Below, piece by piece: positions 1 through 64,000 of a stretch of DNA of 64,000 nt. Position 1 is the stretch's first letter, and every line of letters begins with the position of its first letter. The position numbers and the translations under genes are program-made. Location of the stretch: positions 85,002,001 to 85,066,000 of the forward strand of contig NC_091987.1 in NCBI RefSeq assembly GCF_044704955.1. Reading direction: 5' to 3'. The notes under the pieces were generated by a model. The model was not told the DNA's origin. It ran no database searches and was given only the letters and a program-made list of their open reading frames with translations. The stretch is from Pristiophorus japonicus. Its lineage: Eukaryota.

Positions 1-2417
1 AACCAGGAAATAGTGGGGGCTTGTAAAAAGGGAACAGCAATAATCATGGGTGATAGTAACTTCCATATTGATTGGACAAATCAAATTGGTCAGGGCAGCC
101 TTGAGGAGGAGCTCATGGAGTGCATAAGGGACGGGTTCCTTGAGCAGTATGTAACAGAACCAACCAGGAGGCAGGCTATCTTAGATCTGATCCTATGTAA
201 TGAGACAGGATTAATAAACAATCTCCGAGTAAAGGATCCCCTCGGAATGAGTGATCATAACATGATTGAATTTCAAATTCAGATGGAGGGTGAGAAAGTT
301 GGATCTCTAACCAGCGTACTAATCTTAAATAAAGGAGACTATGAAGGTATGAGGGCAGAGTTGGGTAAAGTGGACTGAGAAAATAGATTAATGTGTAGGA
401 CGGTTGATGAACTGTGGTGTACATTTAAGGAGATATTTCACAACTCTCAAGAAAAATACATTCCAGTGAGGAGGAAAGGGTGCAAGAGAAAAGATAGCCA
501 TCTGTGGCTAACTAAAGAAATAAAGGACGGTATCCAACTAAAAACAAGGGCATACAAAGTGACCAAAACTAGTGGAAGGACAGAAGACTAGGAAGCTTTT
601 AAAAGTCAGCAAAGAATGACTAAAAAAATGAAGAAGAAAGGGAAGATAGACTATGAGAGTAAATTAGCACTAAATATAAAAACAGATAGCAAGAGTTTCT
701 ATAGGTATATAAAAAGGAAAAGAGTGGCTAAAGTAAATGTTGGTCCCTTAGAGGACGAGACCGGGGAATTAATAATGGGAAACATGGAGATGGCAGAAAC
801 TCTGAACAAATATTTTGTATCAGTCTTTACGTTAGAGGACACCAATAATATTCCAACAGTGGGTAGTCAAGGGGCTATGGGGGCGGGGGGAACTTAACAC
901 AATCACAATCACTGAGGAGGTGGTACTCAGTAAGATAATGGGACTAAAAGCAGATATATCCCCTGGACCTGATGGCTTGCATCCTAGGGTCTTCAGAGAA
1001 GTCGTGGCAGGGATTGTAGATGCATTAGTTGTAATTTACCAAGATTCCCGGGATTCTGGAGAGGTCCCAGCAGATTGGAAAACTGCAAATGTAATGCCCC
1101 TATTTAAAAAAGGAGGCAGACAAAAAACAGGAATAGACCAGAAAGCCTAACGTGGTCGGGAAAATGTTTCCCTTGTCCATTATTAAAGAAGCAGTGGCAG
1201 GACATTTGGATAAGCAAAATTCAATCAGGCAGAGTCAGCATGGATTTATGAAGGGGAAGTCATGTTTGATAAATTTGCTGGAGTTCTTTGAGGATGTAAC
1301 GAACAGGGTGGATAAAGTGGAACCAGTGGATATGGTGTATTTGGACTTCCAGCAGGCATTTGACAACGTGCTACATAAAAGGTTGCTGCACAAGATAAAA
1401 GTTCATGGAGTTGGGGGTAATATATTAGCATGGATAGCGGATTGGCTAACTAATAGAGAACAGAGAGTCGGGATAAATGGTTAATTCTCTGGTTAGCAAC
1501 CAGTAACTAGTGGGGTGCCGCAGGGATTAGTGCTGGGTCCCCAACTATTTACAATCTATATTAACGACTTGGAAGAAGGGACTGAGTGTAACGTAGCCAA
1601 GTTTGCTGACAATACAAAGTTGGGTGGAAAAGCAATGTGTGAGCAGGACACAAAAAAATCTGCAGAAGGACATAGAGAGGCTCAGTGAGTGGGCAAAAAT
1701 TTGGCAGTTGGAGTATAATGTTGGAAAGTGTGAGGTCATGCACTTTGGCAGAAAAAAATCAAAGAGCAAGTTATTATTTAAATGGAGAAAGATTGCAAAG
1801 CGCCACAGTACAGCGGGACCTGGGGGTACTTGTGCATGAAACACAAAAGGATAGTATGCAGATACAGCAAGTGATCAGGAAGGCGAATGGTATCTTGGCC
1901 TTTATTGCAAAGGGGTTGGAGTATAAAAGCAGGGAAGTCTTGCTGCAGCTATACAAGGTTTTGGTGAGGCCACACCTGGAATACTGTGTGCAGTTTTGGT
2001 TTCCATATTTACGAAAGGATATCGTTGCTTTGGAGGCAGTTCAGAGAAGGTTCACTCGGTTGATTCCGGGGATGAGGGTGTTGATTTATGAGGAAAGGTT
2101 GAGGAGGTTGGGCCTCTACTCACTGGAGTTCAGAAGAATGAGAGGTGATCTTAACAAAATGTATAAGATTATGAGTGGACTCGATAAGGTGGATGCAGAG
2201 AGGATGTTTCCACTGATGGGGGAGACTTGAACTAGAGGGCATGATCTTAGAATAAGGGGCCGCCCATTTAAAACAGAGATGAGGAGAAATTTCTTCTCTC
2301 ACAGGATTCGAAATCTGTGGAATTCGCTGCCTCAGAGAGCTGTAGAAGCTGGGACATTGAATAAATTTAAGACAGAAATAGACAGTTTCTTAAACGATAA
2401 GGGGATAAGGGGTTATG
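1..2417 (+). mobile_element. CR1 LINE ORF2 (end of endonuclease plus RT), degenerate, 3' tail deleted
   Basis: ORF fragments ILDLILCN, SDHNMI, QHGFMKGKSCL, YLDFQQAFD, LVRPHLEYCVQFW; multiple stops and frameshifts. Confidence 0.95.
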
Positions 2418-2870
2418 TCCTCTTCACAACTTGCTAGGTTAGCATAGGTTTGGCACACAGTAAATCTCCGTCTACATTATCCCATCAAACACTCCCAGGG
2501 TAGGTACAGTATGGGTTAGATTCAGAGAAAAGCTCCCACCACACTGTCCCATCAAATACTTCCAAGGCAGTTACAGTATGGGTTAGATAGAGAGAAAAGC
2601 TTCCTCTAAACTGTCTCATCAAACTCTGTCAGATCAGGTACAACATGGGTTAGATACAGCGCAAAGCTTCCTTTGCATTATCCTGTCAAAAGCTCCCAGG
2701 GCAGGTACAGCACAGGGTTAGATACAGAGTAAAACTCTCTCTATACTATCCCATCAAACAGTCCCAGGACATGTACAACATGGGTTAGATACAGAGTAAA
2801 GCTCCTTCTACACTGTCCCAGCAAACAATCCCAGGGCAGGTACAGCACGGGTTAGATACAGAGTAACTCT
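2418..2870 (-). repeat. 67-bp satellite array (~6 units) with the CR1 junction remnant at its left end
   Basis: Reverse complement of GCTGTACCTGCCCTGGGAGTGTTTGATGGGACAGTGTAGAGGGAGCTTTACTCTGTATCTAACCCGT repeated. Confidence 0.9.
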
Positions 2871-2873
2871 CCC

Positions 2874-2975
2874 TTACTACAACAGTGACTACAATCCAAA
2901 AGTACTTCATTGGCTGTAAAGCACTTTGAGGTGTCCTTTGGTCGTGAAAGGCAACAAATAAATCCAAGTCTTTCT
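2874..2975 (+). mobile_element. L2-derived 3' tail of a SINE (Deu-SINE type); mirrored at ~34945-35041
   Basis: TACAACAGTGACTAC...AAGTACTTCATTGGCTGTAAAGC...GTCGTGAAAGGC tail motif. Confidence 0.6.
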
Positions 2976-2999
2976 CCCTCTTCACTGTCCCATCAGACA

Positions 3000-3314
3000 C
3001 TGCCAGCCCATAATGAGCAGGGCTCAGGGAGGTTGGTTGCTAGGCACTGCAGTGTTATCATAAAGCAGGGCCATTCAGCCCAGTGGGTCCTCTCGATGTC
3101 CCTTTAAAGGTGGAGAGCTGGGACATCCTGTCTCAACACACATCCCCCTGTTCATACTGAGAATCCCCGGGGAAGGCCCAAGGCCCAGAGTGTGGAACAC
3201 AACCAAGGGGAAAAGAGGAGGAGAGACGGTGCAGTGTGGGAGAGGAGGGAGGAGTCTGCTCATTCCCAGGGCAGATCAGACAAAGTGCTTTGAGTGGTGG
3301 GTCCAGCAGTGAAA
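3000..3314 (-). pseudogene. Possible decayed PRY/SPRY (B30.2)-like exon
   Basis: Strong acceptor TTTGTTTGTTTTCAG, phase 1, then SLLDP...GCV..GPWAFPGDSQYEQGDV with the G-F-Y-V spacing of the PRY-SPRY motif GSEGFTSGRHYWEVEV; weak similarity only. Confidence 0.3.
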
Positions 3315-3864
3315 CTGAAAACAAACAAAGGGAATAAATAAAGATCCAATTCAAGGGAACAAGCAACAGTCATTGGGCAGACATCACAACTGGCCCAAAA
3401 TTATTCAATAGGCGAGCATCGATTGCTTATTGTGGGAAGTTCCACACTTCAACCATCCATTGAGTGGAGAAGTGTTTCCTAACATCTCTCCTGAATGGCC
3501 TGGCTCGGATTTTAAGGTTATGTCCCCTCGTCCTAAACACCCCAAGCAGCAGAATAAATTTCTCTCTATCTACCCTAGCAATTGCTTTCAAATTCACACT
3601 AAATTCCCACAGGCTAGGTGGCGTATGGGTTAGATACAGAGTAAAGTTCCCTCTCCCATGCCGCAGGGCACACTTCGGTGTCCGTCCCAATCGTGCTGAG
3701 CAGCTTATCAATTAAAATTCAGCAGCAGTACGATCTGCCACTGCACTGAAAACTTTCCACCCGCAGCTCCTGATCAGTTTCAGGTTAAAGCTCCTTCTAA
3801 ACTGTCCCATGAAGCACTCCCAGCAGGGAGCAGGGACAGCACGAATTAGGTATACAGTAAATCT

Positions 3865-3945
3865 GTGTCAGAGGAAACTGTACCCCAGTGAGAGTCAGTG
3901 CCAGAGGAAACTGTACCCCAGTGAGAGTCAGTGCCAGAGGAAAAA
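3865..3945. repeat. 33-bp tandem repeat GTGCCAGAGGAAACTGTACCCCAGTGAGAGTCA (~2.5 units; ~7 units at 33815-34050)
   Basis: Direct periodicity of 33 bp. Confidence 0.85.
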
Positions 3946-4169
3946 TGCAGCAGAGCCTGGTCTCCAGTCATCTTGGATCCCTTGCCACTGGACCAAGATC
4001 TTGCTCTGCCAAGCCCGTGTGGTAGCTATTGTGCAAGGGCCACCTCACGTTAAAAGAATTCATGCTATTAGCAATACATAACAACCCTCTTCCTCTGCAG
4101 TTATCAATCTATTGCAATTCCCCACCCTGTAGTTTCATTATATTACAATTCAAAATATCTTCAGTTATC

Positions 4170-4630
4170 AGCAACAAATGGCATCTATATCACGCCTTAA
4201 ACGGAGTAAAATGTCCCAAGGCACTTCACAGGACTGTTAGCAAACAAACTTTGACACCCAGTCACGTAAGGAAATATTAGCACAGGTGACTGAAAGCTTG
4301 TTCAAAAGGCTAGGTATTAAGGAGCATTTTAAAGGTGGAGAGGTTTAGGGAGGAATTCCACAGCTTATGGCCTCGGCAGCTGAAGGTATGGCCACCAATA
4401 TTGGTGGGATGAAAATTGGGGCTGCTCAAGAGGCCAGAATTGGAGGAATGCAAAGATCTGAGGGTTGTCGCGCTGGAGGAGGTTACAGCAATAGGGAGGG
4501 GCAAGGTCCTGGACAGATTTCAAACCAAGGATGAGAATTTTAAAAGCGAGGCATTGATGGAGCAGGAGCCAATGTAGTTCAGCGAGCACAGGGGTGATGG
4601 GTGAACGGAAATTGGTACAAGTTGGGATGA
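4170..4630 (-). mobile_element. L2 LINE 3' fragment
   Basis: Translation LAELHWL...FKILIL, PKLWNSL-like motif and L2-type 3' tail. Confidence 0.75.
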
Positions 4631-4778
4631 GAGGGCTGAGGACAGATTGAGTAGAATAGGCCTATATTCTCTGGAGTTTAGAAGAACGGAAGGTGATATC
4701 ATTGAAACATATAAAACTCTTAGAGGAATTGACAAGGGCTGGATAGTCTAGAGTTAGGGGTCCTAGTATTAGGATTAG

Positions 4779-5517
4779 GAAGGTGCAACGAGACCTGGGT
4801 GTCATGGTACATCAGTCATTGAAGGTTGGCATGCAGGTACAGCAGGCGGTTAAGAAAGCAAATGGCATGTTGGCCTTCATAGCGAGGGGATTTGAGTACA
4901 GGGGCAGGGAGGTGTTGCTACAGTTGTACAGGGCCTTGGTGAGGCCACACCTGGAGTATTGTGTACAGTTTTGGTCTCCTAACTTGAGGAAGGACATACT
5001 TGCTATTGAGGGAGTGCAGCGAAGATTCACCAGACTGATTCCCGGGATGGTGGGACTGACCTATCAAGAAAGACTGGATCAACTGGGCTTGTATTCACTG
5101 GAGTTCAGAAGAGTGAGAGGGGACCTCATAGAAACGTTTAAAATTCTGACGGGTTTGGACAAGTTGGATGCAGGAAGAATGTTCCCAATGTTGGGGAAGT
5201 CCAGAACCAGGGGTCACAGTCTAAGGATAAGGGGTAAGCCATTTAGGACCGAGATAAGGAGAAACTTCTTCACCCAGAGAGTGGTGAACCTGTGGAATTC
5301 TCTACCACAGGAAGTAGTTGAGGCCAATTCACTAAATATATTCAAAAGGGAGTTAGATGAAGTCCTTACTACTCGGGGGATCAAGGGGTATGGCGTGAAA
5401 GCAGGAAGTGGGTACTGAAGTTTCATGTTCAGCCATGAACTCATTGAATGGCGGTGCAGGCTAGAAGGGCTGAATGGCCTGCTCCTGCACCTATTTTCTA
5501 TGTTTCTATGTTTCTAT
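4779..5517 (+). mobile_element. 5'-truncated young CR1 present only in the left arm
   Basis: Open RT C-terminal ORF 4783-5418; (TTTCTATG)n tail; empty site at ~32985-33000 in the right arm. Confidence 0.92.
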
Positions 5518-5699
5518 AACAGATCGGTCATTTAAGACTATGAGGAGGAGCTATTTCTTCACTCAGAGAGTTGTGAATCTTTAAAATTCTCTATCGAATA
5601 GAGATCTTACTGAATGGCGGAGTAGATGGGAGGGGCCGTATGGGCAACTCCTGCTGCTACTTCTTGTGTTCTTGAATAAGGATACAGGCAGGAGTGTTT

Positions 5700-6305
5700 T
5701 AGAAACAGAAATTTACAGCGCAGAAGGAGGCCATTTCGGACCATCATGTCCGCGCCGGCCGACAAAGAGCCGCACGGCCCTCGGTCAGCAGCCCTGAAGG
5801 TTACATATAAACCTATGAACAATGGCGGAAAGGTAAATAGCACCCAGCCTAACCAGCCCGCCGCACACAACTGCGACACCCCGAAACATTCTACACACCA
5901 CCCTAACCATGTGATGTCCTGGGAGAGGCAAAAACCAGGTAAAAACCCAGGCCAATTTAGGGGAAAAAAATCTGGGAACATTTCTCTCCTACCCATCCAG
6001 GCGATCGAAACTAGTCCAGATCACCCTGGCCATATTTGATTCCCTGCAGCACTTACCATTATATCTGCGCCAGCCAATAAGAGGTGATCTAGTCTAATCC
6101 CAATTACCAGCTGTAGGTCTGTAACCCTGCAGGTTACGGCACTTTAAGTGCCCATCCAACCATCTCTTAAAAGTGGTGAGGGTTTCTGTATCCACCACTC
6201 TTCCAGGCAGCGAGTTCCAGATCCCCACAACCCTCTGCGTAAAGAAGTCCCCCGTCAAATCCCCTCTAAACCTTCCACCAACCACCTTAAAACTATGCCC
6301 CCTAA
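5700..6305 (-). mobile_element. CR1 3' fragment with long 3' UTR
   Basis: RGHSFKV...FFTQRVVGIWNSLP motif; tail at ~5700; mirrored at ~32185-32810. Confidence 0.8.
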
Positions 6306-7079
6306 GTTTAAGCTTATGTTTACGGAGAGTGCGAGGTGTGAGGCCGATCAGAGGCATGGATGAGGGTTGGAGCAAATGAGCTGAGGAAGGGGCAGAGACC
6401 GGCGATGTTATGGAGGTGGAAGTAAGCGGACTTGGTGACTGAGGGAATATGGGTTCGGAAGCTCATCTCGGGGTCAAGTACGACGCCAATCAATAAATTG
6501 CAACTCCCCATATCTGTGTTTCAGTATATTAGAATACTACATATCTTGAGTGATCAATGCTTCAATATTAGTAGTTATCAATATAAAATAGTTATCAATA
6601 TATTTTCTTATCATTCTAAATGTTCATGAATGAATAATTGATTCTGTGGGTGATGGGCCGTGCTGGTCTTTCAGATGGGTCTGTGCACCATGATCAGTGA
6701 ATTGACGATGTGCTTCCGGTTCAATCTTTCCATTGGCTTTCTCACCAGATGGGAAATATTTGAACATTGAGATCTGATGGTGTCGGTGTGAGTTCAGCCG
6801 CACCTAATGTACAGAGACCGGTCCATCTGCTGGGCTCTGCCTCAAACTGGAGTCACCTCTTAGATCAAAGCCCTTTACTCTAAAACACACACAAGATTCA
6901 CTGTGACTGTGTTTAGAGACAGAAACTGATCTCACTTCACATCCCATTGCACGGCCTCATGCTGGATAATTGTACTCGGTGGTTAGTCTCTCCTGGTCTC
7001 ATTTCCTGTCTTACCTTGTAATCTGTGTGTACTGTCTACAGGATCAGTGTATATCTGAGTAAATGGCACTTTCTCTTAC

Positions 7080-7245
7080 CTTTCTCCCCAGTCGATCTAT
7101 TGAAGCGCTTTCAATCGGAAGGGGCTCACTGGTTTGTGCTCTCACAATCCTGTGCTGGTTCACCTGCTGTTGTTCCTCAGTCCACAATCCCTGTTTCCTT
7201 CCAGCTGTGGAACTTTCTCAATCACTCCGCCATTCACCGGGAGAT
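7080..7245 (-). ncRNA. Putative non-coding internal exon of an outward transcript (left arm)
   Basis: Acceptor TTCTGCCCTGTGATAATTAG and donor AAG|GTAAGA (second donor CAAG|GTAAGA ~65 nt downstream); no recognisable coding frame. Confidence 0.55.
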
Positions 7246-7419
7246 CTAATTATCACAGGGCAGAAAATTAGAAGATTAATGTTGTGAAGTGGAATGTAAT
7301 GTAAAGTGTTTTTCCAAAGTTTCAGAAAAGTATATGTCCAGTATTTCTGTTTGATTTTATCTTTTCCTCAGATCTCTGTCCCGCCCATCTGGACTTACAG
7401 AAAATCACCAGAATTCTCC

Positions 7420-8181
7420 CCGGGTTACACACTGTCTGATCTCACTGGGCCCCCGGGTTACACATTGTCTTATCTCACTGGGCCCCCGGGTTACACGCTG
7501 TCTGATCTCACTGGGCCCCCGGGTTACACATTGTCTTATCTCACTGGGCCCCCGGGTTACACGCTGTCTGATCTCACTGGGCCCCCGGGTTACACGCTGT
7601 CTGATCTCACTGGGCCCCCGGGTTACACGCTGTCTGATCTCACTGGGCCCCCGGGTTACACGCTGTCTGATATCACTGGGCCCCCGGGTTACACGCTGTC
7701 TGATCTCACTGGGCCCCCGTGTTACACGCTGTTTGATCTCACTGGGCCCCCGTGTTACACACTGTCTGATCTCACCGGGCCCCCGTGTTACACACTGTCT
7801 GATCTCACTGGGCCCCCGGGGTTACACACTGTCTGATCTCACCGGGCCCCCGTGTTACACACTGTCTGATCTCACTGGGCCCCCGGGGTTACACACTGCC
7901 TGATCTCACTGGGCCCCCGGGTTACACACTGTCTGATCTCACTGGGCCCCCGGGTTACACACTGTCTGATCTCACTGGGCCCCCGGGTTACACACGGTCT
8001 GATCTCACTGGGCCCCCGGGTTACACACTGTCTGATCTCACCGGGCCCCCGTGTTACACACTGTCTGATCTCACTGGGCCCCCGGGTTACACACTGTCTG
8101 ATCTCACTGGGCCCCCGGGTTACACGCTGTCTGATCTCACTGGGCCCCCGGGTTACACACTGTCTGATCTCACTGGGCCCC
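7420..8181. repeat. 33-bp minisatellite GGGCCCCCGGGTTACACACTGTCTGATCTCACT (~23 units)
   Basis: Direct periodicity; translates as (GPPGYTLSDLT)n. Confidence 0.97.
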
Positions 8182-8439
8182 AGACGAGGAGCCGAGGGGA
8201 GCGGGAGAGAGACGACGACAGGAGTCCCTCAGCTTTCGCAGGAACCGCCCGCCCGCCCCTCCCTCCCCAGTCATTCTGGGGATGTGCCTGTGTCAGTCTG
8301 TGTGCGCGTGTCCGTCTCTCTCGCCTTCACCCCCATTCCATGTCTCATCTCCCCCCTGGGACACTCTCCCTCGGCCCCCTCTCCCCCCGGGACACTCTCC
8401 CTCGGCCCCCTCTCCCCCCGGGACATTCTCCCTCGGCCC

Positions 8440-8850
8440 CCTCTCCCCCCTGTGCCGCTCAGCTCCGCTCACTTTCCGCCATCTTGTTTACCTTCATAAA
8501 TGGCAGGACTCCGGGGATCCCGGACATGCGTAGTGCCGCCTCACAGCGCGCTCGGGGAGGCGTTGTCCGCCCTGCAATTGGCTGATTGACCTGATTGACA
8601 GGCCGCCCACCAATCGCGGCCCTGTATCTGCCATTTACCTCGCCCACTCCCACAGTCGGAGGCGGCCCGCCGGGTGACGTGTCTGCGATTCGAATTCGCG
8701 CCGCCGTTCAGTCTGCGCCAGTGACGTCACCAATCCGGCAGCGCGCTGCGTGACGTCAACAACACGACAAGAAGGGGTGTGTGACGTCAAAACCCCAGCA
8801 ACGCAAGGTGTGTGACATCAGTAACCTGGCAACGCAATCTCTGTGACGTC
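8440..8850. promoter_or_regulatory. CpG-island bidirectional promoter (left arm)
   Basis: CpG-rich; four palindromic CRE TGACGTCA sites (~8723, 8751, 8782, 8844); CCAAT boxes; YY1-type CCGCCATCTTG at ~8476. Confidence 0.75.
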
Positions 8851-8854
8851 ATGT

Positions 8855-9215
8855 AGCCTGGCAGGGAGGGCACTGAGCCCACAGGATGGGTATACCGAGC
8901 CTGGCACCAGGGGAGGGCACCGCCCCACAGGATGGGCGTATACCAAGCCTAGCACCAGGGGAGGGCACCGACCCCACAGGATGGGTATACTGAGCCTGGC
9001 ACCAGGGGAGGGCACCGACCCCACAGGATGGACGTATACCGAGCCTAGCACCAGGGGAGGGCACCGACCCCGGTGGCCGTGTACACAGCCTGGCACCAGG
9101 GGAGGGCACCGCCCCACAGGATGGCCGAGTTATGAGCCTGGCACCGGGGGGGCAGGGAGAGGAGGGCACAAACCCCACAGGATAGCCAAGTACCGAGCCT
9201 GGCACCAGGGGTAGG
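8855..9215. repeat. ~48-49-bp minisatellite (~7 units)
   Basis: ACCGAGCCTGGCACCAGGGGAGGGCACCGACCCCACAGGATGGGCGTAT repeated. Confidence 0.9.
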
Positions 9216-9380
9216 GAGGGCACCAGGAAAACCATTGGCGGGTTTTACCATCAGTGACAGGCCCAGATTACCCAGGTGTATTGGCGTTGCATGGCCCATG
9301 GGACAGGAACAAGAAGGAGAGAATGATCTGAAGTTCTATCCTGTACTTACAGTGATGACTTTTGTAAACTCCTTTTAAAG

Positions 9381-9484
9381 AATATTAGGAGAAGATTAGC
9401 ACACGGGAACCTCAAACCCAAAGATCACGTCCCTATCTGCCAGAGTCAGTCGATTCGTCAAGGGCTGATTATCATCGGCCTTTT
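9381..9484 (+). pseudogene. Start of a ZNF-family main exon truncated by a CR1 insertion
   Basis: TTTGTAAACTCCTTTTAAAG|AATATTAG...ATCATCGGCCTTT is homologous to the acceptor and exon start of the ZNF genes at 16872 and 48741. Confidence 0.75.
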
Positions 9485-10428
9485 ACATAAGAACACAAGA
9501 AATAGGAGCAGGAGTAGGCCGTACAGCCCCTGGAGCCTGCTCCGCCATTTAATACAATCATGGCTGATCTGATTATAGACTCAGGTCCACTTTCCTGCCC
9601 GCTCCCCATAACCCCTTAATCCCTTATCGGTTAAGAAACTGTCCACCTCTGCTTTAAGTTTATTCAATGTCCCAGCTTCCACAGTTCTCTGAGGCAGCGA
9701 ATTCCACAGATTTACAACCCTCTGAGAGAAGCAATTTCTCATCTCAGTTTTAAATGGGCGGCCCCTTATTCTAAGATTATGCCCCCAAGTTCTAGTCTCC
9801 CCCATCAGTAGAAACATCCTCTCTGCATCCACCTTGTCAAGCCCCCTCATAATCTTATATGTTTCGATAAGATCGCCTCTCATTCTTCTGAATTCCAATG
9901 AGTAGAGGCCCATTCTATTGAACCTTTCCTCAGAAGTCAACTCCCTCATCTCCGGAATCAACCTAGTGAACCTTCTCTGAACTGCCTCCAAAGCAACTAT
10001 ATCCTTTCGTAAATATGGAAACCAAGGCAGTATTCCAGGTGTGGCCTCACCAATACCCTGTACAACTGTAGCAAGACTTCAATGCTTTTATACTCCATCT
10101 CCTTTGCAATAAAGGCCAAGATACCATTGGCCTTCCTGATCACTTGCTGTACCTGCATACTAACCTTTTGTGTTTCATGCATAAATACCCCCAGGTCCTG
10201 CTGTACTGCAGCACTTTGCAATTTTTCTCCATTTAAATAATAACTTGCTCTTTGATTTATTTGCCAAAGTGCATGACCTCACACTTCCAACATTACACTC
10301 CATCTGCCAAATTTTTGCCCACTCACTTAGCCTGTCTATGCCATTTTGCAGGTTTATTGTGTCTTCCTCACACATTGCTTTTTATCCCATCTTTGCATCG
10401 TCAGCAAACTTGGCTACGTTACACTCGG
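9485..10428 (-). mobile_element. CR1 RT 3' part with tail
   Basis: ORFs 9581-9991 and 9997-10221; tail at 9485-9500; cut at the duplication breakpoint. Confidence 0.93.
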
Positions 10429-10505
10429 ATATGATGTAATTGGCATCACGGAGACATGGCTCCAGGGTGACCAAGGCTGGGAACTCAATATACAGGGGTA
10501 TTCAT

Positions 10506-10830
10506 TACTATACCTGGGTGTGTGCTGTGGAGATCCGAGATGAACGTCTCCCTGCTCTTTTTTGATAGCGCTACGCGGTTACCCCACAACAGGCAGTCTG
10601 CCTGAATGGACAGCTCGTCCTTTCGCCGCTGGAATGGCTTGATTGGCTCTTGCATTTCAATGGGGATGCTGGCCCAGCTCCCATGCAGTATACAGTTTTT
10701 TTACTGGGGACAGCAGAGATTCTTGGCTGGTCCAAGTCCTAATCTGGCGGCCGTGACAGGTGATTTATCATTTTCAAACGCTTCTATGACCATGAACAAG
10801 TCTGCGGGCTGCGCCACCATCAACAAGTTT
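10506..10830 (-). mobile_element. Ty3/Gypsy pol fragment (region leading into the integrase zinc-binding domain)
   Basis: Minus-strand translation with frameshifts: SPVT..IRTWTSQ..GSWASIPIEMQEPIKPFQRRKDELSIQADCLLWGNRV..TFISDLHSTHPGIV. Confidence 0.8.
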
Positions 10831-13575
10831 GCAGGGTGTCCCAGGGTGTGTGTCAGTATTTAGAGGGGTTCCCTGGGTGTGTGTCGATTTTTACAGGGTG
10901 TCCCCGGGAATGTGTCAGTGTTTACAGCGGGTACGTAGGAGTGTGTCTGTATTTCCAGAGGGTCGCCGGGAGTGTGTCAGTGTTTACAGGGGGTCCCCGG
11001 GAGTATCTCAATATTTACAAGGGGTCCCCAGGGAATATGTCAGAATGTACAGGAGGTGTCCCCAGGATTGTGTCTGTATTTACAGGGAATGTGTCAGTAT
11101 CTACAGGGGTTGTCCCAGGGAGTGTGTCAGTATCTACAGGAGGTCCCCGGGAGTGTCTCAGTGTTGACAGAGGATCCCCAGGTGTGTGTCAGTATTTACA
11201 GGGACCCCCGCTAGTGTATCGGTGTTTACAGGGGGAGCCCTGGGGGTTGTCAGTATTTACCGCGAATTCCCGAGAGTGTGTCAATTTTTACAGGGGTCCC
11301 CGGGAGTGTCTCAGTGTTTACAAGGGGTCCCCGGGAGTGTGTCAGCATGTACGGGGGTGTCAGTATTTACAGGGGGTCCCCGGGTGTGTGTCAGTATTTA
11401 CAGGGGTCCCCGGGAGTGTCTCAGTGTTTACAGGGGGTCCCCGGGAGTGTGTCAGCATGTACGGGGGTGTCAGTATTTACAAGGGATCGCTGTGAATCTG
11501 GCAGTGTTTACAGGGGTCCCTGAGAGTGTGGAAGTATTTACAGCGGATCCCTGGGGAATATGTCAGTATATACAAGGGGAGTCCACAGGAATGTGTCTGT
11601 ATTTACAGCGGATCCCCAGGGAATGTGTCAGTATCTACAGGGGTTGTCCCAGGGAGTGTGTCAGCATGTACGGGGGTGTCTGTATTTACAGGGGGTCCCC
11701 GGGAGCGCGTCCGTGTTTACAGGGGGTACCCGGGAGTGTGTCAGTATTTACAGGGACCCCCGACAGTGTGTTGGTGTTTACAGGAGGTCGCTTGGAGTGT
11801 GTCAGGTTTTACAGGGGTCTCCGGGAGTGTGTCAGCATGTTCAGGGGTATCTGTATTTACAGGGGATCCCCGGGAGTTTGTCTGTATTTACAGGGGGTCC
11901 CCGGGAGTGTGTCGGTTTTTACTGGGAGTTCTCGGTAGTGTGTCAGTGTTTACAGCGGGTACCCAGGGGTGTGTCAGTAATAACAGGGGGTCCACAGGAG
12001 TGTGCCCGTATTTGCAGTGGATCCCCAGGGAATATTCAGTATGTACAGGGGGTGTCCCCAGGACTGTGTCTGTATTTACTGGGGATCCCCAAGGAGTGTG
12101 TCAGTATTTACAGGGGATCCCCGGGAGTTTATCTGTATTAACAGGGGATCCCCTGGTGTGTGTCAGTATTTACAGTGAGTCCCCGGGGAATATGTCAGTG
12201 TGTACAGGGGATGTCCCAGGACTGTGTCGGTATTTACAAGGGATCCCCAGGGTATGTGTCAGTATCTATAGGGGGTGTCTCAGGGAGTGTGTCAGTATTT
12301 ACAGAGGATTACCAGGAATGTGTCTATATTTACAGTGGGTCCCTGTGAGTGTGTCAGTGTTTACAGTGGGTCCCCGCGGTATGTGTCAGTATCTATAGGG
12401 GGTGTCCCAGGGAGTGTGTCACTTTTTACAGGGCATCCCCGGGTGTGTGTCAGTATGTACAGGGGGTGTCGCCAGGAGTGTGTCTGTATTTAAAGGGTGT
12501 CCTCTGGAGTTTGTATTTACAGGGTGTCCCCGGGGGTGTGCCCGTATTTACAAGGACCCCCGATAGTGTGTCGGTATTTACAGGTAGCTGCCAGGACTGT
12601 GTCAGTGTTTACAGGGTGTCCCCTGGCGTGTGTCAGTGTTCACAGGGGGTCTCCGGGGGTGTGTGTCAGTGTTTACAGGGAGTCACCGGCAGTGTCTCAG
12701 TGTTGACAGGGGGTCCCCAGGGGTGTGTCAGTATTTACAGGGACCCCCGCTAATGTGTCGGTGTTTACAGGCGGTCCCTGGGAGTTGTCAGTATTTACCG
12801 AGAGTTCCCAGGAGTGTATCAGTATTTACAGGGGGTCGGCGGGAGTGTGTCAGCATGTATGGGGATGTCTGTATTGACAGGGGGTCCCCGGGTGAGTGTC
12901 AGTATTTAGAGGGGGTCCCTGGGTGTGTGTCGATTTTTACAGGGAATCCCCGGGAATGTGTCAGTGTTTACAGCGGGTTCCCAGGAGTGTGTCTGTATTT
13001 ACACGGGGTGACTGGGATTGTGTCAGTGTTTACAGGGGGTCCCCAGGAGTGTATCTGTATTTACAGTTGGTCTCCAGGAGTGTCAGTGTTTACAAGGCAT
13101 CATCGGGGAGTGTGTCAGTACTGACAGGGGGTCCCCGGGAGTGTGTCAGCATGTACAGGGGGTCTCTGTATTTACGGGGGATCCCCAGGAGTATGTCGGT
13201 ATTAATGGGAGTTCCCGGGAGTGTATCAGTGTTTACAGCGGGGTCCCTGCGGGTGTGTCGGTGTTTACAAGGGGTCCCCAGGTGTGTGTCTGTATTTATA
13301 GAAGGTCCCCGGGAGTGTGTCAGTGTTTTCAGGGGGTATCCAGAAGTGTATCGGTATTTAAAGGTAGTCCCCTGGAGCGTGTCAGTATTTACAGGGGGCC
13401 CCAGGAATGTGTCTGTATTTACAGGGCGTCCACAGGAGTGTCTGTGTTTACAGGGTGTCCCCGGGGAGTGTGTAAGTATCACAGGGGGTCCCGGGAGTGT
13501 GTAAGTATTTCCATGGAGTCCTTGTGGAATGTGTCGATATTTACAGTAGGTCCCTGGGGAGTGTGTGGTTATTTA
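10830..13575. repeat. Degenerate ~30-31-bp minisatellite GGGAGTGTGTCAGTATTTACAGGGGGTCCCC (~90 units)
   Basis: Periodicity; produces repetitive spurious ORFs; blocks recur, e.g. ~10845-10990 at ~12895-13050. Confidence 0.95.
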
Positions 13576-13580
13576 CTTAC

Positions 13581-15330
13581 TTGGTGACTGAGGTGAACTC
13601 GCCCCAGATATTGGGGGAACCCTCTGCTGGCTGTGAGCCCGGGCTGGGCCCAAGGACACGGGAGTGACATCTAGCCTGACATTTGTAAAAGATCGGACAG
13701 AGACTGGTGTCACAGAGGAGTCAGCAATAAATGTCTTCCTTCAACTAACCCTAGTATTCTCCAATAATGTCCCAAGATCTCCTCCTTTTTGAGGCAATGA
13801 CCCCCACAGTGGGATGTAAGGGTTTTGTTGATGAGCTATTCGCCCGTGAGGGGCTTCACAACCAATCCTAAACATTGCCTCTCCCGCGCACAGGCTCTAC
13901 GCACATGCTCCATACATGCTTACCCCCTCACAAGGGTCATATAATCATAGAAATTTACAACACCAAAGTAATTCATTTCGGCCCATCGTGTCCACGCCAG
14001 CCGACAAAGAGCTATCCAGCTAAATCCCGTTTTTCAGCCCTTGGTCCGTAGCCCTGTAGGTTACGGCACTTCAAGTGCACATCCAAGTACTTTTTAAATG
14101 TGGTGAGGGTTTCTGCCTCGATCACCTTTTCAGGCAGTGAGTTCCAGACCCCCACAACCCTCTGGGTGAAGAAATTTCCCCTCAAATCCCCTCTAACCCT
14201 CCTACCAATTACTTTAAATCTATGCCGAATGGTTGTTGACCCTCTTCTGAGGGAAATAGGTCCATCCTATTCACTCTATCTAGGCCCCTCTTAATTTTAG
14301 ACACCTCAGAAAAGTTTCCCCTCAGCCTCCTCTGTTCCAAAGAAAACAAACCCAGCCTATCCAACCGCTCCTCATAGTTAAAATTCTCTAGTCCAGGCAA
14401 CATCCTCATAAATCCCCTCCGTACCCTCTCTCTAGTGCAATCACATCTTTCCTGTAATGTGGTGACCAGAACTGATCGCAGTATTCTAGCTGTGGCCTAA
14501 CAAGTGTTTTGTACAGTTCAAGCATAACCTCCCTGCTCTTGAACTCTTGGGCCATTGGACAGCGAGTAGGAGCAGTGATTCCGGTTGATTTGCAAACCCC
14601 ACCACCCCCAGCCCAGCCCCGGGACATCAAGCTCCAATCATGTCTCTATTCCTGCACACCGGTCGAGATCAGGTTAACTCAGACAGGGCCAGGGATGGGG
14701 GCTGGGCCTTCCCTGCGAGCGCTGTGTGGACAGGTCCCACGTGTATCCCACCTTCCCCTCCACCAGTACCTGCGTTGCTGTCTTGTTGGGCTGGGGGCAG
14801 GGGTTGGGGTCAGGGTGGTGACCTTCCTGCCGGGCGAAGGCAGGAGTGGGACGCGACCTCCGGTTCCTCCTGTAGCCCGCGGCCTCGATATGTCCCACTT
14901 TTTAATGTTCTGGAACGCCAGCAATAGAATGATCCCGCAATCAGAGCGCGCCCTCAGCTCCATTTACCCGCCCTCCTGTAACATTTCACAGAAACAGGCC
15001 ATTCGGCCCAACCGGTCTCTGCTAATTGCAGCCTTCTGCCCTTAACCCAGCACAGCCCAGGGGTGAATGTGTGAGGCCTCCCCAGGTCGGTCAGCTCCAT
15101 GCTATACTGGGCAGCGGGGGGGCGGGAACTGAAGGGGGTGGTATTAACAACAAGGGGTTGTTGCATTTCGGTCATCAAACTGTGGCCCCGCCCACCACCA
15201 GCGGGACCCACAGAACCGCCTCTCTCCCGCTCGCGGTCCCCGGGGCCTTCGCTCCGACCTGGTCCGCGCGGCCCAGACTCGCCGTCGCTCTTGGCAAATC
15301 CACTTCCGGCGTCCGTGCGTCACTTCCGGT
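13581..15330 (-). other. Putative spliced gene head-to-head with ZNF-A: exons ~15330-15259, 14909-14770, 13675-13581; product unknown
   Basis: Donor CAG|GTCGGA; acceptor CTATTGCTGGCGTTCCAG with donor CAG|GTACTG; acceptor TCTTTTACAAATGTCAG with donor CAA|GTAAGT; tandem ETS sites at the start. Confidence 0.45.
13945..14547 (-). mobile_element. CR1 3' fragment
   Basis: LVRPQLEYC, LEQRRLRG and FFTQRVV..WNSLP motifs. Confidence 0.88.
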
Positions 15331-15945
15331 CAGCGGCTGGCTGCCCTTATGTGTTTCCCCTGGCAACTGGGGAGAGAACTTTAAAAACAGCGATTAATTC
15401 ATGAAAGGTTCGCAGCAGTCTGTTTATTTTTATGATATGATTCTCCGCTTTATCATTTTATTATAAAACAAACAAATGCCAGGTTGTTTTATATATTTTA
15501 AAAATCGCGCACTGGGGCCCTCCCGCCGCATTTCTGTGACATCACAACGTCATTGCCCTGGGGGAGCCCAGTGCGCAGGCGTGGGCTGTATGTGGAGCAT
15601 GCGCAGTGTGTCATTGTTCAGAGCGGACGCGGGCTGTGAGCGGGCGGAGGCCGGACACACAGTTTGGAATTCAACGTGAATCTGCGGGGCGCAGGGGAGT
15701 AACGTACTCGACAGGTGGGCTTCATAAACACCTGGTGCAGGTCGTTAACCCGGACTAAGGAACAACAGGTCTTGAGTTTGCAACTCCCGGGCGTTTTCGC
15801 GGTAACAGGCCCAGGCTGACGGTCGCCATCTTTGTAAAGCATACCTAGAGGTTAGTGCGCCAGCATCGTGCTTCATCGAGCAGTAGAGCGCATGCGTGGC
15901 CATCTTTGTGACAGAACAATGTGTGGGCGGGGCTTCAGGGTCCCA
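15180..15945. promoter_or_regulatory. CpG-rich bidirectional promoter region of ZNF-A and the upstream minus-strand gene
   Basis: Two ACTTCCGG ETS/GABPA sites (15302, 15322); NRF1-like GCATGCGCA (~15597) and GCGCATGCG (~15888); YY1-like GCCATCTTT (~15825, 15899). Confidence 0.7.
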
Positions 15946-16755
15946 GTGAACCCAGCCAGAGTCAGCACCTTCAGGGGAGGAGAGGGAGGAGAACCAGTGA
16001 GTGTAGAACTGAACCCAGCCAGAGTCAGCACCTTCAGGAGATGAGTGGGAGGCAACCAGTGAGTGTAGAACTGAACCCAGCCAGAGTCAGCACCTTCAGG
16101 GGAGGGGAACCAGTGAGTGTAGAACTGAACCCAGACAGAGTCAGCACCTTCAGGAGAAGAGAGTGAGGGGAACCAGTGAGTGTAGAACTGAACCCAGCCA
16201 GAGTCAGCACCTCCAGGGGAGGAGAGGGAGGGGAACCAGTGAGTGTAGAACTGAACCCAGCCAGAGTCAGCACCTCCAGGAGATGAGTGGGAGGGAACCA
16301 GTGAGTGTAGAACTGAACCCTGCCAGAGTCAGCACCTCCAGGGGAGGAGAGGGAGGGGAACCAGTGAGTGTAGAACTGAACCCAGCCAGAGTCAGCACCT
16401 CCAGGAGATGAGTGGGAGGGAACCAGTGAGTGTAGAACTGAACCCAGCCAGAGTCAGCACCTCCAGGGGAGGAGAGTGAGGGGAACCAGTGAGTGTAGAA
16501 CTGAACCCAGCCAGAGTCAGCACCTCCAGGAGATGAGTGGGAGGGAACCAGTGAGTGTAGAACTGAACCCAGCCAGAGTCAGCACCTTCAGGGGAGGGGA
16601 ACCAGTGAGTGTAGAACTGAACCCAGACAGAGTCAGCACCTTCAGGAGAAGAGAGTGAGGGGAACCAGTGAGTGTAGAACTGAACTCAGCCAGAGTCAGC
16701 ACCTCCAGGAGATGAGTGGGAGGGAACCAGTGAGTGTAGAACTGAACCCAGCCAG
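15946..16755. repeat. ~55-63-bp intronic minisatellite (~13 units)
   Basis: GAACCAGTGAGTGTAGAACTGAACCCAGCCAGAGTCAGCACC plus a variable purine linker. Confidence 0.95.
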
Positions 16756-17235
16756 ATTTCAGGACAGGGATTTATGTGACGGGGATTTACAGCTTTGGAG
16801 GAACGAGAGAGGAAAGAATGCTCCATAGAATCAGTACTTGCAGTAATGATTTTTGTAAACTCCTTTTGCAGGGTATGAGAACGGGTAGATTTGCAGACCT
16901 GAAAATTAAAACAAACATCACATCAAGATCTGAGAGAGTCACTCGATTCAACAGGACCTAAATATCATCGGCTTTTGCATGTGGAAGGAGAAATGTTTGT
17001 CTGTTCTGTCTGTGGGAAAAGATTTCAAATATCAGTGTGACTGGAAAAGCATCGAGACGCACACACCCGAGTGAGAGTGTTCCAGTGCACTGCCTGTGGA
17101 AAGAGCTTTAACCAGTTATACAGCCTGAAAAAACATTGCACCATTCATAGTGGGGAGAAACCGTACACGTGTTCTGTGTGTGGACGAGGCTTCAACTGAT
17201 TGTTCAACCTGGAGAGACACAAGGACACCAGCACC

Positions 17236-17694
17236 ATGGAGAATCCGTGGAAATGTGGGGACTGTGGGAAGGGATTCAATTATCCATCTGAGCTGGAAAT
17301 TCATCGCCGCAGTCACACCGGGGAGAGACCTTTCATCTGCTCCATGTGTGGGAGGGGATTCACTCAGTCATCCAGCTTGGTGAGACACCAGCGAGTTCAC
17401 ACTGGGGAGAGGCCGTTCACCTGCTCTGAGTGTGGGAAGAGATTCACTCAGTCATCCACCCTGCTGAAACACCAGTATGTTCACAGTGGGGAGCACCTGT
17501 TCACCTGCTCCGTGTGTGGGAAGGGATTCACTATCGTATCCGACCTGCTGAGACACCAGCGAGTTCATACTGGGGAGAGGCCATTCACCTGCTCTGAGTG
17601 TGGGAAGCGATTCACTCAGTCATCCCACCTGCTGCTACACCAGCGAGTTCAAAAGTTACTGCAGGGTTTGGATTCTGCTGTTACCCCAGACTGA
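17236..17694 (+). CDS. C2H2 zinc-finger protein ZNF-A (4 intact + 1 degenerate finger, no KRAB)
   Basis: Kozak GCACCATGG; CxxC...HxxxH fingers with TGERP linkers; exon acceptor at 16871; last finger H->Q. Confidence 0.8.
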
Positions 17695-18102
17695 ATCATT
17701 CTGACAGTTTCTTTCTGCTGATATTGATTCCCCCTATAACTGGGCTGGAGTTTAATATTTTGGATATTGGACCAATTAATCAATGGGAAAAGGGTCAGAT
17801 AAAAATAACGTTGATTGTGTTTGCATCCATACTTCACTGTTTAAAGGCATTTCTTCAAATACTGAAAGCTGCAACAAATTGAGCTGAACTTTGTTGAATC
17901 ATTGAGAAAACCATTGAATCTGCAGGTTGGTTTTGGATTTCTCTGGGATAGAGCTGGACATGATGTGCATTGAAATACCGCCGGTGTCCAGTAGATGACG
18001 CTGTCCCTCCAATTAACTCCGACTGAGGGGTGCGTGACTGCCCCCTAGAGCAGGAGGAATGTGGGCAGCTCAGGGTCAGACATTGCACATAATGTCCCCT
18101 CT

Positions 18103-20085
18103 CTGGATTATTTTTACTCCAGACAGGGATGTACAATTGCTGAAGTTCATCCATGTGATCTTTAAATGTTTGCCATTGCTTAACCACTGTCAACCCTTTA
18201 AGTATCCTCTGCCAGTACATCTCTGCCTAGAGTAAAAATAAAACAGGGAAGGTGGCTCAACCGTGGCTAACAAGGGAAATTAAGGATAGCGTTAGATCCA
18301 AGGAAGAGACATATAAATTGGCCAGAAAAAGCAGCAAACCAGAGGACTGGGAGAAATTTAGAATTCAACAGAGGAGGACAAAGGGTTTAATTAGGAGGGG
18401 GGAAAATAGAGTACGAGAGAAAGCTTGCTTGGAACATAAAAACTGACTGCAAAAGCTTCTATAGATATGTGAAGAGAAAAAGATTAGTGAAGACAAACGT
18501 AGGTCCCTTGCAGTCGGACTGAGGTGAATTTATAATGGGGAACAAAGAAATGGCAGACCAATTGAACAAATACTTTGGTTCTGTCTTCACGAAGGAAGAC
18601 ACAAATAACCTTCCGGATGTACTAGGGGACCGAGGGTCTCGTGAGAAGGAGGAATTGAAGGCTATCCTAATTAGGTGGGAAATTGTGTTTGGGAAATTGA
18701 TGGGATTGAAGGCTGATAAATCCCCGGGGCCTGATTGTCTGCATCCCAGAGTACTTAAGTAAGTGGCCCCAGAAATAGCGGATGCATTGGTGATCATTTT
18801 CCAACAGTCTATCGCCTCTGGATCAGTTCCTATGGACTGGAGGGTAGCTAATGTAACACCACTTTTTTAAAAAGGAGGGAGAGAGAAAACAGGCAATTAT
18901 AGACGGGTTAGTCTGACATCAGTAGTGGGGAAAATGTTGGAATCAATTACTAAGGATGAAATAGCAGTGCATTTGGAAAGCAGTGACAGGATCGGTCCAA
19001 GTCAGCATGGATTTATGAAAAGGAAATCATGCTTGACAAATCTTCTGGAATTTTTTGAGGATGTAACTAGTGGAGTGGACAAGGGAGAACCAGTGGATGT
19101 GGTGTATTTGGACTTTCAAAAGGCCTTTGACAAGGTCTCGCATAAGAGATTGGTGTGCAAAATCAAAGCACATGGTATTGGGGGTAACGTACTGACGTGA
19201 ATAGTGAATTGGTTGGCAGACGGGAACCAGAGAGTAGGGATAAACTGGTCCTTTTCGGAATGTGAGGCAGTGACTAGCGGAGTGCCACAGGGCTCAGTGC
19301 TGGGACCTAAGCTCTTTACAGTATACATCAGTGATTTGGATGAAAGAATTGAGTGTAATATCTCCAAGTTTGCAGATGACACTAAACTGGGTAGCTGTGT
19401 GGAGGATGCTAAGAGGCTGCAGGGTGACTTGGACAGGTTAGGTGAGTGGGCAAATGCATGGCAGATGCAGTATAATGTGGATAAATGTAAGGTTATCCAC
19501 TTTGGTGGCAAAAACACAAAGGCAGAATATTATCTGAATGGTGGCAGATTAGGAAAAGGGGAGGTGCAATGAGACCTGGGTGTCATGGTTCATCAGTCAT
19601 TGAAAGTTGGCATGCAGGTACAGCAGGCGGTGAAAGCGGCAAATGGTGTGTGAGCCTTCATAGCTATCGGATTTGAGTATAGGAGCAGGGAGGTCTTACT
19701 GCAATTGTACAGAGCCTTGGTGAGGCCTCACCTGGAATATTGTGTTCAGTTTTGGTCTCCTAATCTGAGGAAGGACATTCTTGCTATTGAGGGAGTGCAG
19801 CGAAGGTTCACCAGACTAATTCCAGGGATGGCTGGACTGACATATGAGGAGAGACTGGATCAACTGAGCCTTTATACACTGGAGTTTAGAAGGATGAGAG
19901 GGGATCTCATAGAAACGTATAAGATTCTGACGGGACAGGTTAGATGCGGGAAGAATGTTCTCGATTTTGGTGAAGTCCAGAACCAGGGGACACAGTCTTC
20001 GGATAGAGAGTAGGCCATTTCGGTCTGAGATGAGGAGAAACTTCACTCAGAGAGTTGTTAATCTGTGGAATTCCCTGCCGCAGAG
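18103..20085 (+). mobile_element. CR1 ORF2 fragment with a short inverted 5' segment (18103-18218)
   Basis: RT motifs QHGFMKRKSCLTNL, GVPQGSVLGP, KFADDTKL; antisense 5' piece ILKGLTV..QWQTFKDH. Confidence 0.92.
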
Positions 20086-21464
20086 TGGATAGTATTGGAC
20101 TAATTGAGTCAGACTTTAGTGAAGTGGATAGGCTGGTACTCAATATTGAGGGCGAGTCACTGGCGAGCTGTGACGGGGATTTTTGCAACAGGTACAGGGT
20201 CAGCAAGAAACAGAAATAAGTGCTGGAGGAAACAGAGCACATAATATAATGGAGGATGCACTGAAAGCAGGAAGAACACTTGTAAAGACACTGAGAAAGG
20301 CAGAACAATGTGCTGATATAGGAACAGGAGTCGGCCATTCAGACCCTTGAGACTGTTGAACCAGTCAATTAGATCAATGACTAACTCCGAATGCAGAAGA
20401 CCAAATCATAGAGGAAGAAGTAGTTCAGAAGCCTGAGAACACGGTTAGGACAAAGCTGCAGTTGGTGAGCTGCAGTGAGGTGGGTGGTGATGAGTGTGGT
20501 AATGATGATGAGTTGGTTACCCAGGGATAGGGTCTGTGCACATTGAAGATAAATGACAAAAGGTACTGGAGCAGCAGGAGGGGCTAAATGACAATGTAAC
20601 AAATCCTGTAAGAGCTCTGAACCCTCCCATGCAAGGATGGCCGAGAAAATCAAGGCAATTCCCTGTGTTATCCTTCCTGTTCTGGGTGAAAAAGATGTTT
20701 GTAAAACAAGTCGCAAATATGAATAACTGTCAGTCAACTTGTGGCTAAAATAATACTGGGACTTTGAAAAGTAAATGGTGGTGTTCTTGTGACAATAAAT
20801 GGGAGAGAGATGACCAAATAAAAACAATGGAATTGGTCAGGAACATTGGAAGTAGCTGTAAGAAGCATTTACATTGGAGGAGGGAGGTGGCCAGGAGGAA
20901 AGGTGATCCACATGATATTGATTACAGAGTGGAATCTAGACAGCAGGTGGGTGATATACAAGAACCAGGTAACATTAACAAGGGTAAACTTGGGGCCAAA
21001 AGATGGAACATCGACAGTAAGCTGTATAGACGTGAATGCTGAATGCATTCGGAATCAGCAATTCCAAAACACGAGGTTACTGCAGCACTCGGGAACTCCA
21101 GTGTTGTGGGAATATTATAAATATGGCTGACTGCAGAGGATGGTGCACAGGGACAGGAGGAGCCTGTTCCACCATTCAGTTAGATCTGTACCTCAACTGC
21201 ATTTACCCACTTCTGCTCCATATCCCTTGATGCCCTTAACCAACACAAATATACCCATCTCAGTCTGGAAAATGGTGAATTGTTTGATCCTTGCATTCAG
21301 TCTCTTAAGGGAGAGTGTTCCAGATTGCCACAAACCCGTGAATGAATTTTTAAAAAAGTATTCAGGCACAGCAGAGTGGACAGCAGGGATATGATGTGGG
21401 CCTGGATGTCAAAGACACCGAGGAGATTAAAGCTGTTGATCCTGTGAAAGAGGTGTCCAATTTA

Positions 21465-22308
21465 TTCCCACACCCAATCCTTTCCCCATAACCCTGCAAA
21501 TTAGTTCTCTCCAGCTACATGTCCCATTGCCCTTTGAACGTCCCGATGGAATCTGCTTCCACCGCCCTTTCAGGTTCCAAATCTGAAAACATATCTCCAC
21601 ATTTCCCCTCTAATTCTCTTGCCAATTATTTTAGATCTGTGACCTCTGGCTCCCGATCCGGTTGCCAGAAGAAAGGTTTCTCCCGTTTGCTCAATCAAAC
21701 CCCCTCAGAATTTTGAATACCTCCATTAGGTGTCCCCTTGACCTTTGCTGCTCCAAGGAGAACAATCCCAGCTTCTGCTATCTCTCCACTTTACTGAAGT
21801 CCCTCATTCCTACTCTCATCCTAATAAACCTCCTTCTTACTCTCTCCAAGATCTTGACATTCTTCAAGTGTGATTCCTAGAATTCTACACAATACTCCAG
21901 CTGAGGCCTAACCAGTGATTTGTAAAGGTTCAGCATGACTTCCTTGTATTGAATTCAATGCCCCTGTTTATAAAGCCAAGTATCCCACAAGCTTTCTTCA
22001 CTGTCTTATCAACTTGCCCTGCCACCTTCAAAGATTTGTGAACATTTACCCCAGTTCATTCTGTTCTTGTGCAACCCACAAAATAGCACCATTTAGATTA
22101 TACTACCTCTCCATGTTGTTCTTCCCAAAGTGCATCACCTCACACTCAGCCACGTTAAACTGTACCTGCCATGTGTCTGCCCATTTCTCCAGTCTATGTA
22201 CTCCTGAAGTCTGCTTCTATCCTGCTCACTATTCACTACGTTGCCAAGCTTAGTATCATCTGCAAACTTCAGAATTGTACTTTCTATCCCCAAGTTCAGG
22301 TTATTTAT
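21465..22308 (-). mobile_element. Old CR1 RT 3' fragment interrupting a TRIM exon
   Basis: INNLNLGIESTILKFADDTKL begins right after the truncated TRIM exon. Confidence 0.8.
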
Positions 22309-22783
22309 CTACAACAAGGAAAGCTTATCATGAATTGTCTCGGGGGTTCTCAGATTTTTCTCCATTCTGAATAAAATATCATCTTTTTCCTCATTCAGTT
22401 CTTTGACCAAATTCTGTTTATTTTCATCCAAAATATTGCGCAATGTAGAAAATTCAGAGTCGATGAGGTTCAGCGATTGATTCGACTGTTCCTGTGAAGA
22501 CAAAAAAAGTTTGTTAAAAAAGAAAGCAAAACTATCGCAGGTCACCAGCACCATTGATCACAATGCTTAATAAACATCAAGCCACGCTGCTGAAAATGCA
22601 CAGGGATAGAGTTCTGTTAGCCAGGCATGGGATACATAACACGCTAACTGTACAGGCACAGCCCACATCGGCCCACTGAGAATTCACCGTCATTTCAGAG
22701 ATGTTCTCTTGCTGCTCAAACTCAAAATCGTTAAAAGAGGTTTTCTTCTGCCTCAGAGAATGTAGGATTGTCTTCATTTTCTC
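22309..22783 (-). pseudogene. TRIM-family coiled-coil exons (96-bp exon 22783-22688 plus truncated exon 22491-22309)
   Basis: Exact 96-bp phase-0 exon EKMKTILHSLRQKK...QQENISEMT with AG/GT; next exon EQSNQSLNLIDSEFSTLRNILDE...RMEKNL is typical of the TRIM coiled coil and ends in a stop at the CR1. Confidence 0.8.
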
Positions 22784-23489
22784 CTGGGATTGAAACTCCG
22801 AGATCTGAAGATAATTGGCAAATGGCAAAAAAAAAACGGGGTAAATGAGGGGATATATTTTTACACAGCAAGTTATGGTGATCTGGAGTGCCCTGCCTGA
22901 AAGGGCGGTGGAAGCAGATTCAATAGTAACTTTCAAAAGAGAATTGGATAAATTGTTAAATAGGAGACATTTGCAGGGCTCTGGGGTAAGAGCAGGGAGT
23001 GAGACTAATGGGACAGCTCTTTCACAGGCACGATGGGCCGAATGGCCTCCTCCTGTCTGTGTGTGTCTATGATTCGAGGAGCTGACAAGAGGGCCACGGC
23101 GCTGCTAAAATTAAAAAAATTAAAAGTAAATTTATAGTTTGTACAATCGGCAAAGTGTTAAACTGGACAATGTGACCCCCTCCTTCACCTCCGCATTCCT
23201 GACCCATCTCCTCCTCACATCCCACCCCCTTCTCCTCACTGCCCCATCCTCTTCCCCCATCTCCTCCCCACATCTTAACCCACATTCTCCCTCCTCCTCA
23301 CCCCCATCCCCCCGTCAACCACACTGTCCCCCTGCTCACCCACCACCCACATCCTCCCTCCTCCTCACCCCATTCCGCCTCCTTACACCTATCCTCACTT
23401 CCCACCCCACATCCTGCTCCAAACCCCATCCCACCTTCTCAATCCCCTCCTCCTCTTACCCCAGCCTTCACCCCTCACCCCCCTGGGTA

Positions 23490-23800
23490 TAAAACCAGGC
23501 GGCCGCTCCCACCAGCTCCAACTCACCGACACAAGGGCCCAGCGCCGCGTCACTGGCGCCCGGCCCAAACACACTGCCCGAGCTCCGAGTCCCACTGAGG
23601 CCCGGGTCCAGGCCCGCCTCCCTCACTCTGAGTGACAGGCGCTCCGGCCACTCCACTTCCCCCGGGAGCTCCTCACCGGGCCGCCCCCGGCCAATCAGCG
23701 CCGCCGGGAGGCGGGGTTTGCGGCCATGGTTTGGGTTGAGCGAGGCTCGCGCTCGGAGCTTGGCGGTTGGGTTGAAATATTTGAATGTTTAACGGGCGGT
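23490..23800 (-). promoter_or_regulatory. CpG-island promoter / non-coding first exon upstream of the TRIM exons
   Basis: CpG-rich; CCAAT (~23691), GC boxes, ETS-like CACTTCC (~23654); consensus donor CG|GTGAGT at 23527/23526. Confidence 0.6.
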
Positions 23801-23825
23801 GACCTTTGCCCCTGTGTTCCACTCC

Positions 23826-24770
23826 AGGACATTGTGACGTATTTACTGAGGCGGCCGAGAGCTCGGGCCTTACACTAAACATCCGTAAGACAAAGGTCCT
23901 CCAGCAGCCTGTCCCCGCCGCACAGCACTGCCCCCCAGTCAGCAAGGTCCACGGCGCGGCCCTGGACACCGGGGACCATTCCCCAAACCTCGGGAGTCTC
24001 TTATCAACAAGGGCAGGCATTGACCACCAGATCCAACACCACCTCCAGTGCGTCAGTGCAGCCTTCGGCCGCCTGAGGAAAAGAGTGAAGACCAGGCCCT
24101 CAAATCTACCACCAAGCTCATGGTCTACAGGGCTGTAGTAATAGCCGCCCTCCTGTATGGCTCAGAGATATGAACCATGTACAGCAGACAGCTCAAGTCG
24201 CTGGAGAAATACCACCAACGATGTCTCCGCAAGATCCTGCAAATTCCCTGGGAGGACAGACGCACCAACGTTAGCGTCCTTGACCAGACCAACATCCCCA
24301 GCATTGAAGCACTGACCACACTTGACCAGCTCCGCTGGGCAGGCCACATTGTCCGCATGCCAGACACGAGACTCCCAAAGCAAGCGCTCTACGCAGAGCT
24401 CTGTCACGGCAAACGAGCCAAAGGTGGGCAGAGGAAACGTTACAAGGACACCCTCAAAGCTTCCCTGATAAAGTGCAACATCCCCAGTGACACCTGGGAG
24501 ACCCTGGCCAAAGACCACCCTAAGTGGAGGAAGTGCATCCGGGAGGGCACTGAGCTCTTTGAATCTCAGCGCCACGAGCATGAAGAAGTCAGATGCAGGC
24601 AGCGGAAGGAGCGTGTGATAAATCAGTGCCACCCACCCCTTCCGACGAATATCTGTCCCACCTGTGACAGGGTCTGTGGCTCTCGTATTGGACTGTTCAA
24701 CCACTAAAGAACTCATATTTTAGGAGTGGAAGCAAGTCTTCCTCGATTCAGAGGGACTGCCTATGAAAAA
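23826..24770 (+). mobile_element. RTE-clade LINE 3' fragment
   Basis: GLTLNIRKTKVL, YHQRCLRKILQIPWEDR, QLRWAGHIVRMPDTRLPKQ, C-terminal CPTCDRVC. Confidence 0.9.
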
Positions 24771-24969
24771 AGTGGGATTGGCAGGACAACAACAACAACT
24801 TGTGTTTATATAGCGCCTTTAATTCAGTAAAAGGTCACCAGGTGCTTCACAGGAGGGTCACAGATTGTTTTATCTATTCCGAGGTGGATCTGCGATTGTC
24901 ACTGAACTAATCTGCCTGCCACAATATCTACAGAATCCCGGGAATATCCGCAACCTCCCCGAGAATGGT

Positions 24970-25545
24970 TTTCATCATCATCAGCGCTCCCTGGAACCAG
25001 GATGACTTGCTTCCACATGGGTTTGCAGATGTTTCAATGAAGGAGCCGATATTCCAGTCCTGAACTCCAGTTGAAGGGTGGAAGATGCCTGTGCCTGAAT
25101 TGTTTTAACATGTGGTGACCGTCTCACACCAGCCGCCACACGGGATTGACAGAGCTCGGCCTTTATCCAGTGGCAAGGGTTAACCAGGACGGCAGGAGAC
25201 CTGCTCTGCTGCAAGGACCTAGTGCGCACACATATCGCAGTGTGGACAGGTCCGTGCTGCCCCTGGACTCTCGGCTCTTCTGGGCCCCGTACCCTCATTC
25301 ATCGCACCTCCGCCACGATCTCTCACCGTTCCTCCGCCACGATCTCTCACCGCTCATCCGCCCCGACCTTCCCGCTCCTCCGCTGTACCTGGACCCCGCT
25401 GATGTTCCTGCCCACGCCCCAAACTGTGACCTGGGTTTTGATGATGTCATCCAGTCGCCCACCTCGAAGCCGTCGCACACTTGTAGCAGCTCACTCTGGA
25501 AGCTGCAGTGGTATGCTCTTTTATCCTCCCGACCCGCCGTGGCTT
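24970..25545 (-). mobile_element. RTE-related non-autonomous element / SINE (fragments also at ~3950-4080 and ~33680-33810)
   Basis: (TGA)n tail and GTGGAAGCAAGTCATCC shared with the RTE 3' end at ~24726. Confidence 0.65.
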
Positions 25546-25875
25546 TTTTTTCTTCAAAAATGTACTTTATTCATATAAAATTTTCACAATACATTGGAAA
25601 ATAGTTCAGTACCTTGTGGTCAGCAATTCCATACAATTTGTTTGGATGCTGACAGCAGTTCCATACGATGCACTAGCGTGCATTTCATTTCAAGGTACAG
25701 TTTAGTACAATCCGTAAATCACGTTACATGTAGTACTGTGCAAATAAGGGTATTACATGGAGCAGATAATAACAGGTTTACATTACATTCCAGGATACAT
25801 TTCAATACCAATCACAAATCACGTTACATGTAGCACTATGCAGATGAAAGCAGCACACGGAACAGATGAGAATAT
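25546..25875 (-). mobile_element. Polyadenylated 3' end fragment, probably L1/Tx1-type
   Basis: Minus strand AATAAAGTACATTTTTGAAGAAAAAAAA; AT-rich body. Confidence 0.45.
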
Positions 25876-26435
25876 GTCCTCTCGCAGGTCGAGATGGCCT
25901 GTGATGTCCCAGGACCCACGCTGCTCTTTTATCCTCCCGACCTGTGGTGGTGACCTCTCACAGGTCGGGGTGGGCCACGATGTCCCAGGACCCACGCTGC
26001 TCTTTTATCCTCCCGACCTGTGGTGGTGACCGCTCACAGGTCAGGGTGGGCCACGATGTCCCAGGACCCACGCTGCTCTTTTATCCTCCCGACCTGCGGT
26101 GGTGACCTCTCACAGGTCAGGGTGGGCCACGATGTCCCAGGACCCACGCTGCTCTTTTATCCTCCCGACCTGCGGTGGTGTCCTCTCACAGGTCGGGGTG
26201 GGCCACGATGTCCCAGGACCCACGCTGCTCTTTTATCCTCCCGACCTGCGGTGGTGTCCTCTCGCAGGTCGGGGTGGCACACGATGTCCCAGGACCCAGG
26301 CTGCTCTTTTATCCTCCCGACCTGCGGTGGTGACCTCTCACAGGTCGGGGTGGCACACGATGTCCCAGGACCCACGCTGCTCTTTTATCCTCCCGACCTG
26401 CGGTGGTGACCTCTCACATGTCGGGGTGGCCCGCG
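25876..26435. repeat. 76-bp hairpin-containing minisatellite (~7 units)
   Basis: Period 76 (25903, 25979, 26055...); each unit has the inverted repeat CCCGACCTG...CAGGTCGGG. Confidence 0.93.
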
Positions 26436-26554
26436 ATGAATGAGTGCCCCGGGAATAAGTTGCCCTGATATTGACGCTCAGATTGTAATTATTTCTGTGG
26501 TGCCCAACTTTAATATTCTCCTGAAAGTCCCACTGCAATCCAGTTCCAGTTCCA

Positions 26555-28569
26555 TTGAGGGTGTAAAAGAAAAGATAGCCATCCGTGGCTAACTAAAGAA
26601 ATAAAGGATGGTATCCAATTAAAAGCAAGGGCATACAAAGTGGCGAAAACTAGTGGAAGGACAGAAGATTGGGAAGCTTTTAAAAGCCAGCAAAGAATGA
26701 CTAAAAATATCATTAAGAAAGGGAAGATAGACTATGAAAGTAAACTAGCACAAAATATAAAAACAGATAGCAAGAGTTTCTCTCGGTATATAAAAAGGAA
26801 AAGAGTGGCTAAAGTAAATGTTGGTCCCTCAGAGGACGAGGACGAGAACGGGAATTAGTGATGGGGAACATGGAGATGGCAGAAACTCTGAACAAATATT
26901 TTGTATCAGTCTTTATGGTAGAGGACACAAACAATATTCCATCAGTGGATAGTCAAGGGGCTATTGGGGAGGAGGAACTTATCACAATCACGAAGAAGTA
27001 AGATAATGTGACTAAAGGCAGATAAATCCCCTGGATCTGATGACTTGCATCCTAGGGTCTTAAGAGAAGTAATGGCAGGGATAGTGGATGCATTGGTTAT
27101 AATTTACCAAAATTCTCTGGATTCTGGGAGGTCTCAGCAGATTGGAAAACGGCAAATGTAACACCACTATTTAAAAAAGGAGGCAGACAAAAAGCAGGAA
27201 ACTAGACCAGTTAGCTTAACATCTGTGGTTGGGAAAATGTTGGAGTCCATTATTAAAGCAGCAGTAGCAGAATATTTGGAAAAGCATAATTCAGCAGAGT
27301 CAGCACGGAATAATGAAGGGGAAGTCATGTTTGACAAATTGCTGGAATTCTTTAAGGATGTAACGAACAGGGTGGATGAAGGGGAACCAGTGGATTTGGT
27401 GTATTTGGACTTCCAGCAGGCATTTGACAAGGTGCCACATAAAAGGTTACTGCGCAAGATAAAAGTTCACGGGGTTGGGGGTAATATATTAGCATGGATA
27501 GAGGATTGGCTAACAGAAAACAGAGAGTCGGGATAAATGGTTCATTCTCGGGTTGGCAATCAGTAACTAGTGGGGTGCCGCTGGGACCCCAACTATTTAC
27601 AATCTATATTAACAACTTGGAAGAAAGGACCGAGTGTAACGTAGCCAAGTTTGCTGACAATGCAAAGATGTGATAAAAAGCAATGTGTGAGGAGGACACA
27701 AAAAACCTGCAAAACAATAGACAGGCTATGTGAGTGGGCAAAAATTTGGCAGATGGAGTATAATGTTGGAAAGTGAGGGTCATGCACTTTGGCAAAACAA
27801 ATCAAAGAGCAAGTTATTATTTAAATGGAGAAAAATTGCAAAGTGCTGCAGTGCAACGGGACCTGGGTTATTTGTGCATGAAACACAAAAGGTTAGTATT
27901 CAGGTACAGCAAGTGATCAGGAAGGCCAATGGTATCTTGGCTTTTATTGCAAAGGGGATGGAGTATAAAAACAGGGAAGTCTTGCTTGTTGTACAGGGTA
28001 TTGGTGAGGCCACGCCTGGAATACTGCCTTGGTTTCCATATTTACGAAAGGATGTACTTGCTTTGGAGGCAGTTCAGAGAAGGTTCACTAGGTTGATTCC
28101 GGAGATGAGAGGGTTGACTTACGAGGAAAGGTTGAGGAGAATGGGCCTATACTCATTGCTATTCAGAAGAATGAGAGGTGATCTTATCGAAACGTATAAG
28201 ATTATGAGGGAGGTTGATAAGGTGGATGCAGAGAGGATGTTTCCACTGATAGGGGAGACTAGAACTTGGGGGCATAATCTTAGAATAAGGGGCCGCCCAT
28301 TTAAAACTGAGATGAGGAGAAATTTCTTCTCTCAGGGTTGTAAATCTGTGGAATTCGCTGCCTCAGAGAACTGTGGAAGCTGGGACATTGAATAAATTTA
28401 AGACAGCGGTAGACAGTTTATTAATTGAAAAGGGATTAAGGGGTTATGGGGAGTGGGCAGGAAAGTGGACCTGAGTCTATAATCAGATCGGCCATGATTG
28501 TATTAAATGGCGGAGCAGGCTCCAGGGGCCATTTGGCCTACTCCTGCTCCTATTTCTTGTGTTCTTATG
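26555..28569 (+). mobile_element. CR1 ORF2 3' half with tail (longer partner of 9485-10428)
   Basis: RT motifs; tail TATTTCTTGTGTTCTTATGT. Confidence 0.93.
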
Positions 28570-28677
28570 TAAAAGGCCGATGATAATCAGCCCTTGATGA
28601 ATCGACTAACTCTGGCAGATAGGGACGTGATCTTTGGGTTTGAGGTTCCTGTGTGCTAATCTTCTCCTTCTAATATT
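28570..28677 (-). pseudogene. Truncated ZNF main-exon start (right arm copy)
   Basis: Mirror of 9381-9484, cut by the same CR1. Confidence 0.75.
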
Positions 28678-28884
28678 CTTTAAAAGGAGTTTACAAAAGT
28701 CATCACTGTAAGTACAAGATAGAACTACAGAACATTCTCTCCTTCTTGTTCCTGTCCCGTGGGCCATGCAGCACCGATACACTTGGGTAATCTGGGCCTG
28801 TCACTGATGCGAAAACCCGCAGCTCCCGCCCCGCTGGACACACACGTGACAACCAATGGGCCAATGGTTTTCCTGGTGCCCTCC

Positions 28885-29190
28885 CCGCCCCTGGTGCCAG
28901 GCTCGGTATTCGGCCATCCTGTGGGGTCAGTGCCCTCCCCTGCTGCCAGGCTCGGTATACGCCCATCCTGTGGGGTCGGTGCCCTCCCCTGCTGCCAGGC
29001 TAGATACACGGCCATCCTGTATGGTCAGTGCCCTCCCCTGCTGCCAGGCTAGATACATGGCCATCCTGTGGGGTCAGTGCCCTCCCCTGGTGCCAGGCTC
29101 AGTATACGCCCATCCTGTGGGGTCGGTGCCCTCCCCTGGTGCCAGGCTCGGTATACACCATCCTGTGGGCTCAGTGCCCTCCCCACCAGG
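28885..29190. repeat. ~49-bp minisatellite (right arm copy)
   Basis: Reverse complement of the 8855-9215 unit. Confidence 0.9.
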
Positions 29191-29580
29191 CTACATGACG
29201 TCACAGAGACGGCATTGCCAGGTTACTGATGTCACACAGCTCGCGTTGCTGGGGTTTTGATGTCACACACTCATTATTGCCGGGTTGTTGACGTCACTGG
29301 CGCTGAGCGAGCGGCGGCGCGAATTCGAATCGCAGCCACGTGACCCGGAGCGAGCCCGCCTGGGACTGTGGGAGCGGGCGGGGTAAGTGGCAGATACAGG
29401 GTCACGATTGGTGGGTGGACTGTCAATCAGGTCAATCAGCCAATTGCAGGGGCGGACAACGCCTCCCTGAGCGCGCTGTGAGGCGGCACTGTGCATGTCC
29501 AGGAACCCCGGAGGTCGGCCGTTGGTGAAGGTAAACAAGATGGCGGAAAGTGAGCGGAGCTGAGCGGCACCGGGCGGGAG
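29190..29580. promoter_or_regulatory. CpG-island bidirectional promoter (right arm)
   Basis: TGACGTCA at ~29196 and ~29289 (two other sites read TGATGTCA); CCAAT boxes; CAAGATGGCGG YY1 motif at ~29536; candidate donors AAG|GTAAAC and AA|GTGAGC. Confidence 0.72.
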
Positions 29581-29751
29581 AGGGGACCGAGGGAGAGTGT
29601 CCCGGGGGGAGAGGGGAAGAGAGACACGGACACCTCCCCAGAATGACTGGGGAGAGAGTAGTGGGGGAGGTTACTGGGAAAGCTGAGGGACTTATGTAAC
29701 CGTTCCCTAACACCCCTCCTCTCCCTGTACCTTCCGGCCCCCGGGTCCCGG

Positions 29752-31098
29752 AGAGATCAGACAGTGTGTAACCCGGGGGCCCAGTGAGATCAGACAGTGT
29801 GTAACCCGGGGGCCCAGTGAGATCAGACAGTGTGTAACCCGGGGGCCCAGTGAGATCAGACAGTGTGTAACCCGGGGGCCCAGTGAGATCAGACAGTGTG
29901 TAACCCGGGGGCCCAGTGAGATCAGACAGTGTGTAACCCGGGGGCCCAGTGAGATCAGACAGTGTGTAACCCGGGGACCCAGTGAGATCAGACAGTGTGT
30001 AACCCGGGGGCCCAGTGAGATCAGACAGTGTGTAACCCGGGGGCCCAGTGAGATCAGACAGTGTGTAACCCGGGGGCCCAGTGAGATCAGACAGTGTGTA
30101 ACCCGGGGGCCCAGTGAGATCAGACAGTGTGTAACCCGGGGGCCCAGTGAGATCAGACAGTGTGTAACCCGGGGGCCCAGTGAGATCAGACAGTGTGTAA
30201 CCCGGGGGCCCAGTGAGATCAGACAGTGTGTAACCCGGGGGCCCAGTGAGATCAGACAGTGTGTAACCCGGGGGCCCAGTGAGATCAGACAGTGTGTAAC
30301 CCGGAGGCCCAGTGAGATCAGACAGTGTGTAACCCGGGGGCCCAGTGAGATCAGACAGTGTGTAACCCGGGGGCCCAGTGAGATCAGACAGTGTGTAACC
30401 CGGGAGCCCAGTGAGATCAGACAGTGTGTAACCCGGGGGCCCAGTGAGATCAGACAGTGTGTAACCCGGGGGCCCAGTGAGACAGTGAGATCAGACAGTG
30501 TGTAACCCGGAGGCCCAGTGAGATCAGACAGTGTGTAACCCGGGGGCCCAGTGAGATCAGACAGTGTGTAACCCGGGGGCCCAGTGAGATCAGACAGTGT
30601 GTAACCCGGGGGCCCAGTGAGATCAGACAGTGTGTAACCCGGGGGCCCAGTGAGATCAGACAGTGTGTAACCCGGAGGCCCAGTGAGATCAGACAGCGTG
30701 TAACCCGGGGGCCCAGTGAGATCAGACAGTGTGTAACCCGGGGGCCCAGTGAGATCAGACAGCGTGTAACCCGGGGGCCCAGTGAGATCAGACAGCGTGT
30801 AACCCGGGGGCCCAGTGAGATCAGACAGCGTGTAACCTGGGGGCCCAGTGAGATCAGACACTGTGTAACCTGGGGGCCAGTGAGATCAGACACTGTAACC
30901 CGGGGGCCAGTGAGATCAGACACTGTGTAACCTGGGGGCCAGTGAGATCAGACAGTGTGTAACCCGGGGGCCAGTGAGATCAGACACTGTGTAACCCGGG
31001 GACCCAGTGAGATCAGACACTGTAACCCGGGGGCCCAGTGAGATCAGACAGTGTGTAACCCGGGGGCCCAGTGAGATCAGACAGTGTGTAACCCGGGG
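29752..31098. repeat. 33-bp minisatellite (~41 units, very homogeneous)
   Basis: Reverse complement of the 7420-8181 unit. Confidence 0.97.
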
Positions 31099-31271
31099 AG
31101 AATTCTAGTGATTTTCTGTAAGCCCAGACGTGTGGGACAGAAATCTGAGGAAAAGGATAAAATCAAACAGAAATACTGGACATATACTTATCTGAAACGT
31201 TGGAAAAACATTTTACATTACATTCCACTTCACAACATTAATAATCTAATTTCCTGCCCTGTGATAATTAG

Positions 31272-31435
31272 ATCCAGGTGAATGGCGGAGTGATTGAGAA
31301 AGTTCCACAGCTGGAAGGAAACAGGGATTGTGGACTGAGGAACAACAGCAGGTGAACCAGCACAGAATTGTGAGAGCACCAACCAGTGAGCCCCTTCCGA
31401 TTGAAAGCGCTTCAATAGATCGACTGGGGAGAAAG
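31272..31435 (+). ncRNA. Putative non-coding exon (right arm copy)
   Basis: TTCCTGCCCTGTGATAATTAG|...GAAAG|GTAAGA. Confidence 0.55.
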
Positions 31436-34400
31436 GTAAGAGAAAGTGCCATTTACTCAGATACACACCGGTCCTGTAGACAGTACACACAGGTTACAAG
31501 GTAAGACAGGAAATGGGACCGGGGGAGACTGACCACCGAGCACAATTATCCAGCATGAGGGCCGTGCAATGGGATGTGAAGTGAGATCAGTTTCTGTCTC
31601 TAAACACAGTCACAGTGACTCTTGTGTGTGTTTTAGAGTAAAGGGCTTTGATCTAAGAGGTGACTCCAGTTTGAGACAGAGCCCAGCAGATGAACCGGTC
31701 TCTGTACATTAGTTGCGGCTGAACTCACACCGACACCATCAGATCGCAATGTTCAAATATTTCCCATCTCGTGAGAGAGCCAATGAAAAGATTGAACCGG
31801 AAACACATCGTCAATTCACTGATCACGGTGCACAGACCCATCTGAAAGACCAGCACGGCCTATCACCCACAGAATCAATTATTCATTCATGGACATTTAG
31901 AATTATAAGAAATTATATTGATAACTACTTTATATTGATTACTAATATTGAAGCATTGATCACGAGAGATATGTAGTATTCTAAAATACTGAAACACAGA
32001 TATGGAGAGTTGCAATTTATTGATTGGCGTCGTACTTGACCCCGAGATGAGCTTCCGAACCCATATTCCCTCAATCACCAAGTACGCTTACTTCCACCTC
32101 CATAACATCACCGGTCTCTGCCCCTTCCTCAGCTCATCTGCTCAAACCCTCACACCTCGCACTCTCCGTAAACATAAGCTTAAACTTAGGGGGCATAGTT
32201 TTAAGGTGGTTGGTGGAAGGTTTAGAGGGGATTTGAGGGGGGGCTTCTTTACGCAGAGGGTTTTGGGGATCTGGAACTCACTGCCTGGAAGAGTGGTGGA
32301 TACAGAAACCCTCACCGCTTTGAAGAGATGGTTGGATGGGCACAAAGTGCTGTAACCTGCAGGGTACGGACCTAGAGCTGGTAATTGGGATTAGACGAGA
32401 TCACCTCTTGTTGGCCGGCGCAGATATAATGGTAAGTGCTGCAAGGAATCAAATATGGCCAGGGTGATCTGGACTAGTTTCGATCGCCTGGATGGGTAGG
32501 AGAGAAATTTTCCCACATTTTCTTTCCCTATATTGGCCTGGGTTTTTATCTGTTTTTTGTCTCTCCCAGGACATCACATGGTTCTGGTTGGGGTGGAGTA
32601 TAGAATGTTTCGGTGTAAGGGGTGTCGCAGTTGTGTGAGGCGTGCTGGTTGGGCTGGGTGCTATTTACCTTTCCGCCATTGTTCATTGTTCATAGGTTTA
32701 TATGTAACCTTCAGGGCTGCTGACAAAGGCCGTGCGGCTCTTTGTCGGCCGGCACAGACACGATGATCTGAAATGGCCTCCTTCTGCGCTGTAAATTTCT
32801 ATGTTTCTTCAACACTCCTGCCCGTATCCTTACTCAAGAACACAAGAAGTAGCAGCAGGAGTTGGCCATACTGCCCCTCCCATTCTACTCCGCCATTCAG
32901 TAAGATCTCTATTCGATAGAGAATTTTAAAGATTCACAACTCTCTGAGTGAAGAAATAGCTCCTCCACATAGTTTTAAATGACCGATCTCTTATCCTAAT
33001 ACTAGGACCCCTAACTCTAGACTATCAAGCCCTTGTCAATTCCTCTCAGAATTTTATATGTTTCAGTGATATCATCTTCCGTTCTTCTAAACTCCAGAGA
33101 ATATAGGCCTATTCTACTCAATCTGTCCTCAGTCCTCTCATCACAACTTGTACCAATTTCCATTCACCCATCACCCCTGAGCTCGCTGAACTACATTGGC
33201 TCCTGGTCCATCAATGTCTCGCTTTCAAAATTCTCATCCTTGTTTTGAAATCCATCCAGGACCTTGCCCCTCCCTGTTGCTGTCACCTCCTCCAGCGCGA
33301 CAACCCTCAGACCTTTGCGTTCCTCCAATTCTGGCCTCTTGAGCAGCCCCAATTTTCAGCAATATTGGTGGCCGTACATTCAGCTGTCGAGGCCATAAGC
33401 TCTGGAATTCCTCCCTAAACCTCTCCACCTTTAAAATGCTCCTTAATACCTACCCTTTTGAACAAACTTTGAGTCACCTGTGCTAATATTTCCTGACGTG
33501 ACTGGGTGTCAAAGTTTGTTTGCTAACAGTCCTGTGAAGGGACATTTTATTATGTTTAAGGCGTGATATAGATGCCATTTGTTGCTGATAACTGAAGATA
33601 TTTTGATTCGTAATATAACGAAACTGTAGGCATGGGGAATTGCAATAGATTGATAACTGCAGAGGAAGAGGATTGTTATGTATTGCTAATAGTGTGAATT
33701 ATTTTCATGTGAGGTGGCCCTTGCACATTCGCTACCACACGGGCTTGGCAGAGCAAGGTCTTGGTCCAGTGGCAAGGGGATTCAAGATGACAGGAGACCA
33801 GGCTCTGCTGCATGTTTCCTCTGGCACTGATTCTCACTGAGATACAGTTTTTTCTGGCACTGATTCTCACTGGGATACAGTTTCCTGTAGCACTGACTCT
33901 CACTGGAATACAGTTTCCTCTGGCACTGACTGTCACTGGGGTACAGTTTCCTCTGGCACCGACTGTCACTGGGGTACAGTTTCCTCTGGCAGACTCTTGC
34001 GGTACAGTTTCATCTGGCACTGACTCTCTCTTGGGTACAGTTTCCTCTGGCACAGATTTACTGTATCTAATTCGTGCTGTCCCTGCCCTGAGAGTGCATG
34101 ATGGGACAGTTTAGAGGGAGCTTTAACCTGAAACTGATCAGGAGCTGCGGGTGGAAAGTTTTCAGTGCAGTGGCAGATCGTACTGCTGCTGAATTTTAAT
34201 TGATAAGCTGCCAGCAGCGCAGTCGGGACGGACACCGAAGTGTGCCCTGCGGCAGTGTAGAGGAAACTTTACTCTGTATCTAACCCTACACCACCTAGTC
34301 TGTGGGAATTTAGTGTGAACTTGAAAGCAATTGCTAGGGTAGATAGAGAGAAATTTATTCTGCTGCTTGGGGTAGCTAGGACGAGGGGACATAACCTTAA

Positions 34401-34599
34401 AATCAGAGCAAGGCCATTCAGGAGAGATGTTAGGATACACTTCTTCACTCAATGGATGGTTGAAGTGTGGAACTTCCCACAATAAGCAATCGATGCTCGC
34501 CCATTGAATAATTCTGGGCCAGTTGTGATGTCTGTCAAATGACCTGTTGCTTGTTCCCTTGGATTGGATCTTTATTTATTCCCTTTGGTTTGTTTTCAG

Positions 34600-34900
34600 C
34601 TTCACTGCTGGACCCACTACTCAAAGCACTTTGTCTGATCTGCCCCTGGGAATGAGCAGACTCTTCCCTCATCTCCCACACTGCACCGTCTGTCCTCCTC
34701 TTTCCCCCTTGGTTGTGTTCCACACTTTGGGCCTTGGGCCTTCCCTGGGGATTCTCAGTATGAACAGGGAGATGTGTGTTGAGACAGGATGTCCCAGCTC
34801 TCCACCTTTAAAGAGACACGGAGAGGACCCACTGGGCTGAATGGCCCTGCTTTATGACATCACTGCAGTACCTAGCAACCCACCTCCCTGAGCCCTGCTC
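34600..34900 (+). pseudogene. Possible decayed PRY/SPRY-like exon (right arm copy)
   Basis: TTGTTTTCAG|CT TCA CTG CTG GAC CCA = (A)SLLDP; mirror of 3000-3314. Confidence 0.3.
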
Positions 34901-35043
34901 ATTATGGGCTGGCAGTGTCTGATGGGACAGTGTAGAGAGAGAAAGACTTGGATTTATTTGTTGCCTTTCACGACCACCGGACCTCTCAAAGCGCTTTACA
35001 GCCAATGAAGTACTTTTGGATTGTAGTCACTGTTGTAGTAAGG

Positions 35044-37790
35044 GAGATTTACCCTGTATCTAACCCGTGCTGTACCTGCCCTGGGATTGTTTGATGGGAT
35101 AATGTAGGCGGAGATTTAATATGTATCAAACCTGTGCTAACCTAGCAAGTTGTGAAGAGGACGCCAATAATCTACAAAGGGATATAGATAGGCTAAGTGA
35201 GTGGGCAAAACTTTGGCAGATGGAGTATAGTGTGGGAAAATGTGAACTTATCCACTTTGGTAGGAGAAATAAAAAAGCAAATTATTATTTAAATGGGGAG
35301 AGAATACAAAATGTCATGTACAGTGGGATCTGGGGATCCTTGTACATGAAACAAAAATTTAGCATGTAGTTACTGCAATTAATTAGGAAGGCAAAAGGAA
35401 TTCTGGCCTTTATTGCAAGGGGGATGGAGTATAAAAGTAGGGAAGTCCTGCTGCAACTGTATATAGCATTCGTAAGACCACTACGTACAGTTTTGGTCTC
35501 CTTATTTCAGGAAGGATATACTTGCACTGGAGGCAGTTCACAGAAGGTTCACGAGGTTGATTACTGAGCAGGTTGGGCCTATACTCCTTGGGGTTTAGAA
35601 GACTTAGAGGTGATCTCATTGAAACATATAAGATTTTGAGGGGACTTGACAGGATAAATGCACAGAGCATGTTTCCCTTCGTGGGGGAATCTAGAACTAG
35701 GGGGCATAGTTCCAGGATAAGGGGTCGCTCATTTAAAACGGAAATGAGGAGGAATTTCTCTCGGAGGGACGTGAATGTTTGGAATTCTCTACCTCAGAGA
35801 GCTGTGGTGGCTGGGTCATTGAATGTATTTAAAGTGGAGATAATCAGATTTTTGAAAGATAAGGGAGTCAAGGATTATGGGGAGCCGGCGGGGAAGTGGA
35901 GTTGAGGCTTGGATCTGATCAGCCATGATCTTATTGAATGGCGGAGCAGGCTCGAGGGGCCAAATGGCCTACTCCTGCTCTTATTTCTTATGTTCCATAC
36001 CTGCCCTATCAGTGTTTGATGGGACAGTGTAGAGGGAGCTTTACTTTATATCTAATCCATGCTGTACCTGCCCTGGGAGTATTGGATGAGACAGTGTCGA
36101 GGGAGCTTTACTCTCTGCCTAACCCATGCTGTACCTGCCCTGGGAGTGTCTGATGGGACAATATTGAGGGAGGTTTACTCTATCTAACCCGTGCTGTACC
36201 TGCCCTGCAAGTGTTTGATTGGACAGTGTAGATGGAGCTTTACTTGGTTTCTGACCCGTGCTGTACCTGTTCTGGGAGTGTTTAATGGGCAGTGTCAAAG
36301 GAACTACATTTTGTATCTGACCTGTGCTATTCCTGCCCTGGGAATTTTAGATGGGACACTGTAGAGGGAGCTTTACTCTGCATCCAATTTTGCTGTACCT
36401 GCCCTGGGAGTGTTTGATGGGATAATGTAGACGGAGATTTACTGTGTATCTAACCTGTGCTAACCGAGCAAGTTGTGAGGAGGATGTAAAGAATCGACAA
36501 AGGAATATAGATAGGTTCAGTGAGTGGGCAAAATTTTGGCAGATAGAGTATAGTGTGGGAAAATGTGAGATTATCCACCTTGGTACGAGAAATAAAAAAG
36601 CAAATTATTATTTAAATGGGGGGAGAATACAAAATGCGGTGGTACAGTGGGATCTGGGGATCCTTGTACATGAAACAAAAATTTAGCATGCAGTTACTGC
36701 AATTAATCTGGAAGGCAAATGGAATGGTGGCCTTTATTGCAAGGGGGATGGAGTATAAAAGTAGGGAAATCCTGCTACAACTGTACATGGCGTTGGTAAG
36801 ACCACATCTGGAGTACTGCGTACAATTTTGGTCCCCTTATTACAGGAAGGGTATACTTGCACTGGAGGCAGTTCAGAGAAAGTTCCCGAGGTTGTTTCCT
36901 GAGATGAAGGGATTTTCATAATGAGAAAGGTTGAGCAGATTAGGCCTGTACTCACTGGAGTTTAGAAGACTTAGAGGTGATCTTATTGAAACGTATAAGA
37001 TTCTGAGGGGGCTTGACAGGGTAGATACAGAGAGGATGTTTCCCCTCATGGGGGACTCTCGAACTAGGGGGCATAGTTTCAGAATAAGGGGTTGCTGATT
37101 TAAAAGGGAAATGAGGAGGAATTTCTTCTCTGAGGGTTGTGAATCTCTGGAATTCTCTACCTCAGAGAGCTGTGGGGGCTGGGTCATTGAATGTATTTAA
37201 GGTGGAGATAGACAGATTTTTGAACGATAAAGGAGTCAAGGATTATGGGGAGTGGGCGGGGTAGTGGAGTTGAGGCCTGGATCCGATCAGCCATGATCTT
37301 ATTGAATGGCGAAGCAGGCTCGAGGGGCTAAATGGTCTACTCCTGTTCCTATTATGTTCCATGCCTGCCCTGGGAGTATTTGATGGGACAGTGCAAAGGG
37401 AGGATTGCTCTGTATCTAACCCGTGCTGTACCTGCCTTGGGAGTGTTTGATGTGACAGTGTTAAGGGAGGATTACTCTCTATCTAACCCATGCTGTACCT
37501 GTCCCGGGAGTTTTTGACAGGACAGTGTACAGGGAGCGTTATGCTGTATCTAACCCGTGCTGTACCTGCCCTGGGAGTGTTTGATGGGACAGTGTAGAGG
37601 GAGATTTGCTCTGTATCTAACCCGTGCTGCACCTGCCCTGGGGGTCTCTGATGGGACAGTGTAGGCTGAGGTTTACTCTGTATCTAATCCGTGCTGCACC
37701 TGCCCTGCGGGTCTCTGATAGTACAGTATAGGTGGAGGTTTATTCTATCTAGTCCGTGCTGCACCTGCCCTGGGAGTGTTTCGTTCGACA
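35044..37790 (+). repeat. Two composite units of 67-bp satellite plus embedded ~850-bp 5'-truncated CR1 (CR1 at ~35140-35995 and ~36460-37358)
   Basis: Same junction ACCTGTGCTAAC..AGCAAGTTGTGA and same exit TATGTTC.AT.CCTGCCC in both units. Confidence 0.9.
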
Positions 37791-37799
37791 GTTTACAGA

Positions 37800-40700
37800 A
37801 GAACAGAAGAAATAGGAGCAGGAGTAGGCCATACGGCCCCTCGAGCCTGCTCCGCCATTCAATAAGATCATGGACTCAGCTCCACTTCCCTGTCTGCTCC
37901 CCATAACCCCTTATCCCCTTATCGTTTAAGAAACTGTCTATCTCTGTCTTAAATTTATTCAATGTCCCAACTTCCACGTCTTTCTGAGGCAGCGAATTCC
38001 ACAGATTTAGAACCCTGTGAGAGAAGAAATTTCTCATCATCTCTGTTTTAAATGGGCGGCCCCTTATTCTAAGATCATGCCCTCTAGTTCTCGTCTTCCC
38101 CCATCAGTAGAAACATCCTCTCTGCATCCACCTTGTCGAGCCCCCTCATAATCTTATATGTTTCGATAAGATCGCCTCTCATTCTTCTGAACTCCAGTGA
38201 GTAGAGGCCCAACCTAAGTCAACCCTCTCATCCCCGGAATCAACCGAGTGAACTTTCTCTGAACTGCCTCCAAAGCAAGTATATCCTTTCGTGAATATGG
38301 AAACCAAAACTGCACACACTATTCCAGGTGTGGCCTCACCAAAACCTTGTATAGCTGGAGCAAGACTTCCCTGCTTTTATACTCCAACCCCTTTGCAATA
38401 AAGGCCAGAGATACCATTCGCCTTCCTGATCACTTGCTGTATCTGCATACTATCCTTTTGTGTTACACGCACAAGTACCCCCAGGTCCTGCTGTACTGTG
38501 GCATTTTGCAATCTTTCTCCATTTAAATAATAACTTGCTCTTTGATTTTTTTCTGTCAAAGTGCATGACCTCACACTTCCAACATTCTACTCCAACTGCC
38601 AAATTTTTGCCCACTCACTGAGCCTGTCTATGTCCTTCTGCAGATTTTTTGTGTCCTGCTCACACATTGCTTTTCCACCCATCTTTGTATTGTCAGCAAA
38701 CTTGGCTACGTTACACTCAGTCCCTTCTTCCAAGTCGTTAATATAGATTGTAAATAGTTGGGGACCCAACACTGATCCCTGCGGCACCCCACTAGTTACT
38801 GGTTGCCAAACAGAGAATGAGCCATTTATCCCGACTCTCTGTTCTCTATTAGTTAGCCAATCCTCTTTTCATGCTAATATATTACCCCCAACTCCGTGAA
38901 CTTTTATCTTGTGCAGCAACCTTTTATGTAGCACGTTGTCAAATGCCTGCTGGAAGTCCAAATACACCATATCCACTGGTTCCACTTTATCCACCCTGTT
39001 CGTTACATCCTCAAAGAGCTCCAGCAAATTTGTCAAACATGACTTCCCCTTCATAAATCCATGCTGACTCTGCCTGACCGAATTTTGCTTATCCAAATGT
39101 CCTGCTACTGCTTCTTTAATAATGGACTCGGGCAACATTTTCCCAACCACAGATGTTAGACTAACTGGTCTATAGTTTCCTGTTTTTTGTCTGCCTCCTT
39201 TTTTAAATAGGGGCATTACATTTGCAGTTTTCCAATCTGCTGGGACCTCTCCAGAATCCAGGGAATTTTATAAATTACAACCAATGCATCTACAATCCCT
39301 GCCGCTACTTCTCTTAAAACCCGACGATGCAAACCATAAGGTCCAGGGGATATATCTGCCTTTAGTACCATTATCTTACTGAGTACCATCTCCTTAATGA
39401 TTGTGATTGTGTTAAGATCTCTCCTTCCCCCCCCCCCCCCACCCCCCCCCCCCCCATAGCCCCTTGACTATCCACTGTTGGAAGATTGTTAGTGTCTTCT
39501 AACGCAAATATTTGTTCAGAGTTTCTGCAATCTCCATGTTCCCCATTACTAATTCCCCGGTCTCGGTCCTCTAAAGGACCAACATTTACTTTAGCCACTC
39601 TTTTCTATTTTATAGACCTATAGAAACTCTTGCTATCTGTTTTTATATTTTGTGCTAGTTTACTTTCATAGTCTATCTTCCCTTTCTTCTTCATTTTTTT
39701 AGTTGTTCTTTGCTGACTTCTGTCCTCCCACGAGTTTTGGTCACTTTGTATGCCCTTGTTTTTAATTGGATACCGTCCTTTATTTCTTTAGTTAGCCACG
39801 GATGGCTATCTTTTCTCTTGCACCCTTTCCTCCTCACTGGAATGTATTTTTCTTGAGAGTTGTGAAATATCTCCTTAAATGTACACAGTTCATCAACCGT
39901 CCTACACTTTAATCTACTTTCTCAGTCCACTTTACCCAACTCTGCCCTCATACCTTCATAGTCTCCTTTATTTAAGATTAGTACGCTGGTTAGAGATCCA
40001 ACTTTCTCACCCTCCATCTGAATTTGAAATTCAGTCATGCTATGATCACTCATTCCGAGGGGATCCTTTACTAGAGATTGTTTATTAATCCTGTCTCATT
40101 ACACAGGATCAGATCTAAGATAGCCTGCCCCCTGGTTGGTTCTGTTACATACTGCTCAAGGAACCCGTCCCTTATGCACTCCATGAACTCCTCATCAATA
40201 TGGAGGTTAATATCACCTATGATTATTGCTGTTCCCTTTTTACAAACCCCCACTATTTCCTGGTTGATGCTCCAACCAACAGGGTTGTTACTGTTCGGGG
40301 GCCAAGAGACTATGCCCACCAGTGACTTTTTCCCCTTATTATTCCTTATCTCCACCCAAACTGTCTTAACACTATTATCATTTGAGCCAATATCGTTCCT
40401 TACTATTGCAGTGATTCCATTCTTTATCCATAGAGCTACTCCACCTCCTTTTCCTTTCTGTCTGTCCTTCCGAATTGTCAAGTACCCCTGAAAATTTAAT
40501 TCCCAGTCCTGGTCACCTTGCAACCACGTCTCTGTAATAGCTATCAGATCATACCCATTTGTCTCAATTTGTGCTGTCAACTTATCTATTTTGTTACAAT
40601 TGCTATGTGCATTTAGACAAAGTGTCTTTAAGTTTGTTGTTTTACCTTTTTTTCCTGCTTGTATCCTCTCTCCTTCAAACTCACTTTCTTTATTTTTGCT

Positions 40701-41095
40701 TTCTAATTCCAGCTTTACTCCTCTCCCTACGGAATCTATTTTTAGGTTCCCATCCCCCTGCCAAGCTAGTTTAAACCCTCCCCAACAGCACGAGCAAACC
40801 CACCCGCAAGGATATTGGTCCCTGCTATGTTGAGGTGCAACCCGTCCGGCTTGTACAGGTCCCACCTCCCCCAGAAGCGGTCCCAGTGCCTCAGGAAGCT
40901 AAAACCCTCCCACCTGCACCATCTCTCCAGCCATCTGCTCGATCCTCCTATTTCTGTACTCACTACCTTTTGAGGTCCTGCTTTGTAATCTCTCTCCTAG
41001 CTCCCTAAACTCTGCCTGCAGGACCTCATCCCTCTTCCTACCCATGTCACTGGTACCGATGTGGACCACGAACTCTGGCTGTTCAACCTCTGCCC
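37800..41095 (-). mobile_element. Long CR1 (ORF1 esterase end, endonuclease, RT, tail) inserted in the satellite array
   Basis: ORF1 RWDLYKPDGLHLN; EN IAITETWL; RT motifs; tail at ~37800. Confidence 0.93.
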
Positions 41096-41099
41096 CCAG

Positions 41100-43330
41100 A
41101 GTGCAGAGAGAGCTTTACTCTCTACATAACCCGTGCTGCACCTGCCTTGTGCGTGATTGATGGAACACTTCTGAGGGAACTTTGCTCTGTATCTAACCCA
41201 TGCTCTACCTGCCCTGTGAGCTTTGATGGGTTGGTGTAGGGGAATCTTTCCTCTATATCTAACCCATACTCTACCTGCCCTTGTTGTGTCTGATGGGACA
41301 GTGTAGAGAGAGGTTTACTCTGTATCTAATCCATGCTGTACCTGTCCTGGGAGTGTTTGATGGATGGTGTAGAGGGAGGTTTACTCTGTATCTAACATAA
41401 GCTGTACCTGCTCTTGGAATATTTGATGGGGCAATGTAGACGGAGCTTTACTCTGTTTCTGACCCGTGCTTTACCTGCTCTGGGAGGTTTTGATGGGACA
41501 GTGCAGAGGGAGATTTATTCTGCATCTAATTTTGCTGTACCTGCCCTGCGAGTGTTTGATGCGGCAGTATAGAGGGAGCTTTACTCTATATCTGGCCCGT
41601 GCTATACCTGCCCTGGGAGTTTTGGATGCGACAGTGGAGAGAGAGCTGTACTCTGTATCTAACCTGTGTTGTACCTGCTGTAGCAGTGTTTGAGGGGACA
41701 GTAAGAGGGAGCTTTAGTCGGTACCTAACCCATGCTGTACCTGCCCTGAGAGTATTTGATGGGACAATGTAGAGGGAGCTTTACTTTCTATCTAACCCGT
41801 GTTGTACCTGCTCTGCGAGCGTTTGATGGATAATGTAGACGGAGACTTACTCTGTATCCAACCTGTGCTAACTTAGCAAGTTGTGAAGAGGACGCAAAGA
41901 ATCTACAAAGGGATATAGAGAGGGCAAAACTTTAGCAGATGGAGTATAATGTGGGAAGATGTGTGGTTATCCACTTTGGTAGGAAAAATAAAACAGCAAA
42001 TTATTATTTAAATGGGGAGAGATTACAAAATGCAACAGTACAGAGGGATCTGGGGGTCCTACATTAAACACAAAAAGTTAACATGCAGTTACAGCAATTA
42101 ATTAGGAACGCAAATGGAATGTTGTCCTTTATTGCAAGGGGGATGGAGTATAAAAGTAAGAAAGTGCTTCTGCAACTGTACAGGGCGTTGGTGAGACTAC
42201 ACCTGGAGAACTGCATACAGTTTGGTCTCCTTATTTAAGGAGGGGTATACTTGCATTGGAAGCAGTTCAGAGAAGGTTCCTGAGGTTGATTACTGAGATG
42301 AAGGGGTTGTCATAAGAAGGAAGGTAAAGCAGGTGGGGCCTATACTCATTGGAGTTTAGAAGACTTAGAGGTGATCTTATTGAAACGTATAAGATTCTGA
42401 GGGGGCTTGACAGGGTAGATGCAGAGAGGATGTTTCTCCTCGTGGGGAATCTAGAACGAGGGGGTATAGTTTCAGAATAAGGGGTCGCTCATTTAAAACT
42501 GAAATGAGGAGGAATTTTTTATCTGAGGGACGTGAATCTTTGGGATTCTCTACCTCAGAGAGCTGTGGAGGCTGGGTCATTGAATATATTTCAAGTGGGG
42601 ATAGACAGATTTTTGAAAGATAAGGGAGTCGAGAATTATGGGGAGCGGGCAGGGAAGTGGAGTTGAGGCCTGGATCAGATCAGGCATGATCTTATTGAAT
42701 GGCGGAGCAGGCTTGAGGGGCCAAATGGCCGACTCCTGCTCCGTTTCTTATGTTCTATACCTACCCTTTGAATGTTTGATGGGACAGTGTAAAGGGAGCT
42801 TTCCTCCATATTTAATCCAGGCTGTACCTGCCCTGGGAGTGTTTGATGGAACAGTGTAGAAGGAGATTTACTCTATCTAACCAGTACTGTACCTGTCCTG
42901 GGACTGTCTGATGGGACAGTATAGAGGGAGGTTTATGCTTTCTAATCCGTGTTGTACCTGCCCTGGTGGGATAGTGTACACAGGGCTTTACTCTGTATCT
43001 AATCCATGCTGTACCTGCTCTGGGAGTGTTTGATGGGACAGTGTAGAAGGAGCCTTGCTCTTATCTAGCATATGCTATGCCTGCCCTGGCATTGTTTGAT
43101 GGGACAGTGTACAGGGAGCTTTACTCTGTATCTAACCCGTGCTGTACCTCCCCTGGGAGTGTTTGATGGGACAGCGTACAGGGAGCTTTACTCTGTATCT
43201 AACCCGTACTGTACCTCCCCTGGGAGTGTTTGATGGGACAGTATCGAGGGAGCTTTACTCTGTATCTATCCCGTGCTGTGCGGCCCCTTGAAGTATTTGC
43301 TGGGACAATGAAGTGGGACCATTACTGTGT
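41100..43330 (+). repeat. 67-bp satellite array with a third composite CR1 copy (~41870-42755)
   Basis: 67-bp periodicity; same CR1 junction as at 35140 and 36460. Confidence 0.9.
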
Positions 43331-43334
43331 ATTA

Positions 43335-46300
43335 AGACCCAAGGTTGCAAGCCATCAGGTCCAGGGGACTTTTCCATCTTTAGTCCCATTATTTTATTGA
43401 GCCTTTTTTTTGTGATAGTGATTGCTTTAAGTTCCTCCCTCGCTTTCGCCCCTTGATTATCTATTATTGGGATGTTTTTAGTGTCTTCTACCGTAAAGAC
43501 TGATAAAATTATTTGTTCAAAGTCTCTACCATTTCCCTGTTCCCCATTATTAATTCCCCAGTCTCATCCTCTAAAGGACCAACGTTTAATTTAGCCACCC
43601 TATCCTTATTAGAAGCTCATACTATCTTTTTTATATTACTTGCTAGTTTACTCTCATAATCTATCTTCCCTCTCTATTATTTCTTTAGTCATCATTTGCT
43701 GTTTTTTTAAAAATTTGCCAATGCTCCGGCCTCCCACTGATCTTGGCCACTTTGTATGACATTGTTTTCAAATTGATACCATTCTTTACTTCCTTCGTTA
43801 GCCACGGAATGTTCTCCCTTCGCTTAAAGTTTTTCCTTCTCACTGAAATATATTTTTGTTGAGTTATGAAATATCTCCTTTATTGTCTGTCACTGCTTCT
43901 CAACTGTCTTACACTTTAATCTATCTTCCCAGTCGACTTAAGCCAACTTTTTTTTTATACGTTCACGAGATGTGGGCTTCGCTGACAAGGCTAGTATTTA
44001 TTGCCCATCCCTAATTGCCCTTGAGAAGATGGTGGTAAGCCACCTTCATGAACTGCTGCAGTCCGTGTGGTGATGGTAGTGCCACAGTGCTGTTAGGGAG
44101 GGAGTTCCAGGAATTTGACCGCGCGACGATGAAGGAATGGCGATATGCTTTCAAGTCAGGATGGTGTGTGACTTGGAGGGGAACGTGGAGGTGGTGGTGT
44201 TCCCATGCGCTTGCTGCCCTTGTCCTTCTCGATGTTAGAGGTCGCGGGTTTGGGAGGTGCTGCCGAAGAAGCCTTGGCGAGTTGCTGCAGTGCATCATGT
44301 AGATAGTACACAATGCAGCCACGGTACGCCGGTGGTGGAGGGAGTGGGTGTTTAAGGTGGTGGATGGGGTGCCAATCGAGCGGGCTGCTTTGTCCTGGAT
44401 GGTGTCGAGCTTCTTAAGTGTTGTTGGAGCTTCACTCATCCAGGCAAGTGGAGAGTATTCCATCACACTCCTGGCTTGTGTCTTGTAGATGATGGAAAGG
44501 CTTTGGGGAGTCAGGAGATGACACACTTGCCACAGAATACCCAGCCTCTGACCTGCTCTTGTTGCCACAGTATTTATGTGGCTGGTCCAGTTAAGTTTCT
44601 GGTCAATGGTGACCCCCAGGATGTTGATGGTAGGGGATTTGGCGATGGTAATGCCATTGAATGTTAAGGGGCAGTGGTTAGACTCTCACTTGTTGAAGAT
44701 AGTCATTGTCAGGCACTCGTGTGGCACGAATGTTACTTGTCACTTATCAGCCCAAGTCTGAATGTTGTCCAGGTCTTGCTGCAAGCGGGCATGGACTGCT
44801 CCATTATCTGAGGAGTTTCGAATGGAATTGAATACTGTGCAGTCATCAGCGAACATCCCCACTTCTGCTTTCATACCTTTGTAGTTGCATTTATTTAGAA
44901 TCAGGGCACTGGTTTGAGGTCTGACTTTCTCACCCTCCAACTGAATTTGAAATTCAACCATGTTATGATCACTTTTTCCTAGAGGATCCTTTACTATGAG
45001 ATAATTTATTAATCTTGTCTCATTACACAGTACCAGATCTAAGATAGCCTGCTCCCTGATTGGTTTCTTCAACTTACTCTTCAAGGAAACCATCCCGGAT
45101 ACACTCTTATAAACTCTTCCTCAAGTCTACCTTGGCCAACTTGATTTGTCTAATCAATATGAAGATTAAAGTCGCCCATGATTATTACCGTACCTTTCTT
45201 ACAAGCCTCCATTATTTCTTGATCTATACTCCGTCCAACAGTGTCGCTACTGTTAGGGGGCCTATGGACTACGCCCACCAGTGACTTCTTCCCCTTATTA
45301 TTTCTTATCTCCACTCAAACTGATTCTACATCTTGATCTTCTGAGCCAATATCATTTCTCACTACTACACTGATCTCATCCTTTATTAACAGAACTACCT
45401 CACCTTTTCCTTTCTGTCTATCCTTCTGAATTGTTAAATACCCCTGAATATTCAGTTCCCAGCCTTGGTCACCTTGCAACCACATTTCTGTAATGGCTAT
45501 CAGATCATACCCATTTATATCTATTTCTGCCGTCAACTCATCTATCTTGTTACGAATGTTATGTGCATTCAGATAAAGAGCTTTTAATTTTGTCTTTTTA
45601 AAATTTTTTCCTGCTTTAACCCTACTTTCTGTTATACTCTTATTTTATACATTCTGTCCCTTCCTGTCACAGTCTGGTTATCATTTCCCCCACCGCTACC
45701 CTGCTCTATTGCCTTCTCCTTGCTCTTTGCCTTTTTAAATTTCCGCTCACCTGAACCCTTTCCACCCCCAGTACTGGTGCCAGTGCCCCATGAACCGAAA
45801 CCCATTTCTCCCACACCAGACTTTGTGCCACATGTCCATCTCTCTGATCTTATTTACGCTGTGCAAATTTGCTCGTGGCTCGGGTAGTAATCCAGAGATT
45901 ATTGCCTTTGTGGTTCTGCTTTTTAATTTAGCCCCTAGCTGCTCAAAATCCCTCAGCAGAACCTCTTTCTTTGTTCTGTCTATGTCATTGGTCCCTACAT
46001 GAACCACGACAACTGGATCTTCCCCATCCCACTCCACGTTCCTCTTCAGCCCGGAGGAGATGTCCTTAACCTTGGCACCGGACAGGCAACACAGCCTTCG
46101 GGACTCTCGCTCTCGGCTGCAGAGAACAGTATCTATCCCCCTAACTGTACTCTTTCCTACCACTACAACATTTATTTTTACTCCCCCCATTGAATGGCCT
46201 CCTGTACCATGGCGCTGTGGTCAGTTTGCTCACCCTCCCTGCAGTCCCCGCCCTCGTCCAAACAGGGAGCAAGATTCTCGTGCCTGTTGGACAATTTTAA

Positions 46301-46780
46301 GGGCTGAGGCTCCTCCATCACTACCTCCTGGGCCCCCACAGCTGCCTCGCTCATAGTCACACCCTCCTGTCCCTGACCACGGACCAAATTTGAATTTACA
46401 CAGTGTCCAGGTAAGTCTCCCCCTCCCTGATGTGTCGCAGTGTCTGCAGCTCGGACTCCAGCTCATCAACGCGGAGCTGAAGTTCCTCGAGCAGCCAACA
46501 CTTACTGCAGATGTGGTCGCCGTGGACCTCAATGGGGTCAACCAGCTCCCACATGTAGCAGCAGTAACACATCGCCTGCCCTGCCATCTCGAATGGATTT
46601 AATTAAGTTTTCACGTTTTGAAAGTTTAGATTTTTAATCCCAGCTCTTAATTTAAACCAATGCCCAAGAAAAGAGAGAAAAACTGACCAACCAATCACTT
46701 CCCTGCTTTCCTGTGACATCACACTTTGAATCTTTTTACTTCTTACCCTCCCAGGTCACTTGGTGCTGTTTCGGCTGTCT
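43335..46780 (-). mobile_element. CR1 5' portion (ORF1 zinc-finger/leucine zipper plus esterase, endonuclease), interrupted at 43950-44862
   Basis: MAGQAMCYCCYMWE..CSKC..LEELQLRVDELESEL; VVVHVGTNDI; frame continuity GMKAE|LA*VDWEDR across the insert. Confidence 0.9.
43950..44862 (-). mobile_element. Second LINE family (CR1-group, poly-A tailed), 5'-truncated copy
   Basis: MFADD; RAGQRLGIL..LLTPQSLS.IYK..RSVMEYSPLAW; A-tail at ~43950. Confidence 0.85.
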
Positions 46781-46782
46781 GC

Positions 46783-46983
46783 TCGGCTGACTCACGCCCT
46801 TTGTAGGCTTACCGCTGCTCCCACTCTCGGGCCCTTTCCGAAGTCCCGCTGCTCAGCTGACTCACACCCTTTGTAGGCTTACCGCTGCTCCCACTCTCGG
46901 GCCCTTTCCGAAGTCCCGCTGCTCAGCTGACTCACGGCCTTTGTAGGCTTACCGCTGTTCCCACTCTCGCGCCCTTTCCGAAG
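46783..46983. repeat. 70-bp tandem repeat (~3 units) at the CR1 5' end
   Basis: Period 70; each unit contains TGACTCA. Confidence 0.85.
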
Positions 46984-46994
46984 GGATGGACGCA

Positions 46995-47630
46995 AGTAGG
47001 TTTTCCCCCTCGTGTTGATTCTCTCACCACCTGCTGCAGGCCCAGTCTGGCAGCTATATCCTTCAGGACTCGGCCAGCTCGGTCAGTAGTGGTGCTGCCG
47101 AGCCAGTCTTGATGGACGTTGAAGTCCCCCACCCAGAGTACATTCTGTGCACCTTGCTACTCTCAGTGCTTCTTCCAAGTGGTGTTCAACATGGAGGAGT
47201 ACTGATTCATCAGCTGAGGGAGGGCGGTGGGTGGTAATCAGCAGGAGGTTTCCTTGCCCATGCTTGACCTCGAGCCATGAGACTTCATGGGATCCGGAGT
47301 CAATGTTGAGGAGTCCCAGGGCCACACCCTCCCGACTGTATACTACTGTGCTGCCACCCCTGGTGGGTCTGTCCTGACGGTGGGACAGGACATACCCAGG
47401 GATGGTGATGGAGGAGTCTGGGACATTGTCTGAAAGGTATGATTCTGTGAGTATGACGATGTCGGGCTGTTGCTTGACTAGTCTGGGACATCTCCCAATT
47501 TTGGCACAAGTCCCCAGATGTTGGTGGGAAAGACTGGGCTGGGTGTGCCGTTGTCGTATCCGTAACCGGGGCGGAGGTCGATGCCGGGTGGTCCGTCCGG
47601 TTTTATTCTTATTATTGATTTTCGTAGCGG
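46995..47630 (-). mobile_element. APE endonuclease fragment, probably of the second LINE family
   Basis: HEVSW..VKHGQGNLLLITT.RPPS and GDFNVH..WLGSTTTDRAG. Confidence 0.75.
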
Positions 47631-48129
47631 TGGATCAATTGATGAATCAGTATGGTCTTGAATGGCGGAGCAGGTTCGAGGATCCAAATGGCCTACTCCT
47701 GCTTCTACTTCTTATGTGTTTATACCTTAGCCCAGATCATTTCTCTATATTAAGAGCAGTGGTCCCAACACTGACCCTGGGGACACCACTGTTTACATCC
47801 CTCCAGTCTGAAGAACATCCATTAACCACTACTGTCTGTTTTCTGCCCTTTACCCAACTTCCTCTCCACGCGGCCCCACTCCCTTTAATACCGTGAGCCT
47901 TAATTTGATCATCAAGCCTCCTGTCCGGCACCTTATCAAACAACTTTTGACAATCCATCTACACAACATCCACTGCATTTCCTTTCTCACTGCACTGTGT
48001 TATTTCCTGCAATAATCCCTGCTGTCTGTCCTCAATCAACCCATTTCACTACCAAATGTTGCAATGTTTACTTCTGTAGCCAGAATCCCCCGCGCAGGGG
48101 TAAAGTGCTCTATCAATGACAACAGGAGC

Positions 48130-48450
48130 TCAGACGTGGGACCGGGCTGTGCTCTGAGCAGGCGCAGTGCCAGTGGTGGAGGTGGTCTGAGGCGGAAGAG
48201 ACGTTCCGCGAGTCGGTAGGAGCTTGTGGGCTCAGCGGAAGAATTGGACCCCTGGGTGGGCTGGGCAGCTTCATAAATACCTGGTGTAGGCCTCAGGCCC
48301 CGAATACGAGCCCACAGGCTCCATGTTTGACCCGCGGTGATGGACCCGACCGCTCGGGGTAACTAGCCGAATTCTTAGACAGGATCAGGGCGCCTGTGTG
48401 GCCATCTTGCTCCAGGAGCAGAGGGTGGCGGGGCTTTAGAGTCCCAGTGA
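48130..48450 (+). promoter_or_regulatory. CpG-rich promoter / first exon of ZNF-B
   Basis: GAGCAGGCGCAGT NRF1-like, GCGGAAG, GGCCATCTTG; GCTTCATAAA.ACCTGGTG.AGG shared with the ZNF-A 5' region. Confidence 0.6.
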
Positions 48451-49091
48451 CCAGCAGAGAAAATCATTCCTCATTTATTCTCAGTCTGCACACGAGGGAT
48501 GTAGAACTGAACTCAACCAGAGAAGAGGGAGTGAGAAAACAGCAGATGGAAGAAAGAAATGATGGAGGTGGTGCAATGAGTTTGGATTTCAGCAGCAGGA
48601 GGAGGGAGAGTGTGTGGGACGGGAATTTACAGCTTTGGGGGAAACAAGAGAGGAAAGAATGTTCCATAGAAACTAGGATTGTCTGTCCTCCATTTCTATC
48701 CTGCACTTCCAGTGCTGACTTTTGTAAACTCCTTTTACAGGATATTAGAAAAGAAGGATTTGCAGACGGGAAACTCCAACCAATCATATCGAGATCTGAC
48801 AGAGTCACTCGATTCACCTGTATATCATCGGCCTTTGAATGTGGAAGGAGAAACGTTTGTCTGTTCTGTCTGTGGGAAAAGATTTTCAACATCAGTGACT
48901 GGTAAAGCACCGAGACACACACCCGAGTGAGAGTGTTCCAGTGCACTGACTGTGGAAAGAGCTTTAACCAGTTACACAGCCTGAAAAAACATCGCACCAT
49001 TCACAGCGGGGAGAAACCGTTCATGTATTGTGTGTGTGGACGAGGCTTCAACTGATCATCCAACCTGGAGAGACACAAGGACACGTGCACC

Positions 49092-49988
49092 ATGGAGAAA
49101 CCGTGGAAATGTGGAGACTGTGGGAAGGGATTCAATTCCGCACCTGAGCTGGAAACTCATCGACGCAGTCACAATGGAGAGAGACCATTCACCTGCCTCG
49201 TGTGTGGGAAGGGATACACTCGGTCATCCGCCCTGTTGGTACACCAGCGAGTTCACACTGGGGAGAGGCCATTCATCTGTCCTGTGTGCGGGAAGGGATT
49301 CACTCGTTCATCCCACCTGCTAGCACACCAGCGTATTCACACTGGGGAGAGGCCATTTACCTGTCCCGTGTGTGGGAAGGGCTTCACTCAGTCATCCAGC
49401 CTGCGGGCACACCAGCGTATTCACACTGGGGAGAGGCCGTTCACCTGCTCAGTGTGTGAGATGGGATTCACTCGTTCATCCCACCTGCTAGCACACCAGC
49501 GTATTCACACTGGGGAGAGGCCATTTACCTGTCCCGTGTGTGGGAAGGGCTTCACTCAGTCATCCAGCCTGCGGGCACACCTGTGCACTCACACTGGGGA
49601 GAGGCCATTCATCTGCTCTGAGTGTGGGAAGGGCTTTACTTGTTTATCCAACCTGCTGACACACCAACGCATTCACACTGGGGAGAGACCGTTCATCTGC
49701 TCTGAATGTGGAAAGGGTTTTGTTCGATCATCCCAGCTGCTAGCACACCAGCAAGTTCACACTGGGGAGAGGCCGTTCACCTGCTCCGAGTGTGGGAAGG
49801 GATTCACTGATTCATCCACCCTGCTGACACACCAACGCATTCACACTGGGGAGAGACTGTTCACCTGCTCCGAGTGTGGGAAGGGATTCAGTCGATCATG
49901 TGACCTGCTGACACACCAGCGAATTCACAGGGGACTGCGGGGGTTGGACTCTGCTGTTATTGTTGCCGTTAATCACATCCCGGACTGA
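49092..49988 (+). CDS. C2H2 zinc-finger protein ZNF-B, 10 fingers, no KRAB
   Basis: Intact 298-aa ORF; Kozak GCACCATGG; TGERP linkers; acceptor at 48740. Confidence 0.9.
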
Positions 49989-50489
49989 ACCATGCTCACT
50001 CGGACCGTTGGGGTTTGTTGCCGCTGGTGTAATTAATCCCGACAACTGGGCTGGAGTTTAATTTTCTGGACATCATAGAATGGTTACAGCACAGAAGGAG
50101 GCCTTTCAGACCGTCGAGCCCGTGCCGGCTCTCTGCAAGAGCACTTCAGCTAGTCCCACTCCCTGCCCTTTCCCCGTAGCCCTGCAAATGCTTTATTTCC
50201 GGTACTTATCCAATTCACTCTTTGAAAGCCACGATTGAATCTGTCTCCACCAGCCTTTCAGGCCGTGCATTCCAGATCCTAACCACTCGCTGCGTAAAAA
50301 AAGTTTTTTCTCATGTCGCCTTTGGTTCTTTTGCCGATCACCTGTCTCCATCCATCTGCCAATGGGAATATTTTCTCTACTCTGTCCAGACCCCTCATGA
50401 TTTTATCAAATCTCCTCTCAACCTTCTCTGTTCTAAGAAGACCCCCAGCTTCTCCAGTCTATCCATGGAACTGAAGTCCCTCATCCCGC

Positions 50490-52783
50490 AAATCTTATTG
50501 TGCGAGGCCCCTTGGGGAAGAGTGACCATAATATGGTAGAATTCTTTATTAAGATGGAGAGTGACACAGTTAATTCAGGGACTAGGGTCCTGAACTTGGG
50601 GAAAGCTAACTTCAATGGTATGAGACGTGAATTGGCTAGAATAGACTGGCAAATGATACTTAAAGGATTGACGGTGGATAGACAATGGCAAACATTTAAA
50701 GATCACATGGATGAACTTCAACAATTGTACGTCTCTGTCTGGAGTAAAAATAAACCTGGGAAGGTGGCTGAACCGTGGCTAACAAGGGAAATTAAGGATA
50801 GTGTTAAATCCAAGGAAGAGGCATATAAATTGGCCAGAAAAAGCAGCAAACCTGAGGACTGGGAGAATTTTATAATACAGCAGAGGATGACAAAGGGTTT
50901 AGTTAGGAGGGGGAAAATAGAGTACGAGAGGAAACTTGCTCGGAACATAAAAACTGACTGCAAAAGCTTCTATAGGTATGTGAAGAGACAAAGATTAGTG
51001 AAAACAAATGTAAGTCCCTTGCAGTCAGATTCGGGTGAATTTATAATGGGGAACAAAGAAATGGCAGACCAGTTAAACAAATACTTTGGTTCTGTTTTCA
51101 CGAAGGAAGAACCTTCCGGAAATCCAAGGGGACCGAGGGTCTAGTAAGAAGGAGGAACTGAAGGGTATCCTTATAAAGCGGGAAATTGTGTTCGGGAAAT
51201 TGATGGGATTGAAGGCCGATAAATCCCCAGGGCCTGATAGTTTGCATCCCAGAGTACTGAAGGAAGTGGCCCTAGAAATAGTGGATGCATTGGTGGTCAT
51301 TTTCCGACAGTCTATCGACTCTGGATCGGTTCCGATGGACTTGAGGGTAGCTAATGTAACACCACTGTTTAAAAAAGGAGGGAGAGAGAAAATGGGTAAT
51401 TATAGACCGATTAGCCTGACATCAGTAGTGGGGAAAATGTTGGAATCAATTATTAAAGATGAAATAGCAGCGCATTTGGAAAGCAGTGACAGGATCATTC
51501 CAAGTCAGCACGGATCTATGAAATGGAAATCATGCTTGACAAATCTTCTGGAAGTTTTTGAGGATGTAACTAGTGGAGTGGACAAGGGAGAACCAGTGGA
51601 TGTGGTGTATTTGGACTTTCAAAAGGCTTTTGACATGGTCCCACACAAGAGATTGGTGTGCAAAATCAAAGCACATGGTATTGGGGGTAATGTACTGACG
51701 TGGATAGAGAACTGGTTGGCAGACAGGAAGCAAGGAGTAGAAATAAACTCCTTTTCAGAATGGCAGGCAGTGACTAGTGGGGTGCCGCAGGGTTCAGTGC
51801 TGGGACTCCAGCTATTTATCAATGATTTGGATGAAGGAATTGAGTGTAATATCTCCAAGTTTGCAGATGACACTAAACTGGGTGGCGGTGTGAGCTGTGA
51901 GTGTGACGCTAAGAGGCTGCAGGGTGACTTGGACAGGTTACATGAGTGGGCAAATGCATGGCAGATGCAGTATAATGTGGATAAATGTAAGGTTATCCAC
52001 TTTGGGGGCAAAAACACAAAGGCAGAATATTATCTGAATGGCGGCAGATTAGGAAAGGGAGGTGCAACGAGACCTGGGTGCCATGGTTCATCAGTCATTG
52101 AAAGTTGGCATGCAGGTACAGCAGACGGTGAAGGCGGCAAATGGTATGTTGGCCTTCATAGCTAGGGGATTTGAGTATAGGAGCATGGAGGTCTTACTGC
52201 AGTTGTACAGGGCCTTGGTGAGGCCTCACCTGGAATATTGTGTTCAATTTTGGTCTCCTAATCTGAGGAAGGACGTTCTTGCTATTGAGGGAGTGCAGCG
52301 AAGGTTCACCAGACTGATTCCTGGGATGGTGGGACTGACATATGAGGAGAGACTGGATCAACTGGGCCTTTATACACTGAAGTTTAGAAGGATGAGAGGG
52401 AATCTCATAGAAACTTGCAAGATTCTGACGGGACTAGACAGGTTAGATGCGGGAAGAATGTTCCCGATGATGGAAAAGTCCAGAACCAGGGGACACAGTC
52501 TTAGGATAAGGGGTAGGCCTTTTAGTACTGAGATGAGGATAAACTTCTTCACTGAGAGTTGTTAACCTGTGGAATTCCCTACCACAGAGAGTTGATGATG
52601 CCAGTTCATTGGATATATTCAAGAGGGAGTTAGATATGGCCCTTACGGCTAAAGGGATCAAGGGGTATGGAGAGAGAGCAGGAACGAGGTACTGAGGGAA
52701 TGACCAGCCATGATCTTATTGGATGGTGGTGCAGGCTCGAAGTGTGGAATGGCCTACTCCTACACTCATTTTCTATGTTTCTT
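50490..52783 (+). mobile_element. CR1 ORF2 (end of EN to tail) nested in an older antisense CR1 (50074-50489)
   Basis: ORFs 50500-51144, 51086-52165, 52062-52565; TTTCTATGTTTCTT tail. Confidence 0.93.
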
Positions 52784-52949
52784 AATCATTCTTGTAAATC
52801 ATTTCTGCTCCCTCTGTCAAACAACTGTCAAATAAATTAGCTTTGTTTTCTACATACAGTGAATCGATTCCTTAATTTCTCCATGGGGAGGCTAATTGAT
52901 GTCCTGTTATCGACTGTTCCATTTTTAAGCTGTTTCTCCTTTGTTAAAG

Positions 52950-53105
52950 GAAGACTTGTATTTATAAAATGCTTTTCACAGCCTCTGTTTTAGTGATGTT
53001 GGTTGAGGGATAAATGTTGACCAGGACACCAGAGAGATATTTTTTTCTTCGAAATAACGTCATGGAATCTTTTACACCCACTTGAGAGGTCAGATGGGTC
53101 TGATT
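52950..53105 (-). mobile_element. Deu-domain SINE fragment
   Basis: GGTTGAGGGATAAATGTTGACCAGGACACC...CTTCGAAATA...CATGGAATCTTTTAC resembles the Deu core. Confidence 0.6.
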
Positions 53106-53155
53106 CATTTTTTTATTCGTTCAAGGGATGTAAGCATCACTGGTAAGGCCAGCGT

Positions 53156-55850
53156 TGCTAGTTACAGAGGAGATTAACAAAATAGTAAGGAAGGACATTA
53201 GCTTGGATGATGTGGAATCTGTATGGGTTGAGCTGCAGAACACCAAAGGGCAGAAAACGCTAGTGGGAGTTGTGCACTGACCACCAAACAGTAGTAGTGA
53301 GGTTGGGGTTGGCATCACACAGGAAATTAGGGATGCATGCAATAAAGGTAGAGCAGTTATCATGGGTGACTTTAATTCACATATAGATTGGGTTAACCAA
53401 ACTGGTAGCAATACAGTGGAGGACGATTTCCTGGAGTGTAGAAGGGATGGTTTTATAGACCAATATGTCGAGGAATCAACTCGAGAGCTGGCCTTCCTAG
53501 ACTGGGTGTTGTGTAATGTGAGAGGATTAATTAGCAATCTTGTTGTGCGAGGCCCCTTTGCGAAGAGTGACCATAATATGGCAGAATTCTTCATTAAGAT
53601 GGAGTGTGACACAGTTAATTCAGAGACTAGGGTCCTGAACTTAAAGAAAGGTAACTTCGATGGTATGAGATGTGAATTGGTTAGGATAGACTCGCGAATG
53701 ATACTTAAAGGGTTGACGGTGGATAGGCAATGGCAGACATTTAAAGATCACATGGATGAACTTCAACAATTGTACATCCCTGTCTGGCGTAAAAATAAAA
53801 CGGGGAAGTTGGCTCAACCGTGGCGAACGAGGGAAATTAGGGGATAGTGTTAAATCCAAGCAAGAGGCATATAAATTGGCCAGAAAAAGCAGCAAACCTG
53901 AAGACTGGGAGAAATTTTGAATTCAGCAGAGGACAAAGGGTTTAATTAGGAGGGGGGAAATAGAGTATGAGAGGAAGCTTGCCGGGAACATAAAAACTGA
54001 CTGCAAAAGCTTCCATAGATATGTAAAGAGAAAAAGATTAGCAAAGACAAAAGTAGTCCCTTGCAGTCAGAATCAGGTGAATTTATAATGGGGAACAAAT
54101 AAATGGCAGACCAATTGAACAAATACTTTGGTTCTGTCTAAACTAAGGAAGACACAAATAACCTTCCGGAAATACTAGGGGACCGAGGGTCTAGCGAGAA
54201 GGGGGAACTGAAGGAAATCCTTATTGGTCAGGAAATTGTGTTCGGGAAATTGATGGGATTGAAGGACGATAAATCCCCAGGGCCTGATAGTCTGCATCAC
54301 AGAATACTTAAGGAAGTGGCCCTAGAAATAGGATGCATTGGTGGTCATTTTCCGACATTCTATAGACTCTGGATCAGTTCCTATGGATTGGAGGGTAATT
54401 AATGTAAAACCACTTTTTTTAAAAATGAGGGAGTGAGAAAACAGGGAATGATAGACCGGTTAGCCTGACATCGATAGTGGGGAAAATGTTGGAATCAATT
54501 ATTAAAGATGTAATAGCAGCGGCTTTGGAAAGCAGTGAATGGCTCGGTCCAAGTCGGCATGGATTTATGAAAGGGAAATCATGCTTGACAAATCTTCTAA
54601 AAAATTTTGAGGATGTAACTAGTAGAGTGGACAAGGGAGAACCAGTGGATGTGGTGTATTTGGACATTCAAAAGGCTTTTGACAAGGTCCCACACGAGAT
54701 TAGTGTACAAAATTAAAGCACTTCTATTGGGGGTAATGTATTGACATGGATAGAGAACTGGTTGGCAGACTGGAGGCAAAGATTAGGAATAAACGGGTTT
54801 TTTTCAGAATGGCAGGCAGTGACTAGTGGGGTACCGTAAGTTTCAGTGCTGGGACCCCAGCTATTAACAATATACATGAATGATTTAGACGAAGGAATTG
54901 AATGTAATATCTCCAAGTTTACAGACGACACCAAGCTGGGTGGCAGTGTGAGCTGTGAGGACGATGCTCAGAGGCTGCAGGGTGACTTGGACAAATTAAG
55001 TGAGTGGGCAAATTGCATGGCAGATGCAGTATAATGTAGATAAATGTGAGGTTATCCACTTTGGTGACAAAAACAGGAAGGCAGAATATTATCTGAATGG
55101 TGACAGATTAGGAAAAGGGGAGGTGCAGCGAGACCTGGGTGTCATGGTACATCAGTCATTGAAAGTTGGTCTGCAGGTACAGCAGGCGGTGAAAACGGAA
55201 AATGGCATGTTGGCCTTCATAGCGAGAGGAGTTGAGCACAGGAGCAGGGAGGGCTTACTGCAGTTGTACAGGGCCTTGGTGAGGCCACACCTTGAATATT
55301 GTGTACAGTTTTGATTTCCTAATCTGAGGAAAGACATTCTTGCTATTGAGGGAGTGCAGCGAAGGTTCACCAGACTGATTCCCGGGATGGCAGGATTGAC
55401 ATATGAAGAAAGACTGTATCGACTCGGCTTATATTCACTGGAATTTAGAAGAATGAGAGGGGAGCTCATCGAAACATATAAAATTCTGACAGGATTGGAC
55501 AGGTTAGATGTAGGAAGAATGTTCCCGATGTTGTTGAAGTCCAGAACCAGGGGTCACAGTCTAAGGAGAAGGGGTAAGCCATTTAGGACCGAGATGAGAA
55601 GAAACTTCTTCACTCAGAGAATTGTGAACCTGTGGAATTCTCTACCAGAGAAAGTTGTAAAGGCCAGTTCGTTCGATATATTCAAAAGGGAGTTCGATGT
55701 GACCCTTCCAGCTAAAGGGATCAAGGGGTATGGAGAGAAAGCAGGAATGGGGTACTGAAGATGCATGATCAGCCATGATCATATTGAATGGTGGTGCAGG
55801 CTCGAAGGGCCAAATGGACGACTACTGCACCTTTTTTCTATGTTTCTATG
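53156..55850 (+). mobile_element. CR1 ORF2 (EN-RT-tail) inserted into the 3' UTR of the second LINE family
   Basis: GDFNSHIDW and RT motifs; tail; host LINE reads GGCCAGC|ATTTATTGCCC across the insert. Confidence 0.93.
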
Positions 55851-56462
55851 TATTTATTGCCCATCCATAATTGCCCTTGAGAAGATGGTGGGGAGCCACC
55901 TTCTTGAACCGCTGCAGTCCGTGTGGTGATGGTACTCCCACAGTACTGTTAGGAAGGGAGTTCCAGGATTTTGACTCAGCGGCAATGAAGGAACGGCGAT
56001 ATGCTTCCAAATCAGGATGGTGTGTGACTTGGAGGGGAACATGGAGGTGGTGGTGTTCCCATGTGCCTGCAGACCTTGTCCTTCAAGGTGGTAGAGGTCG
56101 TGGGTTTAGGATGTGCTGACGAAGAAGCCTTGGCGTGTTGCTGCAGTACATCTTGTACATGGTAAACACTACACCACGGTACGTCGATGATGGAGGGAGT
56201 GAATGTTTAAGGTGTTCGATGGAGTGCCAATAAAGTGGCCTGCTTTGTCCTGGATGGCATCGAGCTTCTTGTGTTGTCGCAGTTGCACTCATCCAGGCAA
56301 GTGGAGAGTATTCCATCACACTCCTGACTTGTGCCTTGTAGATGGTGGAAAGGCTTTGAGGAGTCAGGAGGTGAGACAGTGGCCGTAGAATACCCAGTCT
56401 CTGACCTGCTCTTGTTGCCACAGTATTTATGTGGCTGGTCCAGTTAAGTTTCTGGTCAATGG
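55851..56462 (-). mobile_element. Second LINE family 3' fragment (tail at 53107-53155), host of the LTR element
   Basis: Homologous to 43950-44612; breaks at TCAATGG where the LTR starts. Confidence 0.88.
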
Positions 56463-58459
56463 TGTAAGGGGTGGTTTGCAGGGGGTCAGCTTTCCCTTCT
56501 GACCTTATATGAGCGGTTCCGAATCGCTCCCACACCCTTGGTTCTAGACACTGGAATTATGAAGGGACGGTGACAGACTTGGACAGACAATCGGTTTCAA
56601 GGTCGGAAGCAGGTATGGCCTTATTGTGTTTAAAAAGAAGTAAAAGGCACACCTTTAATAACACACACAGACCAATACACACTGAAGGGTACAACACATT
56701 GAATAAATTGTCCAATTACAGTCTGGGGAAAAGAATACAGCTTAAACTCTAAATGGGGTAAAGAGGCGAATGCAGATACAGTTACAAAGTTATCCCAGCC
56801 TCCCCCCTCTGCTCCCAATTCCCCATACTAACTAAGTTATAGCTCTCAGGGTTCAGGGGCCATGCTCACCAATCCCCTTTTAGACAGTTGCCAGTGAATC
56901 GCGGTTTCGGGGATCGCTGCACTTGGCCTTCTAGGCGAGCCGTACCCCGGTCGGAGGAGAGGACTTCAGACTGCATAGTCTTTGGTTGGGGTGCTAAGTT
57001 GCGTTTTGGATGTATGGGGTAAATACCCACTTTCTTTGGTTAGGAATAGTTTTAGTTAGTCCTTTTTGGTAATTTCTCACCCGTTGGTCGTTCCGAAGTA
57101 GATTGTAGAGTGGAAATAAATGTCGATTCTTTGGTTTTTGCTGAGTTGGTTTCGGTTGGTCGTTTTGCTGGTTGTGGTGGCCCGGGTTGTCAATTTGGTT
57201 GCTGACAACCTTCCATTTCGTGGGCCTCATGCTCAGTCAGTTCTTGATGAGTTCTAGTAGTTTCCTTCACTGCTCCATTTCTTCACTCCCCAGCTCCAGC
57301 TGCTTGTGTCTGTGTCTGTGTTCTAGTCTGTGTGCTGCTCCTTGCTGGTCTTTTCTTGTAAAAAAACTGGGGGATAGATATATTCCAAAAAAAAGGTTCC
57401 GTTATCTCCCATCAAATCTCTTGGGCTCTGTTTAAACTGTACTGTCCACTGATTTTCAAATGTCTCCTTTGTCAGCAGTAACTTGATTAGGGTGTGAGAA
57501 TGTGCTATCACTGGTTTTGCATTGTTTTAGAATTGTCCAGTTTCTTGACCATGATTTCCATTGTGCTTGATTGGGTAATTCGATTATCTCTTAGCGGGTG
57601 AATAGTTCCCCCAGACAGTCTGGGGCCTTTAATACACGAATTTGCTTCAGACGTTGGCTCCACCTCCTGTATTTGGTAACTCTTTTTCGCAGCCAAAATG
57701 TTGTAGAATCTTAAAATTGATATGCTCCTTCCCATAGATGTTTAGGGGATCTCAAGCTTCTGTCATTTAGGTCCATTTTGAATTCCCTTTCCTATGAGTC
57801 CAAACACTGGGGGGTGGGGGGGGGGTCTCCATGAATGCATCCCCTTTTACCCCCGTAGCTTCGTCTGCCCCTTTAAACTCATTTTAAAAGTCCAGAAAGG
57901 GATTCTTCTCCCCTGTAGAGGAAAGGTACCTGGAATCTTTGCGAGATATTGGTAAATTCTACATTCCCCCCGTGATACTATATCACTTATGGTATCATTC
58001 TTCGAGGTGAGCAAAGTTCCTGACTCCCAAGAGATAACCTTCCCCATAAATTAGCTAAACTAATACCCAAAATGCATTACACTTATGCAACATCACCATA
58101 GATGTACACTTTTCCCTTTACAGGTACAAACTTTTTACATTTATACCCTCCCAGCTTGGAGGGGGTTCAATCACTACAATTGCATTTCAGCACAGTTACA
58201 TTTCATTTCAGTTACATTATATTCACCAGCATATAGGCAACGTACAACCACATTACAGAAGGAAAAAAAACCTAGATTAAAATTAAACAACATCAATTGG
58301 TCTCCTGGTAATGTCTGGATCCTGCCCTTGAGAACTGCTCTCAGGCTGGCTGACACACAAGACAAACTCAAAATAATCACCTAAACATTACTGCAATATT
58401 ACCCTCAATTCTAAACTAAACCTTAAAATATCCTTAAACTAAAATTAGAGCTATGTACA
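56463..58459 (-). mobile_element. 3' LTR (~2.0 kb) of the retrovirus-like element
   Basis: Minus strand begins TGTACA right after the purine-rich GGAGACGGGTGGCGGT and ends ...CCTTACA at the host LINE junction; the 5' LTR lies outside the window so the boundary is unconfirmed. Confidence 0.7.
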
Positions 58460-58486
58460 ACCGCCACCCGTCTCCAGGTGGACTGG

Positions 58487-61400
58487 TTAGTCCCTGTCAG
58501 GCCCATGCCTTGTGCGGCCTGATAGCCGCCTGGATGCTAGGGTTTCCCTGCAGCCGGTGAGCTGGAGACCCTTGTGTCTGGGACAGCTCGTTGCTAGTGC
58601 TCCTGTGAGACCCTCACCGCTGGAGGCGGCTGGCTGGTGGTCCCTACTCTGAGCGGCCTCTGTACTTCTGACCTTCGGCCTTTCCTGTCGGGCTGCCCTT
58701 CTCCTAGGGTAGAATCGCTGAGGCTCAGATGCCGGTGACCACGGTATCTTTGGCCGTGGTGTACGGAGGGTCCTTCTCAGGGCTTGGGTTACTGGGGGTG
58801 CGTCCAAATCCCAAACGATGGGTGGGATAGCCCCTCCAGTACTGCAATTCACCGCCCCTATAGGCACGGTTTCTGAGCCTGCCTCATTCCCTGTGGGCCC
58901 TCCACCGTCGGTGGCGGCCAACGGAGGGTCCCTGTCCTGAGGACGGTTCACCCCTCCCGGCTGCCCTCTGTGCTTGGCTGACCCTGGGTTGTACAGCTTG
59001 CACTGGTTGATGTGGAACCACTTAGTACGGCGGGGCAGCTTTATGGCATAGACCATCGGGCATTATATATGGCCCCATATATAATGCTTCAAAAACCCCG
59101 ACCCGAGCATAGTTCCTCACCATGACCTGGTCCCCTATCTCCCATTCGTGGTGTTTGCTGGGTTCTAGCAGCAATCGGTTCCCCTGATGCTGTCTGCCCA
59201 TGTTACTAGCAGCCTGCCAGTGAATCTGTTTGAGGTGTTCAAACAGGTTCCTGACAAACCGGTCCCGGTTCACCTCTCTGAGCTGACCTTCTGTGAGCAC
59301 CGGGGCTAGGACATGGGTGGGGGTCCGCATGATCCGGCCAGTCATGAGCTCGTATGGGGAATACCCGGTGCTCTTTGGCTAGCTCCGATCCCCATTAGGA
59401 CCAATGGTAAGACCTCCACCCACTTTTGGGGTGAGTCTCCCGTTTCCTTCCGCAGCCTTTCTTTAATGGTGCGGTTTAAACGCTCCACAATACCCGATGA
59501 CTGTGGATTGTGGGCAACGTGCCATTTCCCCTCAATGCCGAGCATCTTAAGGGTTGCCTGCATTACCTGCCCGGTGAAATGGCTCCCCTGGTCCGACTCC
59601 ACATACTGTGGGAGTCCCCACCGGGAGAACACTTCCCTCACTAGAATCTTAGCTGTCCCTAGTGCGGTGGCTGTTCGGCAGGGGAAGGCTTCAACCCATT
59701 TTGAGAACACGTCCACCAGGACAAGGCAGTATTTGTAGCCTCCCTGGGCGGTGGGTAGGGGCCCGATGTAGTCAATTTGGATTGACTGCCATGGTCCCTC
59801 TACCCTCCTGACATGTCCTAGGGACACCTTCCTTTTCTGGGGGTCAGGGTTGTTCGCAGCACACACCAGGCAGTTCGCACAGAACTCGCGGACGTCCTCC
59901 CTGAGTCCTGGCCACCATCCTGCCTGTTCCACCCGTTGCCAGGTGGTCTCAGGCCCGGGGTGTCCCGCTCCTGGACCCTCATGGGCCAGTTTTAGGAATT
60001 CCCTCTGGTGCTGCTGTGGCACGACCCATTGTCCCTCTTTAAACAGCATGCCTTCCTTAACGGTAATGGCTGCTGTGCCGTACGGACCTTCTACTCTCTC
60101 TCCTCTAGCTAGCACATTCAAGACAGCTTTCAGGACTGGGTCCTGTAGCTGAACTGTATTTAAGTCCGGGGCCAAAGCTGTCCCTGTACTCTCTGCTGCC
60201 CTGTTCTTATTCTTGACTGCTGCTATGCGGCCGGTGTCATAGGGGTCCCAGAACTTTCCCATGCGGGCACCTTCTTTGGCCAGTTTGTCAGCCTGTTGGT
60301 TTCCCTCTGCACGGGGTTCGGTTTTTGAATGGGCCTTCACCTTATGTATGTAGACCTTTCCTTCTTCCTCCACCGCTGTCATGATTTTCTCCAGCAGGGG
60401 CTTGATTGCCAGGGGTCTCCCGTCAGCGGACGTGTATCCGCGACGGGACCAGATAGCCAGGTACTCCGTACATGAATTGCAGGTGAACATACTGTCCGAG
60501 CAAATCGTGTACAGGGTAGGGAATTCCTCGGGGTGGGTCACCACGTACATTACGGCGGACAGTTCAGCATGCTGGGCGCTCATGGTGCTGGGGAGCTTGA
60601 TTGCCAGGGCAATACCTGCCCTTGGGTCATAGACACCGCACCCAGTGAGTCGCTCGCCAGCAGATACCGTGCTGGACCCGTCCACGTAGATGTCCCGGCC
60701 TGTAGGGTGTAACCCCGCCCGAAGGCCAATGTTTACCTCCCATACTCTTTCTATGGAGCACCTGTGGGCTTTCCCTGGATAGATTAGGTTGGCTGCGAGC
60801 CTTGGCTCGCGGGGGCCTTCTACGCTGAGGTCCATCTGGGAGAGGAGCAGGGTCCAGCGAGCAATGCGGGCACTGCTCACCGTCCCGTCCTTAATCCTCC
60901 CATCTAGGAGCATCTGAGTAGGTGTGTGGTGGGTTAGGAGTGTTAGAGGAGACCCTCCCGTGAAGATCAAGGATCTTTTCACTGCCCAATGTGTGGCTAG
61001 GAGGTGTCTCTCGCAGTTGGAGTACCCCTTCTCCACATCTGTGAGGATCCTGGAGGAGTAAACCACCGGTCTCAGCTGGCCGTGCCGCTCTTGAAGCAGC
61101 ACTGAGCTCAAACTGTCCCCGCTGGCTGCCACCTCCAGGAAAAACTCCTTTCCTACATCTATCGCTCCCAAGGCTGGCGCGGTCTGCAAGTCCTTCTTGA
61201 GCTGATTAAATGCTGCCTCGCAAACCTCATCCCAGTCCCACTCTACACTCTTGTGTAGGAGCCTGAGCAGAGGGGCTGCGGTGGCTGCATAATCCTCAAT
61301 GAAGTCTCTGCAGTCCCCGGTGAGCCCTAGAAAGGATCTTACCCCTGTCACTGTGTTGGGGGCTGGTAACTCCTATACTGCCTCCCTTCTAGCCTTGTCT

Positions 61401-62644
61401 ATGGCCCTTTCCCCAGCGCGCACAGTCAGACCCAGGAATTTGACTTCCTTCTGGCTGATCTGTGCCTTCTTGGGGTTTACTTTAAACCCTTCTTCTTTTA
61501 GCAGCTCCAGCAGCTCAGCCAGCAGTGGGCCATGCTCCTCCCCCTGATCGGTGAACAGGAGCAGGTCATCCACATACTGCACCAACTGCTGGGGTTTGCT
61601 AAAGCCCTTTAAACAGTTCGCCATGCATTGGTGAAAAATGCTGGGACTATTGTGGAAGCCTTGGGGAAGACAGTTCCACGTGTATTGTTGGCCCTTAAAG
61701 GTAAAGGCGAACTTGTACTGGTCCTCCCGTTTTAAAGGAATGGACCAGAACCCATTTGAAATGTCCAGCACTGTGAAAGTGGTCGCAGATGCTGGAATAC
61801 TCCCTATGAGATACGCTATGGCTGCTACAGTGGGTGCACAGGCAGGGATATTCTTATTTAGTACTCGATAGTCCACGGTGGCCCTCCATGAGTTGTCCGG
61901 TTTCTTAACTGGCCAAAGTGGAGAGTTTACATGGGTTGCTATCGGTCTTAACAACCCTTGCTCTACCAGTGATCCCAGCGCCGTTGTCAGGTCTGCCTCT
62001 GTCTCCCTGAAGAAGTTATATTGCTTTTGTGGTCGGGTCATGGGGTCCCCTACTATACTAACTTCCACCCCCGTTACCCTACCACAGTCATGTTTGTGGG
62101 TGGCAAATGCTGCAAGGTGTGCCCGTACATATGCCTGGTACTCCACTGGGGTGTTACTGACCAGTAATTCCAAGTCGTAACCCTCCTTTGGCTTCACGGT
62201 ACACAATGTTCCCTTGGCCCCTTTTTCTGGGATCACCGCCACCTCACCTTCCCTGTCAGTCACTATGGCTCCCCATAGACAGTGGTTCCTGTGATCCACT
62301 AGGATCTGGTGGCCAATGATAAAATCAGCTCCCAGGATCCCTTTTCCCTTTTGCTCCCATTTCATCAGGACACACTTCCATTTGGTTTTGAGTGTCCCTA
62401 ACTGAATGGTGAGCGGGATGGAAAACTAACCAGTTTGCTCATTACCTGTGAACCCCACTAGACTGTACGGGACCCTGTTCGATAGAGGTGAGGTAGCTGG
62501 GTTATCTTCATATACAAGGGTGCTGGAAGCACCAGTATCTAGCAGGTAGGTCCCTTTCACTTTCTCCACCTTCATCGTAACGCACGGTCTCTTCCAGGCA
62601 TCGTACTCTAGGGAACACAGATACACAGGCTGCACTGGCCTTAG
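58487..62644 (-). pseudogene. pol: pol of a retrovirus-like LTR element: PR-RT-tether-RNase H-IN; two in-frame stops (62426, 61373) and frameshifts (~59375, ~59060)
   Basis: LLDTGAS; LPQGFHNSP, YVDD; IYVDGS..SAQHAEL..SDS..KVKAH..GNQQAD; HHCC, QIDYIGP, SDQGSHF, VERLN; GPY motif. Confidence 0.93.
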
Positions 62645-64000
62645 TCATGCATCTGGGTGGGTTGGAGCAGAGGGTTTTACCGTACCGGCTATTGGACCGG
62701 TTGCGATAGCTACTGCTCCCTGTCCGTTTATGAGTGTCTGTAGGGCGGCTACGAGTGTCTCATATGTGTCGGGTGTTCCTGCCCCGGCCTTACGGGCTGG
62801 GGCTGGAGTGGCCTTTCCCTTAGTCTCTTTCCAGGGGTTCCTACAATCCTTCCTCCAGTGCCCACTTTTCCCACACCCAAAACACTCGCCCCCTTTGTGG
62901 GGAGGGTTTCCACCTTCCTGATGCCACTCTCTCTTTCCTTGGCTGGGTTTAATCTCATGGACCCTCCCTTTAGAGGAGGGCTCCTCTGTCCCTCTACTGT
63001 TCCGGTAAGCCAGTGTCAACTGCCTGACCACTGTCTCCTCGGTAGTTCTGGGATCTCTTGGATCGAACCAGACCTCGGCTTTTGCCTTTACTCCAGGTAG
63101 GCTGTTTGCCACCAGGCTGCGGAGCCAGTGAGCCAGCTCGTTAGGGTTCAGGTGGGCCCGGTCAAGAACCTCACTACAGGCCCTTTCGTAGACCGGCCAC
63201 AACCTGTCGGCGAAAGCCTGTGGAGTCTCCCCATCGAGCTGCACTGTCTTCTCCACTCGGGAGAAAGGACTCCCGTCGTTCATACCCATGGCCTCTAGAA
63301 CCTCCTCCTTAACCGTAGCGTACGTGTTTTGCCCCTTTCTGCTGTCTGCAGAGAGGGAATGGCACAGCTTGGTGTCTAGTGAGAAGAGCAACAGCTTAGC
63401 CTGCTCCGAATCATCGCACCCGTTAATATCCCCTGTTTGTTCCACTTCCAGGAAGTGTACCGAGGGATCCCCCTGTTGGGTGAGCTTACTTAGGTGGCCT
63501 ATCATAGCCCTCAGTTTTTGGGTGTCGTGGGGGACTACGAAGTTGCTTTCTAGGGGTCCTGCTGCCCCATTGGCATCAGGCGGGCCAAACTTCTGCTGCC
63601 GGACCTGGTTCCGGCCCTCCTTGTATTGGCTCGCCCTCTTCCCCCTGCTGCCAAGCCGAGTTAAAACTCGGGGCTGCCGGTGTTGGTAGTTTGCAATCCT
63701 TGCCTGCCCCGCACTCTGGCTGACACCCCTGCTGCCCCGGGCCATTCCTGGGAGCTGCAGGCGGTGACAGAGGGGTTTCTCCTTGCCCAACCAGGTGTTC
63801 CTGGGCTAAACCCGGGTTTATCAGACACACCATGCCTTTAGCCCGGGATAGAGCAAGGTTCAAGCTTTGGACCTGCTGCTGCCAGGGGCCGTGGTCTCCT
63901 GCTTCAAATTCCCTGGTACTGGCTACCTGAAAGGCTACCTGAATGTCTCTCACCCTCTCCCCGTACTCTTTAACTTGCTTGGCGAGGCAGGAATTCTCTT
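62645..64000 (-). pseudogene. gag: gag (5' end outside window) with one CCHC zinc knuckle; frameshift near 63590
   Basis: CFGCGKSGHWRKDC; QLDGETPQAFADRL resembling the major homology region; directly upstream of protease. Confidence 0.88.

Follow-up and report, generated by a model that had tools for sequence, protein, structure and literature searches.

A shark endogenous retrovirus of class III whose family very probably lost env in one 2.3-kb deletion

The window analyzed here is a stretch of 64,000 nucleotides from the shark Pristiophorus japonicus (contig NC_091987.1, positions 85,002,001 to 85,066,000). On its minus strand lies most of a provirus of 9.5 kb with 1.5-kb long terminal repeats (LTRs), a tRNA-Arg primer site, and a 4-bp target duplication; the element extends ∼2 kb past position 64000. 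Its layout is LTR, primer site, gag, TGA, protease/reverse transcriptase (RT)/tether/RNase H/integrase, polypurine tract, LTR. The features in and beside the element are as follows.

56459..56462, minus strand: 3′ copy of the target-site duplication (CCAT), from sequence; sibling copies are likewise flanked by 4-bp duplications
56463..57963, minus strand: 3′ LTR, 1501 nt, TGT...ACA, delimited by comparison with the 5′ LTR
57964..57971, minus strand: polypurine tract abutting the 3′ LTR, from sequence, with the same junction in siblings
57972..58320, minus strand: non-coding DNA homologous to the DNA that follows env in env-bearing relatives, by sequence comparison
58320..58321, minus strand: env deletion junction, ∼2.3 kb missing, by comparison with env-bearing family members
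58321..58486, minus strand: non-coding DNA homologous to the pol-env interval of env-bearing relatives (score 73, shuffle maximum 37)
58487..60022, minus strand: integrase, with zinc-binding domain, DDE core (∼59794-59504), and long low-complexity C-terminal extension (sequence, Pfam)
60266..60691, minus strand: second RNase H, catalytic acidic residues complete (PF00075, E = 4.1e-21)
60836..61159, minus strand: tether, a degenerate Ty3/gypsy-type RNase H without the three acidic residues (Pfam RT_RNaseH, E = 6.8e-19)
61421..61909, minus strand: RT core (YVDD; sequence, Pfam)
62200..62644, minus strand: aspartic protease (LLDTGAS), sharing the reading frame of gag and separated from it by one TGA, 3′ boundary approximate (sequence, Pfam, siblings)
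62645..64000 within the window, minus strand: gag, which begins close to extended coordinate 64391, immediately past the tRNA-Arg primer site (sequence)

The retroviral hallmarks are all present: LTRs, tRNA primer site, polypurine tract, and target duplication. The first-pass annotation of this DNA had looked to the sequence beyond 64000 for the 5′ LTR, primer site, and target duplication, and all three were located. The 5′ LTR (locus L011) occupies extended coordinates 65974-64466, outside the window, and the primer site is an 18-nt complement of the mature 3′ end of tRNA-Arg(CCG), a tRNA whose gene is present in the genome. The provirus sits in a LINE reverse-transcriptase fragment, which resumes beyond the 5′ LTR. 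An earlier statement that the integrase reading frame ends 27 bp before the LTR does not hold, since the last pol frame stops at 58487 and the LTR starts at 57963, leaving a gap of 523 nt; an LTR start near 58460 is ruled out by the match to the 5′ LTR and by the polypurine tract. The two LTRs are 96.2% identical (K2P distance, 0.018). This divergence would correspond to about 4 million years at a mammalian rate or about 42 million years at the shark rate assumed in PMC4422223, which is tenfold lower, neither rate having been measured for this host.

Within the coding region, Gag carries a CCHC knuckle (∼62887-62840) that scores under the Pfam cut-off (E = 0.003), and its N terminus is likely a coiled coil. 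Gag ends in TGA with pol in the same frame, in siblings as well as in the window copy, which suggests read-through. The RT motifs PQKQY, LDISNGFWSIP, LPQGFHNSP, and YVDD, like the knuckle, were found just as the first-pass annotation had quoted them. Its description of a dead tether was borne out by alignment to Ty3/gypsy RNase H: the motifs LEVAAS at 61138, CERHLLA at 61015, and LLTHH at 60940 stand where the active enzymes have TDAS, ERECLA/YLECLA, and TDH, and all three acidic positions are substituted. The second RNase H, described as intact, matches PF00075 with its catalytic residues complete, and its four acidic residues are unaltered in at least 28 of 29 copies. The D, D, and E of integrase are kept in at least 27 of 28 copies. 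The window copy itself has an in-frame stop at 61373-61375, after the RT core, a stop at 62426-62428 that interrupts the protease, a gag frameshift between ∼63580 and 63800, and integrase frameshifts near 59360 and 59040. With two stops and three frameshifts (one in gag and two in integrase), this copy is now dead.

Was env ever part of this family? A tblastn search of the window copy with three related Env proteins returned nothing at E ≤ 1, and the reported absence of env from this copy thus stands. Among the 29 nearest siblings, 27 have both landmarks; the distance from the integrase stop to the LTR is 511 to 566 nt in 26 of these 27 and 1112 nt in the remaining one, which carries a non-coding insert. 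Insertions in siblings were considered as env remnants and rejected: that of 2.5 kb in copy C1 resembles a nested LTR element with gag and protease, and that of 0.58 kb in C3545 is non-coding. The top 30 TLV_coat loci in the genome belong to one epsilon-like family, unrelated to this one.

Genome searches with SnRV-matching Pol and Env relatives (SnRV, snakehead retrovirus) revealed three sister families with RTs 70 to 91% identical to that of the window element, all with an env frame after pol. A DNA tree built from 1.6 kb of RNase H and integrase, with the root set at the most divergent family, placed the env-less family as sister to one env-bearing family (support, 96/95), with the others outside. 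The 523-nt gap of the window copy matches the DNA flanking env on both sides, but not env, in six of six loci of sister family env2, a score reached by 0 of 100 shuffles. The match of the 3′ flank is clear only with this closer family and is weak with sister family env1 (2 of 300 shuffles).

The family to which the window copy belongs has env-bearing members of its own. Contig C1 holds 62 family integrase matches, 23 of which have no junction word nearby; 20 of these were examined, and 4 of the 20 carry env, with pol 92 to 96% identical to that of the window copy. In three of the four, the integrase stop lies 2844 to 2895 nt from the LTR, compared with 450 to 561 nt in 10 short copies. Homology of the env carriers to the window copy breaks between 58321 and 58320, the point at which ∼2.3 kb is absent from the window. 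Across 49 copies, the same joined junction was seen in 38, the env side in 4, and other sequence in 1, and the anchor was absent from 6. Genome-wide exact matches, which may include haplotig duplicates, numbered 570 for the deleted junction (20-mer) and 43 for the env side (18-mer), with 601 for the family integrase word. The env-bearing copies look somewhat older: their terminal branches measure 0.027 to 0.034, compared with mostly 0.01 to 0.03, and LTR-pair divergence is 4.6% in one env-bearing copy compared with 1.2 to 4.1%. Because the junction words are of unequal length and the env-bearing copies look older, "roughly ten to one" is a fair reading of the ratio of env-less to env-bearing copies. 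In the family tree, the two kinds of copy are not cleanly separated but form a polytomy. These comparisons of aligned copies indicate that env was lost secondarily, by one 2.3-kb deletion within the family. One of the two origins offered in the first-pass annotation, loss of env by an ERV that then turned into an intracellular transposon, is thereby upheld as regards the loss, with env-bearing family members in hand and the deletion junction mapped. It had also allowed that most siblings might carry env, the window copy then being no more than an env deletion; collection of the sibling copies did recover four with env, but within the family env-less copies are the majority.

How, then, did the env-less form spread? 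We read the provirus, with considerable confidence, as a defective member of a class III (likely SnRV-like) shark ERV family that lost env in this one deletion, with germ-line retrotransposition likely to have followed. By analogy with retroviral biology, an intact member would be transcribed from the LTR, make Pol by read-through of the gag stop, and be primed by tRNA-Arg; the second RNase H would remove the RNA, the tether would be structural, and integration would leave a 4-bp duplication. After one deletion had removed env, gag-pol would have stayed under selection while the env-less form multiplied inside germ-line cells. Over 432 codons in 29 copies, pN/pS was 0.77 for private variants, 0.39 for variants in two copies, and 0.31 for those in three or more, figures that rest on few shared variants (45 nonsynonymous and 39 synonymous), some of which may be recurrent CpG changes. 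The pattern is consistent with copies that were produced by the element's own Pol and then decayed neutrally. Purifying selection on gag-pol after the deletion would mean that the element supplied the Gag-Pol for its own copying, and intracellular copying likely carried the env-less form to several hundred sites.

The alternative that fares best, although we consider it unlikely, is that the env-less form was a helper-dependent passenger, packaged with the Env of sister families and returned to the germ line by reinfection, or copied by their Gag-Pol. The same genome houses env-bearing members of the family and no fewer than three close families with env, which share the primer site where examined, and complementation in trans is, with retrotransposition in cis, a recognized route of amplification (PMC10435555). 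The full-length gag-pol, the invariant catalytic residues, and the lower pN/pS of shared variants argue for use in cis, although borrowing of Env alone would leave the selection signal intact. Env-less ERVs are said to proliferate more easily (10.1101/2021.11.23.469661). A simple superspreader account sits poorly with the counts in this genome: two env-bearing sister families gave 725 and 1261 exact matches, respectively, and the env-less family gave 601. By this crude count, the sister families with env equal or outnumber the env-less one, and loss of env brought no genome-wide advantage.

The position of the element was assessed with RT references that were proteins from the database, recognized either by their names or by agreement with a published alignment, a set that holds neither class II nor Odin sequences. 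The SnRV row (P0010) and the Loki-Lca row (P0066) were recognized by their match to the RT alignment in PMC9040795, and the feline foamy virus and WEHV-1 references were named by the database. The RT search returned one protein at 73% identity, followed by frog and coelacanth proteins at ∼45%; in direct comparison, identity of the window RT is 47% to SnRV, 47 to 56% to frog and coelacanth relatives, and 38 to 42% to loki-like RTs. In an LG tree of 76 rows, hand-picked from 158 usable RT regions, the window element fell within the canonical retroviruses, to the exclusion of foamy viruses (100/94) and of three loki-like rows (100/91), and grouped with SnRV and frog and coelacanth rows (91/92). 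A mixture-model tree of 37 rows excluded loki at 100/94 and foamy viruses more weakly, at 90/87, and gave no firm placement of SnRV, nor did a smaller tree. With the link to SnRV thus moderate (91/92, in one tree only), "class III grade" is a firmer description than "SnRV clade." The window RT lies outside Ty3/gypsy and was never found inside the gamma/epsilon or foamy groups; with the element outside the foamy viruses, its CCHC-bearing Gag is no longer puzzling. The best solved-structure sequence matches for both RT and integrase are foamy viruses. Deep branching of the window element was not resolved in the RNase H tree. Its integrase does not group with that of SnRV and falls loosely with loki-like integrases and frog and coelacanth rows (86/78; also 92/84), a lead only, from a set that does not contain CGIN1, and another analysis gave no firm position. 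A NYNRIN link was not established, no passage on it having been found in PMC9447858.

These trees indicate that the RT belongs inside the canonical retroviruses, among class III, likely snakehead-retrovirus-like relatives from frogs and coelacanth, and the env frames of the relatives indicate that env is ancestral in the element's clade. The RT accordingly nests in a described group of the same architecture, an outcome against which the first-pass annotation had set its proposal that the lineage stands close to the boundary between retrotransposons and retroviruses, as loki and Odin do; that proposal fails on the exclusion of loki from both trees and on the ancestry of env. A primitively env-less lineage at that boundary, or a shark lokiretrovirus, is in our judgment hardly credible: a tether and second RNase H without env is the layout of Odin (PMC9040795), the integrase leans toward loki, and forcing the window and loki RTs together in the mixture-model analysis costs 26.8 log-likelihood units with only a borderline AU result (P = 0.046), but the RT is without the loki/Odin signature (xPFGYxNSP in the alignment of PMC9040795, Odin being compared by eye only) and is nearer to SnRV and the frog and coelacanth sequences than to loki, env is present in the same family, and the mapped deletion refutes a primitive absence.

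SnRV has a tRNA-Arg primer and gag-pol read-through. The shark element resembles the SnRV clade, clade Huo, and class III ERVs in its canonical retroviral RT and its tether plus RNase H (PMC4422223, PMC6001957, PMC4977317). Members in cartilaginous fish are already known for the SnRV clade and class III, as here: SnRV-like ERVs have been described from the elephant shark (CmiERV lineage I; PMC4422223), as well as from fish, coelacanth, and amphibians (PMC4977317, PMC6001957, PMC12193657). Unlike SnRV, the window element has its closest relatives in frog and coelacanth ERVs, its subfamily is without env, and no accessory ORFs were seen. With lokiretroviruses it shares the tether plus RNase H, likely the coiled-coil Gag N terminus (as in Bik-1), and possibly, as leads only, an F-type Env and a related integrase (PMC7947760), whereas its RT falls outside their clade; lokiretroviruses were found in none of the three chondrichthyan genomes screened in that study. 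Odin elements have the same gag-pol-only layout with dual RNase H as the window copy but come from sea anemones, are sister to loki, and have no known env in the account of PMC9040795, whereas the shark family had env and then deleted it. The element also differs from Ty3/gypsy, which has a single active RNase H, in having a tether and a second RNase H.

Foamy viruses are not known to carry a CCHC in Gag and express Pol separately from Gag; the shark element, in contrast, has the CCHC and has pol in frame with gag, and the RT tree separates the two. ERV-L and MuERV-L lost env and kept gag-pol, as the shark family did, but the latter is separate from ERV-L-like sequences in the RT tree. Unlike the ERV-L type, its env-bearing parent form persists in the shark genome, and env-bearing sister families are no less abundant. 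Env-less ERVs have reportedly been called "genomic superspreaders" by Magiorkinis in 2012, and the shark family adds to the known phenomenon of env-less ERV amplification. Its target duplication is 4 bp, compared with 5 bp in ERV-L and XtERV-S (PMC8278194). Descriptions of the env-less family were not found in the open-licence literature on elasmobranch ERVs. The family offers a natural case of the passage from retrovirus to intracellular retroelement, with the parent form, a single junction, and an approximately tenfold expansion in one genome, in a host from a vertebrate group with few described ERVs. It has no bearing on the origin of retroviruses in the sense that the first-pass annotation had hoped and is not a missing link between transposon and retrovirus.

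What kind of envelope was lost? Env was read from the proteins of the env-bearing sister families, whose named relatives come from a sawshark and a skate. By eye, the sister Env has a furin site, a hydrophobic peptide, a heptad region, a cysteine-rich region, and a transmembrane helix, and there is a weak Ig_3 match near its start. A protein-language-model search with this Env ranked the Baculo_F and Fusion_gly clusters first (0.94 and 0.93), with a recognition score below the threshold of the tool; a 30%-identical Env homologue from another family gave the same clusters (0.92 and 0.91), and the tool treats both results as a single weak source. A Pfam scan of 12 Env sequences revealed no fusion family, PDB sequence and profile searches with the relatives' Env gave nothing meaningful, and AlphaFold2 models of the relatives' Env had mean pLDDT values of 34 and 32. 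An F-like Env has been described for lokiretroviruses (PMC7947760), and the foamy virus Env is structurally F-like (PMC11468914); in 10.1101/2023.10.26.564294, the canonical retroviral Env is class I, and loki is singled out as F-like. No report that assigns an F-type Env to fish ERVs of class III or of the SnRV-like kind was found in the open-licence literature. We therefore put forward only tentatively, as somewhat less probable than its negation, that a class III lineage of sharks and skates combines a canonical RT with an F-type (paramyxovirus/baculovirus-like) Env bearing an Ig-like N-terminal domain and with a loki-type integrase. If so, this would bear on the origin of the retroviral Env: together with the F-like Env of foamy viruses and loki, it would imply that Retroviridae began with an F-type envelope and retained it far into the orthoretroviral branch. 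The states before and after env loss would, in addition, both be mapped in this genome. The possible F-type Env is the part of this work most deserving of specialist attention. Since the Env has no Pfam match to TLV_coat, the env-bearing class III proviruses of this genome, which number in the thousands, would escape screens based on gamma-type Env.

Env-bearing relatives of the window element are present in the same shark genome (G000). Their loci, those of two further ERV families, and the other repeats of the window are the following.

L091+L092, L093, L095 and L097 (contigs C9, C6, C4 and C3): young env-bearing sister family
L101-L120: two more env-bearing sister families, older than the young one
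L080-L090 and L099: second class III-like ERV family
L050-L079: high-copy epsilon-like ERV family, whose env is TLV_coat
Window 7286-8313, 10786-13428, 25799-26514, 29574-30878 and 35915-43399: tandem arrays and repeated LINE-like fragments

The young sister family has the same primer site as the window element, an RT 86-87% identical to that of the window, and LTR pairs that are 99.4-99.8% identical; a 20-mer from its integrase had 725 exact matches. Its env frame encodes a furin site, a hydrophobic peptide, a heptad region, a cysteine-rich region and a transmembrane helix, and weakly matched Ig_3 (E=0.0018, under the cut-off). In P0002, a predicted protein of a frog relative (Pyxicephalus adspersus), the integrase is followed by a hydrophobic segment and a weakly matching Ig domain (residues about 1195-1291; Ig_3, E=0.012), which suggests that an Ig-like Env N-terminus is wider in this clade. 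The Envs of the two older sister families are 60-70% identical to that of the young family, and an env 20-mer of one of them had 1261 exact matches.

The second class III-like family (pol of 1181 codons, two CCHC knuckles) has an RT matching that of the window at 45-48%. Its Env resembles that of the young sister family (30% identity, E=2e-65) while its integrase clusters with gamma/epsilon integrases (98/96, integrase tree), a possible case of module exchange. One epsilon-like locus (L055) contains a piece of the env-less family's LTR.

Within the env-less family, contig C2256 (L012, L013) carries the insertion and flanks as in the window at 99.1% identity. It is an assembly copy of the window locus, allelic or duplicated, and genome-wide counts may therefore include haplotig duplicates. 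The copy at 82.18 Mb of contig C1 (L016, L017) has a primer site that departs from the family's at several positions and presumably resembles another tRNA-Arg isoacceptor; a 2.5-kb gag-protease LTR element is nested inside this copy. Several tandem arrays (periods of 33, 31, 76 and 67 nt) and repeated LINE-like fragments fill the remainder of the window.

Follow-up and report, generated by a model that had tools for sequence, protein, structure and literature searches.

We identified, in a stretch of 64,000 nucleotides of the Pristiophorus japonicus genome (NC_091987.1; hereafter the window), an endogenous retroviral element whose gag and pol genes lie in one minus-strand frame with a UGA between them, and readthrough of this UGA is the best explanation for the synthesis of Gag-Pol, a reading to which we give a probability of roughly 85% on the basis of sequence comparisons. 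Most ribosomes would stop at the UGA and release Gag, and a few per cent of them would insert a residue at this codon and produce Gag-Pol. The inserted residue would be Arg, Cys, or Trp, as is usual in UGA readthrough. The signal would be the primary sequence UGA-CUAG, a type II readthrough context preceded here by GCA, and a 3′ pseudoknot may be unnecessary.

Re-reading of the minus strand at the junction gave GAT GCA TGA CTA AGG CCA GTG with the stop at 62647-62645, matching the initial annotation, which had described gag and pol in one frame with a single UGA between them and CTA next. This frame runs through gag, the TGA, 72 codons, a TAG at 62428-62426, 350 codons, a second TAG at 61375-61373, and 676 codons. 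Counting both strands of the window, only 18 of 2330 TGA triplets (0.8%) have CTA directly after them, and four have CTAG, so the TGA-CTA context at the end of gag is unlikely to be due to chance alone. The context spans 62641 to 62650 (minus strand) and reads GCA UGA CUA followed by A in this copy and by G in most other copies, so that this copy, with UGA-CUAA instead of UGA-CUAG, shows the minority state. No slippery heptamer was found from -150 to +120 around the UGA. Past the stop, pol continues in the frame of gag, and the remaining two frames stay open for no more than about 20 and 50 codons. Upstream of the catalytic Asp of the protease there is a single in-frame AUG, codon 24; it falls within the protease domain, whose Pfam match begins at residue 17. 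The initial annotation had also suggested folding the downstream sequence for a stem or pseudoknot; no stable 3′ stem emerged (z +0.2 to +1.6), a weak negative in a decayed copy and with a fold that misses pseudoknots, since a gamma-type control junction scored only -0.7 to +1.0.

The domains encoded on either side of the UGA, all on the minus strand, are a CCHC knuckle upstream and protease, reverse transcriptase (RT), tether, RNase H, and integrase downstream in Pfam searches. The 5′ part of gag (63576 to 64000, from the list of open reading frames) is open at the window edge and resembles by eye the middle of the Gag relatives P0051 and P0052; the 5′ end of the element lies beyond base 64000. 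The 3′ part of gag (62648 to 63600) encodes a region resembling capsid and a single zinc knuckle of the CCHC type (62887-62840), which scored 18 bits (zf-CCHC, E 0.003) against a cut-off of 20.8, the relatives scoring 20.4, 21.7, and 32.1. The first 72 codons of pol (62429 to 62644) encode the N-terminal half of the protease with the motif LLDTGA (Asp at 62539-62537), recognized by Pfam RVP at residues 17-68 (E 2e-4, 21.9 bits) and by alignment with snakehead retrovirus (SnRV). The remainder of the protease and an RT with the motif YVDD occupy 61376 to 62425, with a Pfam RVT_1 match at 61909-61421 (E 1.8e-37), and the tether (a degenerate RNase H), RNase H, and the integrase zinc finger and core occupy 59345 to 61372, where RT_RNaseH(_2), RNase_H, Integrase_H2C2, and rve each scored over the cut-off. 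The C-terminal part of the integrase is distributed over two further frames (58487 to 59378) and matches by eye the end of P0045.

This locus is a dead copy carrying two premature UAGs and three frameshifts. The UAG within the protease (62426 to 62428) is private to this copy or to a small minority, and the frame is open at this place in relative P0044; at the second UAG, after the RT (61373 to 61375), both P0044 and P0046 are open. The frameshifts, which the initial annotation did not contain, lie in gag near 63600 and at the end of the integrase near 59380 and 59065. Downstream of pol, the region from 56465 to 58486 (minus strand) is non-coding, with no env found in it, and host repeats start below about 56465. 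In this one copy, six-frame searches of 56500-58486 for env or accessory reading frames gave no Pfam match, the longest frames having at most 106 aa, and a tblastn search of the 3′ region with 306 aa of SnRV env gave nothing under E 1; the element is probably env-less. The roughly 2 kb after pol may form a long 3′ LTR or be what erosion has left of an accessory region. They contain two purine runs, near 57970 and 56810, and by eye the purine run followed by TG at 57971-57962 may mark the start of the 3′ LTR. Neither an LTR pair nor a second copy of the element was found within the 64,000 nucleotides. The element is flanked by LINE repeats; at least 12 degraded CR1-like LINE fragments lie in positions 1-56460, and repeats of another type occupy 43994-44611 and 55850-56464.

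To judge from its sister copies, the UGA is a family-wide feature and not a post-insertion lesion. Contigs from four of ten sequencing runs (X1, X4, X5, and X6) were aligned to positions 62300-62860; the four runs represent three samples, three studies, and two organism labels, X1 and X4 sharing one sample that is possibly the source of the window. From a single run, 1675 contigs fell on 561 bases, which fits a multi-copy family and is not a copy number. Among the differences listed for the four runs, none gives an alternative letter at 62642-62650, which includes the candidate readthrough site itself (62645 to 62647, minus strand). At position 62641, the other letter makes up 88% of depth in X1, 86% in X4, and 100% in both X5 and X6, which yields UGA-CUAG. 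The X5 contig (organism B, 598 bases) has 14 differences, all among those listed, and therefore reads GCA TGA CTA G, as does the single long contig that alone covers the junction in X6. Consensus copies with a sense codon at the UGA, which the initial annotation had set against its own reading, did not appear among the differences listed for these runs. Its view of the stop at 62428-62426 as a post-insertion nonsense mutation was borne out, other copies differing there in 94%, 99.7%, 100%, and 100% of depth in the four runs.

Beyond the sister copies, termination of Gag at this place is conserved in more distant relatives. The Gag relatives P0051 (55% identity) and P0052, P0106, and P0107 (45-47%), the last three encoded on three contigs (5-36 kb), all terminate where the alignment places the UGA; they were compared as proteins, in which the codon is not visible. 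A pattern scan yielded a viral locus, L005, with the junction UAG GGC, which we take to be SnRV on account of this junction, an RT matching the published SnRV row, and a fitting length. UAGGGC is the context given for SnRV in a 2026 review (PMC13517186). Both SnRV and this element have eight residues from the stop to the motif LCSL, followed by RP.V and DTGA, and because this spacing and these motifs align, the UAG of SnRV and the UGA described here sit at the same place. In SnRV, LCSL is encoded by an equally pyrimidine-rich run.

Named shark relatives were found in Heptranchias perlo (82%), Rhincodon typus (65%), and Scyliorhinus torazame (Gag, 30%). An intact Pol family (P0046, P0109, and P0112; 40% identity) on metagenome contigs of 6-7 kb is the nearest outside relative. 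Other searches gave little: no fused Gag-Pol of this family was present among 43 matches to a long-protein search, which is weak evidence; a word-index search with Gag had no matches; a protein atlas matched only in generic gag and RT clusters; and a metagenome scan returned four distant loci. In searches for DNA of closer relatives, viral contigs gave only knuckle matches or chance matches (5/5 chance), and prokaryote genomes gave none.

Three other explanations of the junction were weighed. That the UGA is a nonsense mutation, or a product of CpG decay, of a sense codon in a single gag-pol reading frame might be suspected in a copy with two more nonsense codons and three frameshifts. The sense state does exist in other lineages: at the corresponding junction of the Loki-Pfl consensus, the codon preceding CUA encodes arginine. 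Furthermore, every listed difference reaches about 40% of depth in some run and 42 further ones probably fall below that; under about 40% of depth, some copies may therefore carry a different letter at the UGA. Against this, TGA is the majority state in all four runs, compared with a 94-100% difference at the private stop, and diverged Gag proteins and SnRV stop at the same place. At two CpG sites, 62699 and 62726, the C is kept in 56-86% of depth in X1 and X4 and altered in just 14-44%; because nearby CpGs are mostly intact and yet no sense share is listed at the UGA, origin from CGA by CpG decay is unlikely. We regard the lesion as largely refuted and very improbable. Other forms of recoding, whether ribosomal frameshifting near the stop, hopping, or reinitiation shortly downstream, would accord with the finding of no stimulatory structure at the junction, but there is no slippery heptamer, pol lies in the gag frame, the alternative frames soon close, and UGA-CUAG works without structure in reporters (PMC4132726); such recoding is likewise hardly to be expected.

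Pol could also be made separately from Gag, as in foamy viruses, through splicing or through initiation at an internal AUG, with the shared frame being incidental. The best PDB matches of RT and integrase are indeed foamy structures, in a database without SnRV, and an AU test does not reject a grouping with foamy viruses (p 0.10). At 62621-62608 there is a pyrimidine-rich stretch that ends in AG, codon 24 is an in-frame AUG, and a splice joint would be invisible in DNA contigs. However, this AUG falls inside the protease domain, and the pyrimidine run encodes LCSL, a motif whose codons are likewise pyrimidine-rich in SnRV. Foamy-labelled loci never have a CCHC gag in frame before pol, whereas this element has one, and separate expression leaves the kept leaky context unexplained. 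We consider it unlikely. The hexanucleotide UGACUA at an in-frame stop is what defines type II readthrough, for which a 3′ structure is conditional (PMC13517186). In a study in HEK-293T cells, UGA-CUA alone gave 1.5% readthrough and genes with UGA-CUAG up to about 31%, with only 12 downstream bases needed; the same source traces conservation of the AQP4 readthrough extension back to cartilaginous fishes and gives GCA as the codon mostly found before the stop in OPRL1 (PMC4132726).

The element is best filed, from comparisons of its proteins, as a multi-copy SnRV-like endogenous retrovirus (ERV) of class III in clade Huo (a clade defined in PMC8922424). The best named match of the protease-RT region is SnRV (38.6% over 332 aa, E 1.6e-68), and the RT core scored 188 bits with SnRV, 151 with an ERV-L-like sequence, 148 with the retrovirus-like element L001, at most 146 with foamy, 132 with epsilon, and 120 with gamma sequences. 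For the RNase H-integrase region, L001 is the closer match (309 bits, against 124 and 123 bits for the two pieces that align with SnRV), and Gag is barely alignable with SnRV Gag. Between RT and integrase lie a tether and a further RNase H of the active type, an arrangement of the Retroviridae and not of Ty3/gypsy elements, and in the Pol tree the family separates from four gypsy rows at 100/99. In the trees, which contain one SnRV and one ERV-L row on long branches, the family branches near the base together with P0046, SnRV, and ERV-L, in an order that the trees leave open. The RT tree had 44 rows after 15 of 59, mostly near-duplicates, were dropped beforehand; it placed the root within the query group, and rooting was not based on it. 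A second tree had 24 chosen rows, with P0044 as an unbroken family member. The labels gamma, epsilon, delta, foamy, and ERV-L are our presumptive assignments from motifs and genome sizes.

In AU tests, a clade with SnRV was not rejected (p 0.29), nor was one with foamy viruses (p 0.10), whereas a clade with the gamma, epsilon, and delta rows was rejected (p 0.0096), and with it a class I (gamma/epsilon) identity. A foamy-like identity was dropped: the CCHC knuckle and the shared gag-pol frame exclude foamy organisation, and foamy-labelled loci differ in both. A lokiretroviral identity is probably to be set aside as well: in a motif search of the published supplement, the tree having no Loki rows, 0 of 5 RT-region motifs occurred in Loki rows, and the matches fell only in SnRV rows (3/3). 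SnRV-like ERVs are known from the elephant shark (CmiERV lineage I; PMC4422223).

Like this element, SnRV combines a CCHC gag with YVDD, a dual RNase H, and a stop that is in frame and at the corresponding position. The two differ in the stop context (UAG-GGC in SnRV, UGA-CUA(G) here), in the env and accessory reading frames that SnRV has 3′ of pol and that were not found in the one copy here, and in 3′ structure (z -2.5 at 100 nt in SnRV vs +0.2 to +1.6). Gamma- and epsilonretroviruses as a rule separate gag from pol by a stop in the same frame. In MLV and WDSV, as here, a single such stop lies after the knuckle and before the DTG motif of the protease; MLV needs a pseudoknot. All 12 viral loci examined that have a CCHC gag in frame before pol use UAG. 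The retroviral contexts given in the available part of the 2026 review are UAG ones and only three with UGA, namely UGAAGA, UGACGA, and UGAAGU (SSSV, ZFERV, and RMEV); the same part describes readthrough outside gammaretroviruses as unverified and its signals as unclear (PMC13517186).

In XtERV-S, gag and pol are in frame with a TGA between them, for which the authors propose translational suppression (PMC8278194); its pol is ERV-L-like and its env class I, XtERV-S2 reads TGA CAG in place of TGA CTA, and the likeness to this element is by description and not by alignment. A bird-type ERV-L-like locus (L003:1804-1812) has a gag ending in GCA TGA CAG, like XtERV-S, with pol in another frame in this copy, which may reflect an indel at what was once a readthrough junction or else a site of frameshifting. 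At the gag-pol junctions of L001:2915-2923 and L002:2467-2475, we observed UAG CAA UUA, the type I (TMV) motif, in an intact, env-less-looking element with a 601-codon gag frame, an 1180-codon pol, and a dual RNase H; the 2026 review states that this motif is absent from animal viruses (PMC13517186).

The motif itself recurs in published sequences. By eye, a defective bullfrog class III provirus reads TGA CTA G at the junction (published supplement), and TGA CTA G is in frame with the protease in 4 of 24 lokiretrovirus consensus sequences (PMC7947760 supplement; four of 17 text matches, a count that misses line-broken matches and 18 of 318 pages). These four, Loki-Ofa, -Cne, -Pyo, and -Sau, carry UGA-CUAG-G, and the annotation of their Pol begins at a leucine further on. 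In Loki-Cne, GCA precedes and GC follows, which is the OPRL1 context; in Loki-Pfl the stop is replaced, by eye, by the arginine codon mentioned above, and 10 of the 24 consensus sequences are printed as fused polyproteins. Lokiretroviruses share the dual RNase H with this element but differ in the surroundings of the protease and have a fusion-glycoprotein-like env, none being found here. In the available part of the Loki paper, its survey found them in none of three Orectolobiformes genomes and there is no report from cartilaginous fishes; in a word search of its main text, 'stop' and 'readthrough' were absent (PMC7947760).

We found no report of a UGA-CUA gag-pol junction in a retrovirus in the literature, a search whose scope did not extend to Repbase, Dfam, and subscription papers; the parts available of PMC5210030, PMC5512871, PMC9040795, PMC12440569, PMC4977317, PMC12193657, PMC10435555, and PMC8672886 contained nothing on the junction. 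Readthrough is a strategy already known in retroviruses and hence not a new mechanism here; it is the type II signal for which we found no report in them. The initial annotation had proposed that Gag-Pol is made by UGA readthrough and that this is diagnostic of the lineage: the former remains the favoured reading, and the latter does not hold, since UGA is present in SSSV, ZFERV, RMEV, and XtERV-S, and UGA-CUAG, by eye, in four lokiretrovirus consensus sequences and one frog provirus.

The same UGA-CUA(G) signal seems to recur in several deep retroviral lineages. We tentatively suggest, as an idea somewhat less probable than its opposite, that UGA-CUA(G) with little structure is an overlooked, recurring route to Gag-Pol in the deepest lineages, namely shark SnRV-like elements, frog class III ERVs, and the lokiretroviruses of teleosts, that the codon alternates between opal and arginine as it does in alphaviruses, and that retroviral readthrough is perhaps older than the UAG-pseudoknot type of gamma- and epsilonretroviruses. 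If readthrough occurs at the junction described here, the gag stop of such elements would be functional and the annotated start of Pol should not be moved to a later codon, and the junction would offer a short testable cassette for how non-gamma retroviruses set the ratio of Gag to Gag-Pol. The hexa- or heptanucleotide is the one present at the alphavirus nsP3/nsP4 opal codon and in OPRL1, OPRK1, AQP4, and MAPK10, with GCA before the stop in OPRL1 as in this element; here it stands at a retroviral gag-pol junction, where it would constitute a third kind of retroviral readthrough signal, borrowed from or convergent with the UGA-CUAG genes of the host.
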